Shown here: positions 1-64,000 of the stretch, in pieces | Layout: every line of letters starts with the position of its first letter | Numbering within the stretch: position 1 is the first letter of the stretch | Assembly: GCA_965116955.1 (NCBI GenBank) | Contig: OZ220742.1 | Location: 3,038,542 to 3,102,541, forward strand | Direction of reading: 5' to 3' | Source of the DNA: Thermoanaerobaculia bacterium | Lineage (GTDB): Bacteria; Acidobacteriota; Thermoanaerobaculia; Multivoradales; Multivoraceae | DNA length: 64,000 bases | Program-made: the position numbers and the translations under genes | The notes under the pieces: generated by a model | What the model was told of the DNA's origin: nothing | The model's input: only the letters and a program-made list of their open reading frames with translations | The model's database searches: none

Positions 1-750
1 GACGGCCTGGCGGCGGAGGACTTCGCCACCGCCCTGCGCGAGGACGGCATGCTCGCCCTGGCCCGGCTGCAGCGGAAGCTGCGCCTGGTCGGGTCGCCGT
101 ATCGGACGCCGCAGGCCCTCGTCGGCGGTGCCCGGCTCGACGGCGGACTCTCGGCCGCGACCGGCCACACGGCGACGACCAAGGCGATGGGCAAGGGCTC
201 GACCCATGTCCAGCACCTGGCGCAGACCGAGGTGCCGCCGCGGCTGCTCGAGGAGTGGCTCGACCTCTGGCGCGACAAGTACGACATCGACGAGAGCTTG
301 CGAGTGGAGCTCCGGCCCCACGTCGCCGGCTCCGAGCTCCTCGAACTCAACGTCCTGGCGCGGAACGGGCGGGAGGAGTCGAAGGCGGCGAACGTCGTCT
401 TCGCGCCCATCCGCGACCGTCGAGAGCGGATGATCCTCTCGGTGCGCGACCAGAACACGTTCGACACCGACCTGAGGCGGCGTCGTCTCATGGCCGTGAT
501 GCACGTGTTCCTGATCCATCGCTACGGCGCGGTGTGGGTGCACTACGTGAGTCCGACGGACGACAACCAGCACCAGACCCGGCGCATGATCGAGCTGGGG
601 ATCTTCGAGAGCGCGAACACCGAGGTCGGCGAGATCATCGTGGCGGCGGTGAACCGGGAACGGGTCCGCGAACTCGCGGAACCGGACCGCGAGTCGCTGA
701 CGGCGCTGATCGAGAAGACCGAGCCGGTGCCGGTGCGGGCCGCCTCGTGA
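1..750 (+). CDS. hypothetical protein, 5'-partial (reading frame open from window start); stop overlaps next gene start (GTGA)
   Basis: Frame 1 is open from nt 1 to the TGA at 748-750. The sequence is non-repetitive and not low-complexity. No family recognised by eye. Confidence 0.5.
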
Positions 751-3338
751 TCCGGGCCTGGTCGTCGAGCCGGGCCACGATCGCGATCGGGAGCCTTGCG
801 TCGGTCCTCTCGATTCAGGGTCTTCAGGCGCAGGACCCCGGGGAGAAGCAGGAGGAACCCCGGTCGATCTCCGAAGCCACCAGCGGCTTCGAGCATCTTC
901 CCGGCTTCCTCGACCTGTACTGGGACGCTCGCGGCGGCAGGCTGTTCCTCCACGTCGACGCCACCGACAGCGACCTGCTCTACGTCGAGTCGCTGTCGGC
1001 GGGGCTCGGCTCGAACGACATCGGTCTCGACCGCGGGCAACTCGGCGGCACCCACCTGGCGCGGTTCGAACGGGTCGGGCCGAAGCTGCTGCTGGTCCAG
1101 CAGAACACGCGCTTCCGCGCGGTGAGCGACAACCCGGACGAACGGCGGGCGGTCGCCGACGCCTTCGCCCGCTCGGTGCTCTGGGGGTTCGAGGTGGCGG
1201 CCGAGGACGACGACGGCGCGCTGCTGGTGGATGCAACGGACTTCGTGCTCCGGGACTCGCACGGCGTCGTGGCGCGGCTCCAGCAGCGCGGCCAGGGTAG
1301 CTACGGACTCGACGGCTCGCGCTCGGCGATTCATCGCCCGGGCGTCGCCGCGTTCCCACGCAACTCGGAACTCGAGGGCACCCTGACCTTCACGCTGCGG
1401 TCCTCGGATCGTGGGCCGGGAGCGTGGGTTCGTCAGGTCGCGCCGTCGCCCGACGCGGTGACCTTGCGCGTTCGCCACTCCTTCGTCGCGCTGCCCGAAC
1501 CCGGGTACGAACCCCGGCGCGCCGATCCGAGGTCCGGCTTCAACACGACGGCCTACTTCGACTACGCGACGGCGATCGACGAGCCCCTCGAGGCCGTCTT
1601 CATCGATCGGCACCGGCTGGAGAAACGCGATCCGAGCGCGGAACGGAGCGAACCGGTCGAAGCGATCGTCTACTACCTCGACCGCGGCGCGCCGGAGCCG
1701 ATCCGCTCCGCGCTGCTCGACGGCGCCCGCTGGTGGAACGATGCGTTCGAGGCCGCGGGCTACATCGACGCGTTTCGGGTGGAGCTGATGCCGGAGGGCG
1801 CCGACCTGCTCGACGTCCGCTACAACGTGATCCAGTGGGTTCACCGGTCGACCCGCGGATGGTCCTACGGGGGTGGGGTCACCGACCCGCGCACCGGCGA
1901 GATCATCAAGGGCCACGTGACGCTCGGTTCGCTGCGGGTGCGGCAGGACTTCCTGATCGCCCAGGGTCTGCTGTCGCCCTACGAGGACGCTGACTCGTCC
2001 ACCGAGGCGCTCACCGAAATGGCGCTTGCCCGGCTGCGCCAGCTTTCCGCCCACGAGGTCGGCCACACGATCGGCCTGATGCACAACTTCGCCTCCAGCG
2101 TCGACGGACCGGACGGCCGCGAGTCGGTCATGGACTATCCGCATCCGCTAGCCAGGTTGCGCGAAGACGGGACGATCGACCTGAGTGCCGCCTACGACGT
2201 CGGCGTCGGCGAGTGGGACAAGCGGACGGTCCTGTACGGCTACGCCGACTTTCCCGAGGGCGCGGACGAGGCGGCGGAACTCGAGGCCATCCTGCAGGGG
2301 ACGATCGATGCCGGCCTTCACTACATCAGCGACGAGGACGCCCGGCCGGCGGGCGGCGCCCATCCCCTGGCTCACCTCTGGGACAACGGCCGTTCCGCGG
2401 CCGAGGAGCTGCGCCGCCTCCTGAGTGTGCGCCGGGCCGCGCTCGACCGATTCTCCGAGCGGAGCATCCGGTTCGGCGCCCCGCTGTCGGAACTGGAGGA
2501 CGTGTTGACGCCTCTCTACCTGCTGCATCGATACCAGATCGAGGCGGCGGCGAAGATCGTCGGCGGCGTCGACTACAGCTACGCGGTGCGGGGCGACGGC
2601 AGGGCGCCGGCGTCGTTGCTGCCGCCGGCGATGCAGGAGGACGCGCTCGACGCGCTGCTTCAGACGGTCGATCCGGCCGAACTCACGTTGCCGCAGCGGA
2701 TACTCGATCTGATTCCACCGCCGCCCCCCGGCCGGAGCCGCGGCCGTGAGCACCTGCCGTCCCGGGCCGGACTGACGTTCGATCCGGTCGGCGCGGCCGA
2801 GATGGCGGCCGATCTGACGCTCGCCATGGTCTTCGACGGCGAGCGGGCGGCCCGTCTGGTCGATCACCATGCCCGCGCGGCGGAACAGCCGGCTCTCGGC
2901 GCCGTGATCGATCGGGTGCTGGCTGCGACCTGGCGCGCCGATCCCTCGCCGGGCCTCGCCGGAGAAGTCGGCAGGGCGGTCGACTTCGCCGCCCTGCGGC
3001 GGCTGATGGCGCTGGCGGCGGGTGTTCCGGTCAGCGCGCCGCCGAACTTCGACTGGCCGGTCGTGCCGGCGCGGTCGGGATCGTTCCAGGTCCGTGCCGA
3101 GGCCCGGTCCGCGCTGTCGGCTCTCGGGCAGTGGCTGGAGGAGAACCCGGGCGGGACCGACGAGCCCGCGGAGCGGGCGCATCGGACCTACGGGGGATGG
3201 ATGATCGAGCGTTTTCTCGAGGATCCGGGCTCGGTCGAACTTCCTGCGCCGCTGCGGGCCCCGGACGGTTCACCGATCGGCTGCGGCGTGGGTCACCACG
3301 GCGGCGAGTCTCTTCCGGCTCTTGCGCTGCCGCAATGA
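747..3338 (+). CDS. secreted zinc-dependent metalloprotease, HEXXH met-zincin of the DUF4953/DUF5117-type family
   Basis: [13 protein letters not shown] zinc-binding motif and ~860 aa length typical of this family. N-terminal signal-like segment [25 protein letters not shown] after GTG at 747. The 5' 255-746 part of the track ORF overlaps the upstream gene in another frame and is not counted. Start choice is inferred. Confidence 0.75.
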
Positions 3339-4552
3339 GTGGCGATCGAGCCGTATCCCTCCGGCTGCCGGAGGTCGTGGCGGGGCTCTACAGCGACGAG
3401 GCGATGGAGGCGCTCGTCGATCTCCGGCGGACACTCCACGCAGACCCTGAACTCTCGCTCCAGGAAGAGCGTACGTGCACGCGTCTTGAGCGGACGCTGG
3501 ACGAGCTCGGTGCCGACGGCGTGACTCGCGTGGCCGGTACCGGCCTCGTCGGCCGCATTCCCGGCCGCGATTCGAAAGCGCCGCCGGTCGCCGTCCGCGG
3601 CGACATCGACGCGCTGCCGATCAAGGAAGACACCGGTCTGCCGTTCAGCTCGCGCAACGCCGGCGTGATGCACGCCTGCGGCCATGACGTGCACGCCTCG
3701 TGGACGGTTGCGGCTGCGCGCCTGCTCCGAGAGGAGCCTGCGGCGGGCGATGTGTTGATCCTGCTGCAGCCGGCGGAAGAAACCGGCGAGGGCGCAGCGG
3801 CGGTACTTGCGACCGGCGTTCTGGACGAGGTCGCGGCGATCTTCGGCGCCCACGTCGACCTGACCTTCGAGGTCGGACAGGCGATGATCCAACCCGGCGC
3901 CGTGGGTGCGGCCGCCGACCGCTTCGAGGTCGAGCTCAGGGGCAAGGGAGCGCACGGCGCGAGGCCCCACCAGGGCCTGGACCCGATCGCCGGCGCGGCC
4001 CAGGTCGTTTCCGCCCTGCAGACTGTCGTCTCCCGGCGCGTGCCGCCCGATCAGCCGGCGGTCGTCACGGTCGGCGCCATCGAGGCGGGCACGGCTCACA
4101 ACGTGATTCCCGACCGTGCCCTGCTCAAGGGCACCATGCGGTCGCTCGATCCGGCCATCCGCAAGTTGCTGGCGGACGAGGTACGGCACGTCGCGGAATC
4201 GGTCGGCGCGGCCTGCCGGCTCGAGGTCGAGGTACGGATGCTCCAGGGAACGCCGGCGGTGCTCAACGACGAGCGCGCGGCAGCCTGGGCCCGGGAGGGG
4301 GCGGTTCCTGTAATCGGCGCCGAGTCGGTCAAGCCGCTGCCGGTCGCCAACATGGGCGGTGAGGACTTCGCGTTCTACCAGGAGCGGATTCCGGGCTGCT
4401 TCATCCGAGTCGGCGCGCGGCGTCCAGGCGACCCCGTCGCCTTTGCCCACACGCCCTACTTCGCGCCGGCCGAGGAGGCGATCTTCGTCGGCGGGGCGCT
4501 GCTGGCGGCGGCGGCGCGGCGCGCTTCGGCCGAGCTTGCGGCTACTTCCTGA
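3335..4552 (+). CDS. M20 family metallopeptidase / amidohydrolase (hippurate hydrolase/aminoacylase-like)
   Basis: Motifs MHACGHD, QPAEE, GGEDFA are typical of M20D amidohydrolases. ATG at 3335 overlaps the upstream stop (ATGA), suggesting translational coupling. Confidence 0.8.
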   Translation: MSGDRAVSLRLPEVVAGLYSDEAMEALVDLRRTLHADPELSLQEERTCTRLERTLDELGADGVTRVAGTGLVGRIPGRDSKAPPVAVRGDIDALPIKEDTGLPFSSRNAGVMHACGHDVHASWTVAAARLLREEPAAGDVLILLQPAEETGEGAAAVLATGVLDEVAAIFGAHVDLTFEVGQAMIQPGAVGAAADRFEVELRGKGAHGARPHQGLDPIAGAAQVVSALQTVVSRRVPPDQPAVVTVGAIEAGTAHNVIPDRALLKGTMRSLDPAIRKLLADEVRHVAESVGAACRLEVEVRMLQGTPAVLNDERAAAWAREGAVPVIGAESVKPLPVANMGGEDFAFYQERIPGCFIRVGARRPGDPVAFAHTPYFAPAEEAIFVGGALLAAAARRASAELAATS

Positions 4553-5227
4553 TCAGAACGCGAAGACCAGGCCGGCGCTGACCAGGCCCTGGACCAGATC
4601 GTCGCGTTCGGCTCCGTAGCAGCAGCCATGGCAGCACCCGTCCTCGTCGCTGGTGTCGGTCACCAGGAAGCGTGCGTCCAGCCGCAGGCCGACGTGGTTC
4701 GAGAAGAAGATCTTGACGCCGCCGCCGAGACCCAGTGAGAAGTGGCTCTCGGACTCCGGCAGGAAGTCACTGTTCGGCGCGAGTCGGGTGACCCCGGCGC
4801 TCAGCGACGCGAAGGGCCGCACCTGGCCCATCGACGCGGTCCACGAGACGCCGGCCTGGTAGTAGCCGACGTCGATTCCGCCGAGGTGCGTGGCGCCGAG
4901 GAAAGGGCCCTCGTCCAGGCCGAAGCCGGTCTCCTGTTCGTTGAGGAAGAGTTCGATGTGGAGATTGCGCCGGATCGGGAATCCGATGACGACGCCGTCC
5001 ACCGTGGCGTCGTCGATCTCCAGATCGAGTCTTCCGAACTCGTAGTCGTCGATCTCGAAGCTGCCGAGGAAGCTGTGTCCGTAGTACGGAGTGATCTCGA
5101 AGCGTTCCTTCTGCGCGACGGCGGGTGACGCTGCCGCCGCCGTGACTACAGCTAGCAGTGCTGCCGTACGGCCCAGCGTCCTGATCAGGTGACGGCTGCG
5201 GTGTTCAAGGCGTCGGACTTGCGTCAT
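4553..5227 (-). CDS. outer-membrane beta-barrel protein (OmpW/OmpA-like porin family)
   Basis: Signal peptide after the internal Met (MTQVRRLEHRSRHLIRTLGRTAALLAVVTAAAASPAVAQ). Alternating amphipathic beta-strands and a C-terminal Phe. Start taken at the Met preceding the signal peptide rather than the track start. Confidence 0.6.
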   Translation of the reverse strand: MTQVRRLEHRSRHLIRTLGRTAALLAVVTAAAASPAVAQKERFEITPYYGHSFLGSFEIDDYEFGRLDLEIDDATVDGVVIGFPIRRNLHIELFLNEQETGFGLDEGPFLGATHLGGIDVGYYQAGVSWTASMGQVRPFASLSAGVTRLAPNSDFLPESESHFSLGLGGGVKIFFSNHVGLRLDARFLVTDTSDEDGCCHGCCYGAERDDLVQGLVSAGLVFAF

Positions 5228-5375
5228 GGTCGTCGATCCTCCTGAGGGGGCGAGCGACGTAGGTTGCAAGTTCCGGGCCGACGTTGCGCTTTGGAAACAG
5301 GGGCGGAGCGGCCGGTATCGGTCCACTGGGGAGGTAGTCAGTCGACGTCACACGAGGAGGAGCGGACCGCCCTGC

Positions 5376-5411
5376 CCCTGTCCCCGGTTTACGCAACCGG
5401 GGCGGACAGGG
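5376..5411 (-). terminator. GC-rich stem-loop immediately downstream of fabI stop (possible intrinsic terminator, no U-tract)
   Basis: Inverted repeat cccctgtccccgg / ccggggcggacaggg with a 9-nt loop, about 20 nt after the fabI stop codon. No poly-U, as is common in high-GC genomes. Confidence 0.3.
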
Positions 5412-5432
5412 TTTCGTGGGGAGGCGCGGCCT

Positions 5433-6296
5433 CTAGCCGCTCGTCGTGTCCCGGTCCGGGTGGCGCATCGAGGTGATGTTGAACCCGGCGTCCACGAAGT
5501 GAATGCCGCCGGTGGTTCCGGCGCTCAGGTCGGACAGCAGGTACGCGGCGGTGGCGCCCACGTCGTCGACGGTGATGTTGCGTTGAAGCGGCGCCCGTTC
5601 CGGCATCACTTTCAGCATGCCGCGCATCCCCGAGACGCCGGACGCGGCGAGTGTCCTCACCGGTCCGGCGGAGATGCCGTGAACACGGATGTTCTTTGGG
5701 CCCAGATCGACGGCGAGATAGCGGATCGAGGCCTCGAGCGCCGCCTTGGCGATACCCATCACGTTGTAGTTCGGGGTGGCCTTGGTGGCGCCGTAGTAGG
5801 TCATCGCGATGATGCTGCCGCCGCCGGTCATCAGCGGTTCGGCGGCGCGGGCGAGCGCGATCAGGGAGTAGCAACTGATGTCCAGGGCGGTGGCGAAGCC
5901 GGCGCGCGAGGTGTCGACCGTGCGGCCGAGCAGGTCTTCCCGGTTGGCGAACGCCACCGAGTGGACGAGGAAGTCCAGGCGGCCCCAGCGCTCCGCGAGA
6001 GTGGCGAAGACGGCTTCGATCTGGTCGTCGTCCGTTACGTCGAGCGGCTCGACGATCTCCGATTCGATGCTCTCGGCCAGCGGCCGCACACGCCGTTCGA
6101 GGGCGTCGCCCTGGAACGTGAACGCGAGCTCGGCGCCTTCCTCGTGGGCGCGCCGGGCGATGCCCCAGGCCAGGGAGCGCTTGTTCGCGACGCCGACGAC
6201 GAGGCCCCGCCGGCCGGCGAGCAGTCCCTTCGACGTGGCGCCGGCGGCTTCGAACGGAAGATCGCCGGGCGTTGATTCGGGCGAAGTCACGGGCAT
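5433..6296 (-). CDS. fabI: enoyl-[acyl-carrier-protein] reductase (NADH), FabI
   Basis: Collinear similarity to E. coli FabI ([33 protein letters not shown] versus [34 protein letters not shown]), SDR fold, ~280 aa. Confidence 0.9.
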   Translation of the reverse strand: [287 protein letters not shown]

Positions 6297-6344
6297 CGGG
6301 ATTGTAGCGCTCTACGGCGCAAGCCCCTAGACTGACCGTGGCAC

Positions 6345-7232
6345 ATGGTCTCCCTGCTCGGCATCGTGCTGGTGGTCGGCGCGACGCTCTGCTTCTCGCT
6401 GTTCGACCTGCTGCGCAAGAAGCTCACCGGTCGCCTGAGCGACGCCTTCCTGGTCATGGTTCTGGCGCTCGGCGCCGTGCCCCTCTACGGCCTGTGGGTG
6501 GCCTTGCAGCCGCCCGCCGCCGTGAGTGCCGCGTACGTGTGGCCGGGTGTGGCCTCCGTGGCGTGCAACCTGGGCGCGAACTACGGCTTCCTGCGCTCCG
6601 TGCGCCTTTCCGGGCTGAGCGCGGTGATCCCCCTGCTCTCGCTGACGCCGGTCTTCACGTCGCTGCTCGCGATCCCCCTGCTTGGCGAACTGCCGGGCGC
6701 CCGCGAGTGGTTCGGCATCGCGATGGTCGTGTTCGGCGCTCTCGCCCTCCAGTTGGGGGAGCGGACCGGAGAACGTCGCCAGCCGTGGAGACTGAGCGCG
6801 GGAGCGTGGTGGATGATCCTGGTCGCCTTCCTGTGGGCGTCGGCGCTGCCGCTCGACAAGCTCGCGACCGAAGCCTCGAACGCGGCCTTCCACGGCCTGA
6901 TCCTGCACCTAGGTGTCGGCCTGTCCGTGTCGACGCTCGCGCTTCGCGGCCTGCGCGAGGCGCCGGGCGTGCGCCGTGGCGGGGACTCTCGCGCGGGAGC
7001 TGGGCTCTGGGCTCTGCTCCTGACGGCCGTGGTCCTCGGCGCCGCGGCGCAGGGACTCCAGTTGCTGGCGCTGCAGCACGCCTGGGTCGGCTTCGTCGAG
7101 ACGGTGAAGCGGGGTATCGGATCGTCGCTGGCGCTGGTGCTCGGCCGCGTCTTCTTCGCGGAGCCGCTCACGCTGCGCAAGGTGTTGACGGTGGCCGTGA
7201 TCGCGGCCGGCGTCGCGGTGATGCTCTGGTAG
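6345..7232 (+). CDS. EamA/DMT-family transporter (10-TM permease)
   Basis: Highly hydrophobic 295-aa protein with a duplicated 5-TM EamA-like pattern. Divergent from fabI. Confidence 0.7.
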   Translation: MVSLLGIVLVVGATLCFSLFDLLRKKLTGRLSDAFLVMVLALGAVPLYGLWVALQPPAAVSAAYVWPGVASVACNLGANYGFLRSVRLSGLSAVIPLLSLTPVFTSLLAIPLLGELPGAREWFGIAMVVFGALALQLGERTGERRQPWRLSAGAWWMILVAFLWASALPLDKLATEASNAAFHGLILHLGVGLSVSTLALRGLREAPGVRRGGDSRAGAGLWALLLTAVVLGAAAQGLQLLALQHAWVGFVETVKRGIGSSLALVLGRVFFAEPLTLRKVLTVAVIAAGVAVMLW

Positions 7233-7243
7233 CTTGACGATCG

Positions 7244-8821
7244 ATGGCCTGCGGTTTCCTGGGTGACTATCGGCTCCGCCTGGCCGTCGTCCTGGGCCTC
7301 GTTGTCATGGGCTCCGGTGGTGCCGGCGCCCAGGTGTCGCGCCTGTCCCAGATCGAGTTGCCCGATGGCTTCTCGATCGGCTTCTTCGCCGAGAACGTCA
7401 CGGGCGCGCGGTCGCTCACGCAGAGTCCCGGCGGCACGGTCTTCGTCGGCACGCGGCAGGCGGGCCTGGTCCATGCGCTGGTCGACGCGGACGGCGACGG
7501 CGACGCGGACGAGCGCTATCGGATCGCCTCGGGCCTGAACTCGCCGAACGGCGTGGCCTTCCGCGACGGCAGCCTCTACGTCGCCGAGATCAGCCGCATC
7601 CTCCGGTACGACGGCATCGAGAACCGGCTGGACTCGCCTCCGCAGCCATTCGTGGTCACGGACCGGCTTCCGACCGACACGCATCACGGCTGGAAGTTCA
7701 TCCGCTTCGGACCGGACGGCCGGCTGTACGTGCCTGTAGGCGCTCCCTGCAACATCTGCAACGAGGCGGACCCGTACAACGCGATCCTGCGGCTGGCCGC
7801 CGACGGCAGCTACGAGATCGTGGCGCGGGGCGTCAGGAACACAGTCGGCTTCGACTGGCATCCTGGAACGCGGAGGCTGTGGTTCACCGACAACGGCCGG
7901 GACTGGCTGGGCGACAACAGGCCGCCGGACGAACTGAACGTGCTGACCTCGAATGGCCAGCACTTCGGTTACCCGTTCTGCCACGGCCGGGACATCTCCG
8001 ATCCGGAGTTCGGCTCGCTCGGTTCCTGCTCCGAGTTCCGGCCTCCGGTCCAGGAACTCGGACCGCACGTGGCTGCCCTGGGCATGCGCTTCTACACCGG
8101 CGAGATGTTCCCGGAGCGCTATCGCGGGCAGATCTTCATCGCCGAGCACGGGTCCTGGAACCGCACGGATCCGATCGGCTACCGGGTCATGCTGGTTCGT
8201 CTGGACGGCGGCGGACGGGCGACCGTGTACGAGGAGTTCGCCAAGGGATGGCTTCAGAACGGGACCGCCTGGGGCCGGCCGGTCGACGTCATGGTGCGCG
8301 AGGACGGTTCGCTGCTGGTGTCGGACGATCGGCTTGGAGCGGTCTACCGCATCGTCCACGAGTCCGGAAGCAGCGAAGAACCCGACCCCGAACCGCCTCC
8401 ACCGGACCCCGAGCCGGATCCTGATCCCGAGCCCGATCCACCGCCACCGCAACCCGGCGATCCCTGCGTGGCGAGCGAGGAGACTCTCTGTCTGCACGCC
8501 GACCGCTACGAAGTCCGCGTCGAGTGGTGGACCGGCGACGGGGAGACGGGTTCGGCCCAGGTGGTTCCGGAAGCGACGGACGACTCCGGCCTGTTCCGGT
8601 TCTTCGAAGCGGAGAACTGGGAGATCCTGGTCAAGGTGCTGAACGGCTGCGACACCAATGGTCACTACTGGGTGTACGGAGCTTCGACGACGACGCTGGG
8701 CTACGTGATCCGCGTCACGGACACGGCGACGGGCGACGTTCGGGAGTACCGGAACGAACCGGGGCGGTCGGCGGCCGCGATCACGGACGCCAGGGCCTTT
8801 CAGGACAGTTGCCGCCCGTAG
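7244..8821 (+). CDS. PQQ-dependent sugar dehydrogenase (soluble glucose/sorbosone dehydrogenase family) with PE-rich linker and extra ~110-aa Cys-containing C-terminal domain
   Basis: Beta-propeller GSDH-type motifs (NGVAF, HHGWKFIRFGPDGRLYVPVGAPCNIC, NTVGFDW, FTDNGRD, GYPFCHG, FIAEHGSWNR), a signal peptide, then the EPDPEPPPPDPEPDPDPEPDPPPPQPGDP linker and a domain with 4 Cys. Confidence 0.8.
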   Translation: MACGFLGDYRLRLAVVLGLVVMGSGGAGAQVSRLSQIELPDGFSIGFFAENVTGARSLTQSPGGTVFVGTRQAGLVHALVDADGDGDADERYRIASGLNSPNGVAFRDGSLYVAEISRILRYDGIENRLDSPPQPFVVTDRLPTDTHHGWKFIRFGPDGRLYVPVGAPCNICNEADPYNAILRLAADGSYEIVARGVRNTVGFDWHPGTRRLWFTDNGRDWLGDNRPPDELNVLTSNGQHFGYPFCHGRDISDPEFGSLGSCSEFRPPVQELGPHVAALGMRFYTGEMFPERYRGQIFIAEHGSWNRTDPIGYRVMLVRLDGGGRATVYEEFAKGWLQNGTAWGRPVDVMVREDGSLLVSDDRLGAVYRIVHESGSSEEPDPEPPPPDPEPDPDPEPDPPPPQPGDPCVASEETLCLHADRYEVRVEWWTGDGETGSAQVVPEATDDSGLFRFFEAENWEILVKVLNGCDTNGHYWVYGASTTTLGYVIRVTDTATGDVREYRNEPGRSAAAITDARAFQDSCRP

Positions 8822-8896
8822 CGATACTCTCGGCGCTTCCAGGTTCCCGGCACGGTGTTCCGGGAGGCACAGCTCACTCACCTCAGGAGTTACAGC

Positions 8897-10084
8897 ATGC
8901 TCCGTTCCGCGATTCCCGCGCCGCGCCGCTGCTCTTCTTCACGCGACACGATCCTCTGCTTCGTTGCCTTCTTCATTGCCCTCGCCCTGGTCGCCGGGAC
9001 CGTGTCGGCAGCCGAGGACGAGGAGGTCCGTCTGGACGCGATCGAGCTCCCGGCCGGATTCGACGTGGCCGTGTTCGCCTCGGGAATCGACCTTGCGCGG
9101 TCCCTTGCCCAGAGCCCCTCCGGAACAGTCTTCGTCGGCACCGGCGGGCTGCGGCAGAGCGACGCAGTCTACGCGGTCGTGGACCACGACGGTGACGGCA
9201 GGACGGACCGGCGCTACGAGATCGCCGCGGGCCTGAACCGGCCGAACGGCGTCGCGTTTCACGACGGCGACCTCTACGTCGCCGAGATCAACCGCATCGT
9301 GCGTCTCGACGACATCGACAGCCGCCTCGACTCGCCGCCGAAGCCGGTCGTGGTTACCGACGACCTGCCGGACAGGAGGCATCACGGCTGGAAGTTCATC
9401 CGCTTCGGCCCTGATGGCCGGTTGTACGTTCCGGTCGGCGCGCCGTGCAACATCTGCGACGAGGGCGATCCCTTCGCAACGATCCTGCGCCTGGACGACG
9501 GCGGTGCCTATGAGGTCGTCGCTCGCGGCGTGCGCAACACGGTCGGCTTCGATTGGCGTCCAGGCACGAACGAACTCTGGTTCACCGACAACGGCCGGGA
9601 CATGATGGGCGACAACGTGCCGCCCGACGAGCTGAACGTCCTGACCGAGGACGGCCAGCACTTCGGCTACCCGTATTGCCACGGGCAGGACATCGCGGAC
9701 CCGGAATTCGGTGACCGGAAGTCCTGCGCGGACATGGTGCCGCCGGCGCTCGATCTGGACCCGCACGTGGGCGCCATCGGCATGCGTTTCTACCGGGGCG
9801 ACGCCTTCCCCGAGCGCTACCGGGGCCAGATCTTCATTGCCGAGCACGGTTCGTGGAATCGCAGCGAACCGATCGGGTACCGGATAGTCGTGGTCCACCT
9901 TGACGGAGACGGCCAGCCCCGCGAGTACGAGAAGTTCGCCACTGGCTGGCTTCAGGGCAGCCAGGCGTGGGGCCGGCCCGCCGACGTGATGGAACGTGCC
10001 GACGGGTCGTTGCTCGTCTCCGACGACATGCGAGGCGTGATTTACCGCATCGTCTACAGCGCTACATCCGGCGCCGGAGAGTAG
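8897..10084 (+). CDS. PQQ-dependent sugar dehydrogenase, tandem paralog (no C-terminal extension)
   Basis: Shares the same motif set as the upstream paralog. ATG at 8897 is preceded by an AGGAG RBS. Has a signal/TM segment FVAFFIALALVAGTVSA. Confidence 0.8.
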   Translation: MLRSAIPAPRRCSSSRDTILCFVAFFIALALVAGTVSAAEDEEVRLDAIELPAGFDVAVFASGIDLARSLAQSPSGTVFVGTGGLRQSDAVYAVVDHDGDGRTDRRYEIAAGLNRPNGVAFHDGDLYVAEINRIVRLDDIDSRLDSPPKPVVVTDDLPDRRHHGWKFIRFGPDGRLYVPVGAPCNICDEGDPFATILRLDDGGAYEVVARGVRNTVGFDWRPGTNELWFTDNGRDMMGDNVPPDELNVLTEDGQHFGYPYCHGQDIADPEFGDRKSCADMVPPALDLDPHVGAIGMRFYRGDAFPERYRGQIFIAEHGSWNRSEPIGYRIVVVHLDGDGQPREYEKFATGWLQGSQAWGRPADVMERADGSLLVSDDMRGVIYRIVYSATSGAGE

Positions 10085-10088
10085 GGAC

Positions 10089-11348
10089 GTGCCGGCGATC
10101 GATCCGGCCATCGTCGAGGCGGCGCGCGGCCGCTACGACGCGGCCCGTGCGGCCGGACTCAGCCTCGACATGACACGGGGCAAGCCGTCGCCGGAGCAGC
10201 TCGCCAGGTCCCACGGTCTCCTGCGGGCAGTCGACCGGGAAGACGATCGGGCCGCCGACGGCACGGACTGCCGCAACTACGGCGGCGACCCGCGCGGCCT
10301 GCCGGAGATGCGGGCGATCTTCGGCGAGATCCTCGAGGTCGATCCGGACCTGGTCTTCGTCGGCGGCAACGCAAGCCTGCAGTGGATGCACGATCTGGTC
10401 GTGCAGGCGATGCTGGTCGGCGTGCCGGGCGGCGATCCCTGGGGCGGACCGAGACGGTCGACGCCGGTGAAGTTCCTCTGCCCCTGTCCCGGCTACGACC
10501 GCCACTTTTCCGTGCTGGAGCGCTACGGCATCGAGATGCTGCCGATCGGGATGGGCGACGACGGCCCGGACGTCGACGAGATCGCACGCCTTGCCGGCGA
10601 GGACCGGAACGTCAAGGGGATGTTCTGCGTGCCTCGCTACAGCAATCCGACCGGCGCGACCTACTCGGACGACGTGGTCGAGGCGATCGCCGCGATGCCA
10701 ACCGCGGCGCCGGACTTCCGCGTCATCTGGGACGACGCCTACGCCTTGCACGCCTTCGAGGGGGAGCCGGACCGGCTGGCGAACCTCTACGACCGTTGCG
10801 CCGCTCACGGCCACGGGGACCGACCGTTCATCGTCACCTCGTTCTCGAAGGTGACCTTCGGCGGCGCCGGTCTGGCCGCGGTAGCCGCGAGCCCCGCGAA
10901 CGGCGAGTGGATCCGGAGTTTCCGCTCGATCCAGACGATCGGACCGAACAAGCTGAACCAGCTCGCCCACGCCCGTTTCTTCGACGGCGGCCTCGCCAGC
11001 GTCCGGGAGCACATGCGGGGACACGCGGAGCTGATCCGGCCGAAGTTCGAGACCGTGCTGCGCGTCCTCGACGAGTCGCTGGGCGGCCTCGGCGTCGCGA
11101 CCTGGAGCCGGCCCCGGGGCGGCTACTTCGTGAGCCTGGACACGGAGCCCGGCTGCGCGCGGGCGGTGGTCGAGATGGCGGGCCGGGCCGGGGTGAAGCT
11201 GACGCCCGCCGGCGCTACCTTCCCGTACGGCGTCGATCCGCGGGACCGGAACATCCGCATCGCGCCGACACTGCCGGGTCTCTCCGAGATCGAGACCGCG
11301 ACCCGGCTGCTCGCCGACTGCGTCGTGCTGGTCAGCGCCGGCCAGTAG
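10089..11348 (+). CDS. PLP-dependent aminotransferase, class I/II fold
   Basis: SFSK PLP-lysine motif (FIVTSFSKVTFGGAGLA), NPTG motif and ~420 aa length. GTG start inferred. Confidence 0.7.
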   Translation: MPAIDPAIVEAARGRYDAARAAGLSLDMTRGKPSPEQLARSHGLLRAVDREDDRAADGTDCRNYGGDPRGLPEMRAIFGEILEVDPDLVFVGGNASLQWMHDLVVQAMLVGVPGGDPWGGPRRSTPVKFLCPCPGYDRHFSVLERYGIEMLPIGMGDDGPDVDEIARLAGEDRNVKGMFCVPRYSNPTGATYSDDVVEAIAAMPTAAPDFRVIWDDAYALHAFEGEPDRLANLYDRCAAHGHGDRPFIVTSFSKVTFGGAGLAAVAASPANGEWIRSFRSIQTIGPNKLNQLAHARFFDGGLASVREHMRGHAELIRPKFETVLRVLDESLGGLGVATWSRPRGGYFVSLDTEPGCARAVVEMAGRAGVKLTPAGATFPYGVDPRDRNIRIAPTLPGLSEIETATRLLADCVVLVSAGQ

Positions 11349-12689
11349 CTAGTCGATGTAGCCGAGGCTCTTCAACTGGCGGACGTCCTCCTCGCTGAGG
11401 ACGGTGCCGCTCTTCGCCTCGTACTTCGGCAGGTCCCGGTACCAGTTCACGAGACGGCGGCCGAGCGGCGGCACCAGGTCGACCGGCGGCGCGGGCAGCG
11501 GCCGCTCCTCCTGGGGGTCGGCGGTGAGATCGAAGTAGACGGTCTCCCGCTTCGAGAAGTCGTGCAGGACCTTGGCGCCGTCGAGCTCCATGCTGATCTG
11601 CAGGGGGTCGTCGTAGGGCGCGTTGCGGCGCGACCTCGCCAGCAGGGCGCTGTGCTTGTCGCCGATGACGTAGCGGGGACGCGCCTCGCCGGCCGGCTCG
11701 TCGCCGATCGGAACGAGGCTCCGTCCCGCGACGTCGGCGGGGCCTTCGAGCTCGAGCAGGTCGAGCACGGTCGGCAGAACGTCGACCACGCCGACCGCGG
11801 CGCTCACCCGCCGGCCCTCGGGAATCCCCGGGCCCGCGAGGATCATGGGTATGCGCGCGTTGGGCCAGTGGACGTTCTTGCCGTGTCCCCAGTACCCGTG
11901 CTCGCCCATGCTCTCGCCATGGTCGCTCAGGAACAGGGTGTAACGGGGGCCGGCCAGCAGTTCGTCGATCGCCTCGGACAGTCTGCCAAGCCAGTGGTCG
12001 ACGTAGTTCACTTCCGACTGGTAGCGCCAGCGCCGTTGCCAGCCGCCGCTGCGCTGCTCGCGGGGCGGCTGCGGGGGCGTGAAGCCCCTGCGTTCCAGGT
12101 AGGGGCTGTGTGGATCGGAGAAGTGGACCCAGAGGAAGAGGGGGCGCCCGCGCCGCTCCTCATCGCTGTCGCGGCGGCGCAGCCATCGCTCGGCGGCTCT
12201 GGCGATGTCATCGGCGTGGCGCTCCATCACGCCCACCGCATTCCGCGCTTCGGTGAACTCCTCGTCGTAGTGATCGAAACCGCGGTGCAGACCGACCAGG
12301 TCGGAACGCAGCGTCCAGTTCGAGATGAACGCCGCGGCTTCGTAGCCGGCCCCGCCCAGAATCTCGGCCAGGACGGGGATGTCGGCTCGCATCCGCTGGG
12401 CGTTTCGCCGCGCCCCGTGGGTGGGCGGGTAGAGGGAGGTGAAGATCGAGGCGAAGGCCGGTCCGGTCTTGCCGATCGTGGTGTGCGCGTCCTCGAACAG
12501 CACGCCCGCGGCGGCGAGGGCGTCGATTGTCGGCGTCGTGGCCGTCCCGCCGCCGTAGGCGCCGAGCGCGTCGGCGCGCAGCGTGTCCACGGAGAGCAGG
12601 ACGAGGTGCGGCTGGTCGGCCGGCAACGGCGCGCAGAGCGCGACCGCCAGCGCCGCGGTGACGGGGAGTCGTCGTCCGGCGAAGGTCAC
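11349..12689 (-). CDS. sulfatase-like hydrolase/transferase (alkaline phosphatase superfamily) with RR signal peptide
   Basis: LSVDTLRADALGAYGG metal-binding motif, WVHFSDPHSPY, SDHGESMGEHGYWGHGK. Start taken at GTG 12689 (VTFAGRRLPVTAALAVALCAPLPA signal), overlapping the upstream stop (GTGA). Confidence 0.7.
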   Translation of the reverse strand: MTFAGRRLPVTAALAVALCAPLPADQPHLVLLSVDTLRADALGAYGGGTATTPTIDALAAAGVLFEDAHTTIGKTGPAFASIFTSLYPPTHGARRNAQRMRADIPVLAEILGGAGYEAAAFISNWTLRSDLVGLHRGFDHYDEEFTEARNAVGVMERHADDIARAAERWLRRRDSDEERRGRPLFLWVHFSDPHSPYLERRGFTPPQPPREQRSGGWQRRWRYQSEVNYVDHWLGRLSEAIDELLAGPRYTLFLSDHGESMGEHGYWGHGKNVHWPNARIPMILAGPGIPEGRRVSAAVGVVDVLPTVLDLLELEGPADVAGRSLVPIGDEPAGEARPRYVIGDKHSALLARSRRNAPYDDPLQISMELDGAKVLHDFSKRETVYFDLTADPQEERPLPAPPVDLVPPLGRRLVNWYRDLPKYEAKSGTVLSEEDVRQLKSLGYID

Positions 12690-13621
12690 GCCGAGACGGC
12701 CCCGAAGGCGATCGCCTCCTCCTGGGTATCGATGTCGCGGGCCAGGGACATCGCGTCGACGACCGGCATTCGGACCTTCCGGTCGGGATGCCTGCGCCGG
12801 TGGCGTCGCTTGATGAACATGCGGCGCAGGGCCAGTTCCAGTTCGGACTGCTGGATGACCTTCTCCTTGAGGCGCCGCGCCGCGCGCGTGCCCGACAGCA
12901 GGGTGTCCCACGTAAACGTCGGCAGCCGGAGATTCAGGAGGTGGATGAAGTCCTGAACCAGCATGATCCAGAGAAGGCGTCGCGCCATGTAGGCGTTGCG
13001 ATAGAGGATCGGCCGGTTGCGTGTCCGGTAGCCGAGGTCCATCAACCGGTAGATGAACTTCCACCGGAGCGCCGCTGAGTCGAACATGGCCAGGTGGCCG
13101 GGTAGCACGGGGACGGGCTCGGAACCCCCCTCGGGCTTGACGTGGTACTGCGGCTTCCACCCGGATTCGCCGAGCCGCTCCGGGTCTCGCGGCGCCCTGA
13201 TCATTGGGAAGAAGAAATCCAGGGGGCTGTGGCTCCAGAAGTCGCCAACCACTGTCTTCATCTCGGCGGGGTCGGGAACGATGTCGCAGGTGACGATCGC
13301 GAGTGGTCCGTCGCCGTGCAGCCGGCGGGCCGTCTCGACGCCGACCTGGATGTTGCGGCCGAAGCCGCCGTCGGTGTCGACGGAGATCCCGTCAGGCAGG
13401 GACCGGTAGGCGTGACCCGGTCCGGCGACGTAGATCGGGTCGAAGGCGTCGACCTGGCGGATCCGCTCGATGACCAGCTCGATCAGCGGTCTGCCCCCGA
13501 TCTTCACGTCCACCCCCTTGATGCCGGCGAGCGGGTGCTTGGAACGTCCTCCCGGAGGCATGTAGGCGGGCCTGCGGTCACTGCCTCCCAGGATGACGAG
13601 TGGTACGGATTGATGGGCCAT
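12686..13621 (-). CDS. nucleotidyltransferase-family protein (MobA-like NTP-transferase fold)
   Basis: N-terminal LVILGGSDRR...GGRPLIELVIERI resembles nucleotide-binding motifs of sugar-phosphate or cofactor nucleotidyltransferases. Co-operonic with the sulfatase-like gene. Confidence 0.6.
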   Translation of the reverse strand: MAHQSVPLVILGGSDRRPAYMPPGGRSKHPLAGIKGVDVKIGGRPLIELVIERIRQVDAFDPIYVAGPGHAYRSLPDGISVDTDGGFGRNIQVGVETARRLHGDGPLAIVTCDIVPDPAEMKTVVGDFWSHSPLDFFFPMIRAPRDPERLGESGWKPQYHVKPEGGSEPVPVLPGHLAMFDSAALRWKFIYRLMDLGYRTRNRPILYRNAYMARRLLWIMLVQDFIHLLNLRLPTFTWDTLLSGTRAARRLKEKVIQQSELELALRRMFIKRRHRRRHPDRKVRMPVVDAMSLARDIDTQEEAIAFGAVSA

Positions 13622-13764
13622 CGGTCGTCTGTCCGGTTCTCTCGTCGGGACGGTCCGATTGTACGCCGGGGACTTCCGACACCCAAGACTCCATGTGAGC
13701 GCCCCCTGCTGGCGCTAGCATCCGACCGGCGACGGTCCTCGCCTGGGTCGCCGCCGCCTGTTCA

Positions 13765-14940
13765 ATGACCCTCCCTCCGCCGCCGACCCCCGAGGTCGTG
13801 GACCGCGACGATCGACTCGCCGACCTCGCCGAGCGTTGGCTGCGCGAGCCTGCCGTCGGCCTGGACACGGAGTTCGTGCGGGAGCGGACCTTCTTTGCCC
13901 GGCTTGGCCTGATTCAAGTGGCGGATTCGGAGGGCTGCTACCTCGTCGACATGGTCTCGATCAGGGATCGGGCGCCGCTGGTTGCCGTCGTCCAGGCACC
14001 GGAGGTGACGAAGGTGTTCCACTCGCCGAGCGAGGATCTGGAGATCTTCCACAACGCTCTGGGGCTGCCTCCGGTACCGCTGTTCGACTGCCAGGCCGCC
14101 GCCACCCTCTGCGGCCTGGGCGGTTCCCTGGGCTACGTCCACCTGGTCTCGCGGCTCTTCGACGTCGAACTGGGCAAGGGCGTGCAGCGGTCGAACTGGT
14201 TGCGGCGTCCACTCAGCGAGGAGCAGGTGCGGTACGCCGGTCTCGATGTGGCCTACCTGCTGCCGGCCCACGAGCGGCTGCAGGCGAGGCTCGATGAACT
14301 CGGTCGGGAAGCCTGGGCGGAAGAGGAGTTCGAGCGACTGCTGGAGAACGCCGAGGCGCGTCTGGACCCGAAGTGGTCCTACAGCCGGCTGCGGCGGCCG
14401 GGCATGTCCAGGCGTCAACTGGCCGTGCTCCAGGCCGTGTGCGGGTGGCGAGAGGGCCGGGCCCGCCGGCGGGACGTGCCCCGGGGTTTCGTGCTGAAGG
14501 ACGAGACCCTGGTCGACCTGGCACGACGCCTGCCGCGGACGTCGGAGGACCTGGCCCCGGTGAAGAGCTTGGGGCCGCGCCAGGCCCGGCGGTACGGGCC
14601 GAAGCTGCGCGAGCTGGTGCGGGCCGCCCGTTCGCTGCCGGAGGAGCGGCTCCCCGACCGTCTGGAACGCTCCGGCAGGCGATCGTCGAGCGGCCTGTCG
14701 GATGGGCTTCGGAAGCTGGTTGGGAGAGTCGCCGCCGATCTCGACGTCCCGGCCGAGTTCGTCGTCCCCAGGAGGGCTCTCGAAGCCTGGGCGGCGCGGA
14801 CTCTCGAGCGGGGCAGGTGGGTCTGGCCGGCGGAGGTCGATGGCTGGCGCCGCTCGGTACTCGAGCCGGAGGTGGAACGTTCTGCTCTACTCGAGTCTGG
14901 TGTCGCCAGGATGCGGAGGAACAGGTCGCGGCGCCGCTGA
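13765..14940 (+). CDS. rnd: ribonuclease D (DEDDy 3'-5' exonuclease + HRDC)
   Basis: GLDTEFVRERTFFARLGLIQVA exonuclease motif I, the YAGLDVAYLL motif, and C-terminal HRDC-like region (QLAVLQAVCGWREGRARRRDVPRGFVLKDETLVDLARRLP). Confidence 0.85.
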   Translation: MTLPPPPTPEVVDRDDRLADLAERWLREPAVGLDTEFVRERTFFARLGLIQVADSEGCYLVDMVSIRDRAPLVAVVQAPEVTKVFHSPSEDLEIFHNALGLPPVPLFDCQAAATLCGLGGSLGYVHLVSRLFDVELGKGVQRSNWLRRPLSEEQVRYAGLDVAYLLPAHERLQARLDELGREAWAEEEFERLLENAEARLDPKWSYSRLRRPGMSRRQLAVLQAVCGWREGRARRRDVPRGFVLKDETLVDLARRLPRTSEDLAPVKSLGPRQARRYGPKLRELVRAARSLPEERLPDRLERSGRRSSSGLSDGLRKLVGRVAADLDVPAEFVVPRRALEAWAARTLERGRWVWPAEVDGWRRSVLEPEVERSALLESGVARMRRNRSRRR

Positions 14941-14965
14941 AGCGTTGCCGGTAGAGTCCGCCGCC

Positions 14966-15577
14966 GTGAAAGAGGTTGTCGCGCAGGCACACGACATCGG
15001 CGACCTGTACGGCCTGTTCGGCCGGCGGGCGCCGGAGGCCGTGGTCGTATCGCGGGCTGCCGTTCCGCGGCCCCAGCGTGATCTCCTGGATCACGAGGAC
15101 CACATGACGGTCACCCTGGAGGCTCACCACGGTGACCTGGTCGACGTCGAGGTCCTGGATCGCGTTGCGTACGACGGGCGCTACGCGCGGAGGATCCTCC
15201 TGCGCCGGGCTACGGGCCCTGAGTGCGCACCGTCGCCGAAATCGGGCGCCGTCGTCATGTTCGGCATCGTGCTCCTGGACCTTCGCTTCGCGACGGAAGG
15301 CGCGCGGCGCGAGATCCTCGGCGAGTCGACGCCGCTCGGTCATGTGCTGATCCGGCACAGTCGTTTGCGGCGGATCAGCACTCACTGTCTGCTGGAGATC
15401 GAGCCGGACGAGGAACTTCGCCGGCACTTCGGTCTGGGCGCCTGCGTCACGGGAGAGGGCGGACGGTCGCGGGTCCATGGCCGCCTGGCGACGATCTTCT
15501 GTGACGAGCAGCCGGCGGTCGAACTACTGGAAGTGGTGCCTCCCGGCCCGGCCGCCGCGTCTTCGCCCCCGACCTGA
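14966..15577 (+). CDS. chorismate pyruvate-lyase-like (UbiC/DUF98 fold) protein; start uncertain
   Basis: Collinear resemblance to E. coli UbiC blocks: HMTVTLEA vs SMTKRFEQ, LGESTPLGHVLI vs LGKTPLGRYLF, GRSRVHGRL vs GRRSRLRL. GTG 14966 is the first plausible start after the rnd stop. Confidence 0.45.
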   Translation: MKEVVAQAHDIGDLYGLFGRRAPEAVVVSRAAVPRPQRDLLDHEDHMTVTLEAHHGDLVDVEVLDRVAYDGRYARRILLRRATGPECAPSPKSGAVVMFGIVLLDLRFATEGARREILGESTPLGHVLIRHSRLRRISTHCLLEIEPDEELRRHFGLGACVTGEGGRSRVHGRLATIFCDEQPAVELLEVVPPGPAAASSPPT

Positions 15578-15687
15578 CGCCGGCGCCCTCCGAAGACGCC
15601 TGCCGCCGGGTGCGCGGGTCTTCTGACCCGCCGCCGCCGCAGGCGGCTTCGACTTGTGCCGGCCGCCAGGCCGGCACCGCTCCGCCG

Positions 15688-16674
15688 TCAGGCGCGTTCC
15701 GCGGGGAACGCGACGAGTTCGTCGATGCGCCCGGCTCCAAGTTCGAGTCCGAGCAGCCGGTCGAAACCAAGCGCCACTCCCGCGCAGGGCGGGAGCCCCG
15801 ACTCCAGCGCCGCCAGGAACCGGGACGGCATCGGCGGTAGCGGTCGGCCGGTTTCGCGGCGGCTGGCCAGGTCGTTTTCGAGGCGCTGCCGCTGTTCGGC
15901 CGGATCGCGGAGTTCGCCGTAGCCGTTGGCGAGTTCGATCTCTCCGACGTAGGCCTCGAAACGCTCGGCGGTGCGGGGATCGGAGGCGTTCAACCGCGCC
16001 ATCGCGGCCTGGGAGGCGGGATAGTCGAAGACGACGGTGACGTGGTCGGGCGCGAACCGGGGCTCGACCCGTTCGCCGAACAGCCGCGAGAGCAGGTCGT
16101 CCCGGTCGAGGCCGCCGGTGTCGACGGGCGAAGGGGTGTCCTCGACGGCCTGCCGGAGAGCTTCGGTCGAGGAGTCGTACGGATCGACTCCGGCGTGACG
16201 CTGCAGGAGATCGGCGTAGCTCGCGTAGACCGCCGGCTCCAGGCGGCGCGAACCGGCGAGCAGGGTCTCGATCAGGGCCGCGACCTCCCTCATCAGGCGG
16301 TGCACGTCCCATCCCACGCGATACCACTCGAGGATCGTGAACTCGGGGTTGTGCCAGCGGCCGCGCTCGCCGCCACGGAACGCCTTGCACACCTGGTAGA
16401 TCGAACCGGAACCCGCGGCGAGCAGGCGTTTCATCGCCAGTTCCGGCGAGGTCTGGAGGTACATCCGCTCGCCCTCGACGCCCGGCGCATCGACCCGGGA
16501 GCTCAGGGGGTTCAGGTGCCGGTCGAGGGTGGTTTCGGCGGACAGCAGCGGGGTTTCGACCTCGAGCACCCCTCGCTCGGCGAAGAAGGCGCGCAACTCG
16601 GCCAGCATGGCCGCCCGTCGTTGCAGGGCGGTCAGCCCGGCGGTGGGCCGCCAATCCGCGGCGTCGCCCGTCAC
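15688..16674 (-). CDS. epmA: EF-P--(R)-beta-lysine ligase EpmA (PoxA/GenX, LysRS paralog)
   Basis: Near-collinear match to E. coli EpmA (RAAMLAELRAFFAERGVLEVETP, HNPEFTILEWYR, GVALGFDRL). GTG start at 16674 lies 8 nt after the efp stop. Confidence 0.85.
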   Translation of the reverse strand: MTGDAADWRPTAGLTALQRRAAMLAELRAFFAERGVLEVETPLLSAETTLDRHLNPLSSRVDAPGVEGERMYLQTSPELAMKRLLAAGSGSIYQVCKAFRGGERGRWHNPEFTILEWYRVGWDVHRLMREVAALIETLLAGSRRLEPAVYASYADLLQRHAGVDPYDSSTEALRQAVEDTPSPVDTGGLDRDDLLSRLFGERVEPRFAPDHVTVVFDYPASQAAMARLNASDPRTAERFEAYVGEIELANGYGELRDPAEQRQRLENDLASRRETGRPLPPMPSRFLAALESGLPPCAGVALGFDRLLGLELGAGRIDELVAFPAERA

Positions 16675-16682
16675 CGTCCGCC

Positions 16683-17252
16683 TTAGGTCTTGCCGCGGGA
16701 AACGTACTCGCCGGTGCGGGTGTCGACCCGGATGGACTCGCCGGTCTGGATGAAGAGCGGCACCTTGACGACCGCGCCGGTCTCGAGCTTTGCCGGCTTG
16801 TTGCCGCCGCTTGAGGTGTCTCCCTTGAGCCCGGGGTCCGTTTCGACCACCTCCCGGACGACGAAGTTCGGCGCCGCGACGAGGATCGGATGGCCGTTCC
16901 AGAGCGTCACGTTGCAGATGTCCTCTTCCTTGATCCACTGCTCGGCGCCGCCGAGGGCCGAGGCGTCGGCCTCGACCTGGTCGTAGGTGTCGGGGTTCAT
17001 GAAGAACCAGTGCTCGCCGTCGGTGTAGAGGTACTGCATCGAGGTCTCGATGACGTCGGCGCCTTCGAGCAGGTCGCCCGGCTTGTAGGTCTTCTCGTTG
17101 ACCCGCCCGTTCAGGAGGTTGCGCATCTTGACCCGGGTGAACGCCTGGCCCTTGCCGGGTTTGATGAAATCGCACGCGATGATCACGTTCGGCTCGCCGC
17201 TTTCGAGCACCTTGAGCCCGGTGCGGACCTGGTTCATGTTGTAGCTGGCCAT
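16683..17252 (-). CDS. efp: translation elongation factor P
   Basis: [15 protein letters not shown] loop with conserved Lys, 189 aa, three OB-like domain pattern. Confidence 0.9.
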
Positions 17253-17419
17253 CGGTCCCGAAACGTCCCTCCGTCGACGCCTCCCGCTGCGGCGAACCCT
17301 AGCAGCAGGGCGCCGGTGAAACCCGCCGCCTCCTGGCTCCGTTGTAAGGCGGTAAGGGCGGCAGATCCCGGCCCTCCCCGGCCGCGACGGAAGCCCTGCC
17401 CCGAACCAGGGAGAGCGAA

Positions 17420-18625
17420 ATGACCAACCAGCCTTCGATGCCTGCTCCGGATCCCGACGCTTCGATCAGTCGCTGCGGCCCGCTAGTCGCCCGTGGCGGC
17501 CTGACAGTCGCCTCGCTGGTCGCGGCGACCTTCCTCTCGGCGCCGGCGTTCGCCGAGTTCGACGAGAGCCACCGCTTCGACGCCCGTTCGCTGGAAGTCA
17601 CGAACCTGATCGGTAAGGTCGACATCGGACAGGCGACCGGCGACGAATTCGAGGTCGAGGTTTCCGTGCGCGGCGCCGACGGCGTGCGGCGGAACATCAG
17701 CATCGAGCAGGAGCGCGGTTCCCGCGCCCGGCTGAACGTTGTCTTCCCGGTCGACGACGAGCGCCGGTTCGTGTATCCGGAGTTCAGCCGCCGGCGGGCT
17801 CAGCTCTGGTTCCGCGAGGGTCGATCCAGCAGCCTGCTGGGGGAGATCCTGCGGGCCGTCTCGGGTCGTCGGATCCGGATCCAGCGGAGCGGGAGCGGCA
17901 TGGAGGTCTGGGCCGACCTGACGATCCGCGTGCCCGAGGGGGCGTCGCTCACGCTCGAGCACGGGGCCGGAGACGTGGAAATCCGGGACGTCGTCGCGGA
18001 TCTGGAGGTCGACGTGAAGGCCGGCATGGCCGAAGCGGCCGGCCTTGACGGCGACGTGAAGCTCGACGTCGGCAGCGGTGGACTGGCGGTGCGGGACGTG
18101 CGCGGCCGACTCATCATGGACACGGGAAGCGGCGGCGCAAGTCTAGAGGGCTTTGAGGGTTCGGTGCTCTCGATCGACACCGGCAGCGGTTCGGTGGTGG
18201 TGACGGCGGTGGCCGCCGAGGCGATCGACATCGACACGGGCAGCGGCGGGGTTACGGTGGACGGCCTGGAGGCCGAACGTTTCCTGATCGACACGGGGAG
18301 CGGCAGCGTGCGAGTCGAGTCCGCGGGCGCCGACTCGGCCGTGATCGACACGGGCAGCGGCAGGGTGCACCTGGCCCTCGAGCGGATGGGCGACGGCAGG
18401 TTCGAGATCGACACCGGCTCAGGCGGCATCGTCATGCTGGTTCCGGACGATCTGTCGGCCCGGTTCGACATCGACATCGGCAGCGGCGGCATCGACGTCG
18501 ACGTGCCGATCGCGAAGACGCTGCACAAGTCGCGGGGCGAGATGCGGTTCATCGCCGGCGACGGCGATGCCAGCGTCGTCCTCGACACGGGCTCGGGAAG
18601 CGTCCGCGTCGCGAGCGTGAACTGA
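17420..18625 (+). CDS. secreted DUF4097-like repeat protein (putative adhesin/beta-helix)
   Basis: Signal peptide followed by about 8 tandem repeats containing DTGSG(S/G)V / IDTGSGG motifs. Confidence 0.7.
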
Positions 18626-18626
18626 T

Positions 18627-18652
18627 CGACTAGACGCAGGCGGCTCTAGTCG
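18627..18652. terminator. 8-bp perfect inverted repeat (cgactaga...tctagtcg) between convergent DUF4097 and EVE genes; possible bidirectional terminator
   Basis: Hairpin starts 2 nt after the DUF4097 stop and overlaps the EVE gene stop codon. No U-tract. Confidence 0.3.
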
Positions 18653-19131
18653 GCGTCGGAGACGCCGGCCATCGCGCAGACGATCCGCCATTCCCGTTCG
18701 GTCACCGGCTGGACGGAGAGCCGCTGGCCCCGGCGGAGCAGGGCCATTCCCTCCAGATCGGGTCGCTGTCGCAGTTCGGCCAGCGGGACGGGCTCGTCGA
18801 ACTTGCACTCGAACTCGATGTCGACGAGGTACCAGCGGGGATTCTCCGGGTCCGCCTTCGGGTCGTAGTGGGAATCGTCCGGGTCGAACTGGGTCGGATC
18901 GGGGTAGGACTCGCTGCACACCCGGGCGAGACCGACGACGGCCGTCGGCTTCGCGTTCGAGTGGTAGTAGAGAACCCCGTCGCCGATGCGCATCCGGTCC
19001 CGCATCAGGTTGCGCGCCTGGTAGTTCCGCACGCCGTCCCAGTACGTCTTGCCGTCGCGCTCAAGGTCGTCGATCGAGTACTCGCCCGGCTCGCTCTTCA
19101 TCAGCCAGTACTGGCGGGGTTCATCGGTCAT
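18646..19131 (-). CDS. standalone EVE-domain (PUA-like) protein
   Basis: YWLMKSEPGEYSIDDL...DGVRNYQARNLMRDRMRIGDGVLYYHS is typical of the EVE/THYN1 fold. ATG at 19131 is preceded by an AAGGAGA RBS. The upstream 54 codons of the track ORF are not counted. Confidence 0.8.
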   Translation of the reverse strand: MTDEPRQYWLMKSEPGEYSIDDLERDGKTYWDGVRNYQARNLMRDRMRIGDGVLYYHSNAKPTAVVGLARVCSESYPDPTQFDPDDSHYDPKADPENPRWYLVDIEFECKFDEPVPLAELRQRPDLEGMALLRRGQRLSVQPVTEREWRIVCAMAGVSDAD

Positions 19132-19211
19132 TTGCGGTCTCCTTGCAGTGGCGAGAGTCCCGTATTCTGCCCTGCCTTCGGCAGGAGGGTCGGATACCAT
19201 CGCGGACAGCG

Positions 19212-19730
19212 ATGGGCATGAAGAAGGAACGGTCGGCGACACGACCGGGTTCATCCCGGAAGGGGAAGTACGCGGGCCTGTTCCGCAATCCACGGATCCG
19301 AACCCGGTCCTCGGCGGCGCGGGTGTCCGAGGCCGCGCGTGCCCAGAGTCCGGGCCCGCCCGGAAGCCCTCGTAGCCGGTTGCCCGGGCCGATTCAGTTC
19401 GTGCTGAAGCTGGCAGGATCCTGGCGTCTGAGTCAGGATGAACTTGCCGGCCTGCTTGGATTCGGCCCGGGAGACGCAGCCCACGCGGCGGCGCTGCTGG
19501 CGGGAAGAGCCGAGCTTCACGGCCGGGATGTTCGCGACCGGATCGCCCACCTGTTCCGCATAAGAGAGACGCTCTATTCGCTCTTCCGGGACCTGGAAGT
19601 CGAGAACGAGTGGCTGCGAGAGCCCCACGAGCTCCTTGCAGGCAAGTCGCCGATGTCGTTGATGGTCGGCGGCTCGATGGAAGACCTGCTCCTGGTCAGA
19701 GAGTACGTGGACGAGGTCGCCGGGTCGTAG
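19212..19730 (+). CDS. Xre/ParS/MbcA-type antitoxin (DUF2384 toxin-binding domain); start uncertain
   Basis: C-terminal ENEWLREPHELLAGKSPMSLMVGGSMEDLLLVREYVDEVA matches the DUF2384 antitoxin signature. It precedes the RES gene by 3 nt. Alternative GTG start near 19392. Confidence 0.7.
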   Translation: MGMKKERSATRPGSSRKGKYAGLFRNPRIRTRSSAARVSEAARAQSPGPPGSPRSRLPGPIQFVLKLAGSWRLSQDELAGLLGFGPGDAAHAAALLAGRAELHGRDVRDRIAHLFRIRETLYSLFRDLEVENEWLREPHELLAGKSPMSLMVGGSMEDLLLVREYVDEVAGS

Positions 19731-19733
19731 ACC

Positions 19734-20354
19734 TTGCTTGATGAGCTGCCTACCCAGAGGAGCACGCGCAGGGTCTTCCGGCTGGCACGGGACCCGACGC
19801 TCGACCTCCTGACCGCACTCGGCCTCGACGCCGGGGCAGAGGCGGAGGTGAGAGAGGCGTTGGCTGCGATCCGCGGCGCAGCGTCTGCTGAGGAACTCTG
19901 CGAAGCGGTCTTCAGGCCCAAGCGACGGCTGCCGAGACGCACCCGCTACTCCGACGGCTCCTTTCCGGTCTTCTACAGTTCGCTGGAGCCTGAGACTGCT
20001 GAAGCCGAGATCAAACACTGGTTGCCGACGCTCCTGGGAAGGCCCGAGAAGCCCCGAACAGCGTACTACCGGCGTCTGGACTGCACGTTCTCGGGAAGCG
20101 AGAAGGACCTTCGGTCGAAGGCCTCCGAATGGCCGGACCTCGTCCACGAGACCGACTACACCTTCTGTAATCGGCTCGGCGCTGAGGCGCGTGAACTGGA
20201 AATCGATGGCTTGGTGGCTCCCTCGGCACGGCATGCAGGCGCAAACGTGCCGATCTTCAGGAGAGGGGCGATCGTGGAGGCGGAGTTGGGAGATGCGGTC
20301 GCCGTGACTTACGATCCGGCTTCGGGTGCCGTGAGCTTGACTGAGGGTTTGTGA
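19734..20354 (+). CDS. RES-domain toxin (MbcT/ParT family, NAD+-targeting)
   Basis: ~200 aa with spaced Arg...Ser...Glu (RTRYSDGSFPVFYSSLEPETAEAEI). Immediately downstream of the DUF2384 antitoxin, the canonical Xre-RES arrangement. Confidence 0.75.
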   Translation: MLDELPTQRSTRRVFRLARDPTLDLLTALGLDAGAEAEVREALAAIRGAASAEELCEAVFRPKRRLPRRTRYSDGSFPVFYSSLEPETAEAEIKHWLPTLLGRPEKPRTAYYRRLDCTFSGSEKDLRSKASEWPDLVHETDYTFCNRLGAEARELEIDGLVAPSARHAGANVPIFRRGAIVEAELGDAVAVTYDPASGAVSLTEGL

Positions 20355-20425
20355 GGTCAGAGCCGGAGGTGACACGGTGGGCTTTCGGGCAACCCGTTTC
20401 GACGATCTCGGGGAGGGTGTGAGGT

Positions 20426-23400
20426 GTGAGCGACGCTGATGGCGAGCGCAAGGCCGGCGCGCCCTCGCCGGGGACATTTGGTGAGTGGGTCGGAGGGGAA
20501 TCCGAGGAGGTTCCGGCACCTTCCGACCCGCAGGATGCTGAGGTTGTGCTGGGCGAGGGGTGCGCCTCCTTGCCCGAACGGCTACTGCTCCATCATGCCG
20601 AGGGGAAGGTGCTCTTCCTGGCTGGAGCGGGTGTCTCAATGCCTAAGCCGGCCTGCCTGCCGAGCTTCAGGGACTTAGTCCTGAAGGTGTACAAGCAACT
20701 CGGTGATCCGGTACTGCCCTTTCTTGAAGCGCCTGCGGGAGACAGGGACGAGTTACCAGAGGGGCCGCCCCTTACTCCAGAACAGAAGGCGGAAGTCGAG
20801 AGCTTCGAGAAGCGGCAACTCGATGTCGTGTTGGGAATGCTCGAACGCCGGATTGACGGTCAGCAGACGGAAGAGAGCCGAATGCGGCAAGCAGTGGTCA
20901 GGCTGCTACAGCCGGATCCGCCTGCCGAGTACGCCGGGATTCACCGGGATCTGCTCCGGCTCTCCGATCGTGGCGGCGTCACTGCGATCCTGACGACGAA
21001 CTTCGATCTCCTGCTGGAGGCGGCTGGTAGAGAAGCCAAGTGCTCCGTCGAGAGTCTAGCGCTCGGCGCCATTCCGAGGCCGTCACTACGACCCTCGTTC
21101 AGCGGAGTGCTGCATCTCCATGGCGCTCTTCGCCCAGACCGGAGCGGTATTCCCGACTTGATCCTGACCAACAGGGACTTCGGTGAGTTCTACCTGCGCC
21201 GGCGAATCGTGCCGGACTTGCTGTACGACGCGGCACGTATCTTCCACCTCGTTCTCGTGGGCTACACGGCGAACGATCCTCCTGTTCGCTATCTCCTGGA
21301 CGCGATCTCGGCCGACGCGGCTCGGTTTCCCGACTTGAAGGAGCGGTTCATCTTCGTACCGTTCAAGGGAAACGAACCGGACCAGACGGAACTCGCAGAC
21401 TGGAAGGGGCGCGGCCTGACGCCGATCCCGTATCCGCGGGCGGATAGCCACCGGAAACTGGCCTTCACGCTCGAAACGTGGGCCAACCTCTTCGGGAAGA
21501 CGCCGTCACTTGACGGCGGGCACGAAACGGTGACCGAACGGCGAATCCGCAAGACGCTGGAGCGGATCACGGAGGCGCCGCTCAACGAGGTGTCAGACGA
21601 GGATCGGAGTCTCTTCGACCACCTGATTCGGCGGGAAGTCCACACTCGACGCGCAGAGCTTGCCAGTCGCCTGGGAGAGCTCCGCAGGGACTACGAGTGG
21701 TTGGATCGGATACTGGCTGTGATTCGAAGACCGATCAATCGGAGGGACCAAGACACTAGGTCACTCGCTCCACCGTCAGGCGAGATTGAACGCGAGGCGG
21801 CGCACTGCGTGCGGAACTTCGTGCTGAAGCGGCTTGAGGAACGGGCCACGATCAATTGGGCTCGTGAACTGCCGGCCCTCGATCGTGCCAGCCGTCGCGG
21901 GCTGCAGCGACTACTCTCCAACAGGGCGAGCTGGGGAGAACGGCTGTCGGAACCGTGGTTCAAGGCATGGCAGTTGGTGGAGAAGAGTTGGTGCGCCCCT
22001 GAGTACGCTGATCGGGAAGAGGCCTTGACGAGGGTCTGGGAGATCAAGGAGCGGCTTGAGCGTGGGGACCGGTCTCTTGCCCTGGCGGAGAAGATGGCTG
22101 AGTTCGTGGCGCCGTGGCTGCGACTGGATGACCCGGTACCGGTCATTGAAGTGCGAGGAGTGAAGAGCCCTGAGCCGCCGGTCTGGGGCCACCTCTTTCG
22201 GGCCGAACTCGGGAGCGTTGCGGTGAGCGAACTTCATCACATCGACCTCAGTATCGTCTCCGAAGTCGAGTTCCTGTCGTTTCTGGTCGGTTCGCTGGAG
22301 GCGTCCGTCCGTCGAGGTCTCGACTTGGCGCGGTACATCGGTTGGGAGGGCGACTTCCGGTTCCTGCGTCTTGGGGGATTGTTTCGCGTCAGTTTGGTTC
22401 GTAGCGCTGCCGGAGACGAGGAGGATCCGGATTTGTGGGGTGTCGCGCCTTCCGTCAAGCTTCTCCACGCTGCGGTCGAGCGTCTGGCCGAACTCGATCC
22501 TGGTGCCGCCTCAAGAGTGGTTCGGCGCTGGCTGCACACCGAGTGTCCGGTGCATCGGCGGCTCTGGGCCGCGTTTGCCCTCGACGAGCGGCTAGCGAGT
22601 ACGCGCGAGGTCGGGGGTTTGCTGCTCCGTCTGGACCATTGGGAGTTCTGGGCCAGAGAAGTTTGTCCCGAACTGGCGGAACTGCGCCTTGGTCGCTTCA
22701 ACGATCTCGATGCTGAGACCCGGGCAGAGTCGCTCGCCCGCATTCGGCTGGGCCCGCCGCGCGACTACTGGGTTCGGTCCACTGACAGGAAGCGGGCCGA
22801 AGCCTGGAGCCTTGAGCTCGCTGTCCGCGAGATGGAGCGCGTCCGCAACGCTGGAGTCGAGCTACCGGCCGAGCACGAGAGGTGGCTGGAAGCCGAATTG
22901 AAGAAGCACCGTGATCTTGAGACTGACGACAGCGGGCGCCCACTCGTGGAGGACCTGGAACCTGAACGTGCGGAGGTGCAGCCAGACCGGGAGCTGGACA
23001 GCTATACCGGCGGCGCTCTGCTAGTCGAGTTGGAGCAGCGGCTGGCCTCGGAGGAGCCCTTCTACAGCGGGGCCGCTGGTATCTGGCTGAAAAACAATGC
23101 GGCCAGAGTCCTGGTCGCGATGACTGAGGAGGCTGACGGTGTCCTCGATTCCCCTCACCTCTGGAGGGCGTTCGCGGAGCAGCACCGCCCGCCACGTAGC
23201 GACGATCCGGAGGGCTCCCTGCGCGAGGCCGCCGCTGAAGCAACAAAGGTGCTGGATCTCGTCGAGACTCTCAGTGACGAAACGCTGGCCAAGATTGTCA
23301 AGGAACTCGTCCGCTGGTGGATGAAGTGGGAGTCTCTAGCGAAGCCGGACGGGCAGGCTCGGCGTGTGTGGCTGCGCCTATGGCCTCACGCGGTGGACCG

Positions 23401-24427
23401 GACGATCGCAAGCTCAAACGCCATGTCGTTCAAGACCGAGATGGCCAACACGCCGGCCGGAGATCTCGGCCGGATCGCCTGGCGGTTCGCGCACCATCTC
23501 GGCCAGGAAGGTCGGTTGTCGGATGACCGCGATTTCGCTCGGATCGTCGCCGCGATCCTGGAGGCGCCCGGTCGGGCCAGACCTCTGGGTTTGGCGTTCA
23601 TGGCCAGTGGGGTTGCCTGGTTTCTGCAAGAGGACCAGGAGTGGGCTGAGCGACACTTGGTGGGACCGCTCATGGAGTGGTCCGATTCGGCCGTTCCCCT
23701 TTGGGAATCTCTGTGCAGTTTCGGGTTGCGCTCGGGGATCCCGAGGATTCTCGCTGCCAAGGCCGTGGAGCTCCTGGAACGGAAGGAGGAACCCAAGCTG
23801 ACCGCGGGATCCCGGCAGCGGCTTGCGTCGGCGCTCGTGGTCGATTCTCTGCGCGCCTTTTTCCACGGTAGCGAACCGGTGGTTGAACCGGTTCAGTTGA
23901 AGCAACTGATTAGTCGAATGGACGGAGAGCTTCGGAGCGTGTGTGCCGCTGCGCTCTGGCGCAGCTTGACGGCCCGCGGCGACGGATCGACGAGCCCGGA
24001 AGAGGCTTTCCGCCGGGCGGTGTCGCCGTTCCTCAAGCGCGTCTGGCCGCAGGAGTTGGATCTGGTTACGCGGGGCGTCAGCCACTCCATGGCGAGAATC
24101 CCAGCGGCGAGTCGGGGAGAGTTCATAGGAGCGGTTGAGGCTGTCGCCAGATTCCTTGTCCCTGGATCCACAGGGTCGCGTCACGACTATGGGCTCTATG
24201 GACAAGAGGACGGCGAAGAGCGCTTGGAGATCATCGTCGATAGCCCGCAGAAAGCGGAGGCACTGCTTCGTCTTCTCGACTTGACGGTCGGGGGCGGGGA
24301 AGGCGTGACGACTCCGCTGGGCCTTGATGAGCTCTTGGCGCAAATCCGTGACGTAGCGCCGACTCTTGTCGAACGCTCGGAGTTCGTCCGCCTGACAACG
24401 CAGGCACAGCGGAGCAGGTTCGAGTAG
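20426..24427 (+). CDS. 1333-aa SIR2-like (SIR2_2/DHS-like NAD-binding) domain protein with ~900-aa alpha-helical C-terminal region (defense-associated sirtuin-like)
   Basis: N-terminal KVLFLAGAGVS...ILTTNFDLLLE...VLHLHGAL...LVLVGYTANDPPVRYLL matches the SIR2_2 pattern, including the Asn and His equivalent to ThsA/DSR catalytic residues. GTG start with a GGAGG RBS 9 nt upstream. The rest is helical, Trp/Arg-rich, with no motif recognisable by eye. Confidence 0.75.
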   Translation: MSDADGERKAGAPSPGTFGEWVGGESEEVPAPSDPQDAEVVLGEGCASLPERLLLHHAEGKVLFLAGAGVSMPKPACLPSFRDLVLKVYKQLGDPVLPFLEAPAGDRDELPEGPPLTPEQKAEVESFEKRQLDVVLGMLERRIDGQQTEESRMRQAVVRLLQPDPPAEYAGIHRDLLRLSDRGGVTAILTTNFDLLLEAAGREAKCSVESLALGAIPRPSLRPSFSGVLHLHGALRPDRSGIPDLILTNRDFGEFYLRRRIVPDLLYDAARIFHLVLVGYTANDPPVRYLLDAISADAARFPDLKERFIFVPFKGNEPDQTELADWKGRGLTPIPYPRADSHRKLAFTLETWANLFGKTPSLDGGHETVTERRIRKTLERITEAPLNEVSDEDRSLFDHLIRREVHTRRAELASRLGELRRDYEWLDRILAVIRRPINRRDQDTRSLAPPSGEIEREAAHCVRNFVLKRLEERATINWARELPALDRASRRGLQRLLSNRASWGERLSEPWFKAWQLVEKSWCAPEYADREEALTRVWEIKERLERGDRSLALAEKMAEFVAPWLRLDDPVPVIEVRGVKSPEPPVWGHLFRAELGSVAVSELHHIDLSIVSEVEFLSFLVGSLEASVRRGLDLARYIGWEGDFRFLRLGGLFRVSLVRSAAGDEEDPDLWGVAPSVKLLHAAVERLAELDPGAASRVVRRWLHTECPVHRRLWAAFALDERLASTREVGGLLLRLDHWEFWAREVCPELAELRLGRFNDLDAETRAESLARIRLGPPRDYWVRSTDRKRAEAWSLELAVREMERVRNAGVELPAEHERWLEAELKKHRDLETDDSGRPLVEDLEPERAEVQPDRELDSYTGGALLVELEQRLASEEPFYSGAAGIWLKNNAARVLVAMTEEADGVLDSPHLWRAFAEQHRPPRSDDPEGSLREAAAEATKVLDLVETLSDETLAKIVKELVRWWMKWESLAKPDGQARRVWLRLWPHAVDRTIASSNAMSFKTEMANTPAGDLGRIAWRFAHHLGQEGRLSDDRDFARIVAAILEAPGRARPLGLAFMASGVAWFLQEDQEWAERHLVGPLMEWSDSAVPLWESLCSFGLRSGIPRILAAKAVELLERKEEPKLTAGSRQRLASALVVDSLRAFFHGSEPVVEPVQLKQLISRMDGELRSVCAAALWRSLTARGDGSTSPEEAFRRAVSPFLKRVWPQELDLVTRGVSHSMARIPAASRGEFIGAVEAVARFLVPGSTGSRHDYGLYGQEDGEERLEIIVDSPQKAEALLRLLDLTVGGGEGVTTPLGLDELLAQIRDVAPTLVERSEFVRLTTQAQRSRFE

Positions 24428-24470
24428 GGAGGCTGGCCCTGCCGGCGGCACGCCTCCTCACCAGGGCCCG

Positions 24471-25382
<912 letters not shown>

Positions 25383-25435
25383 GGGTGGGAAGTTAACGCA
25401 CCTTGGGACACAAGCTCATAGGATGCGGGTCGGCC

Positions 25436-27226
<1,791 letters not shown>

Positions 27227-27269
27227 TGGCCGCCCGTCCGGGCTGGACGCCGTCGGTTGGCGCAGACGC

Positions 27270-29195
27270 CTACTCCGGCGTGTACCAGATCGGCGAGGAC
27301 CAGGCGCGTTCCTGGATCGTCGGTGAGATGTCGTGGCGGGGCTCGACGCCCTCACGCAGGGCGTCCCAGGTCGACCAGCGGCAGGTCGGGTTCTCGAGGA
27401 CGCGGACGTAGTAGAAGGCGCGCTTGGAGGCGTCGAAGTCGGGGTCCGTCCAGACGGCCTGCAGGGTGTCCGCCCCGGCGTCGTCGCTGATCTGGCAGGT
27501 GGAGAGGTCGACCGTGGCGCCGTTGTCGGGGCAACGGTGCGTGGCCGGGTCGACCTCGGCGCCGTCGGAGCAGGCCACGTCGTAGACCATCTCGGCGCCC
27601 TCGCCGTCGCTGGACCATCCCTTGATCACCTGCACGCGGTCGAGCGGCGCGGCCATCGAGTCCCTCATCGCCATGACCGCGAAGGTCGGCGCTTCGCCGA
27701 CATCGGTGGCCAGAAGGTCGCCGCCCATCGGCACGCCTTCGGCGTAGGCCCTGGTCAGGAACTCGGCATCGCCGAGGTCTTCGTCCGTGAAGTCGCCGGC
27801 GAAGAAGCGGACCATCATGCGCGGTCCGGACGTGCCGAATGTCTCCTTCCGCCGCATGGCGTCGAAGATCGCCTCGCGGGTGTTCTCCTCGGCCCAGACG
27901 CCGGCCAGGCCGGAGGCGCCCCAGGTGTAGTAGTAGGTGTCGCGGAAGGTGCGGCCCGAGCCGTCGTCGGTACGCGTTGCCGCGTCCGACTGCAGGGCTG
28001 CATCGCCCAGGGTCTGGTTGGCGCCGGTGCCGGGCACCGAACCCCGAAGTTGGGGGGTGGCGTCGAGGAGCCCGACCTTGGACCAGTAGTCGTCCTCCCG
28101 GAAGGCGCCGCCGGAGACGTGGGTGTCGCTGGCGCCGATGATGCCCATCTTGTACGGATTCGTCAGACCGCCGTCGGCGAGCCGGATGCCGCGGAGCAGC
28201 GCGTCGCGGACGTAACTGCCTTCCGGTTGGCTGAGGATCGTGGTCGCGATCTTGTACGGCATGATCTCGAAGTCGGCCCACTCGTCGTTGGGCGACAGCG
28301 CCGGATGGGTGTCCGACGTCCCCTTGACCTGGGTGATCTCGACGAGCGGCTCGTTGCGCATCCGTGTGTCGACGTAGCCTTCGTCGAGAGGATCGCCGTA
28401 GAACTTCTCCATCTCGAACATGCGGCCGCCGGAGCCGTTGGGGTTGTGCGGAATGGCGAGCGCGTCCATGCCGAGTTCCCGCCAGCCGTCCATCGCGGCC
28501 CAGAGATCCTCGGGGTTCTGCGAGTCGATCCGGCTGAACGGCGCGTCGGGGGCTTCGGAACCGCGAAAGACCACGTTGCGGTGCAGGTTGTCCCGCTCGT
28601 AGCCGGACGAGGTGTACTCGTAGGCGATGAACGTCGTGAAGTTCCCCGGATCGTTGTGCGCTTCGGCCGCCTCGATGATCTTGGACCAGGCGTCCCGGAC
28701 GACGTCCAGGTTGAGGTGCTCGTCCTCGCCCTGCCGGGCGCCCAGGTAGGGCCGCATGCCGACGAAGATGCCGCGGCGCTCGTCGGCCTCCTCGGCCGCG
28801 CGCATGTCGGCGGCGATCGGATGCCCGTAGGCGGGCGAACCTTCCTCCGTCATCGCCGGCAGCATCCCCAGGTACATGCCGTGGTCGGTCACGCCCTGGA
28901 AGTCGAGCGGCCGGTCGAGCGTCATGTCGAAGCCGGCGGGGTGCTTGATCGTGCCGCCCTTGGCGAACTCGTAGGCGTCGTTCGGGTCGGTCGTCGTGCC
29001 GAAGATGAAGGCGTCGAACGAGTAGCGGGTGTGGACGTGCAGGTCGCCGAAGTACGCGTTCTTCGTCGGGTTCGGTTCTTCGGCGGTCCCGACAGTCGCT
29101 TCGCCTCCGTCTGCAGCCTCCTCGCTGGGAGCGCATGCGGCAATCAGGAAGGCGGAGAACGCGGCCACCGCCGCAACCATCGTCAGCTTCTTCAT
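27270..29195 (-). CDS. DUF3604-family lipoprotein (PHP-like metal-dependent hydrolase fold)
   Basis: GDLHVHTRYSFDA motif and ~640 aa length. Lipobox LIAAC after MKKLTMVAAVAAFSAF. ATG at 29195 is preceded by an AAGGAGA RBS. Confidence 0.75.
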   Translation of the reverse strand: MKKLTMVAAVAAFSAFLIAACAPSEEAADGGEATVGTAEEPNPTKNAYFGDLHVHTRYSFDAFIFGTTTDPNDAYEFAKGGTIKHPAGFDMTLDRPLDFQGVTDHGMYLGMLPAMTEEGSPAYGHPIAADMRAAEEADERRGIFVGMRPYLGARQGEDEHLNLDVVRDAWSKIIEAAEAHNDPGNFTTFIAYEYTSSGYERDNLHRNVVFRGSEAPDAPFSRIDSQNPEDLWAAMDGWRELGMDALAIPHNPNGSGGRMFEMEKFYGDPLDEGYVDTRMRNEPLVEITQVKGTSDTHPALSPNDEWADFEIMPYKIATTILSQPEGSYVRDALLRGIRLADGGLTNPYKMGIIGASDTHVSGGAFREDDYWSKVGLLDATPQLRGSVPGTGANQTLGDAALQSDAATRTDDGSGRTFRDTYYYTWGASGLAGVWAEENTREAIFDAMRRKETFGTSGPRMMVRFFAGDFTDEDLGDAEFLTRAYAEGVPMGGDLLATDVGEAPTFAVMAMRDSMAAPLDRVQVIKGWSSDGEGAEMVYDVACSDGAEVDPATHRCPDNGATVDLSTCQISDDAGADTLQAVWTDPDFDASKRAFYYVRVLENPTCRWSTWDALREGVEPRHDISPTIQERAWSSPIWYTPE

Positions 29196-29232
29196 CGGCT
29201 TCTCCTTAACAGGCGTGTCGAAGCAGTCTACT

Positions 29233-29247
29233 ATTGCGTACCGCAAT
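29233..29247. promoter_or_regulatory. perfect 15-bp palindrome ATTGCGTACCGCAAT (6-3-6) in the 98-bp divergent intergenic region between the two DUF3604 genes
   Basis: Read directly from the sequence. Candidate shared operator. Confidence 0.4.
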
Positions 29248-29293
29248 CGCTGTTTGAGTTTCTTTCTCTCCGGATCGTGAAGGGAGGTTCGCT

Positions 29294-31879
29294 GTGCGGA
29301 AACTGACGGACGGACTCGTTCTTGTCCTGGTGGGCGTCCTGGCGGCCGCATCTCCGGGTCTGAGCGCCGAGTTGGACCCCGAGCTCAGGGCTCGCGTCGA
29401 CGCGTTGATCGCGGATGTCGCCGAAGCTCCGACCACCGTCTCGAATGTCGCCGAGCGCACTCCGGTTCTGTGGGAATGGGCGAACGCCGTCTCCCTTCAG
29501 GGTGGGTTCGTACCCAAGAACCTGCCCCTCGTTGCGTTCTTCGGACCGTTCCCGCGACCGGGGACGGAACCCTCGCCGTTCCAGTTGGCGTCGATGGACG
29601 ACTACGTTCGGCAGCTTGCCTGGCTGGAGGAGGACGAGGAAGCGCTCGGCACCGTGACGCGGACCGGGTCCGAGGTGTTCGAGGCACGCAGTTGGGTGAC
29701 CCTCGAGGTCGTCTACATGGTCGGGTCGCTCGGCATGGAGGAGGGCGGCGGGATCGTGATCTCGACGCAGGGCGCTGGCGGCTACGGCCGGCTGCAGACC
29801 ACGGATCCCGCCGGCGATCACTACGTCTCCGCCCGGGTGAGCCGGGAAGGCATCAGCCTGGAGCAGGATGCGCACCCGATCTGGGGCCCGTACGGCGGCT
29901 TCCGCGGTCCGGCCGGTTTCCCGACTCTTCGGGTTCGCGGCGGGAATCTCTCGCCGGGCGACACGATCACGTTGACCTACGGAGACCGGAGCGGTGGCGG
30001 CCGCGGTCTCGGCATCGGCGAATTCAGCAACGACCGGATCTCCCTGCCCATTCACGTCGACCCGGGCGACGGCAGGGTCTACGAGATGCCGCCGGCGACG
30101 TACGAGGTCGTGGGCGGCGCGGCGGAGCGGTTTCACGGCTTCGCCCCGTCCATCGTCGGCACCGGCGAACCCTTCGTCATCTCGGTGCGCGCTGAGGACC
30201 GGGTCTACAACCGCGCGACCCGGGACATTCCGGGCCTGCAGGTACTGCTCGACGGCGAGCAGGTGGCCGAACTGCCGGCCGGGCAGGCGATCCACCTGGT
30301 GGAGCTGTTGGCCGACGCGGAGGGCGTCCACCGCTACACCTTCCGCAGTCCGGACGGCGAGGTGACCGGCGCAGCCAATCCGGTGTGGGTGCGGGCGGAT
30401 CCCGAACACCGCCTCTACTGGGGCGAGACTCACGGTCACTCCGGCTTCGCCGAGGGCCAGGGCACGCCGGAGGGCTACTTCACCTTCGCCCGCGACGATG
30501 CCCGTCTCGACTTCATCACGATGAGCGAGCACGACATCTGGCTGACGGACGGGCTGTGGGAGGAGTTGAACGAGGCGGTCCGGGAGTTTCACCGCGAGGG
30601 CGAGTTGCTGGTCTTCGCCGGTTACGAGTGGACGTCGCCCCGCCAGCGCGGGGGTCACCACAACGTGTTCTTCCGGAACGTCGGCATGCAGCGGGTGGGC
30701 GTGCAGGCGGCGCCGAACCTCTCCGACCTCTATCGCGGCCTGCGCGCCGAGTACGACACGGACGATGTCCTGATCATCCCTCATGCCCACCAGAACGGGG
30801 ACTGGCGCCAGAACGACTTCGAGATGGAGAACCTGATCGAGATCATGTCCGGCCACGGCACCTTCGAGTGGTTCGGCAGCCGTTACCTGGAACAGGGCTT
30901 CCGGGTCGGCTTCGTGTCCGCGTCGGACGACCACCGGGGCCACCCCGGATACTCGCCCGGCCACCAGGCCGGCGCCTCCGGGCGGCGATCGAACATCTTC
31001 CAGTTCGGCGGTCTGGCCGCGGCCTGGGCGCCGGCGCGCACCACGGACGCCGTCTTCGGCGCGCTCAAGGCGCGCCACGCCTACGCGACGACGGGCGCGC
31101 AGCGCATCGTGCTCGACGCCCGGCTGAACGGTGCGGTGATGGGGAGCGAACTGGATCAGACGGATCGCCGGGTGCTCGAGGGACGGGCGATCGGCACGGG
31201 GCCGATCCGCCGGGTCGACCTGATCCGCAACGGCGAGGTCGTGGCGACCTTCGACACGCGCGGCGCCGGTGGTTCGGCGCTGCCGGAGGGTCAGTTCGAG
31301 GCCCTGGTCAGCTTCTTCTCGGAGACCTGGGTCGACATCCGGGACAACCCGCGGGGCCAGCGGCCGTGGCGGGGTACGGTGACGGTGGAAGGGGCGAAGC
31401 TGGTCAGCGGTCGTCTGACCGGGACGCCGCTGCCGGCGGATACCTTCGGGGTCGACGGGAACGCGGCCAGCTTCGACTTCACGACCCGGGGTTCGCGGCG
31501 GTCCTTCGCGCTGGTGCTGGAGGGCGATCCGGCGGCGGCGCGGCTCAGCCTGGAGGTCGCGGCCGCCGTCGAGTACGGTACCGCGCCGACCCAGGTGCGC
31601 ACGCCGCAGCAGTTCGCTGCCGCGGAGTTCACGCTGGCCCTTCCGGCCGCGCCGGGGACGTCGGCCGCCGCCCGCGGCGGCAATGAGCACGTGTTCCACC
31701 AAGGCGACTACCGCGACAGCGTTCGCGTCGACTTCCTCGAGGGCCTCCGCGACGACGTCACCTTCCGCTTCACCGACTTCGGCGAAGAGGAAGACTGGTA
31801 CTACCTTCGCGTCGAGCAGATCGACGGCCACCTCGCCTGGTCCAGCCCCTGGTGGGTCGGCGGCGAGAAGCCACGCTAG
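29294..31879 (+). CDS. DUF3604-family secreted protein, long paralog
   Basis: WGETHGHSGFAEG and IIPHAHQNGDW His-rich metal motifs, plus a signal peptide. GTG start is preceded by a GGGAGG RBS. Confidence 0.75.
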   Translation: MRKLTDGLVLVLVGVLAAASPGLSAELDPELRARVDALIADVAEAPTTVSNVAERTPVLWEWANAVSLQGGFVPKNLPLVAFFGPFPRPGTEPSPFQLASMDDYVRQLAWLEEDEEALGTVTRTGSEVFEARSWVTLEVVYMVGSLGMEEGGGIVISTQGAGGYGRLQTTDPAGDHYVSARVSREGISLEQDAHPIWGPYGGFRGPAGFPTLRVRGGNLSPGDTITLTYGDRSGGGRGLGIGEFSNDRISLPIHVDPGDGRVYEMPPATYEVVGGAAERFHGFAPSIVGTGEPFVISVRAEDRVYNRATRDIPGLQVLLDGEQVAELPAGQAIHLVELLADAEGVHRYTFRSPDGEVTGAANPVWVRADPEHRLYWGETHGHSGFAEGQGTPEGYFTFARDDARLDFITMSEHDIWLTDGLWEELNEAVREFHREGELLVFAGYEWTSPRQRGGHHNVFFRNVGMQRVGVQAAPNLSDLYRGLRAEYDTDDVLIIPHAHQNGDWRQNDFEMENLIEIMSGHGTFEWFGSRYLEQGFRVGFVSASDDHRGHPGYSPGHQAGASGRRSNIFQFGGLAAAWAPARTTDAVFGALKARHAYATTGAQRIVLDARLNGAVMGSELDQTDRRVLEGRAIGTGPIRRVDLIRNGEVVATFDTRGAGGSALPEGQFEALVSFFSETWVDIRDNPRGQRPWRGTVTVEGAKLVSGRLTGTPLPADTFGVDGNAASFDFTTRGSRRSFALVLEGDPAAARLSLEVAAAVEYGTAPTQVRTPQQFAAAEFTLALPAAPGTSAAARGGNEHVFHQGDYRDSVRVDFLEGLRDDVTFRFTDFGEEEDWYYLRVEQIDGHLAWSSPWWVGGEKPR

Positions 31880-31885
31880 CTAGGT

Positions 31886-32300
31886 GTGACGGAGGCGGCC
31901 GGACTCTACGTCCACATCCCGTTCTGTTCGGCGATCTGCCCGTACTGCGACTTCGCGGTGGTGCGTGGAGGCGAGACGGATCGGGAGCGGTTCGTTGCCG
32001 CTCTTGACAGGGAGATCGAGGAACGTGGTTCAAATGCGGATGAAGGCGGATTCGCCGGCGGGCGGGCCGGTCTTCGAGGCTGCCGGGTTCGACACGGTGT
32101 ACTTCGGGGCGGTACGCCGTCGGCATTGAGCCTCGAGCAGCTTGGGGCGATTCGGCGGCGGTTGGTCGGGACGTTCGCGATCGATCCGGAGGCTGAGTGG
32201 CCGATCGACGTGAATCCGGAGGATGCGTCGGCTGAGGCTGGCGGGGTGGCGGGAGCTTGGCTTCGACCGGATCAGCCTGGGGCTGAAGGCTCTGGACGCG
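31886..32300 (+). pseudogene. degraded duplicate of the hemW 5' end (radical-SAM CX3CX2C region), about 90% identical by eye to 38686-39100; frameshifted and truncated
   Basis: Nucleotide-level alignment by eye with the intact hemW start: same YVHIPFCSAICPYCDF block, about 1 substitution per 10 nt, a 1-nt deletion near 32110. Homology ends at about 32290, where a transposase fragment begins. Confidence 0.7.
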
Positions 32301-32641
32301 CTGCGGACATCACCTACATTCCGGTCCGTTCAGGCTTCCTGTACCTGGTGGCGGTGATGGACGCCGGGATCAGAATCATGATGGACGGCCGCGGCCGCTT
32401 CTTCGACAACATCTTCATCGAGCGCCTCTGGCGCTCCCTCAAGCACGAGGCGGTCTACCCGCACGAGTTGGCCTCGGGCCTCGAGGCCCGAGGCATCATC
32501 GGCGGATGGATGGCCTTCTACAATGACGAAAGGCGGCACACGGCGCTCGGCCGTAGCACGCCTGCCGAGGCACACCGCCGACTGATCGGCATTCCGCAGA
32601 ATCGACAGTTTTCCACAGCCCCGGCGGCGGCTGCGGCGTGA
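32291..32641 (+). mobile_element. IS3/IS481-family DDE transposase (rve integrase core) remnant, 5'-truncated and internally deleted
   Basis: DITYIPVRSGFLYLVAVMD (first catalytic Asp region) is fused directly to C-terminal FDNIFIERLWRSLKHEAVY...YNDERRHTALGRSTPAE. The middle of the core is missing. Confidence 0.6.
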
Positions 32642-32746
32642 TCAGACCATGAAGCACACTCTTAGTTAGCTCCGCCCCGAAACTGTCCAAAAGAACCGGG
32701 ACCACCTCTAAACGACCCGGGTCTCATAACGGATCCAAGTCGCTCG

Positions 32747-35700
32747 CTACTGATCTGGGACAATACCAACATTCCCTGCTGACGACATGAACAAAGTGCC
32801 AAAGGTCCCTCTATCCGACTCCAATCCTCCTGGTCTCAATGCCTCTCTACTGCCGAGTTGATCTTCCGGGATGAAGCCGGACGCAGCCACATTCTTCGCA
32901 CCATCGATCCAAAACCAGGCACCTGGCTTCAAGTTCCTGACCTCTAACCTCCCGCCGCGGTAAGCGCCGGTCCTCCTGAAGCAGAACGCTCTTTCGATCC
33001 GGCCGCTCACCGTGCCCGTTGGATCAGCGTAGAAAGTGTTCCAGCTATGAGTGTTCCCACAGACGACCTTGACTCTCACCGGTTTCCCCGGATCTGCCGC
33101 TTCTCCTACGAAACCTCCGGCACCGCCCCAATACGGCGCTACGTACAAAGGATCCTTCTGTTCCAGCTCCTTGCTGTGAACAATGATGGCCGACACTCCT
33201 GAAACATGAGTGAGAAAACTAGCATATCTTCCAACATCCGTTTGGACCGCGTTCGGAACGAACGCCGGCACATCCCCATCAAGATGATCCTTGCAGACAA
33301 GAGGAGCCACGGCCACTCCGTTCTTCGGGGTCTGAATCCAGTACCAGCCGTTGTCTTGAATGCCAGCAAACGAAACAGTGCCGCGTCGGGCACGACCCTC
33401 CCGGTCCCGGCAAAAAGGCAGGTCGACCAACCTGACGATCATTCGTTGGCGATTGTCGCCAATGAACTCGTCTGAGACGTGCCTCCGAAAACCACAAGAT
33501 ACCGTGACTTCGGCAGAGGTGTTCCCGCCTTCCGGCCTGATGACGAATCCGCCGTTACCCCTCCAATAAGGAGTCACATGCGCCGTGCGACATTCCGAAG
33601 TGGCATAGACACCATCGTCGTCCTCCTCGTGATCAGTTGGCGGCAAAGGCGGAAGAGGATCTCGCTCAGGGGGCAATGGACGCGGAACTGCTGGGGGAGA
33701 GCCCTTGATATGACCGAAGATCGTCAAGTTCCATGAGTTCAGGGTGGAGGCGGCATCGGGATCATGGCGTTCATCGCGAATACGAAGTCGCCAAACACCG
33801 TTGGCAGTCTCCCCAATGTGCCTGGCGCTGCCTGTTCGCAGAAAGCCGTCGACCGCGACTTCAGGAGGATAGCCGATGTCAGGTTGCAGTTTGACCGGAA
33901 CGGTGAGGACCGAAACGGCGCCTGAGGGAGACTCGAGTTCCATGCGAAGGTGGCGGAGAGTCTCTGACTGGAGCTCCATCTCGATTGCAACGAACTCTAT
34001 AAAATCAATGCTGGAGTCCGCGATTGTGATCGTGTTTACAAGACCGAACGCAGAATCGCGATTCGCCGTATCGCCCAGTGGAAGAAAAACGCCCGGAGTT
34101 GGAGCGACCCCGATGTCCGCATTGGGAATAGTGAGACTGAGATTGTCATTGGAAGAGTAGGTGCCCTCGATCATCGCGCCCACACGGCCTCTGCGCTCCC
34201 AGTCCTCTGCCAGTTCGATAGCTGCTTCTAGATCGACAAGGCCGTAGCCGTACTTGTGGCTGAACCGGTACTGTTCGGACGGCGAGCCATACTTTCCTGC
34301 GCCTACAGCCCAGTTACCGTCTACCAAGCCGGCCTGCGTGGCCGATCCTGCGAGAATGAGCCGCACGTCCCTCCACATACACCGATGGCAAGCCTGGCGA
34401 ACGAGCGCGGCTACTCCCGAGACGAGCGGCGCCGATCCTGAGGTGCCGTTGAATGTCTTCACATACCTACTGTAGGGCCATGTCGTCATCAAAGCCGGAT
34501 CAGGGGCAGGGGGATCGACATCAGAGCCAGCGTGTGGGTCCTTCTGGGAAGGTGCACAGAGAAGAAGATTGGAGCCGAACTGCGAATAGGATGCTACTTC
34601 TCCGTCTTCTCCTACAGCGCAGATGGCCGCCACTCCATAGTAACTCGCCACCTCACTCAGGTTGGAGTAGGCCAGGTCCGCCGCACCCGCCCGATCGTTG
34701 CCGCCGGCAAACACGTAGAAGACACCCTTCCCGCCATAGCCCCGGGACACACCGAGGTCAATCGCCTTGCGCCAGATAGCATCGGACAGTGCCGGACCCG
34801 TAAATCCGATCCGGCCAGGACCCCAACTGTTGTTGGAAACCGCAGCTGTGCGAACGTTAATCAACATCGACTCTGCAGCGCCGAGGGCTGTAGAATTGGC
34901 ATCGAGATAGTTGACGCCGAATAGTTTGGCCCGAGGTGCAACACCTCGGCTTCCGAAGGAGTTGTCTCGAGCTGCGATCAGGCCCGCGACCTGTGTGCCG
35001 TGATTAGCCCATAAGCCGAGCAGATTGCCGTCGCCACTGTAGTCTAAGCTCAAGTCTTTTTCGACGTTCTGAACGAGGTCCGCGTGCTGCAGATCGAGAC
35101 TGTCATCCACTACTCCTACCAAGATTCCCTCGCCTCTATACGTGTTCCAGGTGTCACCCACGGAGATATCAATGCCAGATCCGGTATTACTCAAATGCCA
35201 CGCGCAGCCCGCATAGGGATCCGAGAGAAGTGTGGGCGGGCACCCGTCAAGGAACCGTTGGGAAACATCTACGATGCCCAGAATCGCGTAGTAGTACTCC
35301 CGTCCAACGCTTCGGGGGAAGACCCGCACGGAGTAGGCGCCGGCGTCAAGGAGCGCCGTAATCGTGAATCCGCTCGGACCTTTGTGCCAAAAAGGTTGGT
35401 CGTAGTGAACACGACCAACGGGGCGACCAACGGAGTCGGTCATCACGGCATCCACGACGCCTCCGTGAGAAAAGCCCCTAATGAAGACTGCTTCCCTTTC
35501 GGTTAGGATGAACTCGTACCGAGTACCAGGTCCAACTGCTCTCGTCCTACCGACGAAAGGGCGCCCAAAGTAGCCGAAGAGCGTTCCCATATCCAAAGTG
35601 CGAGAGGCAAGTTCGAGGTTCTGGGCAGTCATATACACAACGGTTGGATACGCATTCTCGGCTCCGCCAGTAGTCCCACCTCTCCTAAGACGCAAAAAAT

Positions 35701-36913
35701 ACGTACCAGGCGCGAGCTCACCGTACAAGTACGGTCTGCCATAGCTAGATGAGAACAAATCAGATTCGCCTCCTAAAAGAGCGTTCTGGTCCTCGTCGTC
35801 GGCCAAGGAGTCTGCTGCCGGGCAGCAGTCGCTTTCGGAGTAGACTGCAATCCTCATACGTGCCCGATTCCATGCACTAATCAACACGGCTGTCTGCTCC
35901 TCGATGACGAAGCGGAACCATTCATCATCAAGTCCGAACTGAACCTCCACCGGCTTTCCGTCCACCAACTTGATGTGGTTCAGCATCGAGCCTGCGGACG
36001 TGTTCATTGCCGGCACATCGAAGTAGAGGTCCCCAGGCCGATCGGAATTTGTATCACACTCGGCCTCCTCTGACGGAAAATCCGGAAAGTCCCGCCAGGT
36101 CAGGTCGGCATGACCGAACTCGTAGATCCAAACGGTGTACGCACCTGGACGAGATGCGGGTGCATCGGGATCGGACGCAACCTGAAAGTGAAGAGTCCCC
36201 GTGAAAGAACCCGTGGTTTTGAAGTAGAGGAGGGCGTCGTTGTACTCGCCGTCAGGGACCCGCGCGTCAAAGATGGGAAGTGATAGACTCAGAGGTGGCG
36301 GAGGAGGAATGGCGGGGTCTGGAGCCTCGAGTATGTTCCATTTGAGGACTTCCGGCAGTGAGAGGCCGAGCCTGCCTGTTGTCATGATTGCGAGGCATCG
36401 GGTTCCGTCGACGTCAAACTGATAGTGATCGACATCGCTCGAAGAAGACAAGAATCCTGCAATGGGAACGCCAATTGGAACCGGAGTGGCATTGCGAATG
36501 TTGGCGATGTATTGCTCCAGTTCTGCCGGCGGAGGGAGAGTCTCCGGGAGGCCGGCGGAGTCGCCTGGCGTTGTCCGTGCAAGAGTGGACCAGGCGCCGG
36601 AGCCAGAACCGGATATCGCCCGAACCTGGACGCGATACTCGATCGCATTCTCTAGGCCAGATAGAAGCTCGTACAGGACGTTGCCATGCGTGCGGTTTCC
36701 TACGCCAACGATGTGTGTCCAGTTCGTACCGCTATCGGACGAGTACCGAAGTTCATGTGTGAGATTTGCTTGATCAGGCGTAGTCCACGTGACGGAGAGA
36801 GACCGCTCACCCTTCCAAAGCTCGACATCAGTGGGTGGTGGCGGCTGAGTACGAGCCAGAGATGCGGTCATTGTGAACATGATGAGGAGGAGGCAGATGA
36901 GCTTTGGCATCAC
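32747..36913 (-). CDS. 1388-aa secreted multidomain S8 subtilisin-family peptidase (signal peptide, FN3, about 3 PPC-like domains, S8 catalytic domain, P-domain-like, 2 C-terminal repeats)
   Basis: Catalytic triad motifs VGVVDDS, NHGTQVAG, GTSGSAPLVSG. FN3-like N-terminus. D.Y.F / D.WFRF PPC-like repeats. Repeated PYW.G.GGFV C-terminal modules. Visibly lower GC and different codon usage than the flanks. Confidence 0.8.
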   Translation of the reverse strand: MMPKLICLLLIMFTMTASLARTQPPPPTDVELWKGERSLSVTWTTPDQANLTHELRYSSDSGTNWTHIVGVGNRTHGNVLYELLSGLENAIEYRVQVRAISGSGSGAWSTLARTTPGDSAGLPETLPPPAELEQYIANIRNATPVPIGVPIAGFLSSSSDVDHYQFDVDGTRCLAIMTTGRLGLSLPEVLKWNILEAPDPAIPPPPPLSLSLPIFDARVPDGEYNDALLYFKTTGSFTGTLHFQVASDPDAPASRPGAYTVWIYEFGHADLTWRDFPDFPSEEAECDTNSDRPGDLYFDVPAMNTSAGSMLNHIKLVDGKPVEVQFGLDDEWFRFVIEEQTAVLISAWNRARMRIAVYSESDCCPAADSLADDEDQNALLGGESDLFSSSYGRPYLYGELAPGTYFLRLRRGGTTGGAENAYPTVVYMTAQNLELASRTLDMGTLFGYFGRPFVGRTRAVGPGTRYEFILTEREAVFIRGFSHGGVVDAVMTDSVGRPVGRVHYDQPFWHKGPSGFTITALLDAGAYSVRVFPRSVGREYYYAILGIVDVSQRFLDGCPPTLLSDPYAGCAWHLSNTGSGIDISVGDTWNTYRGEGILVGVVDDSLDLQHADLVQNVEKDLSLDYSGDGNLLGLWANHGTQVAGLIAARDNSFGSRGVAPRAKLFGVNYLDANSTALGAAESMLINVRTAAVSNNSWGPGRIGFTGPALSDAIWRKAIDLGVSRGYGGKGVFYVFAGGNDRAGAADLAYSNLSEVASYYGVAAICAVGEDGEVASYSQFGSNLLLCAPSQKDPHAGSDVDPPAPDPALMTTWPYSRYVKTFNGTSGSAPLVSGVAALVRQACHRCMWRDVRLILAGSATQAGLVDGNWAVGAGKYGSPSEQYRFSHKYGYGLVDLEAAIELAEDWERRGRVGAMIEGTYSSNDNLSLTIPNADIGVAPTPGVFLPLGDTANRDSAFGLVNTITIADSSIDFIEFVAIEMELQSETLRHLRMELESPSGAVSVLTVPVKLQPDIGYPPEVAVDGFLRTGSARHIGETANGVWRLRIRDERHDPDAASTLNSWNLTIFGHIKGSPPAVPRPLPPERDPLPPLPPTDHEEDDDGVYATSECRTAHVTPYWRGNGGFVIRPEGGNTSAEVTVSCGFRRHVSDEFIGDNRQRMIVRLVDLPFCRDREGRARRGTVSFAGIQDNGWYWIQTPKNGVAVAPLVCKDHLDGDVPAFVPNAVQTDVGRYASFLTHVSGVSAIIVHSKELEQKDPLYVAPYWGGAGGFVGEAADPGKPVRVKVVCGNTHSWNTFYADPTGTVSGRIERAFCFRRTGAYRGGRLEVRNLKPGAWFWIDGAKNVAASGFIPEDQLGSREALRPGGLESDRGTFGTLFMSSAGNVGIVPDQ

Positions 36914-37431
36914 ATCTTGTCCAACTGAAGCAGCCAGTTCGGCGACGCAATGGCGACGCCCTCGTGTATCGCGAGCTTGTTGGCCAGATCGAGGGTTTCG
37001 TGAATCGTGGGCTTTGTGGGGATAATGAAACTATTGGGCATCCAGTCGAGAGCCTTGGCATCAGATAGTCCATGAGCGATGAGGAACGCACGGACTCTTT
37101 CGTTGGTCCAGTCGGCGTCCAACACGAGAATGACCCCTCCGACTAACGCTCTCAGGTTTCCCGCAGAGTCCTGAAAGACGGGATTCGAACGTGAAGGCTC
37201 TTTAGTAGGCGACGTGGCGCTCGGATGAGCTGAAAGGGGGGCGTCCGTTGTTGCTTTGGCGATTCTCAGCTTTCCGTTCTTCGATTTCTCGACGAGGTAG
37301 TCCCTTTGTAGAACGATGCGGATCTGACGACTACCGTCATAGTAGAAGTATGCAGGATCGTGTGGCTCTTGTGCTAAGAGTGGGTTTTGAAGGAGGGAGA
37401 GGCTCAGGATTGCGAGGGGCAGTACCTTCAT
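36910..37431 (-). CDS. small secreted protein, C-terminal part resembling subtilisin propeptide/inhibitor I9 fold; translationally coupled to the S8 peptidase (ATGA overlap)
   Basis: Signal peptide MKVLPLAILSLSLLQNPLLAQ. C-terminal LVLDADWTNERVRAFLIAHGLSDAKALDWMPNSFIIPTKP...LANKLAIHEGVAIASPNW fits the I9-like pattern (inference). ATG at 37431 is preceded by a GAGGAAA RBS. Confidence 0.5.
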   Translation of the reverse strand: MKVLPLAILSLSLLQNPLLAQEPHDPAYFYYDGSRQIRIVLQRDYLVEKSKNGKLRIAKATTDAPLSAHPSATSPTKEPSRSNPVFQDSAGNLRALVGGVILVLDADWTNERVRAFLIAHGLSDAKALDWMPNSFIIPTKPTIHETLDLANKLAIHEGVAIASPNWLLQLDKM

Positions 37432-37699
37432 ACGTCTTTCCTCGGCCACCAGAACGGTGCTCAGCGGGTTCATCGAGCAGCGTTGGTTGGGAGTGTGCGC
37501 GGAGAGCGAGTGGTGCAAGGGTTGTGTGTCCGCGAGGATCCGATGTCAGGCAACGGGCGGTGGCATGCTCGTTTGAGGCGAGTGTGGCACATTTATGCGA
37601 AAGAAGCGCGAAGGAAAGGGCGTGAAAGGCGACTGGAGTGTGAATAGAGGGCGCACGTTGTTGGTCGCTAGCCTGAAGCTGGTCGGTCGGCGACCCAGG

Positions 37700-38595
37700 C
37701 GGGGCAGGCAGGCCTCGAGGCCGCGGAGCCAAGGGTCTGCCGGGTCCTTCGCGAGCGGTCGGTGGAGGCGAGCCCAACGAGAACGTGCCGCAAGTAGGAC
37801 GAGCGCGGAAGCGAGAGGATCGCAAAGGCAGGGCCCGCAGCGCCGTCACGGCACCCACTGGAGCAGGCGCCGCCTGGCAGCGAAGCTCGGCGTTTCCCAG
37901 ATGACGATCGCGCGGCTGTGGCGCAAGCACGGTCTGCGGTCTCATCGGCTCCATCGGTACATGGCGCCCAACGACCCGGACTTCGAGAAGAAGACGGCTG
38001 AGATCATCGGCCTGTACGTGAATCCACCCGTCCACGCGGCGGTGTTCTGTGTGGACGAGAAGACCGCGATTCAGGCTCTGGATCGCAAGGACCCGGTGCT
38101 GCCGCTGTCCCCGGGTCGTGCAGAGCGTCACGGCTTCGAGTACCGGCGCCACGGGACGGTGTCGCTGCATGCGGCGTTCAACACGGACACCGGCGAGGTG
38201 GTGGGCGAGACGGCGCCTCGGCACACGTCCGAAGAGTTCGTGGCCTTTCTCGGCGAGTTAGTGGCTCATCACCCCAAGGGGCAGGAGATCCCGTCATCGT
38301 GGACAACTTCTCCGCGCACAAGACCGCCAAGGTGGCCAAGTTCCTCGACGCTCATCCCAACGTCCACATGCGCTTCACGCCAACCTACTCGTCCTGGCCT
38401 AATCAGGTCGAACTCTGGTTCGGGAAGATCCAACGCGATGTCATCGCCAGGGGCGTGTTCACGTCCGGCGCCGACCTGCGACGAAAGCTGATGCGTTACG
38501 TCCGCGAATACAACAAGAAAGCCAAGCCCGTGAAGTGGAAATACACCAATCCGTCAAGACGACTTAGTGCCGAAACCCAAGTTACAGTCGACTAG
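37700..38595 (+). mobile_element. IS630 (Tc1/mariner)-family transposase pseudogene: degenerate N-terminus and a 1-nt frameshift near 38285
   Basis: LGVSQMTIARLWRKHGL HTH, FCVDEKTAIQALDRK (first D), then a frame change between HHPKGQEIP and VIVDNFSAHKT (second D), then FTPTYSSWPNQVELWF (E region). Confidence 0.65.
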
Positions 38596-38683
38596 GAGCC
38601 GATCGTCGGCGCGAGAATCCGGGGTTCCTTGCCAGGGATGAGGAGCACGATTGGGGCGGTAGGGTTCAATGGTGAGGAGCGGG

Positions 38684-39844
38684 ATGGGTGTGAGGGAGGC
38701 AGCCGGGCTGTACGTCCATATCCCGTTCTGTTCGGCGATCTGTCCGTACTGTGACTTCGCCGTGGCGCGGGGTGGCGAGGCGGATGGGGAGCGGTTCGTT
38801 GCCGCTCTTGACAGGGAGATCGCTTCCTGGGCGGGTAGATCGGAAGAGGGCTTCGGGACCAGCCGCTTCGACACGGTGTACTTCGGAGGCGGTACTCCCT
38901 CGGCGTTGAGTCTGGAGCAGCTTGGGGTGGTTCGGCGGCGGTTGGTCGGGACGTTTGCGATCGATCCGGAGGCGGAATGGACGATCGAGGTGAATCCGGA
39001 GGATGCTTCGGTTGAGGGGCTGGCGGGGTGGCGGGAACTTGGTTTCGACCGGATCAGCCTGGGGCTGCAGGCGCTGGATGATCGGGCGTTGCGCTTTCTC
39101 GGCCGCAGGCACGATGCGGCTGCGGCGCGGTTGAGCGTCGAACGGGCGCGGGAGGCGGGCTTCCGGTCGGTGTCGGTCGACCTGATCTACTCCCTGCCCG
39201 GCTTCGATGGCGGCTGGTGGCTTCGGACGCTGGACGAGGCGGCGGCGCTCGGGCCGGATCACATCTCCTGCTACGAACTGACGATCCACGACGGGACGCC
39301 GTTCGGGCGGCGGCGGGACGCGGGCAGGTTGCGGGAAACCGGCGAGGACGAGCGGGCCGCCAACTTCGTGGCTACCCACCGTCGCCTCGCGGGGCTTGGC
39401 TACGAGGGGTACGAGGTCTCGAACTTCGCGCGCCGCGAGGCGGATCGGAGCCGCCACAACCGGAAGTACTGGCGGCATCAGCCGTACCTGGGGCTGGGAC
39501 CTTCGTCGCACTCCTTCGCCGGTCGCAGCCGGTCGTGGAACGTGGCGCCTTGGAGGGACTGGAGCGACGCGGTGGCGGGCGGCGGCTCGCCGGTTGCCGG
39601 TCGGGAGGAGTTGACGGACGATCAGTTGCTGCTGGAAGCCGTGATGATGGGACTTCGCCAGCGCTCCGGCATCGACTGCGCCGCCCTGGAACGGCGTTTC
39701 GGGATCGACCCGGCAGCCGGCAACGCCGGGCGGATCGAAGCCTGGGAGAAAGCGGGCTGGCTTCGTGTGCGCGATCGTCGCCTGGAGCCGACCCTCGAGG
39801 GCATGGCCCGGGCCGACCGCTTGGCGAGGGAGTGGAGCCTCTAG
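38684..39844 (+). CDS. hemW: radical SAM heme chaperone HemW (coproporphyrinogen III oxidase-like)
   Basis: CSAICPYC radical-SAM motif, 387 aa, HemN-like C-terminal domain. Intact reading frame. Confidence 0.85.
   Translation: MGVREAAGLYVHIPFCSAICPYCDFAVARGGEADGERFVAALDREIASWAGRSEEGFGTSRFDTVYFGGGTPSALSLEQLGVVRRRLVGTFAIDPEAEWTIEVNPEDASVEGLAGWRELGFDRISLGLQALDDRALRFLGRRHDAAAARLSVERAREAGFRSVSVDLIYSLPGFDGGWWLRTLDEAAALGPDHISCYELTIHDGTPFGRRRDAGRLRETGEDERAANFVATHRRLAGLGYEGYEVSNFARREADRSRHNRKYWRHQPYLGLGPSSHSFAGRSRSWNVAPWRDWSDAVAGGGSPVAGREELTDDQLLLEAVMMGLRQRSGIDCAALERRFGIDPAAGNAGRIEAWEKAGWLRVRDRRLEPTLEGMARADRLAREWSL
38686..39100 (+). repeat. direct repeat partner (inside intact hemW) of the degraded copy at 31886-32300
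   Basis: See pseudogene entry. Identity estimated by eye only. Confidence 0.65.
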
Positions 39845-41490
39845 CGGAACACGGACGCTTCGAGTTCCACGTCGGCGCTCTGCCACGCATTCACGAAGCG
39901 CTCTTCCACTTCGTTCGCTTCCTGGTTCCGGTCCTGCGCGCGCAGCGCCGTAGCAAGGCCGAACAGGGACCAGCCGTTGTGCGGGTTGTGTTCCAGGTCG
40001 CGGCGGTAGACGGCCTCGGCCTCGGTGGGCCGCCCGGCTTCGAGCAGCACGGCGCCGAGGGAGTGCCGAACGGGGTAGTGGAAGGACGGCGGTTCGGCGT
40101 AGCGGAAACTGTCCTGGAGGGCCACGGCCGAGCGCATCTCGTCGATCGCCCGGCCCATCCGGCCTCGTGCCGCCTGGATCTCGCCGGCCAGCAGGTGTTC
40201 GGTCAGGCGCACCAGGTCGGAACCGGTGGCGAAGGAGATGCGCAGGTCCGAGAGCTCGGGGCTCCTCCGCAGTTTGGCGAGTGCCCTGAGGTGCCGTCTG
40301 GCGCCGCGCGGATCGCTGGTCGCGGCCAGGGCCAGACCCTGGGCGTAGTGCCACATCGCGGTCTGGAAGGTCTGGCCGGCGGGAGGCCGCGGCGTGTCGA
40401 GGACCTCCTGCCAGCGGCCGAACCGGACCCGTGCGAACAGGGGCGTCGCGAGGTAGTTCTGGAGGAAGGCGAGGGTCGGTGCGAGTTCGGCGGGGACTTC
40501 CTCTGCCAGGTTGTCGGCGCTCTCGATAGCGAGTTCGGCGCGGCCGCCGAAGGTCGCCGATGCCCACAGGAAGTGGATGTTGTGGGGGTAGTAGGCGACC
40601 GGGTAGAGCCCCTGGGCGTTGCACTGGGCGATGTAGTCGATGTCGGCGGCGATCGCGCGCTGGTTCGACGTCACGGCGTCGTCGTATCGGCCGACGCGAA
40701 TGTAGATGTGGGCCGGCATGTGGACCAGGTGGCCGGCGGCCGGCATGAGCTTGCCGAGAGCGTCGGCGCTTGGCTCGGCGAGCTGCGGTTCCCGGGCTTC
40801 CATCAGGTGGATGTAGTAGTGGTGGGCGCCCGGGTGGTCCGGATGGGCCGCGATCACCCGCTCGAGGAGTTCCTTCGCTTCCAGGGTTCCCGGCTGCGGC
40901 TCACCGCCGCGCCAGTAGTCCCAAGGCATCGTGTTCATGATCGCCGCGGCGTGCAGGGTGGCCGCTTCCGGGTCGTCCGGGAACCGCTTCGCGACCGCCG
41001 CGATGGCGTCGACCCACGCCGCGTCGAACGCCGGGCGGTCGGCGTCGTCGTCAGTGGAGTAGCGGCTCGCCAGAGCATCGATCAGAGCCTGCTCACGCTC
41101 GTTCCCGCTGGTGCGCCGTCCCTGTGCCTGCTCGAGGCTCTCCAGCGCCTGGAGTTCGCGCTCGCGCGGCATCGAGTCGTTCAGGTTGCGGCCCAGGGCC
41201 AGGGCCTTGCCCCAGTGCGGCATCGCTGCCTCCGGATCGCGCCGCGTCGCCTCCTCGAAGGCCCGTATGGCTTCGGCGTGGTTGAACGCGTAGACGAGGC
41301 GCAGCCCCTGGTCGAAGAACCGCTGCGCCGCCTCCGACGACGTAGTGATGGGGTAGTGCAGGTCGCCCAGGCCCTCCAGCACCGGTGCGAGCGGTTCTCC
41401 GGCGTCGCCGGCCGTGATGGCCGGGACGCCGATCACCGGAATCGTGAACGCGACGATGACGGTTCGCATGAGTCGTGTGCTGGTCCTCAT
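39841..41490 (-). CDS. periplasmic tetratricopeptide (TPR) repeat protein
   Basis: Signal peptide at the internal Met (MRTSTRLMRTVIVAFTIPVIGVPA), then repeated A..A..YY/W...G...A TPR-like helices. Stop overlaps the hemW stop (convergent). Start is inferred. Confidence 0.65.
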   Translation of the reverse strand: MRTSTRLMRTVIVAFTIPVIGVPAITAGDAGEPLAPVLEGLGDLHYPITTSSEAAQRFFDQGLRLVYAFNHAEAIRAFEEATRRDPEAAMPHWGKALALGRNLNDSMPRERELQALESLEQAQGRRTSGNEREQALIDALASRYSTDDDADRPAFDAAWVDAIAAVAKRFPDDPEAATLHAAAIMNTMPWDYWRGGEPQPGTLEAKELLERVIAAHPDHPGAHHYYIHLMEAREPQLAEPSADALGKLMPAAGHLVHMPAHIYIRVGRYDDAVTSNQRAIAADIDYIAQCNAQGLYPVAYYPHNIHFLWASATFGGRAELAIESADNLAEEVPAELAPTLAFLQNYLATPLFARVRFGRWQEVLDTPRPPAGQTFQTAMWHYAQGLALAATSDPRGARRHLRALAKLRRSPELSDLRISFATGSDLVRLTEHLLAGEIQAARGRMGRAIDEMRSAVALQDSFRYAEPPSFHYPVRHSLGAVLLEAGRPTEAEAVYRRDLEHNPHNGWSLFGLATALRAQDRNQEANEVEERFVNAWQSADVELEASVFR

Positions 41491-41550
41491 GGCGGTCAGA
41501 GTAACAGCGGCGGCCGATCGGCAGTAGCATCCGCTCCCGGTGGTTGAGGC

Positions 41551-42561
41551 ATGGCGCGAATCGCAGTTCTGACCGGAGGTTCGACGCCGGAGAGAACGGT
41601 CGCCCTGGCCGGGGCGGCCCAGGTCTCGGGCGCCCTGCGCGCCCGCGGCCACGAGGTCACCGTGTTCGACACGATCGAACCGGGAGCCCTGGACGCCGAA
41701 CTGGAACGGCAACGCCTGGGCCAGACAATCGGCGCCCGCCCGCCGTCGCTGGCAGAGTTGCGCGAACTGGAGGCGCGGGAAGATCTGCCGGCGCTTGTCG
41801 CGGGCGAGCTCGGCGACCACGAGGCTGTCTTCCTCGTGCTCCACGGCCGCCAGGGCGAGGGCGGCGAAGTCCAGGAACTGCTGGAGGCCGCCGGCATCGC
41901 TTTCACGGGCAGCGATGCCCGCGGCAGCCGGCTGGCGATGGACAAGGACCGAAGCAAGCGTCGCTTCCGCGATGCCGGGATCCCGACTCCCGACTGGCTG
42001 ACCTGGCCGGCTCGGCAGTCCGACATCGAAGCACTCGGCTTGCCCCTGATCGTCAAGCCGTCACGGGTGGGCTCGACGGTCGGCCTGACCCTGATGTCGG
42101 ATCTCTCCGACCTCGACTCGGCAGTTGGCAAGGCCCTGACCTTCGACGATCAGGTGATCCTGGAGCTGTTTCTGCCAGGGCGCGAGTACACGGTCGGCGT
42201 GCTGGACGGCCAGGCCCTTGGCGTCGGCGAGATCGTGGCGCCCGGCGTGATCTTCGACTTCCACAGCAAGTACACCCCGGGCCGGGCCCGCGAGCTCTTT
42301 CCGGCCGGGATCGACCAGGACCTCGAGGACCGCTTCCGCGAACTCGCCCTCGCCGCCCACGAGGCTCTTGGACTCCGTGACTTCTCCCGCGTCGACTTCC
42401 GCCTGGACGCCAAGGGCTCTCCCTACTGCCTCGAAGTCAACACCCTCCCGGGCATGACGCCGACCAGCCTTCTTCCCCAGTCCGCCGCCGTCTTCGGGAT
42501 CTCCTTCCGGGACCTCTGCGACCGGATGGTCCGCGCGGCCCTGAAGCGCCTGGGCTCCTAG
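41551..42561 (+). CDS. ddl: D-alanine--D-alanine ligase
   Basis: ATP-grasp motifs and length. LHGRQGEGGEVQELLEAAGIAFTGS and EVNTLPGMT are typical of Ddl. Confidence 0.9.
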   Translation: MARIAVLTGGSTPERTVALAGAAQVSGALRARGHEVTVFDTIEPGALDAELERQRLGQTIGARPPSLAELRELEAREDLPALVAGELGDHEAVFLVLHGRQGEGGEVQELLEAAGIAFTGSDARGSRLAMDKDRSKRRFRDAGIPTPDWLTWPARQSDIEALGLPLIVKPSRVGSTVGLTLMSDLSDLDSAVGKALTFDDQVILELFLPGREYTVGVLDGQALGVGEIVAPGVIFDFHSKYTPGRARELFPAGIDQDLEDRFRELALAAHEALGLRDFSRVDFRLDAKGSPYCLEVNTLPGMTPTSLLPQSAAVFGISFRDLCDRMVRAALKRLGS

Positions 42562-43745
42562 CCCGAGGCAGCCGCCGACCGCGGCCGGGGCAGGACGCCG
42601 TCGAGCGCTCCGCGCAGGTCGGCAACCAGGTCGTCCGCGTGCTCGATGCCGATCGAGAGTCGCAGAAGCTGGTCGCTGATGCCGGCCGCGGCGCGGGCCT
42701 CCGCCGTCATCGAGGCGTGGCTCATCGTCGCCGGATGGGAAACCAGACTCTCGACGCCGCCAAGGGACTCGGCGAAGGCGAAGCACGTCAGATGCGAGAC
42801 CAGGTGGGCCACGTCGCCGGTGTCGCCTCGGAGGTCGAAGCTCGCCATGGCGCCGAAGCCGTCCTGCTGGCGGCTGGCGATGTCGTGGCCGGGGTGGTCC
42901 GGCAGGCTCGGATGGTAGACCCGTTCGACGGCGGGATGCTCACGGAGCATCTCCACCACCGCAAGCGCGTTCTCTTCGTGGCAACGCAGGCGACTGTGCA
43001 GGGTGCGCAGGCCGCGCAGCGTCAGGTAGCTGTCGAAGGGAGCTCCGGCAACGCCCATCATGTTCGCCCACTCCTCGAAGAACTCGTGCAGTTCCGGAGT
43101 CGCCGCGATGACCGCGCCGCCGACGATGTCGCTGTGGCCGTTCAGGTACTTGGTGGTCGAGTGGATCACCATGTCGGCGCCCCGCTCGATGGGCCGCTGG
43201 AGCGCCGGCGACATGAAGGTGTTGTCCGCCACGACCAGCGCGCCGGCATCCTTCGCGTGCCGGCATACGTCTTCCATGTCGGTGATCCGAAGCAGCGGGT
43301 TGCTGGGCGTCTCGACCAGGACCAGCTTCGGGCGGGTGGAGAGGGCCGCGGCCATGGCCTCCGGATCCGTCAGATCGACGAACTCGACCTCGAGCAGGCC
43401 GCGCTGCCGGCAGCGATCCAGGAGCCGGAAGGTGCCGCCGTAGCAGTCGTGAGCCGCGACGATCCGGTCGCCCGGGTCGAGCAGTTGGCAGACCAGCGTC
43501 ACCGCCGCCATTCCGGAGGCGGTCACGACCGCGCCGTGACCCCCTTCGGCCTCGGCGAGAGCCTCCGCGAGGGCCGTGCGCGTCGGATTGCCGGAGCGCG
43601 TGTAGTCGTAGGGACGTTTGCCGTCCAGCCCGGCGAACGTGAAGTTGGCCGACAGGTGCAACGGCGGAACGACCGCTCCGTGATGTGCGTCGGTGGCGAG
43701 CGCCGCGCGGACGGCGCGGGTTGCCGGGTCGTGGTCCTTGGTCAT
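42558..43745 (-). CDS. metB: cystathionine gamma-synthase/beta-lyase family PLP enzyme (Cys/Met metabolism)
   Basis: HSTTKYLNGHSDIVGGAV PLP-lysine block and ~395 aa. Preceded by a SAM-I riboswitch. The metB versus metC/metZ assignment is tentative. Confidence 0.75.
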   Translation of the reverse strand: MTKDHDPATRAVRAALATDAHHGAVVPPLHLSANFTFAGLDGKRPYDYTRSGNPTRTALAEALAEAEGGHGAVVTASGMAAVTLVCQLLDPGDRIVAAHDCYGGTFRLLDRCRQRGLLEVEFVDLTDPEAMAAALSTRPKLVLVETPSNPLLRITDMEDVCRHAKDAGALVVADNTFMSPALQRPIERGADMVIHSTTKYLNGHSDIVGGAVIAATPELHEFFEEWANMMGVAGAPFDSYLTLRGLRTLHSRLRCHEENALAVVEMLREHPAVERVYHPSLPDHPGHDIASRQQDGFGAMASFDLRGDTGDVAHLVSHLTCFAFAESLGGVESLVSHPATMSHASMTAEARAAAGISDQLLRLSIGIEHADDLVADLRGALDGVLPRPRSAAASG

Positions 43746-43867
43746 GTGAGTCTCCGGTCGAAAGGGGTTGGATGGTCCCGCTTGCGCGGAACGGGCTCAA
43801 CGCTCTCCCGAGAAGACTTCTACGGAGAGTGAACCGGAGGAGGCGCCGAAACCGCTTGCGCGGCTCG

Positions 43868-43998
43868 TTGACTCATCTCTCGGCAAGCCCCGCCCGAGGA
43901 CGGAACTCCCGTAGGAGTTGGCACCTCCCGGAGTTGCGAAGCCCCGGTGGTTGCCCCGGCGTCAACGGGCCTGTCCCTCAGCCGGTCTCGATGAGTTG
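43868..43998 (-). ncRNA. SAM-I (S-box) riboswitch in the 5' leader of the metB-like gene
   Basis: On the minus strand: P1 ACUCAUC...GAUGAGU; GAGGGAcaGGCCC kink-turn/P2; GCCGGGGCAACC; GGUGCCAACUCC P4 motif; GAGAGAUGAG. These occur in canonical S-box order, about 120 nt upstream of the start codon. Confidence 0.7.
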
Positions 43999-44198
43999 CC
44001 CCGGCCACGGAGAACCGCGGCGGAGCGGACGAATGCTAGCAGACTGCCCCGCTAGTCGTGGGACCGTGAGTTGGCGCGGTGCTATGCTGCGGGCCGCCCC
44101 ACTGACCTGGATTCCGACGGCGAACACCGTTCGCCGTTTCTTGACTTTGTTGGACCGCACCTCCGCGACGGAAGTGCGTATACAGAAGGAGACGCAGG

Positions 44199-47100
44199 AT
44201 GAGGAACAAGGTTGGCTGGATTCGACCCGTGGGGTTTGCCGCACTGGCGCTCGCACTCTGCGCCACGGGAGGCTGGGCGCAGGCGACCGGACAGTTGAGC
44301 GGCTTCGTGACGGACAGCGAGGGCGGCGCCTTGCCGGGCGTCAGCGTCACCGTGACGAACGTCGCCACGAATCAATCCCGGCTGGTGATGACCGGACAGG
44401 ACGGGTACTTCGCAGCGCCGCTCCTGGCGCCGGGCGACTACAACGTGACGGCGGCGCTCGAGGGCTTCGTCCAGTTGAGCCGGGAGGGCGTCCGGGTCAC
44501 CGCGGCCGAGACCGCCAGGATCGCCATGGCGCTCTCGGTCGGTGAGTTCTCGGAGACGATGACCGTAACCGGCGAGACACCGCTGATCGAGACCTCGAAC
44601 GCCACCCTGGGCGTGGTCGTCGACGAGGCGAAGATCGTGCAGTTGCCGCTCAACGGCAGGAACTTCACCCAGTTGGGCACCCTGATCCCGGGCGTGGTTG
44701 AACCGCCGGCCCGTTTGGGCGGAGCGCGCGGCGACGCCGATGCCGCGATCCACGGCTTCGGCGCGGTAACCGCCGGCTTCGCGGTCAACGGCGTGCGCAA
44801 CCAGTCGAACAACTTCCTGCTGGACGGCGCCGCGAACAACGACACGTTCAACACCGGCTTCGTCGTGCGTCCGCCGCCGGACGCGATCGAGGAGTTCAAG
44901 ATTCTGACCCACTCCTACACGGCGGAGTTCGGCCGCAACGCCGGCTCGATCGTCAACGTGGTGACGAAGTCGGGCGGCAACAGCCTGCAGGGGAGCCTCT
45001 GGGAATTCAACCGCGACGACTCGCTGGAGTCCCGCAACTACTTCTCGCCGCCCGACCAGGAGAAGCCGACCCTCGCGCAGGATCAGTTCGGCGGCACCAT
45101 CGGCGGCCCGATGATGACGGATCGGCTGTTCGGCTTCGGCTACTACGAGGGCTTCCGGAACACTCGCGGCACGACCCAGAACATCGCCGTGATGTCCGCG
45201 GCCGAGCGGATGGGCGACTTCTCGGGAGGCGGCTCGATCGTCGACCCGATGACCGGTCAGCCATTCCCCGGCAACGTGATCCCGGCCGATCGGCTGAGCC
45301 CCATCGCGACCAGGCTGATCAACGACTTCATGCCGCTTCCCAACGCCGGCGGCAGGTACATCGTGTCGCCCGACGTGACGGACGACCGCGACCAGTTCGG
45401 GCTGCGTCTCGACTACCGGGTCACCGACTCGCAGAACATCCTGCTGCGAGCTCTCAGGAGCACATCGGACCGCTTCGAGCCGCCCACCGTGAGACCCATC
45501 GGCAACACCGCGGCGTCGACGCTCGAGGACTACATGCTGTCCCACACCGCCACGGTGGGGTCGAACGTCTTCAACCAGGTGCGCTACGTGACCAGCGCGA
45601 TCGACGCGGAACCGGTGGTGACGAGCGGCATCACGAACTCCGAATACGGCATCAACCTGCCGAACATCAACGACTTGGCCGTCGGTTTGCCGCAGTTCTC
45701 CATCTCGGGATTCCCGAGCATGGGCGACCGCAACCAGCCCTTCGTCAAGCGGGAGAACGAGGTCGAGCAGTTCACGGAGGATCTGACGATCCTGCGCGGC
45801 CGCCACACGATCAAGGCCGGCGTCGATATCCGCAACGAGAAGATGTTCATCGGCTTCATCAACCGGCCGAACGGCGACTTCGTGTTCAGGGGCACCCATA
45901 CCGGCAGCGCCGCGGCCGACTTTCTGCTCGGGTTGCCCTCCTTCATCCGGACCGCGGTGCCGGGCGCCGACTCGATCAACGAGGGTGACGGCTGGCTGTA
46001 CGCCGGGTACATCCAGGACGAGTTCCGGGTCTCTTCGCGCCTGACGCTGAATCTCGGTCTCAGGTACGAACTCGCGACGCCCTTCGAGGACACCGGCGAC
46101 GCGCTGAACAGCTTCCGGCCGGGCCAGCAGTCGACGCGCTTCCCCGACGCGCCGACCGGGCTGGTCTATCCGGGCGACGAGGGGGTGCCCGCGGGGACCT
46201 ACGACACGGACTCCAACAACTTCGCGCCGCGGCTGGCGATGGTCTGGGATCCCGAAGGCAACGGCCGCTCGAGCCTTCGCCTCGGCTGGGGGCTCTTCCA
46301 CGACAGCCTGCCGGGTCAGGGCGACTTCTTCCAGAACTCGGTCCTGGCGCCTCCGTTCAACCCCCTGATCCAGTTGAACGCGCCGCCCGCGGTGGTGACG
46401 CTCGCGGACCCGCTGGCCAACCTGACGGGCGGCCCGACGAGGTTCCCGCCGGGGATCATCTTCATTGGCTGGGGTTCGCACTTCACGACGCCGTCCTACC
46501 AGCACTTCAACGCGACCTACCAGCGTCAGCTCGGCCAGAACGTCGGGCTCGAGGTCGGCTGGGTCGGATCGCGGGGCCGGAACCTGCCGATCTTCATGGA
46601 GGTCAATCCGCGCGTCGTCGAACCGGGCCAGACGACGCTCGGACCACGTCAGTTTCCGGCGTTCAGCCTGGTGCGGCCGACCTTCACCGTGGCCAAGTCC
46701 TGGTACGACGCGTTGCAGGCCAGCATTCGCATGCGGCCGACGCGCGGTCTGAACTTCCTGTTCTCGTACACCTACGGCGAGGCGGAAGACCACGTCTCCG
46801 GGCTGAACATCGGCGGCGAGGAACGGCCGATCATCCCGGTCGATCTGGAGCGACTGAGCTCCATCGACCAGGCGCTGGAACGCGAGCGAGGTCCGGCGCT
46901 GTTCGACGTGGAGCACCGGCTGGTGTTCAGTTTCGGCTATGACCTGCCGTCGCTCGAGGGCCGTAGCGGATTCGTGCGCGGCGTGTTCGGCAACTGGCAG
47001 TTGAACGGCATCCTGCAGTATCAGACCGGGTACCCGTTCCCGATCCGGGTCCGTGGCGACGACATCCGCGGTCTGACTTCGAGGCCAGACCAGGTTTGCG

Positions 47101-47438
47101 ACCCGAACGCGGGCGCGCCGAACTCGGTCGAGAAGTGGTTCAACACGGAGTGCTTCGTGCCATTGACGCTGGCCGAGACGGCAACGCGACGCGGCAACGC
47201 GGGGCGCAACCCGATCCGCGGACCGGACTTCGAGCGGGTCGACCTGTCACTGATCAAGCACATACCGCTAGGCGGCGGCGACCGGTCCTTCCAGCTTCGC
47301 GTCGAGGCGTTCAACGTCTTCGACCGGGTCAACTTCGCCCAGCCGGGGAACCGTGTAGGCGACCGCGACTACGGAATGATCACCGCCACGAACGGGGACG
47401 GCAGGATCGTCCAGCTCGGAATCAAGTACAGCTTCTGA
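44199..47438 (+). CDS. TonB-dependent outer-membrane receptor with N-terminal carboxypeptidase-regulatory-like domain (Oar-like)
   Basis: Signal peptide; LSGFVTDSEGGALPGVSVTVTNVATNQSRLVMTGQDGYF CarboxypepD_reg pattern; plug and barrel regions; C-terminal GIKYSF. ATG is preceded by an AAGGAGA RBS. Confidence 0.85.
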   Translation: MRNKVGWIRPVGFAALALALCATGGWAQATGQLSGFVTDSEGGALPGVSVTVTNVATNQSRLVMTGQDGYFAAPLLAPGDYNVTAALEGFVQLSREGVRVTAAETARIAMALSVGEFSETMTVTGETPLIETSNATLGVVVDEAKIVQLPLNGRNFTQLGTLIPGVVEPPARLGGARGDADAAIHGFGAVTAGFAVNGVRNQSNNFLLDGAANNDTFNTGFVVRPPPDAIEEFKILTHSYTAEFGRNAGSIVNVVTKSGGNSLQGSLWEFNRDDSLESRNYFSPPDQEKPTLAQDQFGGTIGGPMMTDRLFGFGYYEGFRNTRGTTQNIAVMSAAERMGDFSGGGSIVDPMTGQPFPGNVIPADRLSPIATRLINDFMPLPNAGGRYIVSPDVTDDRDQFGLRLDYRVTDSQNILLRALRSTSDRFEPPTVRPIGNTAASTLEDYMLSHTATVGSNVFNQVRYVTSAIDAEPVVTSGITNSEYGINLPNINDLAVGLPQFSISGFPSMGDRNQPFVKRENEVEQFTEDLTILRGRHTIKAGVDIRNEKMFIGFINRPNGDFVFRGTHTGSAAADFLLGLPSFIRTAVPGADSINEGDGWLYAGYIQDEFRVSSRLTLNLGLRYELATPFEDTGDALNSFRPGQQSTRFPDAPTGLVYPGDEGVPAGTYDTDSNNFAPRLAMVWDPEGNGRSSLRLGWGLFHDSLPGQGDFFQNSVLAPPFNPLIQLNAPPAVVTLADPLANLTGGPTRFPPGIIFIGWGSHFTTPSYQHFNATYQRQLGQNVGLEVGWVGSRGRNLPIFMEVNPRVVEPGQTTLGPRQFPAFSLVRPTFTVAKSWYDALQASIRMRPTRGLNFLFSYTYGEAEDHVSGLNIGGEERPIIPVDLERLSSIDQALERERGPALFDVEHRLVFSFGYDLPSLEGRSGFVRGVFGNWQLNGILQYQTGYPFPIRVRGDDIRGLTSRPDQVCDPNAGAPNSVEKWFNTECFVPLTLAETATRRGNAGRNPIRGPDFERVDLSLIKHIPLGGGDRSFQLRVEAFNVFDRVNFAQPGNRVGDRDYGMITATNGDGRIVQLGIKYSF

Positions 47439-47493
47439 TCAGTCGGTGTTGTCGCCCGCATCCTGAAGCCGGGATGCGGGCGACTCGCCGTAC

Positions 47494-47778
47494 TCAGCGG
47501 GCTTCGTCCGCCTTGCCCCGGTGGACGAACCAGAGGTTGCGGGCGTAGACGAGCACTCCGAAGCTCTGGCCGGTGATGAACACCGGGTCATTGATCGAGA
47601 TGGCGTAGCTCAGCAGGGTCAGGCCACCGAAGAGGCTCAAGTACCAGAAGGCGGTCGGAACGACGCTCTGGCGGCGTCGCTCCGTGGCAATCCACTGGAC
47701 CAGGAAACGAGAGCCGAAGAGGGCCTGGCCTCCGAAACCTACTGCCTTCCAGATGAGATCGGGTGTGACGGGTGGCAT
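47494..47778 (-). CDS. lipid-A-disaccharide synthase N-terminal domain (LAB_N) small membrane protein
   Basis: GFGGQALFGSRFLVQWIATE motif and ~94 aa with 3 TM segments. Overlaps the upstream GT2 gene end by about 40 nt. Confidence 0.65.
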   Translation of the reverse strand: MPPVTPDLIWKAVGFGGQALFGSRFLVQWIATERRRQSVVPTAFWYLSLFGGLTLLSYAISINDPVFITGQSFGVLVYARNLWFVHRGKADEAR

Positions 47779-48497
47779 GGTGAGCGCTCCAGTGCTTTGA
47801 CGGTGACGGAGACCGCGCGCCGGCGGTACCAGGAGACGCCGAACAGATCCAGAACTCCCCGCAGGAAGCGGCCCCGGATGCTGTACTTGCTCGCACCTTC
47901 CGTGCGCGCGCGGTGTCCGACCGGGATCTCAGCGTAGCTTCCGCCGCGCCGCAAGGCCAAGAGGGGCAGAAACCGGTGAAGTCCGTCGAAGGGGGGCAGG
48001 TCTTCGAGGGCGGCGGCGCGGTAGCCCTTGAGTGCGCACCCGATGTCGGTGCATGGGTCGCCGAGGACGAGGCGCCGGACCCGGTTGGAGACGCGGCTCG
48101 CAAGCCGTCGCAGGAGCGTGTCCCTGCGTTTCGCGCGTACGCCGGAGACGACGTCGTGGTCCTCGAGCAGAGCGACGATGGCCGGGATGTCCCCGGGGTC
48201 GTTCTGTAGATCGGCGTCCATCGTCACGATCAGGGGCGCTCGGGAGGCGCGAATCCCGGCGAGCAGTGCGGCCGACTGGCCAGCGTGCCGCTCCAGACCG
48301 AGAACCCGTAACCTGACGTCGTCCTCCGCCAGGCCGGCAAGATCCTCGCGGCTGCCGTCCGTACTCACGTCGTCGACCAGGATCAGCTCGTAGTCCAGAC
48401 CGGCGCCGGCCATCGCGTTGCGTGTCTCCACCACGAGTCGATTCAGGTTGCCCGCCTCGTTGTACACCGGGGCGACGATCGAGAGCTGCGGCGGCAT
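47739..48497 (-). CDS. family-2 glycosyltransferase (polyprenyl-phosphate sugar transferase, ArnC/DPM1-like)
   Basis: SIVAPVYNEAGNL, LILVDDVSTDGS and TMDADLQNDP (DXD) motifs. Start taken at the internal Met before SIVAPVYNE. Confidence 0.75.
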   Translation of the reverse strand: MPPQLSIVAPVYNEAGNLNRLVVETRNAMAGAGLDYELILVDDVSTDGSREDLAGLAEDDVRLRVLGLERHAGQSAALLAGIRASRAPLIVTMDADLQNDPGDIPAIVALLEDHDVVSGVRAKRRDTLLRRLASRVSNRVRRLVLGDPCTDIGCALKGYRAAALEDLPPFDGLHRFLPLLALRRGGSYAEIPVGHRARTEGASKYSIRGRFLRGVLDLFGVSWYRRRAVSVTVKALERSPCHPSHPISSGRQ

Positions 48498-48545
48498 GAC
48501 GGCTGCTCCGATCCTAGCTACTGGCGCGTTGATACCCTCCCGCCC

Positions 48546-49166
48546 GTGCTGCTCATCGTGCGCCACGGCGAGACCGCGTCGAACGCCGCCCGCGTCGTAC
48601 AGACGCCGGGCACGCCTCTCAACGAGCGCGGCGTCGGCCAGGCGGAGCGCCTGGCGTCGCGGTTGCTGGAGCACCACCGGCAACGTCCGATCGGTTGCGT
48701 GGTCGCGAGCGATCTGCGCCGCGCGGAGATGACCGCGGAGCCGGTGGCGGGGGCCCTGGGACTGCCTCTGCTCATCGAGCCCCTGCTCGCCGAACGGAAC
48801 TTCGGCGACCTGCGGGGGCGGGCCTATGCCGACATCGGCCTCGACATCATGGAACCCGGCTACGCGCCACCGGGCGGAGAGGACTGGGAGACGTTCCACG
48901 GTCGGGTGGACGCGGCCTGGGCCCGGATTCAGCAGACGGCCGAGACGACGGAGGGAGACAGCGTCTTCGTCACCCACGGCCTCGTCTGCTACTCGCTGGC
49001 GCTCCGTCATCTACACCTCGGTGACGGTGTGGAACCTCCCACCCGCTGGGGCAATACGTCCGTCACTCATGTGGGGGGCCGCGCGCCCTGGGAAGCGTCC
49101 CTGGTCAACTGCTGCGAGCACCTCGATGCCGCGACCGCGGACGGCGGTCAGGTGTCCGGCATCTGA
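48546..49166 (+). CDS. histidine phosphatase family protein (phosphoglycerate mutase-like)
   Basis: LIVRHGET catalytic His motif near the N-terminus and ~200 aa. GTG start. Confidence 0.7.
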   Translation: MLLIVRHGETASNAARVVQTPGTPLNERGVGQAERLASRLLEHHRQRPIGCVVASDLRRAEMTAEPVAGALGLPLLIEPLLAERNFGDLRGRAYADIGLDIMEPGYAPPGGEDWETFHGRVDAAWARIQQTAETTEGDSVFVTHGLVCYSLALRHLHLGDGVEPPTRWGNTSVTHVGGRAPWEASLVNCCEHLDAATADGGQVSGI

Positions 49167-49294
49167 CCGCCACGTTGGCTTCAGGGGTCGCCGGGTTCGT
49201 GCCGGGGGCTCGGATAAAGTTCGATTCCCCGCTGTTCGGGAAGAACCGGGCGGGAAGAACCCGGGCCGTCTCCGGGTTGGGAGAGTCGACCGAG

Positions 49295-50362
49295 ATGACG
49301 ATGGATTCGAGCGAGAACATTCCAACCGAGCGGCCTTTGGCGGTGCCCCAGGCGCCGCCGGCCGGGCCTGCCGTGCCGGGCGTCAGCGAAGAGCTGCGCA
49401 CGGAGATCGCCGCCCAGGCCGACCTGCTCCAGCGCGTCCGCGCCGAGGTAGCCAAGGTGATCGTCGGCCAGACCTACATGATCGATCGGTTGCTGATGGC
49501 GCTCATCGCCGACGGACACGTCCTGGTCGAGGGCATTCCGGGACTGGCCAAGACGACCGCGATCAAGACGCTGGCTGAAGCGGTTCATACCGGTTTCTCG
49601 CGCATCCAGTTCACCCCCGACCTGCTGCCGGCGGACCTTCTCGGCACGCAGATCTACCGGGCCGATCAACACGACTTCCAGGTCAAGCAGGGACCGATCT
49701 TCACGAACCTGTTGCTCGCCGACGAGATCAACCGCGCGCCGGCAAAGGTCCAGAGCGCGTTGCTGGAGGCGATGCAGGAACGGCAGGTCACGCTGGGCGA
49801 CGAGACCTTCGATCTGCCCGATCCGTTCCTGGTCCTCGCGACCCAGAATCCGATCGAGCAGGAGGGCACGTATCCCTTGCCGGAGGCGCAGGTCGACCGC
49901 TTCATGCTGAAGCTGTGCGTGGACTACCCGGACCGTCAGGAGGAGATGGAGATCATGCGGCGGATGGCCCGCCGCGAGCGGCCGGCGGTCGAGGCGGTGG
50001 TGAGTCCGGAGGACATCCGTCGCGCGCGCGACGTGGCCGACGCGATCTACCTCGACCCGAAGGTCGAGGAGTACGTGGTCGACCTCGTGTTCGCGACGCG
50101 GGAGCCGGCCGGGGTCGGCCTCGAGAAGCTCGAGCCGCTGATCGAGTACGGAGCGTCGCCGCGCGCGACGATCTACCTCGCCGCTGCCGCCCGTGTGCAG
50201 GCCCTCATGTCGGGCCGCGCCTACGTCACGCCCCAGGACGTCAAGACCGTGGCCCCGGACGTGCTCAGGCACCGGGTGCTGATCTCGTACGAGGCCGAGG
50301 CCAGGGATCTCACCTCGGACGACCTGATCCAGGAGCTCCTCAACACCGTCGACGTTCCCTGA
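49295..50362 (+). CDS. MoxR-family AAA+ ATPase
   Basis: Walker A GIPGLAKT, LLADEINRAPAKVQSALLEAMQERQVT, NPIEQEGTYPLPEAQVDRF. Confidence 0.85.
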   Translation: MTMDSSENIPTERPLAVPQAPPAGPAVPGVSEELRTEIAAQADLLQRVRAEVAKVIVGQTYMIDRLLMALIADGHVLVEGIPGLAKTTAIKTLAEAVHTGFSRIQFTPDLLPADLLGTQIYRADQHDFQVKQGPIFTNLLLADEINRAPAKVQSALLEAMQERQVTLGDETFDLPDPFLVLATQNPIEQEGTYPLPEAQVDRFMLKLCVDYPDRQEEMEIMRRMARRERPAVEAVVSPEDIRRARDVADAIYLDPKVEEYVVDLVFATREPAGVGLEKLEPLIEYGASPRATIYLAAAARVQALMSGRAYVTPQDVKTVAPDVLRHRVLISYEAEARDLTSDDLIQELLNTVDVP

Positions 50363-50380
50363 GACCGCCCAAAGGGATCG

Positions 50381-51313
50381 ATGTTCTTCTTCAAGCCAGA
50401 GCGGAACGAGGCCCCGGAGCAGGAGACGGCGACTCTCTCGCCCGAGCTGCTCGCGCGGATCAAGGCGATCCAGATCCGCACCCAGCGCCTGGTGACCGAT
50501 GCGCTGGCCGGGGAGTACCACAGCGCCTTCAAGGGAAGGGGCATGGAGTTCGAGCAGGTGCGCGAGTACGCACCGGGAGACGACATTCGCCACATCGACT
50601 GGAACGTGACGGCGCGCATGTCGAGCCCCTTCGTCAAGGAGCACCGCGAGGAGCGGGAGTTGACGGTGATGCTGATCGTCGACGTGAGTTCCTCGGGGGC
50701 CTTCGGCACCTCCGGCAAGCAGAAGCGGGAGGTCGTCGCGGAGCTGGCCGCGGTGCTCGCGTATCTCGCGATCCAGAACAACGACCGGGTGGGGATGATC
50801 ATCTTCTCGGATCGCATCGAGCGGTTCATTCCGCCCAAGAAGGGGCGCGCGCACGTGTGGCGGGTGATCCGGGAAGTCCTGAGCTTCCGGCCCACGGGTC
50901 GCGGCACGGACCTGGACGGCGCGCTCGAGTACCTTGGCCGTGTCGTTCGGCGCCGGTCGGTGGGGTTCGTCATCTCGGACTTCCTGGATACGGGCTTTGC
51001 GGAACGCCTGCGGGTGGCGGCGCGGCGTCACGATCTGACGGCGATCCGGGTGCTCGACCAGCGCGAGGTGAGCCTGCCGCGCATGGGGCTCGTCGAGCTC
51101 GAGGACGCGGAAACGGGCCAGACGCTGGTCATCGACACGGCGGACCGGCGGGTCTCGGAGAGCTTCGTCCGGCTGGCCAGGCAGGACATGGAGCGGCGCA
51201 CGGAGCAGTTCCGGCAGGCGGGTGTCGGGGAGATTCAGGTCTGGGCCGACCGGCCCTGGATCGAGCCCCTTGTGCGTTACATGCGAGCGCGGGAACAGTC
51301 GGTGCGGGTGTAG
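50381..51313 (+). CDS. DUF58-domain protein (MoxR-associated, VWA-like)
   Basis: EFEQVREYAPGDDIRHIDWNVTAR signature. Confidence 0.8.
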   Translation: MFFFKPERNEAPEQETATLSPELLARIKAIQIRTQRLVTDALAGEYHSAFKGRGMEFEQVREYAPGDDIRHIDWNVTARMSSPFVKEHREERELTVMLIVDVSSSGAFGTSGKQKREVVAELAAVLAYLAIQNNDRVGMIIFSDRIERFIPPKKGRAHVWRVIREVLSFRPTGRGTDLDGALEYLGRVVRRRSVGFVISDFLDTGFAERLRVAARRHDLTAIRVLDQREVSLPRMGLVELEDAETGQTLVIDTADRRVSESFVRLARQDMERRTEQFRQAGVGEIQVWADRPWIEPLVRYMRAREQSVRV

Positions 51314-51315
51314 GA

Positions 51316-52335
51316 ATGGCGCTGCGGAACATCGGTATCCGGGTCGTGCTGGCGTTCGCCGTGGTGACGCTCCTGGCGTGCGCCTCGGGTGAACCGGTCG
51401 CCGACGCCGAAGCGAAGCCGCCCGCCGAGCTGCGTGCCTCCGTGGACCGGACCGTTGCCACGACGGGCGACCTGATCACGTACACGGTGGAGGTCGAGCG
51501 CGATCCCGAGGTCGAAGTGGAGCTCGATGAGCCGGGCGCGGACATCGCCGGCTTCCGCATCGTCGACCTGGGCCGGGCCCCTGTGGAGACGCTGGCTTCC
51601 GGTCGACTCCTCGAGCGCAGGTGGTACGAACTCCGCGCCGACCTCGTGGGCTCCTACGTCCTGCCGGCGTTGACCGCGACGTACAGCGAGCCGTCCGGCC
51701 CCGGTGGCGACCTGGAGACGGCGGAGATCTCCGTCGAGGTCGAGTCTGTTCTACCGGAGGACCGGAGTGAAGCGACCGACATCCGCGACATCAAGCCGCT
51801 GCGCAGAATCGAAACGGTTGCCTCCTGGCTGTCGTGGGCCGGTTTGGCCCTCGCCGCCGTTGCGCTCGGGCTGGCGGCGTGGTGGTGGTGGCGCCGCCGC
51901 CGACCGGACGGCAGCGCGCCCGAAGCGCCTCCGGTTCCGCCCTACGACCTGGCGATCCGGGAGCTTGAGCGGTTGCGCCGCACCGACTTCTCCGACCTGC
52001 GGGAACTCCGGCGCTACTACTTCGCCGTTTCATCGGTGATCAGGGCCTACGTCGAAGGCCGCTTCGGATTGAACGCGACCGACCTGACCACCGAGGAGAT
52101 CCTGGGTCGGCTGGGTGAGCTGGTGCGGCTGGAGCCGTCACAGGCGAGGCGCCTGGAGCGCTTCCTGGTCGCCACCGATCAGGTCAAGTTCGCGGCCCAT
52201 CTGCCGGTGTCCGAGGAGATCGAGCGCACGTACGAGCGGGCCCTGGGCTTCGTCACGGCGACCCGGCCCAGGGAAGGCACGGAAGAGAGCGAGGGTGCGG
52301 CGCCGGCCTCCGGCCAGACGGAGAAGGCGGCATGA
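51316..52335 (+). CDS. lipoprotein/membrane protein of the Bat-like operon (DUF4381-like position)
   Basis: Lipobox LLACASG, one internal TM (WLSWAGLALAAVALGLAAWWWWRRRR). Sits between DUF58 and BatA as in Bat operons. The upstream 49915-51315 part of the long track ORF was rejected. Confidence 0.55.
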   Translation: MALRNIGIRVVLAFAVVTLLACASGEPVADAEAKPPAELRASVDRTVATTGDLITYTVEVERDPEVEVELDEPGADIAGFRIVDLGRAPVETLASGRLLERRWYELRADLVGSYVLPALTATYSEPSGPGGDLETAEISVEVESVLPEDRSEATDIRDIKPLRRIETVASWLSWAGLALAAVALGLAAWWWWRRRRPDGSAPEAPPVPPYDLAIRELERLRRTDFSDLRELRRYYFAVSSVIRAYVEGRFGLNATDLTTEEILGRLGELVRLEPSQARRLERFLVATDQVKFAAHLPVSEEIERTYERALGFVTATRPREGTEESEGAAPASGQTEKAA

Positions 52336-53390
52336 CGGAACAGCTCGTCTTCGCCGATGCGCGCTGGCTCTGGGTGCTGCTTCCGCTGTACGTGATCTGG
52401 GCGCTCTTGTGGTGGCTCCGGCCGCGTCTGCGCCAGATCGCGGCGAAGCGCGATGCCGGTGGCGACACGGCGGCGGTGGCGTACTCCTCCCTTGGCCATG
52501 CCCTGCGAACCCCGCGCTCCGGCACGCTGACCGCGCGCCGGCTGGTCTCGGCCCTGCGGCTCCTGGTCGTTGCTCTCGTCCTGCTTGCCGTGATGCGGCC
52601 ACAGACCGGCCGCGCACTGACCGAGGTGACCACCGAGGGCATCGACATCGTGCTCGTGATCGATACCTCGGGATCGATGCGGGCGCTGGACCTGGACGCG
52701 CACGAGCGTTCGCTGAGTCGCCGGAGGGACCGGCTCGAGGTGGCGAAGGGAGTCGTCGAGACGTTCATCGCCGCCCGGCCGAACGACCGGGTAGGCCTGG
52801 TCGTTTTCGGCGAGGAGGCCTTCACGCAGTGTCCGCTGACGCTCGACCACGGGGTCGCGGCCACCTTTCTCGAGCAGTTGGAAATCGGCATGGCCGGAGA
52901 CGCCACGGCCATCGGATCGGCGGTCGGCGTGGCCACCAAGCGCCTCAAGGACTCGGACACCGAGTCAAAGGTGGCGATCCTGCTCACGGATGGGCGGAGC
53001 AACGCCGGCTCGCTGTCGCCGCTGCGCGCGGCCGAAGCGGCGGCGGCGCTCGGCGTCCGGCTCTACACGATCGGCGTCGGCACCAGGGGACAGGCGCCCT
53101 TCGTGGTCGAGACCGGCTTCGGGCCGCGGGTCGTCTACCAGGACGTGGAGATCGACGAGGAGACTCTGCGCCGGATGGCGGACACGACAGGCGGCGCCTA
53201 CTACCGTGCCGAGGACGAGGCCGGGCTGGAGCAGATCGTTGAACGGATCGACGAGCTCGAGAAAACGGAGATCAGCCAGGAGTCCTACATGGAGTACGAG
53301 GAGCGGTTCGCCTGGCTGGTGGCGCCGGCCGTGTTCCTGCTGCTGTTCGAGGTCGTGCTGCTCGATACCCGTTTGAGGAAGTTGCCGTGA
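52332..53390 (+). CDS. VWA-domain protein BatA-like
   Basis: N-terminal TM segments, VLVIDTSGSM MIDAS motif, C-terminal TM. Confidence 0.8.
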   Translation: MTEQLVFADARWLWVLLPLYVIWALLWWLRPRLRQIAAKRDAGGDTAAVAYSSLGHALRTPRSGTLTARRLVSALRLLVVALVLLAVMRPQTGRALTEVTTEGIDIVLVIDTSGSMRALDLDAHERSLSRRRDRLEVAKGVVETFIAARPNDRVGLVVFGEEAFTQCPLTLDHGVAATFLEQLEIGMAGDATAIGSAVGVATKRLKDSDTESKVAILLTDGRSNAGSLSPLRAAEAAAALGVRLYTIGVGTRGQAPFVVETGFGPRVVYQDVEIDEETLRRMADTTGGAYYRAEDEAGLEQIVERIDELEKTEISQESYMEYEERFAWLVAPAVFLLLFEVVLLDTRLRKLP

Positions 53391-54556
53391 CCGGTGGGGT
53401 TGCTGGCCGCGACACGGGGCCGGACGCCGCTCGACCGCGCCGCCGCGGAGAGCCGCTGGCGTTGGTCGCGATCCTGCTGCTGGTCAGCGCCTGCGAGGTG
53501 CGCACGGGCCGGCCGGATGCGCTTTGGCTGCTGTGGCTCGGCCCGGCGCTGCTGCTCTTCTACGTCTACGCGTTTCGCACGCGCGCGCGCCTGCTCGGTC
53601 GTTTCGCTTCACGCGAGGCGTTGCCGGGTTTGATCGCGGGAGTCAGCAGGCCGAGACGGCGGCTCAAGGCGGTTCTCGTTCTCGTCGCTGTGCTCGCTCT
53701 GGTGGCGTCCCTGACGCAGCCGCGCTGGGGCTTCGTGTGGGAGGAGGTCCACCGGGAGGGTGTCGACATCGTGGTCGCCCTCGACGTCTCGGACTCGATG
53801 CTCGTGCTGGACGCGGAGGCGGGCGGCGAACTGAGCCGGCTCGAACGCGCCAGGCGCGAGATCGCCGACCTGCTGCAGCGGCTGGAAGGAGACAGGATCG
53901 CGCTGGTTGCCTTTGCCGGCAGCGCGTTCCTGGAGCTGCCCCTGACGCTGGACTACTCGGCGGCGGCGTTGTTTCTCGAGGCGATGGAGCCGGACCTGAT
54001 TCCGGTCAAGGGCACCGCCATCGGCGAGGCGCTCCACGTTTCGCTCGAGGCCTTCGAACGGGTGGCCCAGACGGGGTCGCGGAAGTCGCGCGCGATCATC
54101 CTGATCACCGACGGCGAAGATCACCTCGGCGAGGCCCAGGACGCCGCCGAGGCCGCGGCCGAGGCGGGAGTGCGGATCTTCGCGATCGGCATCGGACGGG
54201 ACGAGGGCGCGCCCATACCCAGGGAGGGAGGTGGCTTCCGCACCGACCGCCGGGGCGAGATCGTCCTGAGCCGGCTCGACGAGGCGGCGTTGCAGCGGAT
54301 CGCCCTCACCACCGGCGGCCGCTATGTCCGCTCGGTGACCGGCGACGTGGACCTTGAGCAGATCTACGCTCAGGGCATCAAGGCGCAGTTGGAGGACCAG
54401 GAGCTGGGCTCGAGCCGGCAGCAGCGTTGGGAGGAGCGATTCCAGTGGCTGCTGGTCATCGCGCTCGCGGCGCTGATGCTCGAGCCGCTGATCGGTGAGC
54501 GCCTGGGGCGGCGCGGCCCCGGGCAGGAGGGAAGGGACCATGCCGCGGTCGCGTGA
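53387..54556 (+). CDS. VWA-domain protein BatB-like
   Basis: VVALDVSDSM MIDAS motif and TM segments. Start overlaps the batA-like stop. Confidence 0.8.
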   Translation: MTGGVAGRDTGPDAARPRRRGEPLALVAILLLVSACEVRTGRPDALWLLWLGPALLLFYVYAFRTRARLLGRFASREALPGLIAGVSRPRRRLKAVLVLVAVLALVASLTQPRWGFVWEEVHREGVDIVVALDVSDSMLVLDAEAGGELSRLERARREIADLLQRLEGDRIALVAFAGSAFLELPLTLDYSAAALFLEAMEPDLIPVKGTAIGEALHVSLEAFERVAQTGSRKSRAIILITDGEDHLGEAQDAAEAAAEAGVRIFAIGIGRDEGAPIPREGGGFRTDRRGEIVLSRLDEAALQRIALTTGGRYVRSVTGDVDLEQIYAQGIKAQLEDQELGSSRQQRWEERFQWLLVIALAALMLEPLIGERLGRRGPGQEGRDHAAVA

Positions 54557-55427
54557 GCCAGTGAGCCGGCGTTGCCGCCTGGCCCCGAGCGCAGCCTGGC
54601 TGCCGGGATTGGGGCTGTTTCTCCTTCCGATCGCCGTCACGGCGCAGGCTCCGAACGAGGAGTCGTCACCGCCCGCCGAGTACCCCTCGCCCTATGCGGC
54701 CTGGGACGCGGGCGCCTATGACCAGGCCCTTAGGGGGTTCACGGACCACCAGACGGAACGGCCGGACGACCCGGAGCTGAGTCTGAACGTCGGCGCCGCC
54801 CACTACAAGCTGAACGACTTCGAAGCCGCGGACGGCGAGTTCTACCGGGCCGCGGCCATCGGCGACGACGAACTGCGTGGGCAGGCGCTCTACAACCTGG
54901 GCAACAGCGCCTACCGGCAGGGCAAGCTCGAGGACGCGGTCGACTTCTACATGGCGTCGCTCGAAGCGAACCCCGACGACCTCGACGCGAAGTTCAACCT
55001 GGAGTTCGTTCGCGAGGAGATGAGGCGGCGCCAGCAACAGGACCAGAACGAGCAGCAGAACGAGCAGCAGGAGCAGGAACAGGACCAGGACGACCAGGGC
55101 GCGCAACAGCAGTCGGAGGGAGATCAGGGTCAGGACGAGCAGCCCTCCGGCCAGGAGCAGGACCCGGGCGACCAGGGACAGGACCAGCAACCGCAGGGTG
55201 ACGAGGGTCCGCGGGACAGCGACGGGGACGGCATCCCGGACGCTGAGGACCCGGACACGCCGGACGAGGGGCCGGAGAGCGGTAACCAGGGTCGTTCGCG
55301 GGAGCCCCAGCCGGGCATGACGCAGGAGGAGGCGGAACGCTACCTGCAAGCCCTGGAAGAGGGCCGGCCGGATCCCACTCGCCGGGGCCAGCGCGGCCGC
55401 CGAAGCCGTCTGGCGAAGGACTGGTAG
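54540..55427 (+). CDS. TPR protein BatC-like with long Q/D/E-rich low-complexity tail
   Basis: Signal peptide, TPR motifs (ALYNLGNSAYRQGKLEDAVDFY), then about 120 aa of Q/E/D-rich low complexity. Confidence 0.65.
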   Translation: MPRSREPVSRRCRLAPSAAWLPGLGLFLLPIAVTAQAPNEESSPPAEYPSPYAAWDAGAYDQALRGFTDHQTERPDDPELSLNVGAAHYKLNDFEAADGEFYRAAAIGDDELRGQALYNLGNSAYRQGKLEDAVDFYMASLEANPDDLDAKFNLEFVREEMRRRQQQDQNEQQNEQQEQEQDQDDQGAQQQSEGDQGQDEQPSGQEQDPGDQGQDQQPQGDEGPRDSDGDGIPDAEDPDTPDEGPESGNQGRSREPQPGMTQEEAERYLQALEEGRPDPTRRGQRGRRSRLAKDW

Positions 55428-55431
55428 CGCG

Positions 55432-57258
55432 ATGGACGCAGGCACGCGTGGGCCGTCCCTCGACTGGCGCCGGGCCGCCGCTCTGGTCGCCTGGACCTTC
55501 TTCCTGGTCCCGACCGGTGCGGATGCCCAGGAGCCGGACCGGATTCAGGTCACCGTCGACCGCAACCAGGTCGCCCTGGGTGACCAGCTCTACCTGACGA
55601 TCAGGATCGAAGGGTCGCCGGACGAACCGCCGGGACTGCCCGAACTGCCGGACTTCCGGGTCCTGTCGCGGGGCGAACGGCGCGACATGCAGATCGTCAA
55701 CGGCCGGGTCAGCAACAGCACGTCCTACAACTACCTGCTGATCCCCACCCAGGCCGGGAGTTTCGAGATCGGTCCAGCGACCGCCCTGATCGACGGTGCC
55801 GAGGTCAGGAGCCGGCCGTTCACGATTCAGGTCACGGACGCGGAGGGCCAGAACGACGAGCAGGATCGGGATCTCTTCGTCACCTCGACCGTCTCGACGG
55901 ACCGACCGTGGCAGGGCCAGCAGGTCATCTACACCTGGCGCTTCTACAGCCGGGTGCCCGTGGGGCAGGGGTCGATCGAGTCGATGGACTTCGGCAGCGA
56001 CGTGGTGGTCGAGGACCTCGGTGACGTGCGGCAGTTCTCGACCTCGATCGACGGTGTCCAGTACTCGGTGAACGAGGTGCGCAAGGCGCTGTTCCCCCAA
56101 CGACCCGGCGAGCTGACACTGCCGCAGACCCAGCTCCGGGTGCAGGTGGAGGTCGAGCAGGCGCGCCGGCCGGGCCGGAGGCGCAGCATCTTCGACGAGT
56201 TCGACAGTCTGCTCGGCTCGGGCGGGCGGTGGGCGACGAAGTACCTGCTCACGGAGCCCCTGACTCTCGATGTGCGGCCTCTGCCGCCGCCGCCGGCCGG
56301 TTGGAACGGCCTGGTCGGGGACTTCGACATTGGGGCTTCGCTGAGCCGGCGGGAACTGCAGGTGGGGCAGTCGGCCACGCTGGAGGTGCGGGTCGGCGGT
56401 ACCGGCAACGTACAGCTCCTGACCGAGCCCGACATCCCGGAACTGCCGGCATTCAAGATCTACCCGGACCAGCCGGACGCGAGCATCGACCGCAGCGGAG
56501 CCGAGCTGACCGGTCGCAAGGTATTCCGGCGGGCTCTGGTGCCGTTGGTGGCCGGCCCCCTCGATGTCCCGCCGATCGATCTCGTCTACTTCGATCCTGA
56601 ACCTGGCGACTACGCCACCCGGTCGACCGAGCGCATCGATCTGGACGTCGACCCGGCCGACGGTGAGGAGGAGCTGAATCTCACCGAGTCGCTGGCGCCG
56701 ACCATGGGAAAGGTGGCCGTGCGGATCCTCGCGGACGACATCCTGCCGGTGCGGCGGACGGCGGCCGGGATCGTCTCCGTCACGCCTCAGGGGTGGCGCC
56801 TCTGGGTCTGGATTGCCTGCGGCGTACTGCCGCCGTTCATCTACCTGGCACTGCTGGCGCACCATCGGCGCGAACGCCGCTACGCCGCTGACAGGACGCT
56901 GCGCCGGCGCCAGCGGGCATTGCGCGACGCGCTGTCCGTGGCGAGGAAACTCCGTTCCGGCGCGGGACCCGCTTCCGCGGCGGAGGCCTCCAGGATCGTG
57001 CGCGGCTACGTTGGCGACAAGCTCGGTGTCGAGGGCTCCGCGCTGACGCCGTCGGAGGCGGAGGCCGCGCTGGTGCGGGCTGGCGTGGACAGCACCCTGG
57101 CGGCGCGCTGCCGGGCTCTGCTCGAGCGACTCGAGGCCGCCCAGTATGGCCTGGCGCCGGTGGCGGGCGGCGGCGGGTTGGCGGCGGAAACCAGCACTGA
57201 AGGTCTGAGCGATCTGATCAAGACCCTCGACAAGCAGTTGCGGGGCCGCCAACCGTGA
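55432..57258 (+). CDS. BatD-like oxygen-tolerance protein
   Basis: Signal peptide, long beta-rich ectodomain, C-terminal TM (WRLWVWIACGVLPPFIYLALLAHHRRERR). Operon position matches batD. Confidence 0.75.
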   Translation: MDAGTRGPSLDWRRAAALVAWTFFLVPTGADAQEPDRIQVTVDRNQVALGDQLYLTIRIEGSPDEPPGLPELPDFRVLSRGERRDMQIVNGRVSNSTSYNYLLIPTQAGSFEIGPATALIDGAEVRSRPFTIQVTDAEGQNDEQDRDLFVTSTVSTDRPWQGQQVIYTWRFYSRVPVGQGSIESMDFGSDVVVEDLGDVRQFSTSIDGVQYSVNEVRKALFPQRPGELTLPQTQLRVQVEVEQARRPGRRRSIFDEFDSLLGSGGRWATKYLLTEPLTLDVRPLPPPPAGWNGLVGDFDIGASLSRRELQVGQSATLEVRVGGTGNVQLLTEPDIPELPAFKIYPDQPDASIDRSGAELTGRKVFRRALVPLVAGPLDVPPIDLVYFDPEPGDYATRSTERIDLDVDPADGEEELNLTESLAPTMGKVAVRILADDILPVRRTAAGIVSVTPQGWRLWVWIACGVLPPFIYLALLAHHRRERRYAADRTLRRRQRALRDALSVARKLRSGAGPASAAEASRIVRGYVGDKLGVEGSALTPSEAEAALVRAGVDSTLAARCRALLERLEAAQYGLAPVAGGGGLAAETSTEGLSDLIKTLDKQLRGRQP

Positions 57259-58076
57259 GACGTGCCGCCATGAGACGCCTCGCGATGCTCGTCCTGTTCG
57301 GCGCGGTGCCGGCAGTACCGGCCCTGGCCCAGGAAGAGGAACTGCCGGTCGTTACCGAAGCTCAGCCGGCGGAAGGCCCCGCAGTTGCCCCGGAGCCGGC
57401 CGAACTCTGGGTCAACGGCAACGCCGCCTATGAGGCGGGCGACTTTGGGCGAGCCGTCGCCCTCTATGCGGAGATGCGCCAGATGGGGGTCGACAACGGC
57501 CACCTGCACTACAACCTGGGAAACGCCTACCTGCGCGCCGGCGAGTTGGGACGTTCCATTGCTTCCTACCGCCGTGCGCTGAAGCTCCTGCCGCGCGACG
57601 AAGACGCCAGCGCGAACCTGACCTTCGCTCGGCGCAGCGCGCGCGACGAGATCGCGCCGCCGGAGCCGCCCGTGCTGCTTCGCACCGTTCTGTTCTGGCA
57701 CTACAACCTGGCGCCGGTCGAAGTCATGCGGAGTGCGGTGCTGGTCGGTCTCGGCTTCTGGATCGTGCTTGCGTTGCGGCTCTACCGGCCGGCGTCGGAG
57801 GTGCTGCGCTGGTCCGCCGTCTGTCTGCTCGTGGCCGGTCTCGCGCTGGCCGGCTCGCTCGTGGCGCACGCCGCTTTCAGCTCCCCGGTCGCTGTCGTCC
57901 TCCCGCAGGAGATCGATCTTCACGCCGCCGCCGGCGACGGTTCGGTCGTCCGATTCCAGCTCCACGCCGGCACGGAAGTGCGCGTGATCGAGCAGCGTCC
58001 GGAATGGGTCCGCATCGAACTGCCCGGCGGAGAACGGGGCTGGTCGATGCGGGAGTATCTCGAGATCGTCGGGTGA
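57255..58076 (+). CDS. BatE-like TPR + TM + SH3b-domain protein
   Basis: TPR motif (LHYNLGNAYLRAGELGRSIASYRRALKL), two TM segments, C-terminal SH3b-like segment (RFQLHAGTEVRVIEQRPEWVRIELPGGERGWSMREYLE). Confidence 0.65.
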   Translation: MRRAAMRRLAMLVLFGAVPAVPALAQEEELPVVTEAQPAEGPAVAPEPAELWVNGNAAYEAGDFGRAVALYAEMRQMGVDNGHLHYNLGNAYLRAGELGRSIASYRRALKLLPRDEDASANLTFARRSARDEIAPPEPPVLLRTVLFWHYNLAPVEVMRSAVLVGLGFWIVLALRLYRPASEVLRWSAVCLLVAGLALAGSLVAHAAFSSPVAVVLPQEIDLHAAAGDGSVVRFQLHAGTEVRVIEQRPEWVRIELPGGERGWSMREYLEIVG

Positions 58077-58079
58077 GCG

Positions 58080-58685
58080 CTACGGGCGGCCGTTCGCGGC
58101 GAACGGGCGCTGCAGGACCTCGAAGAACGCGGCCAGGAATCGAAACGTCAGGCCCCAGACGATATGCCGCTCCGGGTCGCCGACGACGACACCTGGGAAG
58201 CTGACCTCGGGATAGGGCGGATGGCGGTAGTCGATGACCCGGGAGGGCTCCTCGAACCAGACCAGGGGCACCCAGAACGCTTCGGCGACCTCGTAGTTGG
58301 GGACCAGATCGTTGCCGGCACCGGTAGCGACCTCGTAGACGAAGGCCGCGATCCGGAGTTGCCTCCCCTGGCCGGCGCGCTGCCCCGTCTGATCGTCGAG
58401 TCGGCCGATCAGGCGCGCCCCCTCGAGTGACAGGCCAACCTCCTCGATCGTCTCGCGTTCGGCGGTGTGGCGCAGGTCGCGGTCCGTGTCGTCGTGCCGG
58501 CCCCCGGGAAAGGCCATCTGCCCCGACCAGGGGTCCTGCGGCTTCTTCGACCGCTCGATGAACAGCGCTTCGGGTCCCTTGACCGACGGACGCAGCACCA
58601 TCGCGACGCTGGCCTCGAAGGAGGCCGGAGGGAGGATGCGCGGCTCATGGGCCGTCAGCCGCTGACGGATGTCGCCGATGTTCAT
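58080..58685 (-). CDS. NUDIX hydrolase (CoA pyrophosphatase-like)
   Basis: Nudix box GGRHDDTDRDLRHTAERETIEEVGL. Confidence 0.8.
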   Translation of the reverse strand: MNIGDIRQRLTAHEPRILPPASFEASVAMVLRPSVKGPEALFIERSKKPQDPWSGQMAFPGGRHDDTDRDLRHTAERETIEEVGLSLEGARLIGRLDDQTGQRAGQGRQLRIAAFVYEVATGAGNDLVPNYEVAEAFWVPLVWFEEPSRVIDYRHPPYPEVSFPGVVVGDPERHIVWGLTFRFLAAFFEVLQRPFAANGRP

Positions 58686-58709
58686 GGCATACGGGGACGA
58701 ACCGATCGC

Positions 58710-59813
58710 CTACGCGAACGTCGCCTTCAGCCAGTCGATCAGCACCCGGTTGAACTCCTCCGGCTTCTCCTGCTGGGTCCAGTGGCCGCAGTCCTTGATC
58801 GTGTGCTTGTCGATGTTCGGCACCAGCGCCTCGATGCCGTCGGCGGAGGAGGGCGGCAACACGACGTCGTTCTCGGCGCCGATGTAGAGGCAGGGCTGGT
58901 CGATCTTCTGGTCGATCCCCTTCATCAGCTCCCAGTTGCGGTCGATGTTGCGGTACCAGTTGACGCCGCCGGTGAAGCCCGTGCGCTCGTAGACGCCGAC
59001 GAAGTGGGCCAGTTCCGCGTCGGTGAGCAGCAGCTCGCCGCGCAGGGACTCGGCCGAGCCGTGCTTGATGATCTCGAGCAACTGGAACTTCCGTTCCGGG
59101 GCGTCGGCCGGGAGCTTGTTGAACTCCTCGGCGTTCCACGAGCCGCGCCGCATGAAGGTGCGGAAGCTCTTCTCGGTGTCCGCCTCGAGCACTTCTTCCG
59201 CCTTGTAGGGCTCCTGGAAGGCGACGACGTAGTTGTCCTCGCCGCGGACGCGGCGGAGGATCTCGATCGGCGGTTGCGGCGGCTGGGGCCCGGTTGGGGT
59301 ATTGACGCCGACCACGCCGAGAACGCGGTCCGAATGCAGCCTGGGCATGGCCCAGACCACGCCGCCGCCCCAGTCGTGGCCGACGAACACCGCCCTCTCG
59401 ATGCTGCGGGCGTCGAGCAGGCCGACCAGGTCGGCGCAGAGTTCGCCCATGTTGTAGGCCTCGATCGCCAGGGGCCGCTGCGTGTTGCCGTAGCCCCGCT
59501 GGTCGGGCGCCAGAACCCGGAAGCCGGCCGCGGACAGCGCGGGTAGCTGATGGCGCCAGGAGTAGGCGAGTTCCGGGAAGCCGTGGCTGAGGACGACGGG
59601 CACGCCCTCGGTCCCGGCCTCGTAGACGGCCATCCGGAGGCCGCCGTTGGTGCGGACGTAGTTCGGCTCGGGCCAGGCGTGACCATCGTCTTCGGTGGCC
59701 GCTGCGGCGCCCGGCGTGGCGGCGAGCGCGGCGGCGCCCGCGGCCGAACTGGCGATCATGGTGCGGCGGGTCATCGGAGTGTCGGAGTCGCTGGAATCGT
59801 CATGTCTGATCAT
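58710..59813 (-). CDS. alpha/beta hydrolase (epoxide hydrolase-like) with Tat/Sec-type signal
   Basis: HGFPELAYSWRHQ and VGHDWGG nucleophile-elbow motifs. MTRRTMIASSAAGAAALAA leader. Confidence 0.75.
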   Translation of the reverse strand: MIRHDDSSDSDTPMTRRTMIASSAAGAAALAATPGAAAATEDDGHAWPEPNYVRTNGGLRMAVYEAGTEGVPVVLSHGFPELAYSWRHQLPALSAAGFRVLAPDQRGYGNTQRPLAIEAYNMGELCADLVGLLDARSIERAVFVGHDWGGGVVWAMPRLHSDRVLGVVGVNTPTGPQPPQPPIEILRRVRGEDNYVVAFQEPYKAEEVLEADTEKSFRTFMRRGSWNAEEFNKLPADAPERKFQLLEIIKHGSAESLRGELLLTDAELAHFVGVYERTGFTGGVNWYRNIDRNWELMKGIDQKIDQPCLYIGAENDVVLPPSSADGIEALVPNIDKHTIKDCGHWTQQEKPEEFNRVLIDWLKATFA

Positions 59814-60328
59814 GGCGGTCCATGGTAGCTGAGGGTCGGGCCTTCAGCTGGCGGCCAGGGCTTGGTGTGGATCACTCTGCCCACATCTCCCGGGCCGGCG
59901 ATCCGGCGCTGAGCCTCGAGGACCTCTTCGAAGCGTTCGTGGATCTCGCGTGGAAAGAGCGTGCTGCGCCGGGTGTCCAGGTCGATGTGGATGCTCAGCA
60001 GCTCGTGCGTCGCGGCGACGTAGCCCTCTTCCGCGTGGAGCATGCGCATGAACGTGTGGTACTTCTTGTCGTCGAAGCCCAGCAACTCCGCTTCGATGAC
60101 GATCGGCGCGCCCTCCGGCAGCTCCCGCAGCCAGGTGAGATGGCTGTCGATCGAGAACGTGGAGCGCCGGTTCAACCTGCGGTAGGTCCGGTCGATGCCC
60201 AGAAACGCGGTCCATGGGCCGGTCGCGTCGTCGAAGGCGACCAGGTAGTAGCCGGCGTTCATGTGCCCGTTGTGGTCGATCCACTCCGGCAGGACCGTGC
60301 CGGTCCAGATCTGCTGCGGGTCGGTCAA
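59810..60328 (-). CDS. hotdog-fold acyl-CoA thioesterase (4HBT-like)
   Basis: LPEWIDHNGHMNAGYYLVAFD motif and ~170 aa. Confidence 0.7.
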   Translation of the reverse strand: MTDPQQIWTGTVLPEWIDHNGHMNAGYYLVAFDDATGPWTAFLGIDRTYRRLNRRSTFSIDSHLTWLRELPEGAPIVIEAELLGFDDKKYHTFMRMLHAEEGYVAATHELLSIHIDLDTRRSTLFPREIHERFEEVLEAQRRIAGPGDVGRVIHTKPWPPAEGPTLSYHGPP

Positions 60329-60393
60329 GTGGGAGAGTCTAGCCCCCTGTTACGATCCCGCGCCGGGCACGGCCACCACAGGAGTCTCCCCGC

Positions 60394-61233
60394 ATGAGAG
60401 TCGGCATCTCCCTACCGGTCCGCGAACTCAAGGACGATCTCGGCGCTATCAAGGCGTTCGCGCAGGCAGCAGACGAGCTCGGCTACACGCACCTGCGGGT
60501 GCCGGACCTGATCGCCCGGCCGAAGAGCGGGCACCTTCAGGAGCCTCTCGTCCTGCTGGCATACGTCGCCGCGACGGTGGAGAACATCGAACTCGTGCCG
60601 TCGGTCATCGTCACGCCGTCGCGTCAGACGGTGCTGCTGGCGAAGCAACTGGCGACACTCGAACGGCTGTCGGGAGGCGGCGTGCGTCTCGGCGTCGGCG
60701 TCGGCGGCAGCGAGGCGGAGTACCGGGCGCTGGGGCAGGACTTTGGCACCCGGGGCGCTCGCTGCGAGGAGCAACTCGAACTGCTGCGGCGTCTATGGAC
60801 GGAGCCGGTCGTCGACTTCGAGGGACGCTGGGACATGGTCCAGGGCACGGGCATCGATCCCCTGCCGTCTCGTCCGATCCCGATCTGGATCGGCGCGCGG
60901 GGACTGCCGGCGCCTCGCATCCGCCGGCGCATCGGCCGGCAGGCGGACGGCTGGTTCGTGCTCTGCTCGCCGGAGGACTTCGATGGCCTGAAGGCCGACA
61001 TCGATGGCGCCGCGGTCGCCGCCGGTCGAGACCCCAGGGCGATCGGCGCGGAGGCGGGGGTCGCGGTCGTCGGGCCGCGCGAGCACGAGTGGCGGGATCG
61101 TGTCCGGGGCTGGCGGCAGAAGGGGTTGACCCATCTGTGCCTCCGCACGCTGGGGGGCGGTCTCGGCGGAGACGCGGACGCGCACATTGCGAGGGCAAGA
61201 CAGGCCTTCGAGGAGCTGCAGGAGCTGGTCTGA
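60394..61233 (+). CDS. LLM-class (luciferase-like) flavin/F420-dependent oxidoreductase
   Basis: TIM-barrel LLM pattern (LERLSGGGVRLGVGVGGSEAEY) and ~280 aa. Confidence 0.7.
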   Translation: MRVGISLPVRELKDDLGAIKAFAQAADELGYTHLRVPDLIARPKSGHLQEPLVLLAYVAATVENIELVPSVIVTPSRQTVLLAKQLATLERLSGGGVRLGVGVGGSEAEYRALGQDFGTRGARCEEQLELLRRLWTEPVVDFEGRWDMVQGTGIDPLPSRPIPIWIGARGLPAPRIRRRIGRQADGWFVLCSPEDFDGLKADIDGAAVAAGRDPRAIGAEAGVAVVGPREHEWRDRVRGWRQKGLTHLCLRTLGGGLGGDADAHIARARQAFEELQELV

Positions 61234-61268
61234 CGCCTGTGGGGCATCGCCCGGCTTCACGGTTCGCC

Positions 61269-61297
61269 TTGACACGCTGGCGCGCAGCGAGCACAAT
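61269..61297 (+). promoter_or_regulatory. sigma70-like promoter candidate: TTGACA - 17 nt - CACAAT
   Basis: Read directly from the sequence, 11 nt upstream of a 30-codon ORF and about 180 nt upstream of homocitrate synthase. Confidence 0.3.
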
Positions 61298-61307
61298 CCG
61301 CGCTTCC

Positions 61308-61400
61308 ATGACTCAATCGACGCTCACTCCGTCTCTGGTCAAGCGGCTGCACAAGCCGGGCGCGAAGCCCTGGCTACAGGACTGGGTGTCTACCGCCTAG
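61308..61400 (+). CDS. possible 30-aa leader peptide ([30 protein letters not shown]) upstream of the lysine AAA-pathway genes
   Basis: Small ORF in the leader of the homocitrate synthase gene containing 3 Lys codons. No RBS, possibly leaderless. Speculative. Confidence 0.2.
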
Positions 61401-61479
61401 AGATCGACGCAGCGACCTTTCTCGGCCGGCCATCCAGTTCAAGGGTGCGCCGGCTTTCTTGTATCCGGAGGATCCCTCC

Positions 61480-62640
61480 ATGCCTTCCCATCCAGCCATC
61501 ATCGAGTCGACCCTGCGCGAGGGTGAGCAGTTCGCCAACGCCTTCTTCGACAGCGACCAGAAGGTGGAGATAGCGCGCCTGCTGGACGCGTTCGGGGTCG
61601 AGTATCTCGAGTTGACTTCGCCTGCCGCGAGTCGCGGCAGCCGGGACGACTGCGAGCGGGTGGCGAACCTCGGGCTCCGCGCCAAGGTTCTGACGCACAC
61701 TCGCTGCCACCTGGACGACGCCAGGCTGGCGCTCGAAACCGGCGTCGACGGGATCGACGTCGTGTTCGGCACTTCCCGCTACCTGCGGGAGTACTCCCAC
61801 GGCAAGAGCATGGAGCAGGTGATCGAGACGGCGGTCGAAGTGGTCGAGTACATCCGCTCGCACGATGTCGAGGTCCGTTTCAGCACGGAGGACTCGTTCC
61901 GCAGCGATCTGGAGGATTTGATCCGCGCCTACCGCGCGGTCAACGCGGTCGGCGTGAACCGGGTCGGCGTCGCCGACACGGTGGGCGTGGCGAGTCCCAG
62001 GCAGGTCTACGACCTGGTGCGGCGGTTGCGACGGGAGGTCGACTGCGACATCGAGTTCCACGGCCACAACGACACCGGCTGCGCGGTCGCCAACGCGTTC
62101 TGCGCGCTGGAAGCGGGCGCGACCCATGTCGACACGTCCGTGCTGGGCATCGGCGAGCGGAACGGCATCACGCCGCTCGGGGGTTTGGTGGCGCGGCTCT
62201 ACGCCGAGGATCCCGAAGGCGTGCGCGCCCGCTACGACCTGCCGCTTCTCCGCGAGATCGAGAACTACGTCGCCTCCCTGGTCGAGGTCGACGTGCCGTT
62301 CAACAACTACATCACCGGCTACACGGCCTTCACTCACAAGGCGGGCATCCACGCCAAGGCGATCCTCAACGACCCGTCGAGCTACGAGATCCTCGATCCG
62401 GCCGACTTCGGGCTCGACCGTTACGTCCACGTCGCGCATCGCCTCACCGGTTGGAACGCGATCAAGTCCCGCGTCGAGCAGTTGCGGCTCGATCTGAGCG
62501 ATACGCAGATCAAGGAGATCACGGCCCACATCAAGGCGCTGGCCGATGAGAAACCGCTCAGCCTGTCGGACGTTGACGCCCTGCTGCGCGAGTACCACAC
62601 GGCGGAGTTGTTGCCTGCGGTGGCGGGAGCGGCCGGGTGA
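61480..62640 (+). CDS. homocitrate synthase (alpha-aminoadipate lysine pathway type; LeuA/NifV family)
   Basis: Near-collinear match to Thermus HCS ([53 protein letters not shown]). GGAGG RBS 9 nt upstream of the ATG. Confidence 0.85.
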
Positions 62641-63992
62641 CCGAGGCCGGTCGGCCGGCCGACAACGTCCGGACCTTCGCGCAGAAGGCGCTGGCCCGAG
62701 CCAGCGGCAACGAGTCGGTTGCCGTCGGAGAGATCGTCGACGCACGGCCGGACATCGCCTTGAGCCACGACAACACGGCGCCGATCGCCGAGATCTGGCG
62801 CCAGTTCGGCCGAGATCGGGTGGCGATCCCGGAGCGGATGGCGGTCACCCTCGACCACGCGGTGCCGGCGCCGACCGTGCGGCACGCCCGGAATCATGCC
62901 GAGGTGCGTGCCTTCGTCGCCGAGCAGGGCATCGGCCACTTCTTCGAGGTTGGTCGCGGTATCTGCCACCAGGTTCTGAGCGAGGAGGCGGTCGTGCTGC
63001 CCGGAGACCTGATCCTGGGTTCGGATTCCCACACGCCGCACTTCGGCTGGCTGGGGGCGTTCGGCGCCGGTGTGGGCCGCAGCGAGATGGCGGTCCTCTG
63101 GGCTACCGGCGAGCTCTGGCTCAGAGTGCCGGAGTCGCTCCGGATCCGGCTCGAGGGCGGGCTCGGCGAATGGGTGACGACGAAGGACGTGGCCTTGACC
63201 CTGATCGGCGATCTGGGCGCGGATGGCGCGCTCTACCGGAGCGTCGAGTTCGAGGGACCGGCCATCGCCGACCTGAGCCTGGACTCGCGCGCGGCGCTGG
63301 TCAACATGATGGCCGAGATGGGGGCGAAGAACGCGTACATGCCGCCGGACGAGGACGTGTTCCAGTACCTGGCTGAACGGTTGCTGACACGTCCGGGGCG
63401 TCGCCCGGGGCGCGGGGCGGAACCCGGTGAGACGTCCGGCGAGGTCGCCGTCCGGCTCAGAGAGCGAGTTCTCTATCCGGATGCCGGCGCGGAGTACGCG
63501 GCTGAACATCTGTTCGACCTGTCGTCGGTCCAGCCCCAGGTCGCGCGGCCGCACCAGGTCGACGACACGGTGGGAGTCGGCGAGCTCGAATCGGTGCGGG
63601 TGGACCAGGCGTTCGTCGGCACCTGCACGAACGGCCGGCTGGAGGATCTCGGCGCGGTCCATCGGGTGATGGCCGGCCGGCGTACGGCGCCTGGCACCCG
63701 GATGGTCATCGTGCCCGCGTCGAGCGAGGTCTGGAGCGAGGCCCTGGCTCGCGGCTGGGTCGCGGATCTCGTCGCCGCCGGCGCTGTGTTCGGGACCCCG
63801 GGCTGCGGCCCGTGCATGGGCAACCATCTCGGCGTGCTGGCCCCGGGCGAGGTCTGCATCTCCAGCGCAAACCGGAACTTCCAGGGCCGAATGGGAGACC
63901 GCGGCGCCGAGATCTACCTGGCCTCTCCCGCCGTCGTGGCGGCGAGCGCGATCGCCGGGCGGATCGTCCATCCGCGGGAGATGGCCGAGTGA
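62637..63992 (+). CDS. homoaconitase / 3-isopropylmalate dehydratase large subunit (aconitase family, LysT/LeuC-like)
   Basis: Aconitase-family Cys ligand blocks ([18 protein letters not shown]) and SDSHTPH. GTG start overlaps the HCS stop (GTGA). Confidence 0.85.
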
Positions 63993-64000
63993 ACGGTCCC

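Follow-up and report, generated by a model that had tools for sequence, protein, structure and literature searches.

The locus lies in a stretch of 64,000 nt of an Acidobacteriota chromosome, referred to as the window, and consists of three genes that are all located on the + strand. They encode an Xre-type antitoxin, a RES-domain toxin, and a large SIR2 protein of 1333 aa (Table 1). The respective ORFs (19143-19730, 19734-20354, and 20426-24427) lie close together, with 3 nt between the first and second and 71 nt between the second and third, in agreement with the co-directional arrangement proposed in a sequence-only reading of this DNA. The DUF2384, RES, and SIR2_2 assignments made there were all recovered above cutoff in a Pfam HMM search. 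The reading had further placed the trio between a DUF4097 gene and an arginase gene. The latter is indeed the downstream neighbor, whereas an EVE-domain gene adjoins xre on the upstream side and DUF4097 follows one gene further.

Table 1. Features of the three-gene locus and its borders (coordinates as positions of the window).
Feature	Coordinates	Strand	Basis and remarks
EVE-domain gene, 161 aa, core-genome flank	18646..19131	-	Pfam EVE E 1.9e-60; ATG 19131-19129
Accessory insert, ~5.3 kb, xre + RES + dsr1	19147..24465		Junctions versus the empty site of L091; bounds approximate, ~5 nt
Xre/MbcA/ParS-type antitoxin, 172 aa from ATG	19212..19730	+	PF09722; public gene call; longest ORF from TTG 19143
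RES-domain toxin, 206 aa, predicted NAD+ phosphorylase	19734..20354	+	Pfam RES
RES-Dsr1 spacer, 71 nt	20355..20425	+	GGAGG-like ribosome-binding site, then GTG start
Dsr1-like N-terminal SIR2 NADase effector domain, aa 1-405	20426..21640	+	SIR2_2; PADLOC Dsr1
Dsr1-like C-terminal alpha-solenoid sensor, aa 406-1333	21641..24427	+	PADLOC Dsr1; AF2 model
Inverted repeat GGAGGC...GCCTCC	24428..24459		Between convergent dsr1 and arginase; read from sequence
Arginase-family gene, core-genome flank	24471..25382	-	ORF; Pfam Arginase in syntenic relatives

The antitoxin is recognized by its C-terminal domain (Xre_MbcA_ParS_C, DUF2384, PF09722), which covers aa 144-192 of the 195-aa ORF with an E-value of 2.3e-8 (34.3 bits versus a cutoff of 24.5). 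An Xre-like HTH (PF20432) is weakly detectable with 15.6 bits, under the cutoff of 25.8, and the NCBIfam model Xre_ParS_antitoxin yields 24.7 bits, under its cutoff of 90. The conserved core comprises the last ~118 aa (roughly 19377-19727), and the N-terminus forms a variable, low-complexity extension of 55-80 aa. The TTG codon at 19143 is unlikely to be the start of xre and was rejected, since it lies 11 nt from the start of the EVE gene and straddles the boundary of the insert.

The RES toxin matches the Pfam RES family with an E-value of 3.4e-17 (63.4 bits versus a cutoff of 23.2), and the residues R71, E92, S164, R166, and N171 show no variation among 21 homologues. RES toxins have been characterized as NAD+ phosphorylases (PMC11535050), and the relatives of the protein are annotated as "RES family NAD+ phosphorylase" in the source records. 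Neither an NCBIfam model nor PADLOC (PADLOC-DB of 2023) gave a match to it, and a single-sequence search of the PDB was likewise negative. In a profile search, the closest solved relative was the RES domain-containing protein 8qnq/8qnl, a weak match with an E-value of 0.0024. The pair, with xre upstream of the toxin gene, is found together in every relative examined, both within the clade described below and outside of it. In three of four out-of-clade RES-Xre relatives, it is preceded by an additional Gly-rich gene (~195 aa) that is absent here.

The large protein was identified as a divergent relative of Dsr1. Its SIR2_2 domain (PF13289, E 4.5e-16) spans aa 187-333, and the Asn and His residues pointed out beforehand (N192 in the motif TTNFDLL, and H230/H232) vary little or not at all among 30 homologues. 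The RES and Dsr1-like SIR2 identifications also bear out the earlier assignment of both modules to NAD+-consuming families. PADLOC Dsr1 models match the full-length protein with an E-value of 1.4e-60 and the N-terminal half alone with 1.9e-40. The C-terminal 928 aa alone are matched by PDLC02183 (E 2.3e-20, profile positions 1019-1272) and by PDLC04167 (E 2e-15), so that both halves, scanned singly, are collinear on the Dsr1 model. The previous label "DSR-like" was too loose. The sole NCBIfam match is Dsr1 (NF041818), with 276.5 bits against an equivalog cutoff of 1400, and the protein is therefore regarded as a divergent relative rather than an equivalog of canonical Dsr1. An identity as DSR2, ThsA, or SIR2-HerA was rejected, as PADLOC gave marginal matches in the SIR2 motif only. 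No solved structure was detectable by a single-sequence search of the PDB, and in a profile search canonical sirtuins matched in the short N-terminal NAD-binding motif only. The AF2 model of the sensor is nearly all helical, with a mean pLDDT of 85. Foldseek returned generic HEAT/ARM solenoids alone (e.g. CAND1, karyopherins; TM 0.15-0.3). The fold class is clear, but none of the matches pointed to a specific relative.

The window carries the minority form of this protein. In ~63 of 80 subfamily loci, a SIR2 gene of ~400 aa overlaps a sensor gene of ~910 aa, which shows that the Dsr1-like subfamily usually consists of two translationally coupled genes, effector and sensor. The split form is of relevance to annotators and to studies on the control of SIR2 domains by their sensors. 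The sensor is hypervariable between approximately aa 500 and 1200, with a mosaic identity profile. Compared with L002, whose LepA is 99% identical, the SIR2 domain of the window protein shows 84-90% identity and sensor residues 500-1200 show 42-59%; with L001, which is more distant, sensor identity amounts to 67-82%. The Dsr1 sensor follows its own evolutionary course, with a mosaic that tracks neither Xre/RES nor the host.

Together, the three genes form an accessory insert in a core-genome context. Its GC content (0.641 over 5.3 kb versus 0.694 and 0.664 in the flanks) shows a real, modest dip, which had already been noticed by eye. GC3 amounts to 0.73-0.78 in xre, RES, and dsr1 versus 0.88-0.95 in the EF-P, DUF4097, EVE, arginase, and LepA genes; the dip is much sharper at third codon positions than in overall GC. 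Synteny comparison supported the suggested accessory insertion by revealing an empty site in the close relative L091, where the arginase stop codon is followed by 24 nt and the EVE start and all three genes are absent. This relative was retrieved in a metagenome scan with the arginase; the other 79 loci found in that scan showed at most 64% identity and were non-syntenic. The similarly lowered GC3 of all three genes and an empty site lacking all of them fit acquisition as one block. The EVE gene was rejected as a member of the module, being a core gene that directly neighbors arginase where the site is empty. Around the insert, neither a tRNA (within 10-35 kb) nor an integrase was found, and neither Rfam families nor meaningful repeats in the flanks turned up.

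Scanning the spacers for promoters and terminators by consensus yielded nothing useful; in the RES-Dsr1 spacer, neither a promoter-like nor a terminator-like site was encountered by this approach, which is uninformative for the organism. The sequence of this spacer is weakly conserved inside the clade. Co-transcription of the three genes is possible, given their common direction, the short spacers, and the lack of a detectable terminator. The inverted repeat behind dsr1 was absent from the output of the consensus scan for terminators; it may represent a candidate bidirectional terminator.

All carriers of the trio belong to one narrow clade, in which LepA is 94-99% and the arginase flank 88-96% identical, the flanking synteny is the same, and the insert always occupies the same chromosomal site. 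The trio is intact in the window and in L002, L081-L087, L174, and L175, and it has stayed linked while Dsr1 diverged to 55% identity. Further relatives display other states. L173 retains RES-Xre together with a Dsr1 remnant of ~21 codons. In L088, RES-Xre is followed by an unrelated 268-aa gene in the place of Dsr1, which shows no similarity to Dsr1 and has no Pfam, NCBIfam, or PADLOC match. L001 and L003 harbor the trio, but in L001 an ISL3 element interrupts Dsr1, and in L003 Dsr1 is cut short at an IS3-type insertion. Dsr1 has hence suffered loss or disruption on at least four occasions in the clade, with RES-Xre intact each time. In these four genomes Dsr1 alone is gone, replaced, or disrupted, so the components are not lost jointly, and the reverse state, Dsr1 without the pair, was seen at this site in none of the clade relatives. 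Other defence genes, namely type ISP restriction-modification, McrBC, and PIN genes, are present around the locus in relatives.

The persistence of the pair speaks for a reading in which RES-Xre is a selfish addiction module that stabilizes the site, with Dsr1 as interchangeable cargo and the pair devoid of a role in phage defence. Wherever the site is occupied, an intact RES-Xre pair is found, and deletion, replacement, or IS damage affects the gene downstream of it. In addition, Xre shows strong conservation in its core (15 members in its 90%-identity cluster, versus 2 each for RES and Dsr1), and the characterized RES pair NatRT shows no phage phenotype (PMC11535050). This reading is nevertheless somewhat unlikely. 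It largely overlaps with the two-module explanation favored below, the sole difference being that the pair is denied a role in defence. Stand-alone RES proteins that do defend against phage also speak against it, as do the restriction-modification, McrBC, and PIN genes around the locus in relatives.

The sequence-only reading had presented the trio as a candidate three-gene NAD+-targeting module and had suggested a neighborhood survey for RES-Xre pairs next to large SIR2 homologs. Such a survey does not bear out the module, and the claim does not pass the refutation criterion that the reading itself had set, an association with RES-Xre across genomes. A genome scan yielded 384 Dsr1-like relatives, of which 80 loci were examined. 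At the 77 best out-of-clade loci, which stem from many phyla, neither RES nor Xre was detected within ~8 kb by tblastn and by clade-built HMMs run on all six-frame ORFs, nor when the two nearest called genes per side were scanned with Pfam; as neighbor genes were called heuristically and the local RES/Xre HMMs come from a single subfamily, this count could miss remote RES types more than two genes away. No neighbor family occurred in more than three of the 77 loci on either side. Conversely, the four RES-Xre relatives outside the clade (L089, L090, L171, and L172; RES 53-57% identical) have no SIR2 gene nearby. Among the loci examined, the linkage does not recur in independent lineages or sites and is confined to one clade and one site. 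Since all carriers are close relatives with identical synteny, it amounts to approximately one evolutionary event. The loss of Dsr1 by deletion, replacement, or IS disruption with persisting RES-Xre likewise argues against a three-gene module.

The same comparison bears on the nature of the large protein. Its location among core genes (EF-P, arginase, LepA) and its conservation at one locus in the clade would suit a housekeeping or regulatory sirtuin, e.g. a protein deacylase, instead of an immune NADase. This is very improbable: the SIR2_2 and Dsr1 models match and canonical sirtuins in the PDB do so in a short NAD-binding motif only, the gene is missing from a close relative and repeatedly pseudogenised, its GC3 is low, and its sensor is hypervariable. 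Moreover, Dsr1-like relatives are scattered over phyla, some of them beside restriction-modification, TIR, transposase, or integrase genes.

A further alternative holds that the trio acts as an operon-level composite in this lineage, by shared regulation or by complementary enzyme products. Two routes are conceivable. Xre might autoregulate a message on which dsr1 is also encoded, in which case both NAD+ destroyers would be derepressed once the antitoxin is lost during infection. Otherwise, the enzymes might be kept together for their different products, ADPR (SIR2) and ADPR-1''-phosphate (RES). ADPR-1''-phosphate is unusable by the NARP1 pathway with which phages rebuild NAD+. In favor of such a composite, the genes are co-directional with gaps of 3 and 71 nt and free of terminator-like sites in the consensus scan, they are similar in GC3, the entire block is absent at the empty site, linkage was kept across considerable divergence of Dsr1, and RES-mediated NAD+ depletion by aRES proteins evades NARP1 according to a preprint (10.64898/2026.01.28.702374). 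A composite is nonetheless improbable, as the linkage in one clade and at one locus represents a single event, is absent at the 77 other Dsr1-like and the four out-of-clade RES-Xre loci, and is accompanied by at least four losses or disruptions of Dsr1 next to an intact RES-Xre pair, a sensor mosaic incongruent with Xre and RES, and a poorly conserved RES-Dsr1 spacer. In its lineage-specific, co-transcribed form, with antitoxin-controlled coupling of two NAD+ destroyers that would be robust to NARP1-type reconstitution, we consider it quite improbable.

The insert thus probably comprises two autonomous modules of described kinds that lie side by side at a variable site in a Thermoanaerobaculia/Holophagales-like lineage. 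The best reading is that of a small defence islet, in which RES-Xre and Dsr1 are neighbors rather than one new three-gene system. The first module would be a type II RES-Xre toxin-antitoxin pair and the second a fused, divergent defence sirtuin of the Dsr1 family. We infer the enzymatic activities, the trigger, and the role in phage defence from knowledge on these families. RES toxins phosphorolyse NAD+ to nicotinamide and ADP-ribose-1''-phosphate. The C-terminal DUF2384 domain of the antitoxin binds the RES toxin and holds it inactive, and loss of the antitoxin results in NAD+ depletion and growth arrest. An addictive pair of this kind would tend to persist wherever it has landed. In the Dsr1-like protein, the C-terminal alpha-solenoid presumably holds the N-terminal SIR2 NADase inactive until a phage protein is bound; once the sensor is triggered, NAD+ would be hydrolysed and the infection aborted or slowed.

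The main result is a correction, which spares catalogues of defence systems a new entry that would rest on a coincidence of neighborhood. Beyond this, the locus offers a clean natural series among close relatives (empty, toxin-antitoxin pair only, IS-disrupted, and intact) that illustrates the fast turnover of defence sirtuins, the mosaic diversification of their sensors, and the persistence of an adjoining addictive pair. Should the modules cooperate, e.g. against phages able to rebuild NAD+, layered NAD+-depletion immunity could be studied at this locus as a simple test case, and a true composite would be a lineage-specific example of it.

Among known systems, the first two genes resemble the RES-Xre type II toxin-antitoxin systems, reportedly treated by Skjerning et al. 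in 2019, with ParST, MbcTA, and NatRT as representatives. As in these, the antitoxin gene lies upstream of the toxin gene (here with a 3-nt gap), and a DUF2384 toxin-binding domain is combined with a RES domain in which R, E, and S are conserved. In contrast, the pair described here stays under NCBIfam subfamily cutoffs, its HTH is weakly detectable, and its antitoxin carries the variable low-complexity N-terminal extension. With aRES proteins it shares a RES-domain NAD+ degrader in a defence context; however, aRES are described as stand-alone antiphage proteins without an operonic link to an antitoxin (10.64898/2026.01.28.702374), whereas the RES toxin of the window is paired with a cognate Xre antitoxin. 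The large protein has the layout of DSR2, a single-protein defence in which a SIR2 NADase and a large alpha-solenoid sensor form one chain, but no DSR2 model matched it in PADLOC and DSR2 was not among the top 50 Foldseek PDB matches. The closest counterpart is Dsr1, or defence-associated sirtuin 1, reportedly dealt with by Gao et al. in 2020 and Garb et al. in 2022. Although very divergent and far under the NF041818 cutoff, the window protein resembles it in total length (~1250-1330 aa) and in layout, with a SIR2_2 NADase domain that bears the conserved Asn and His at the N-terminus and a long sensor of helical repeats at the C-terminus. Another shared trait is the lack of any obligate partner gene in the 77 loci surveyed. 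As a defence, Dsr1 consists of a single protein that depletes NAD+ (10.1101/2021.12.14.472415), and the trigger reported for the E. coli protein is the major capsid protein (PMC12803255).

The three co-directional ORFs proposed by the sequence-only reading, which lie 3 and 71 nt apart, are present as described, and Pfam recovered DUF2384, RES, and SIR2 above their gathering scores. R71, E92, and S164 of the RES protein are invariant (21 homologues), and N192, H230, and H232 of the SIR2 domain are invariant or nearly so (30 homologues). RES relatives bear the database name 'RES family NAD+ phosphorylase'; the closest solved relative in a profile search is a RES domain-containing protein (8qnq/8qnl, E 0.0024). 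Judging from its family, the toxin would be an NAD+ phosphorylase yielding nicotinamide and ADPR-1''-phosphate, an activity shown for NatT and MbcT (PMC11535050), and the DUF2384 domain of the antitoxin would bind and neutralize it. The Xre antitoxin most likely starts at ATG 19212 (172 aa), as in the public gene call. A start at TTG 19143 would put the ORF across the insert boundary, 11 nt from the start of EVE, and Xre conservation is confined to the last ~118 aa. Over its N-terminal ~55 residues, the called antitoxin is of low complexity, Arg/Ser/Pro/Gly-rich, and unconserved among relatives; the Xre proteins of close relatives are annotated elsewhere with a later start (108-128 aa).

Features of the window and of numbered loci from relatives
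Feature	Locus	Position	Strand	Match or remark
EVE-domain gene	window	18646-19131	-	Pfam E 1.9e-60; directly upstream of trio
Antitoxin ORF	window	19143-19730	+	Pfam Xre_MbcA_ParS_C, E 2.3e-8
Low-complexity antitoxin N-terminus	window	19212-19380		
RES ORF	window	19734-20354	+	Pfam RES, E 3.4e-17
Dsr1-like ORF	window	20426-24427	+	Pfam SIR2_2, E 4.5e-16
Hypervariable sensor mosaic	window	21900-24000		Dsr1 aa ~500-1200
Insert	window	~19147-24465		junction alignment with L091
Second low-GC region	window	31886-38491		
Transposase fragment	window	31886-32641		rve_3
1388-aa protein	window	32747-36913	-	fn3 + subtilase S8 + P-domain
Transposase fragment	window	37595-38491		weak DDE_3 match
Arginase-EVE junction	L091	5040-5200		
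ORF with Dsr1 remnant	L173	7609-7710		
Gene in Dsr1's place	L088	6725-7531		
Interrupted Dsr1	L001	9054-10307		
Shortened Dsr1	L003	9865-11018		
Split Dsr1 example	L016	7974-9227; 9224-11956		
Glycine-rich gene	L089; L090; L172	4787-5374; 4765-5349; 4758-5354		
Defence genes after LepA	L082; L088	12918-16019; 10513-12624		
Helicase before EVE	L002; L088; L174/L175	81-6197; 1-4867; 1-5731		

The 1333-aa protein is, by its profile matches, a divergent member of the Dsr1 family. It matches the PADLOC Dsr1 model (PDLC02183, E 1.4e-60), and since its N-terminal 405 aa and C-terminal 928 aa each match separately (profile positions 56-294, E 1.9e-40, and 1019-1272, E 2.3e-20), homology spans effector and sensor. 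In its sole NCBIfam match, to the Dsr1 equivalog model, it scores 276.5 bits where the cutoff is 1400; the protein is a divergent member of the family and no equivalog. Dsr1 is an NAD+-depleting single-protein defence (10.1101/2021.12.14.472415); the E. coli sensor is a bent helical-repeat domain also present in Avs7, with a phage major capsid protein as reported trigger (PMC12803255). By family analogy, binding of a phage structural protein by the present sensor would release SIR2 NADase activity. No solved structure was detectable by sequence for the large protein; an AlphaFold2 model of its C-terminal 928 aa is almost wholly helical (mean pLDDT 85), and Foldseek against the PDB returned exclusively generic HEAT/ARM solenoids. 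About 63 of 80 Dsr1-like loci show a split form, composed of a SIR2 gene (~400 aa) and a sensor gene (~910 aa) that overlap by 4 nt in 32 loci and by 1 nt in nine; the fused form occurs only in six loci and the window. Both halves of a split example match the PADLOC Dsr1 model.

The trio block is, judged against relatives, an accessory insert, as had been suspected. In metagenome contig L091 (Ga0209543_1002501), which carries LepA (94% identical), arginase (88%), EVE (96%), DUF4097, and EF-P in the window's order, 24 nt, among them an AGGAGA ribosome-binding site, lie between the arginase stop and the downstream EVE start, and genes for Xre, RES, and SIR2 are lacking. Given this adjacency, the window insert interrupts an apparent arginase-EVE operon; the empty site may be the ancestral or a deleted state. 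GC content is indeed lower in the trio, though modestly (0.641 vs. 0.694 and 0.664 in the flanks), and GC3 (0.73-0.78) is clearly below that of flanking core genes (0.88-0.95). The immediate upstream neighbor, first taken for DUF4097, is the EVE gene, with DUF4097 one gene further out. Neither a tRNA nor an integrase, transposase, or flanking repeat was found at the insert. The surroundings vary among close relatives and contain other defence-type genes: LepA is followed by a type ISP restriction enzyme or by a PIN toxin-antitoxin plus McrBC, and a DEAD/YjiV_N/MZB helicase (~2040-2066 aa) can occupy DUF4097's place before EVE. The window's second low-GC region, with transposase fragments flanking a 1388-aa protein, deviates more strongly (0.57-0.60 vs. 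~0.69).

Scanning one genome per GTDB species yielded 384 Dsr1 relatives, the best 80 loci of which were fetched. tblastn for RES or Xre was positive only in L001-L003, and HMMs built from one subfamily (the window's) and run on all six-frame ORFs gave nothing beyond these at E < 1. At the other 77 loci, the two closest genes per side (heuristic gene calls; 134 upstream and 135 downstream proteins) were scanned with Pfam, and no neighbor family appeared in more than three loci; RES was missing from the recurring families, and housekeeping genes were mixed with restriction-modification, TIR, ParE, transposase, and integrase genes. Seen from the toxin, all RES homologues at least 67% identical with context examined lie at the EVE-arginase site of one clade; most carry a Dsr1 homologue, two no intact one. 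No SIR2 gene was present at the four out-of-clade RES-Xre loci examined (L089, L090, L171, L172; RES 53-57% identical). In three of these, a conserved glycine-rich ~195-aa protein (55-59% identical; no Pfam or PADLOC match; absent from the window) overlaps the Xre start, which suggests a three-gene cassette with RES-Xre in that subfamily. Within the clade, gene order is fixed (RNase D, EpmA-like, EF-P, DUF4097, EVE, Xre, RES, Dsr1, arginase, LepA) and LepA identity is 94-99%; with one clade and one site, the RES-Xre/Dsr1 adjacency thus in effect represents a single evolutionary event.

Dsr1 was lost four times independently in close relatives with RES-Xre intact each time, so the two modules behave independently within the clade. 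In L173, EVE-Xre-RES precedes a 33-codon ORF with a ~21-codon remnant of the Dsr1 C-terminus (EVIVDTEEKAGALLRLLDLSV vs. EIIVDSPQKAEALLRLLDLTV in the window), directly followed by arginase; of the whole tblastn match (Dsr1 aa 1239-1288, E 3.5e-7), only the second half, i.e. the remnant, is convincing. An unrelated, unannotatable 268-aa gene replaces Dsr1 in L088, an ISL3 transposase interrupts it in L001, and in L003 ~603 aa of it remain before an IS3-type element. When compared with the window protein in 100-aa bins, identity is mosaic: for L002 (LepA 99%), 84-90% in SIR2 (aa 1-400), 42-59% in the sensor (aa 500-1200), and 73-78% at the C-terminal end; for L001 (LepA 94%), 67-85%, 67-82%, and 73%, respectively. 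Xre is 94% identical to L002 and 65-70% to L001, and Xre and RES lack the sensor's pattern. The mosaic is in keeping with an immune sensor that undergoes recombinational (allelic) exchange or diversifying selection and is not coupled to the toxin-antitoxin pair.

That RES-Xre and Dsr1 are coupled in this lineage is improbable. Short co-directional spacing, within which a terminator scan found none, similar GC3 across all three genes, and an empty site lacking all of them are in line with acquisition as one block and possible co-transcription, and carrying both RES and SIR2 chemistries is plausibly beneficial, since RES-type NAD+ degradation evades the phage NAD+-rebuilding pathway NARP1 (preprint on aRES, stand-alone antiphage RES proteins). 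Against it stand the four Dsr1 losses and an adjacency that recurs neither at the 77 Dsr1-like nor at the four out-of-clade RES-Xre loci.

What the sequence-only reading had observed, including domains and accessory insertion, is confirmed, and its interpretation holds in part; its single three-gene system, expected to be associated across genomes, is not supported. Comparative evidence for one system is nil among the best 80 of 384 Dsr1-like loci and the four out-of-clade RES loci, and a full-text literature search found no paper on a RES-Xre-Dsr1 system. At this locus, a RES-Xre toxin-antitoxin pair and a divergent, fused Dsr1-family sirtuin, both of known kinds, lie side by side in a small accessory islet.

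Follow-up and report, generated by a model that had tools for sequence, protein, structure and literature searches.

The gene described here encodes a protein very probably belonging to the DSR1 superfamily, with an anti-phage sensor and its effector combined in one chain. Its function is likely to be NAD+ depletion triggered by a phage protein, as judged by analogy with characterised systems. The gene adds a divergent member to an already known defence family; the kind of protein is not new. Going by the sequence comparisons below, it is best described as representing a deep-branching subfamily of that superfamily. The window is the whole stretch of DNA that was analysed, 64,000 nucleotides in length, and the features discussed are located within it in Table 1.

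The host genome is a Thermoanaerobaculia genome, Candidatus Multivorans-like. A single open reading frame runs through the entire gene, starting with GTG, with GGAGG 9 nt upstream. The frame is genuinely coding, and not a chance product of high GC, because of its codon position pattern (GC1/2/3 of 0.71/0.47/0.73), HMM matches at E 1e-60 or better, and hundreds of homologues. Its GC3 of 0.73 compares to 0.82-0.95 in host genes. This means that the codon usage is foreign, with a composition of the horizontal-transfer type. A scan for promoters and terminators around the gene found nothing above shuffle expectation.

Table 1. Features of the DSR1-like gene and of the two genes upstream of it, in window coordinates.
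Feature	Position	Strand	Basis
Xre/MbcA-type antitoxin	19212-19730	+	Pfam Xre_MbcA_ParS_C
RES toxin, 206 aa	19734-20354	+	Pfam RES
DSR1-like gene, complete (1333 aa, stop codon included)	20426..24427	+	ORF list and translation
N-terminal leader, ~45 residues	20426..20560	+	Alignment of N-termini; pLDDT 48-71 over residues 1-30
SIR2 (SIR2_2-type) NADase domain, residues ~46-360	20561..21505	+	Pfam, AF2, Foldseek, conservation
Helical extension of head, residues ~361-436	21506..21733	+	Helices 369-433 in head model
Disordered interdomain linker, residues 437-449	21734..21772	+	Low pLDDT; split junction of relatives
DSR1-type alpha-solenoid sensor, residues 450-1333	21773..24424	+	Tail-only Dsr1 HMM matches, hhalign, AF2

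The analysis confirmed that the head has a SIR2 fold of the defence type and that its catalytic motifs are intact (GAGxS, Asn192 and His232-Gly233). All four motifs that the original prediction quoted for a SIR2_2-pattern head are there: GAGVS at residues 67-71, TTNFD at 190-194, LHLHG at 229-233 and VGYTANDP at 278-285. Pfam SIR2_2 covers residues 187-333 (E 4.5e-16); the canonical SIR2 family is not the one that matches. The AF2 model of the head has a pLDDT of 87.8 and a pTM of 0.86, and in Foldseek its top matches are the SIR2 domain of DSR2 (E 4e-11; TM 0.71-0.78 on SIR2-only chains), ThsA and KomC. G67, G69, S71, H232 and G233 are invariant across 56-59 homologues, and N192 is kept in at least 90% of them, so the Asn/His pair that had been singled out for checking is conserved. 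The same catalytic motifs are present in 69 of 72 relatives that are fused like the window protein, and in 58 of 61 that are split over two genes. In the alignment with E. coli Dsr1, His232 falls on the His of its YLHG motif, and the two TTNFD motifs coincide.

Ahead of this domain sits a leader, probably disordered according to the model, which is kept in the closest clade only. Behind it, the linker has a pLDDT below 50 both in the head model (residues 437-445) and in the tail model (its residues 1-9).

The tail (residues 441-1333) is rich in Trp (3.5%), Arg (11%) and Leu (12.9%), and its AF2 model is an all-alpha solenoid, which bears out the earlier description of a helical tail of that composition, and supports that of a SIR2 NADase head joined to a large HEAT-like sensor. 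The model has a pLDDT of 87.1 and a pTM of only 0.60, and confidence drops at tail residues 393-410, where the chain is interrupted by a break. These values are compatible with two lobes, but are no proof of them. Foldseek against the PDB returns only generic HEAT-type solenoids, such as importins, CAND1, SF3B1 and condensin subunits, with TM values of 0.13-0.30; the best 50 are all eukaryotic solenoids of this type with TM of at most 0.3. These matches are uninformative on ancestry. A Foldseek search of viral structures gave nothing meaningful for the tail.

What the tail is related to becomes clear from profile searches. No Pfam domain is found in it, and it had been thought to hold no recognisable motif. 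The tail by itself nonetheless matches the Dsr1 models of NCBIfam (E 8.8e-33) and PADLOC (E 2.3e-20), and no housekeeping family. The NCBIfam match is colinear, placing tail residues 135-926 on profile positions 501-1261 of 1263. For the whole protein, the PADLOC Dsr1 model gives E 1.4e-60 and the NCBIfam one (NF041818) 276.5 bits, E 4.4e-82. Profile-profile comparison with hhalign extends this: the profile of the clade aligns with the DSR1-like clade over 1191 columns (probability 100%, E 8.2e-91), and with the PGAP-named E. coli Dsr1 WP_053264524.1 over 1158 columns (probability 100%, E 3.4e-55). Pairwise identity is low. BLASTP against E. coli Dsr1 finds 31% in the head (E 5e-40) and 19% over 674 aa of the tail (E 2e-07).

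NF041818 is an equivalog model, meaning orthologue level, with a cutoff of 1400 bits. The window protein falls short of this, as do the other DSR1-like proteins examined (219-443 bits). A score this far below the cutoff makes it a deep-branching subfamily: the protein belongs to the wider DSR1 superfamily, but is no equivalog of the Dsr1 of E. coli type. It does have what members of the superfamily have, which is an N-terminal SIR2_2-type domain with GAGxS and the catalytic Asn and His intact, a helical sensor of ~850-900 aa on the same polypeptide, colinear with that of DSR1, and a gene that stands by itself in contexts that are variable or mobile.

The protein had also been held to be longer than DSR1, and this needs correcting. 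The Dsr1 models have 1248-1275 positions and E. coli Dsr1 is 1263 aa long, leaving an excess of ~70 aa. Most of this seems, from a look at the alignment of the clade, to be the ~45-aa leader.

Most relatives of the window protein are not single proteins at all. Head and tail are encoded separately in 61 of the best 80 loci, where the tblastn match is interrupted between q432 and q452 and the reading frame changes. Of 65 junctions examined, 43 are ATGA overlaps and 12 are TGATG overlaps, and independent gene calls agree on the split form. The split head genes align to residues ~30-432, and the helical extension therefore belongs to the head gene there. The split point is exactly the disordered linker of the window protein.

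Outside its own clade, the protein's nearest relatives are such two-gene operons, annotated as 'SIR2 family protein + hypothetical protein', for example in Nitrospira defluvii (FP929003.1), Xanthomonas arboricola and Bradyrhizobium japonicum. In the last of these the pair is on plasmid NZ_CP066352.1 (WP_248889932.1/WP_248889934.1). These operons make two polypeptides, a head of ~400 aa and a tail of ~900 aa, while in the window protein the two are fused. Jointly they span its residues ~30-1329, with ~48% identity in the head, ~33% in the tail and identical catalytic motifs. Each of the two genes matches the Dsr1 models over the corresponding region.

The subfamily is widespread: in species-representative genomes it was found at 401 loci. 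Clustered at 50% identity, the window protein and its relatives form ~1,700 clusters, mostly two-gene operons. A word-indexed search with only the tail is shallow (33 matches), and an exhaustive profile search was needed; among its best 150 cluster representatives, stand-alone tails predominate. A rough NJ tree suggests that the one-gene and two-gene forms have switched repeatedly. That the two-gene form is so frequent, and translationally coupled, implies a functional complex of head and tail, covalently joined or not. The series of fused and split forms is natural material for asking how a DSR1 sensor talks to its NADase.

Closer to home, the gene varies in a different way. Compared to the closest genome, LepA is 98.8% identical, arginase 96% and the head 87%, and the tail only 54.6%. 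The tail is 75% identical in a genome more distant than this closest one. At the 55% amino-acid identity between the closest tails, synonymous sites are saturated. Sliding identity against the closest orthologue places the low values at residues ~500-1200, which form a hypervariable sensor core beside a conserved head. The C-terminal ~130 residues of the sensor are conserved (VWPQE...RFLVP...LLRLLDLTVG). The foreign GC3 and the divergence of the tail point to a defence gene that was acquired and evolves fast. Close genomes in which the heads are nearly identical and the sensor cores have diverged strongly are also material for mapping the determinants of specificity.

Three other readings have to be weighed. 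The original prediction raised the possibility of a distinct family, in which a SIR2 head is coupled to an orphan sensor that has no known relatives. It is true that the equivalog cutoff is missed widely, that the protein finds no match among PDB sequences with phmmer, that public annotation calls the relatives only 'SIR2 family protein' or 'hypothetical protein', and that the two-gene form of the clade is not described for DSR1. The empty Pfam result for the tail is shared by the canonical E. coli Dsr1, however, the lengths of the two proteins are nearly equal, and homology to DSR1 is colinear and full-length, tail included. This makes a distinct family very improbable. That the protein is a sirtuin with a housekeeping or regulatory task, acting as a protein deacylase or ADP-ribosyltransferase, with a tail that serves as a scaffold and no role in phage defence, is the least credible of the three, and we give it hardly any chance. 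In its favour are weak sequence similarity of the GAGxS region with Sirt2, Sirt3 and CobB, and flanking genes of a housekeeping kind (EF-P, LepA and arginase). A PDB search with the clade profile gives weak GAGxS/TTNFD motif matches to KomC, FAM118B and Sirt2/3, while the tail matches nothing. Against this reading stand the Pfam family that is matched, the defence NADases at the top of the structural matches, the foreign codon usage, and a tail far less conserved than the housekeeping neighbours (55% versus 96-99%). The gene is moreover disrupted by an ISL3 element in locus L004 and truncated in L006. Interruption by ISL3 or flanking transposases are seen in orthologues, and homologues are patchily distributed, on plasmids and beside integrases and transposases.

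The third reading is that of a three-gene system with the Xre antitoxin and RES toxin directly upstream, where the sirtuin might for example sense infection and control RES as an NAD+-degrading toxin. All three genes point the same way and lie close together (71 nt separate RES from the sirtuin), all have atypical GC3 (0.75-0.76 in Xre and RES), and the arrangement is syntenic in L002, L004, L005 and L006. RES toxins are established as targeting NAD+, which would then be the target of both modules. Xre-RES is however a self-contained toxin-antitoxin pair, the characterised DSR1 works as one gene, and in L003 the sirtuin stays at the same locus without Xre-RES. In none of 77 non-Multivorans loci was there an Xre or RES match near the homologue (tblastn, E <= 1e-5). 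We consider an obligate trio very improbable; Xre-RES is a neighbouring module of the same islet of foreign composition, and not an obligatory partner. A PADLOC scan of the Xre, RES and EVE genes returned nothing, and recognises no defence system in the adjacent genes. For the RES neighbour, the recently described aRES defence was also considered, and rejected: aRES is stand-alone, has two domains and measures 300-600 aa, as opposed to a 206-aa RES with an Xre gene.

With the DSR1 reading preferred, it is useful to set the protein beside the characterised systems. It shares the layout of DSR1, a SIR2_2 NADase followed by a helical linker and a ~850-aa helical sensor, and also the motifs GAGxS, TTNFD and xLHG; both are single-gene systems in mobile or variable loci. 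It differs from E. coli Dsr1 by its low identity in both parts, by the extra leader, and by belonging to a clade dominated by the two-gene form.

DSR2 is ~1000 aa long and senses a tail tube protein. The DSR2 of Bacillus subtilis (PDB 8wy8, 8wyb and others) is the best structural match of the head, and follows the same logic of a SIR2 NADase with an alpha-solenoid that senses a phage structural protein. The analogy with DSR2 drawn earlier thus holds for the SIR2 fold, but does not carry over to the tail, for which no specific DSR2 similarity was found. No Dsr2 model is among the PADLOC and NCBIfam matches at E <= 1, only Dsr1, and DSR2 is missing from the tail's best 50 structural matches in the PDB, so homology to its MID/CTD sensor was not recovered.

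Thoeris ThsA resembles the protein less. ThsA HMM matches are marginal (E 0.02-0.04) and cover the SIR2 core only. ThsA has a C-terminal SLOG/STALD signal-binding domain and a ThsB TIR partner, whereas the window tail is predicted to be an alpha-solenoid and no TIR gene was found near the sirtuin.

The sensor of Avs7 is TPR-like and bilobed. Avs7 is a STAND NTPase, its sensor is homologous to that of DSR1, and both answer the phage major capsid protein (PMC13581612). A STAND NTPase domain is absent from the window protein, and its link to this sensor is through the literature on E. coli Dsr1 only.

DSR1 acts as a single gene and depletes NAD+ during infection (bioRxiv 10.1101/2021.12.14.472415). 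The trigger of E. coli Dsr1 is the phage major capsid protein, recognised via the sensor it has in common with Avs7 (PMC13581612, PMC12803255). From the literature on the characterised DSR1 we infer NADase activity, an anti-phage function and a phage structural protein as trigger. The alpha-solenoid would be the receptor for a phage protein; binding would activate the SIR2 domain, which holds Asn192 and His232, perhaps by relief of autoinhibition or by oligomerisation; and the activated domain would hydrolyse NAD+, which would starve the phage and might also arrest the cell. At 19-31% identity to E. coli Dsr1 and 276 bits, the specificity for a trigger and the outcome, abortive or not, cannot be transferred.

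A more speculative idea, which we offer tentatively and rate as rather unlikely, is that of a separate DSR1-like lineage. Here the sensor would be able to activate the SIR2 NADase in trans, single-nucleotide changes at an ATGA junction would repeatedly turn one gene into two and back, the hypervariable core may sense a trigger other than the HK97-fold major capsid protein to which E. coli Dsr1 responds, and the protein may cooperate with RES in the Multivorans lineage. If this is true, RES and the sirtuin would be two chemically different routes of NAD+ destruction, which a single phage pathway for rebuilding NAD+ could not counter.

The added value for defence biology is modest. What looked like a giant orphan sirtuin in the genome of an uncultured Acidobacteriota is accounted for by a known defence family, and the argument from its length is corrected. 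An identical protein (P0001) is already present in public data.

The 1333-aa sirtuin belongs to the known DSR1 kind, as a new and divergent member. The original prediction saw a helical tail with no recognisable motif, on a protein longer than DSR1 that might represent a distinct family. Pfam finds no domain in this tail, and the same goes for canonical E. coli Dsr1. Dedicated models do recognise it: residues 401-1333 alone match NCBIfam Dsr1 (NF041818) at E 8.8e-33 and PADLOC Dsr1 at E 2.3e-20. The NCBIfam match is colinear, with tail residues 135-926 falling on profile positions 501-1261 of 1263.

Over the whole protein, a profile of 59 sequences from the sirtuin's clade aligns to one of 17 DSR1-like proteins across 1191 columns (probability 100%, E 8.2e-91), clade positions 17-1316 lying on positions 27-1297. 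One of these 17, P0076, matches the NCBIfam model end to end. The clade profile also aligns over 1158 columns (probability 100%, E 3.4e-55) to WP_053264524.1, a 1263-aa E. coli plasmid protein that PGAP names 'anti-phage defense-associated sirtuin Dsr1'. With such full-length colinear homology, the distinct family proposal is wrong. In BLASTP against E. coli Dsr1, the head is 31% identical (E 5e-40) and the tail 19% identical across 674 residues (E 2e-07).

AlphaFold2 confidently models the tail as an all-alpha solenoid (pLDDT 87.1, pTM 0.60), which bears out the helical prediction. Its PDB matches are generic HEAT-type solenoids only, with TM at most 0.3. The model matches, the full-length alignments and the fold comparison together place the tail in a recognisable family that is not a housekeeping one, namely the DSR1 sensor. 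Nor is the protein unusually long, given that DSR1 measures about 1250-1275 aa and not 1000-1100 aa. N-terminal alignment indicates that the excess of ~70 residues is apparently mostly a leader confined to the closest clade.

The sirtuin and E. coli-type Dsr1 are not orthologues: against NCBIfam Dsr1, where the equivalog cutoff is 1400, the sirtuin scores 276 bits. Other superfamily members tested reach only 219-443 bits. The sirtuin thus sits on a deep branch within a wide DSR1 superfamily. Public annotation calls its relatives 'SIR2 family protein' or 'hypothetical protein'. A search of 50,697 phage records gives a sole match, a Dsr1-type homologue in an unannotated stretch of a Stx2c-converting prophage (LC727881.1, 2076-5864). 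It lies within query residues 49-1329, covers 44% of the query and is 29.8% identical.

The gene itself is real and uninterrupted, as predicted. It starts with GTG, nine bases after a GGAGG, and its G+C by codon position (0.71/0.47/0.73) is a coding pattern. The window is ~69% G+C, and the gene's GC3 is well under the 0.82-0.95 of surrounding host genes. Public data contain an identical protein, encoded on a metagenome-assembled chromosome of 4.58 Mb; the nearest genomes belong to Thermoanaerobaculia / Candidatus Multivorans, in the phylum Acidobacteriota.

Features of the window, with identity to the closest genome (OZ242353.1), and a split pair on a plasmid
Feature	Position	Strand	Identity	Remarks
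Class II tRNA-synthetase core ORF	within 15688-17252	-		adjoins EF-P, overlapping it in another frame
EF-P	16683-17252	-		
EVE-domain protein	18646-19131	-	96%	Pfam E 1.9e-60; borders islet
Xre/MbcA/ParS-type antitoxin	19212-19730	+	94.8%	module directly upstream of sirtuin; GC3 0.75-0.76
RES-domain toxin	19734-20354	+	86%	206 aa; immediately upstream of sirtuin; GC3 0.75-0.76
Sirtuin	20426-24427	+	head 87%, tail 54.6%	single unbroken ORF, 1333 codons
Arginase			96%	
LepA			98.8%	
rve_3 integrase-core fragment	31886-32641			fused to 5' fragment of radical-SAM gene
S8 subtilase	32747-36913	-		1388 aa; P-domain and fn3
DDE_3/HTH transposase-like ORF	37595-38491			
Radical-SAM/HemN_C gene	38669-39844			intact; after the low-GC insertion
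Split pair, B. japonicum plasmid NZ_CP066352.1	4043-5269 and 5332-8004			PGAP 'SIR2 family protein' + 'hypothetical protein'

The reading as a SIR2 enzyme coupled to a sensor was right. All four quoted motifs are there (GAGVS 67-71, TTNFD 190-194, LHLHG 229-233, VGYTANDP 278-285), and Trp (3.5%), Arg (11%) and Leu (12.9%) are abundant in residues 441-1333, as the prediction had it. Pfam SIR2_2 matches residues 187-333. A confident AlphaFold2 model of residues 1-445, built from 56 homologues (pLDDT 87.8, pTM 0.86), has the SIR2 NADase domains of DSR2, ThsA and KomC as its top PDB matches; for DSR2, E is 4e-11 and TM 0.71-0.78 (SIR2-only chains). The head carries its catalytic residues. Across 56-59 homologues there is no variation at G67, G69, S71, H232 or G233, and at least 90% keep N192. 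When the sirtuin is aligned pairwise to E. coli Dsr1, TTNFD lies opposite TTNFD, His232 opposite the His of YLHG and His230 opposite a Tyr, so that His232 is the likely catalytic histidine.

Most likely the sirtuin acts as an NADase that phage triggers, where both activity and trigger are inferred from homology. The alpha-solenoid tail would bind a phage protein, after which the SIR2 domain would deplete NAD+. For characterised DSR1, NAD+ depletion in B. subtilis is transient and comes without culture collapse (10.1101/2021.12.14.472415). E. coli Dsr1 is triggered by the major capsid protein, via a sensor it has in common with Avs7 (PMC13581612, PMC12803255). Given the 19% tail identity and a hypervariable core, the trigger here may well be a different one.

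This core shows when the sirtuin is compared with the closest genome. Identity is 82-96% through most of the first 450 residues, drops to 32-66% at residues ~500-1200 and returns to 76-80% in the last ~130, the stretch where the tail is best conserved across the family as well. In a more distant genome (LepA 94.5%) the tail is 75% identical. Such a mosaic fits the expectation for an immune receptor with a binding surface that diversifies or is swapped through recombination. In some relatives the gene is being lost: in a related Thermoanaerobaculia MAG (OZ246956.1, 7054-8307, minus strand) an ISL3-family transposase interrupts the orthologue at about residue 345, and another MAG, of Multivorans (OZ253534.1, 6001-7800), matches only residues 1-603.

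With one genome scanned for each species, relatives are encoded at 401 loci, in Alpha-, Gamma- and Deltaproteobacteria, Nitrospira, Latescibacterota, Planctomycetota and one archaeal MAG. The homologous region is divided between two ORFs, in different frames, at 61 of the best 80 loci. The head gene corresponds to query residues ~30-432 (about 48% identity) and the tail gene to ~452-1329 (about 33%), the split point being the sirtuin's disordered linker, residues 437-449. The junctions bear the mark of translational coupling rather than sequencing error, with ATGA overlaps in 43 and TGATG overlaps in 12 of the 65 examined. Independent gene calls and RefSeq annotation have the same pairs, and both halves of a split pair match the corresponding parts of the Dsr1 models.

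An exhaustive search with a tail-only profile gives 1736 clusters at E <= 1e-3 and 374 at E <= 1e-30. Twelve of the best 150 are fused, at about 1300 aa; the rest are mostly stand-alone tails of about 850-980 aa, plus some fragments. In a rough neighbour-joining tree, indicative only, the window clade is monophyletic, fused and near the DSR1-like outgroup, and fused members are dispersed within the split clade. This scatter suggests repeated fusion and fission between the two forms, for which a single-base change at an ATGA junction would suffice. The methods of a 2026 Avs7/Dsr1 study mention 'split proteins' (PMC13581612), so the split form was already seen, but not described. Loci L083, L056 and L084-L087 also have the two-gene form, in which a SIR2 gene of ~400 aa is paired with a partner of ~900 aa. 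This form is carried on conjugative plasmids and also adjoins integrases, transposases or HipBA.

The sirtuin, Xre-type antitoxin and RES toxin form a 5.2-kb stretch of atypical composition, flanked by the EVE-domain gene on one side and arginase/LepA on the other. Xre-RES is a classical toxin-antitoxin pair, and the RES gene is not a stand-alone aRES defence protein. The arrangement is conserved in Multivorans-group genomes only, and one relative (L003) lacks Xre-RES. Upstream of the EVE gene the window has a DUF4097 gene, where the closest genome has a 2077-aa DEAD/Helicase_C/MZB(DUF1998) protein. This helicase suggests that the site behaves as a small, variable defence hotspot.

Elsewhere in the window, ~31886-38600 is a low-GC insertion (0.57-0.60). 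A mobile element seems to have inserted there, at the 5' end of the hemW-like gene downstream of lepA. The EF-P region is ordinary housekeeping context, in which the synthetase-like ORF may be an EpmA/PoxA-type EF-P lysyltransferase.

Follow-up and report, generated by a model that had tools for sequence, protein, structure and literature searches.

Foreign DNA with a kexin-like protease gene pair and a dead hemW fragment lies upstream of intact hemW in a sponge-symbiont member of the Acidobacteriota

In the genome of a sponge-symbiont member of the Acidobacteriota, about 6.8 kb of foreign DNA lies directly upstream of hemW, the gene of a radical-SAM heme chaperone, within the 64,000-nucleotide stretch of DNA analysed here (the window). 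It comprises a gene pair for a secreted protease and its partner, the remains of two transposase genes, and a decayed copy, probably from a related species, of the first 413 bases of hemW. From left to right, the dead hemW fragment is followed by a 5'-truncated IS3 remnant, the kexin-like S8 protease gene with its small partner gene, 421 nt, a 5'-truncated IS630 remnant with TA, a 91-nt hemW-type spacer and the intact hemW. Features and their positions in the window are as follows.

29294 to 31879, plus strand: up861, the native left flank, encoding an 861-aa DUF3604 / CehA-McbA-like metallohydrolase (Pfam PF12228, NF038032).
31883 to 32298, plus strand: dead copy of the hemW 5' end, covering codons 1 to ~137, a "class A" long-loop allele.
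32299 to 32715, plus strand: IS3-family remnant, 5'-truncated, starting in orfB at "DITYIP", with an internal gap and a stop at 32639-32641.
32747 to 36913, minus strand: S8 peptidase gene encoding a secreted, kexin/furin-like protein of 1388 aa with signal peptide, fn3, S8 catalytic domain and P-domain, and with N- and C-terminal regions without domain assignment.
36910 to 37431, minus strand: small partner gene encoding a 173-aa secreted protein (alternative start at 37518), joined to the S8 start by an ATGA overlap.
37432 to 37852, no strand: unassigned stretch of 421 nt that separates the cargo operon from the IS630 remnant, with a GC content of 0.651, unlike the cargo.
37853 to 38594, plus strand: IS630-family remnant, with the left ~360 nt (left inverted repeat, HTH, aa 1-108) gone and a frameshift near 38272-38290.
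38595 to 38683, plus strand: remnant of the hemW-upstream spacer, as in "spacer-type" loci, with the conserved GGCGGTAGGGT motif at 38655-38674.
38684 to 39844, plus strand: intact hemW, a "class B" short-loop allele, with the repeat part at 38687-39080.
39841 to 41844, minus strand: TPR protein gene (TPR Pfam families), the native right flank, convergent with hemW.

The lower GC content and deviant codon usage that an earlier note on this DNA had reported are borne out, the GC content of the cargo being 0.575 against 0.68 in both 20-kb flanks and the GC3 of the S8 gene 0.61 against 0.87-0.89 in the host. The island-free order up861-hemW-TPR was found in about 33 related genomes, with up861 directly 5' of hemW in about 30 relatives and the TPR gene adjoining hemW in relatives too. 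The protease cassette was found at hemW in no other genome compared, and this comparison of orthologous loci upholds the proposed foreign insertion at the hemW 5' end: the segment is foreign and absent from the related genomes. Within the 421-nt stretch, the IS630 N-terminus was not detected, and the stretch had no match in related loci or elsewhere in the window.

The 5' end of hemW occurs as direct repeats at 31883-32298 and 38687-39080. Self-comparison and gapped blastn (191/212 identities, E 1e-76; 123/136, E 8e-49) confirmed the identity of about 90% previously estimated for these copies of the hemW N-terminus, which holds in the alignable blocks: 31883-32018 versus 38687-38822 (90%), 32108-32237 versus 38888-39017 (89%) and 32236-32296 versus 39018-39078 (93%). 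The middle of the repeat (32019-32075 versus 38823-38854) is unalignable, with 50 nt on the left versus 25 nt on the right, and the longest exact run, 36 nt, lies in mid-repeat (31983-32018 = 38787-38822). Alignment against relatives ends the hemW homology of the left copy at ~32298. This copy abuts the up861 stop codon as in adjacent-type loci (L005/L008/L009), plus an extra CTAG. It is frameshifted and truncated, as first read: indels of +1, -1 and -2 nt interrupt it, it ends at codon ~137 against the rve_3 / IS3-family fragment, and four amino-acid changes fall at sites invariant across 20 relatives. It scores 46.5 bits, below the TIGR00539 cut-off for HemW, 205.4, and is a relic outside the HemW family; the 251-aa "hemW-rve" ORF of gene finders is two relics fused and no real gene. 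The right copy, taken for the intact hemW from the start, starts at ATG 38684, scores 214.8 bits against the same cut-off, contains PF04055 and PF06969 (Radical_SAM and HemN_C) and the motif CSAICPYC (CxxxCxxC), and is identical to a database protein (P0032). Its hemW-locus homology extends 91 nt further upstream than the repeat (38593-38683), and the spacer gave blastn-short matches 35-50 nt 5' of hemW in at least 8 relatives, with which the alignment concurs. A sigma-70 promoter scan found none upstream of the right hemW, a result that is uninformative for this phylum, and the one sub-threshold Rfam match, to a group II intron D5-like element (38674-38731, 28 bits versus 53), was judged to be due to chance.

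Both transposase genes are remnants. The IS3 remnant keeps an orfB core fragment and the C-terminal 70 aa (NF033516 profile positions 300-369 of 369, E 3.5e-20 to 2.6e-21; PF13683), reaches 76 bits versus a cut-off of 160, has lost its left half and does not show the set of orfA/orfB, DDE core, inverted repeats and TSD of an intact IS3. The earlier note had labelled this rve fragment "IS3/IS481", of which the IS3 part stands (E 3.5e-20) and the IS481 part falls, as the IS481 profile gave only E 8e-7. The last ~75 nt of the remnant align with positions 12245-12318 of a contig from a second species (L079) and both diverge after the same base; because of this shared end, we set the right terminus of the IS3 at ~32715. 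The IS630 transposase, of which aa 109-349 are left, is read in two frames (NF033545 positions 60-224 in one, 229-299 in the other; tblastn coverage of protein P0303 at aa 110-255 and 250-349), and the remnant shares 84.5% nucleotide identity with an intact element in another sequence (L168) from position 848 to the element end at 1591. A search for inverted repeats found nothing, because the left end is deleted, and the right end was fixed instead by alignment to intact relatives. This remnant is not an intact element, but its right terminus is intact and followed by the TA target dinucleotide (38593-38594), and its right junction is a genuine transposition junction. Since both remnants keep their right ends and have lost their left parts, both novel junctions, ~32298/32299 and 37852/37853, lie inside IS bodies and are not IS ends. 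The flanking remnants belong to two families (IS3, IS630) and both are 5'-truncated, so the segment does not have the structure of a composite transposon. No tyrosine or serine recombinase gene was found by Pfam and NCBIfam searches of all ORFs, and 32299-38683 is assigned to other features except for 421 nt, leaving no room for an integrase.

The 1388-aa S8 gene, the small minus-strand ORF and the frameshifted IS630 that had been seen between the copies are confirmed. The S8 protein is kexin/furin-like, matching PF00082 over positions 1-288 of 288 (E 1.7e-34), PF01483 at residues 973-1065 and PF00041, and its motifs VVDD601, HGT638 and GTSGS823 give D601, H638 and S825. Of the solved structures, kexin (1e-31), furin (1e-28) and Aeromonas ASP (2e-20) come closest to it, and among 5.8 billion proteins the next-best homologue, the protein itself aside, shares 37% identity. 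PADLOC returned only a generic subtilase match. The partner protein belongs to a family of 555 cluster representatives, with no Pfam or NCBIfam family and no PDB sequence match. Its homologues lie directly 5' of S8 homologues in two other sequences (L164, E 1e-24; L165, E 6e-22), and in one protein (P0240) the partner domain is fused N-terminally to S8 and P-domain; the adjacency, being conserved, and the fusion speak for a link in function between the two proteins. The AF2 model of the partner (pLDDT 82) has a beta-alpha-beta-beta-alpha-beta topology in C-terminal residues 93-168, and its top Foldseek PDB matches are to subtilase propeptides or inhibitors, all non-significant (E >= 0.5): POIA1, the prodomain chain 8c4x_B of a protease (TM 0.62) and the prodomain of PCSK9. 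The partner is a putative propeptide-like or chaperone-like protein. Through the cassette, the symbiont gains a secreted protease of the kexin-like type.

As to how this arrangement arose, we infer a recombination mechanism and a direction. The island was probably imported from a congener by recombination anchored in homology and without a recombinase. A two-gene S8 cassette, already scarred by IS3- and IS630-family elements, would have been acquired horizontally at the up861-hemW junction by recombination with DNA of a ~10% divergent congeneric donor, and neither by transposition nor by site-specific integration. The resident locus would have been up861, spacer and hemW (the present right copy), with an IS630 at TA 91 nt 5' of hemW. 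The incoming fragment would have started within the donor up861, continued through the hemW of the donor, which had been disrupted at codon ~137 beforehand, and carried the IS3 scar, then the S8 cassette and finally the 421 nt. The left crossover would have been homologous, within the 3' half of up861, and the right end may have been joined illegitimately within the IS630 of the resident locus or, given a donor with the same IS, by homology. The dead hemW fragment would then be a hitch-hiking relic and the intact hemW the resident gene. We adopt this specific direction, with the left copy incoming and the right hemW resident, only tentatively, as a version that may well prove wrong.

The direction is read from sites that separate relatives of group I (L003/4/6/12, all spacer-type) from those of group II (L005/9/7/29). 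With this split defined post hoc from the up861 pattern and 13 sites per hemW copy, the group I to group II counts were 45:4 in the 5' half of up861, a mixed 9:10 in its 3' half with the switch at ~30170, 25:14 in the right flank, 8:5 in the right hemW 5' end and, outside the loop, 2:11 in the left copy (Fisher p=0.003 versus the right flank, 0.04 versus the right copy). Moreover, the left copy joins up861 in the adjacent manner of L005/L008/L009, and the right copy has the spacer, as in all group I relatives. By the counts, the dead left copy is the phylogenetic outlier and the right 5' end fits the genomic background, and they mildly favour the view that the left copy may have arrived with the island and the right hemW is wholly resident. 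This is the reverse of the earlier note's suggestion that an element had supplied a replacement 5' segment, of which we retain that hemW segments of two lineages were brought together; the replacement itself is doubtful, with no recombinase found and the left copy as the outlier. Two other approaches to residency were dropped: the nearest relative, the relatives being star-like and both copies 88-92% identical to everything in conserved blocks, and the GC3 step within the right hemW (5' part 0.77, rest 0.87) as a sign of foreignness, the same drop being present in ~30 relatives. Against the favoured version stand the need for a donor with an already broken hemW, when hemW is intact in all well-assembled relatives, and the 3' half of up861, which is not clearly group II. 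The relatives, too, form a star-like set at 88-90% identity over ~18 kb, in which no genome is clearly the closest, and are themselves mosaic, so that an older, unrelated recombination could have placed a group II-like hemW 5' end here. No donor genome carrying the cassette was found, and a metagenome scan with a hemW query returned distant relatives only (best 80%), with no island-free allele and no donor.

The opposite direction is unlikely, yet it has several points in its favour. The left copy would be the resident one, and the incoming DNA would comprise the IS3 scar, S8 cassette, IS630 remnant, spacer and donor hemW 5' part, entering either by a homologous crossover in hemW past codon 137 with an illegitimate join at codon ~137, or, after re-circularisation of the fragment, through one Campbell-type crossover. 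A working, chimeric hemW would have been rebuilt with the incoming 5' segment, and the resident 5' end would have been left to decay. Here the donor needs only a benign intergenic island before an intact hemW, a layout that the IS630 right end with TA followed by the 91-nt hemW-type spacer matches exactly. This direction also accounts for the tolerance of a junction inside hemW, the locus type of the left copy is a natural one, found also in two relatives (L005/L009), and the indels of this copy are consistent with decay after the event. In E. coli, single crossovers of re-circularised fragments produced partial gene duplications more often than true homology-facilitated illegitimate recombination (HFIR) (PMC3240628). 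It is opposed by the deviation of the left copy from the background described above, and it needs an extra, earlier recombination to bring a group II-like hemW 5' end beside the group I-like up861 5' half; the GC3 drop in the 5' part of the right copy, shared with relatives, is no evidence for it.

A site-specific integrative element that targeted the hemW 5' end, carried its own hemW segment and later lost its recombinase, with the repeats as attL and attR, is very unlikely. Gene-end direct repeats do surround a segment of foreign composition next to an intact target gene, and in L079, too, an insert at hemW is accompanied by part of a foreign hemW copy. However, neither a recombinase gene nor a fragment of one is present, with just the 421 nt left over; the left repeat ends against the middle of IS3 orfB, which is no element end; the ~90% identical repeats share no identical core at either boundary, the 36-nt exact run lying in mid-repeat; the window has no tRNA gene; and the cassette was not found at hemW in other genomes.

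The two copies are xenologs from different lineages that were joined by the insertion event. Their differences fall at codon position 3 in 24 of 38 cases (p=1.2e-4), 23 of the 38 are synonymous, where 26% would be expected (p=5.6e-6), and the majority are polymorphisms also present in other species. The hypervariable loop is of the long class A in the left copy, as in L001/2/7/9, and of the short class B in the right copy, as in L004/5/11. Because of this divergence under purifying selection and the different loop alleles, the copies are no in-situ duplicate. The proposal that IS-mediated recombination had duplicated the gene start, like any IS-mediated or unequal in-situ duplication followed by decay of one copy, is therefore abandoned as extremely improbable: each copy does adjoin an IS remnant, but the two IS are of different families, the upstream contexts differ (adjacent type on the left, spacer type on the right), and the loop alleles, of different length, each fit another set of species.

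An assembly chimera of contigs from two co-occurring strains is hardly credible even for a metagenome-assembled genome from sponges, where related strains coexist, as the window forms part of a long-read contig of 4.58 Mb, with which its sequence agrees throughout (31x coverage, from the record name), an independent JGI short-read contig (L081) spans 31808-39083 in one piece with 3 mismatches (99.96% identity), Logan contigs from two other runs (L082, L167) extend across the junctions and are interrupted at the exact 36-nt repeat alone, and the junctions, reproduced by the long-read and short-read contigs alike, are unique sequence and not shared repeats. As a separate observation, the three SNPs between the two datasets (two synonymous, one V486L) are too few to infer selection.

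In the second species, L079, hemW has a different insert at its opposite end, where a foreign fragment of the hemW 3' part (81% identical) occurs together with the IS3-type terminal sequence found here. Transposase debris may be present in this insert, whose ORFs had no Pfam matches and a best IS481 match of E=0.04. A wider reading, thinly supported by this second insert, would make the hemW borders a recurrent exchange point among sponge-symbiont Acidobacteriota, with hemW/up861 fragments travelling as a portable homology arm. We regard it as improbable; if true, it would mean that cargo is targeted to one locus by homology and without a recombinase. The island itself represents a familiar sort of event, an ordinary scar of gene transfer through recombination and not a new type of mobile element, and it leaves current mobile-DNA concepts unchanged. 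It is a well-supported case of uncultured sponge symbionts gaining cargo from one another, with recombination anchored in conserved flanking genes as the route and the dead foreign-allele fragment as the donor fingerprint. The intact hemW is now separated from its former upstream neighbour.

Certain prophages and genomic islands integrate in a gene end and carry a substitute one that repairs their target, as e14 does at icd and as islands at tRNA genes do. As in e14-type islands, gene-end direct repeats flank the foreign DNA and the target gene is intact; unlike them, the locus has no integrase, identical att core or element termini, the repeat belongs to a 5' end and its copies have diverged by 10%, and one of these copies adjoins the interior of an IS gene. 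HFIR, defined for Acinetobacter, S. pneumoniae and P. stutzeri and tested in E. coli (PMC3240628), resembles the favoured import in its homology anchor on one side and its non-homologous second junction, and in coupling insertion to the loss or displacement of resident DNA, with dead remnants of displaced genes staying behind. It has been invoked for V. cholerae T6SS orphan immunity-gene arrays and orphaned Rhs 3' ends, where gene remnants orphaned through such displacement are described (PMC5361080). As candidate HFIR borders, the locus has novel joints inside the IS bodies at ~32298/32299 and 37852/37853 and an affinity shift in up861 near 30170. It differs from the HFIR experiments in the size of the insert (~6.4 kb versus typically ~1 kb) and in that the event is read from sequence. 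Campbell-type single-crossover integration of a circular or re-circularised molecule with an internal or 5' gene fragment, the logic of suicide-plasmid insertion and the main class of products in PMC3240628, likewise yields a truncated copy, an insert and a full copy, and the homology of both copies ends at one and the same position in the gene. This mechanism suits the rival direction alone, with the right 5' end incoming, and needs re-circularisation between mid-IS3 and hemW codon 137; unlike in that case, no replicon or circular form is known here. For the cargo, the closest parallel is the Aeromonas sobria serine protease ASP, whose chaperone ORF2 is encoded separately, according to the statement in PMC5638518 that cites Kobayashi et al. 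2015. As far as that account goes, both systems pair a kexin-like S8 protease with P-domain, without a detectable I9 propeptide, in an operon with a small secreted protein; the partner gene lies upstream here and downstream in ASP, and the partner has no PDB sequence similarity. The ASP precedent makes this unannotated family, regularly 5' of or fused to such proteases, a candidate external chaperone or inhibitor.

Self-alignment of the window bore out the direct repeat of the hemW N-terminus that the earlier note had described: gapped blastn aligned the copies with 191/212 (E 1e-76) and 123/136 identities (E 8e-49), about 90% and far in excess of chance. A repeat search of the window returned three ungapped blocks (31883-32018/38687-38822, 90%; 32108-32237/38888-39017, 89%; 32236-32296/39018-39078, 93%), and at the centre of the repeat 50 nt of the left copy stand opposite 25 unalignable nt of the right copy. 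The segment between the copies is the sole strongly low-GC stretch in the 64-kb window (0.555-0.62 per kb against about 0.68-0.70), and the deviating composition claimed for its cargo was likewise found, with a GC of 0.575 and a GC3 of 0.61 for the S8 gene compared with 0.87-0.89 for host genes. A mild GC dip (0.63-0.64) was also seen at 20001-24000. Matches to Pfam, TIGR and NCBIfam profiles upheld the gene calls across 31886-39844, and the locus consists of the following features.

31883 to about 32298, left hemW fragment
31886-32641, fused ORF: HemW N-terminus (TIGR00539, 46.5 bits, far under the cut-off) and IS3-family C-terminus (NF033516, E 3.5e-20)
32747-36913, minus strand, S8 protease gene (1388 aa; fn3, Peptidase_S8 and P-domain)
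36910-37518, minus strand, partner ORF without a family; its 173-aa form is 36910-37431
37595-38595, IS630 transposase, split over two frames
38669-39844, intact HemW ORF, 214.8 bits against a cut-off of 205.4
38684, ATG start codon of hemW

Using the HemW protein as query, we retrieved about 33 related metagenome-assembled genomes, whose labels read Candidatus Multivorans, Thermoanaerobaculia, Holophagales or Acidobacteriota and which in many cases are apparently sponge-derived. Essentially every one keeps hemW contiguous with the 861-aa DUF3604/CehA-McbA-like gene upstream of it (up861) and with a convergent TPR gene, and the parts of the island were absent from these relatives save for a 43-79-nt match in locus L079. 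Up861 (29294-31879, plus strand) itself stands back to back with a divergent gene of the DUF3604 family (27270-29351, minus strand), an order kept in the annotation of the source contig (L163/L166). Assembly chimerism, the artefact against which the earlier note had advised a check, is effectively excluded: the whole window recurs without a difference inside the 4.58-Mb contig ctg194530_31x_l of ENA ERZ25072196, an independent JGI short-read contig (3300003175, 'SP3Tswi...') carries 31808-39083 without a break and with 3 mismatches, and Logan contigs of SRR2157455 and ERR14375724 span 31983-38816 and 29013-32012, breaking only within a 36-nt exact repeat. Since contigs L081 and L082 have the same three SNPs they probably represent one sample, which leaves at least two independent datasets.

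The left hemW copy is a decaying relic. Set against its nearest alleles (L001/2/7/9), its indels are +1 in the loop, -1 in a G run and -2, and four of its residues are changed (A->V, T->P, E->D, Q->K) where 20 relatives show no variation. At about 32299 it runs into the middle of an IS3-family orfB, of which '...DITYIP...VMD', a gap and the last 70 aa are left. The stop of this remnant lies at 32639-41 and the next approximately 75 nt align with L079 (12245-12318); because the two sequences diverge past one common base, we place the IS3 terminus at 32715, 31 nt from the S8 stop codon. Behind the cargo operon, whose two genes, for S8 and for the 173-aa partner, overlap by ATGA, 421 nt (37432-37852, GC 65%) matched nothing to which they were compared, flanked by the cargo operon (55-57% GC) and the IS630 remnant. 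Starting at 37853, 84.5% identity is shared with an intact IS630-family element in L168, beginning at locus position 848 (approximately 360 nt inside that element) and extending to its end. The remnant carries one frameshift and terminates in ...CAGTCGAC followed by TA, as intact copies do; its right end is thus a genuine transposition junction, while the left approximately 360 nt are gone. The 91 nt past it are non-IS and align with the up861-hemW spacer of many relatives, including the motif GGCGGTAGGGT(T/C) (38655-38674, approximately 35-50 nt 5' of hemW) conserved in nine loci (L003, L004, L011, L015, L021, L022, L025, L029 and L072), which may have a promoter or regulatory role and is kept ahead of the intact hemW. 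Across the hemW start (38674-38731, plus strand) Rfam gave a sub-threshold match to group II intron domain-5 (RF04357; 28.4 bits where the threshold is 53; E 0.008), probably a GC-rich hairpin that matches by chance. By this anatomy the inserted block contains two novel joints, each within the body of an IS, and the genuine right ends of two ISs; all but the 421 nt are accounted for, no recombinase gene is present in the block and no tRNA gene was found in the window.

In the S8 protein the catalytic domain is complete (D601/H638/S825) and a P-domain is present; the protein's nearest solved relatives are kexin, furin and the Aeromonas sobria protease ASP. In a search of 5.8 billion proteins its best homologue, apart from its own entry, was 37% identical, and better matches came from ENA assemblies with accessions near that of the source (ERZ2506-2507xxxx). 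The small ORF, called propeptide-like in the earlier note, belongs to a family of 555 cluster representatives (E<=1e-3) that has no Pfam or NCBIfam model. Two S8 homologues have a homologue of this ORF directly 5' of them (E 1e-24 and 6e-22; L164:2879-3985 and L165:1253-1555), and database protein P0240 carries the domain as an N-terminal fusion to an S8 and P-domain protein. The AlphaFold model (pLDDT 82) has a C-terminal beta-alpha-beta-beta-alpha-beta unit whose best Foldseek PDB matches are subtilase propeptides and inhibitors, with non-significant E-values. The description is thus borne out in part. No I9 propeptide was detected within the S8 protein, and the partner may act in trans as a propeptide or chaperone. 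According to PMC5638518, ASP is a propeptide-deficient kexin-like protease that requires a separately encoded chaperone, ORF2. The best functional analogy would be an external chaperone of the ASP/ORF2 kind, both systems pairing a kexin-like protease lacking a detected propeptide with a separate small protein, although sequence search detected no homology between the partner and ORF2.

Substitutions between the two hemW copies (38 at 357 alignable positions) fall at codon position 3 in 24 cases (binomial p=1.2e-4), and random changes would be synonymous in 26% of cases, against 23 of the 38 here (p=5.6e-6). The majority of the differing sites are polymorphic among related species. Private changes number only 9 per copy, those of the left including the four radical replacements and those of the right recurring in a few relatives. 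The unalignable centre is a hypervariable HemW loop, present as a long allele in the left copy (as in L001/2/7/9) and a short one in the right (as in L004/5/11). Throughout L001-L031 this loop, which follows the radical-SAM cysteine motif (32019-32075 and 38823-38854; codons ~45-65), varies in length and sequence among species otherwise approximately 90% identical, and its alleles do not track flanking-gene similarity. Upstream, the left copy directly adjoins the stop codon of up861, exactly as in L005/L008/L009 but for an extra CTAG, and the right one is of the spacer type. Two alleles shaped as working genes in separate lineages were brought together; the synonymous excess, the differing loop alleles and the differing upstream contexts rule out duplication in situ followed by decay and, with it, the earlier proposal of an IS-mediated duplication of the gene start. 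The left junction (31877-31885) reads GCTAGCTAGG in place of the GCTAGG of L005/L008/L009, a 4-nt CTAG duplication found only in this genome. IS630 elements prefer CTAG targets, the end of the IS630 remnant (...GAC, then TA-G) likewise creates CTAG across the right junction, and the duplication is conceivably an IS footprint.

Which copy arrived with the island cannot be told from structure alone. Similarity to relatives was uninformative as a test, the relatives being star-like at 88-90%, and a GC3 argument for a foreign 5' end of the right hemW failed. A count of sites fixed differently between two haplotype groups did discriminate; the groups, recognised in the up861 5' half, are I (L003/4/6/12, all spacer-type) and II (L005/9/7/29), were set after the fact and yield small site numbers. 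The I:II counts were 45:4 for the left flank with the up861 5' half, 9:10 for the up861 3' half (from about 30170), 2:11 for the left hemW copy outside the loop, 8:5 for the right copy 5' end, 7:4 for the rest of hemW and 25:14 for the right flank. Fisher tests set the left copy apart from both the right flank (p=0.003) and the right copy (p=0.04), and the right copy matches the right flank (p=1.0). Up861 is a mosaic, its 5' half 93-97% identical to L003/L004/L006/L012 and only 81-86% to L005/L009/L007, its 3' half about equidistant (87-95%).

The simplest reading, which we favour tentatively, is a single import: it would begin with a crossover within up861, run through an adjacent-type junction, an already-broken donor hemW, the IS3 scar and the S8 cassette, and end by a join in a resident IS630, the intact hemW being resident. 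The opposite direction, in which the 5' end of the right hemW came in and rebuilt the gene, dispenses with a donor carrying a broken hemW but needs an extra earlier recombination, and we consider it rather unlikely. Of the earlier proposal of an element supplying a replacement 5' segment, the insertion of foreign DNA at the hemW 5' end stands, while the left copy, not the right, is the outlier in the site counts.

As for mechanism, what remains would be recombination with DNA of a congeneric donor, homology anchoring at least one side and an illegitimate joint closing the opposite one, i.e. homology-facilitated illegitimate recombination (HFIR), whose definition and properties are given in PMC3240628. 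Single-crossover integration of a re-circularised fragment is a close alternative; in the same study it was commoner than HFIR and gave partial gene duplications. Site-specific integration is unlikely and transposition of the block is excluded, because the IS remnants belong to different families, the novel joints lie off the IS ends and no integrase is present. At T6SS and Rhs loci such displacement left orphaned gene remnants (PMC5361080). A parallel was found in L079, which is more distantly related and whose assembly is rich in frameshifts: there a native-like hemW (96% to its sister L031) precedes about 3.5 kb of unassigned DNA, a foreign hemW 3' fragment (14745-15417, 81% identical to its own hemW) and the TPR gene (L079:9825-15754), and the insert has the 43-79-nt IS3-type terminal sequence in common with window 32630-32715. 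Imports of this sort may thus recur at the borders of hemW, which is only a lead, drawn from two cases among about 34 genomes. We read the feature as an IS-scarred protease cassette, probably acquired by recombination, together with a xenologous hemW fragment that either hitch-hiked in or was displaced; it is a new case of a known type of event.
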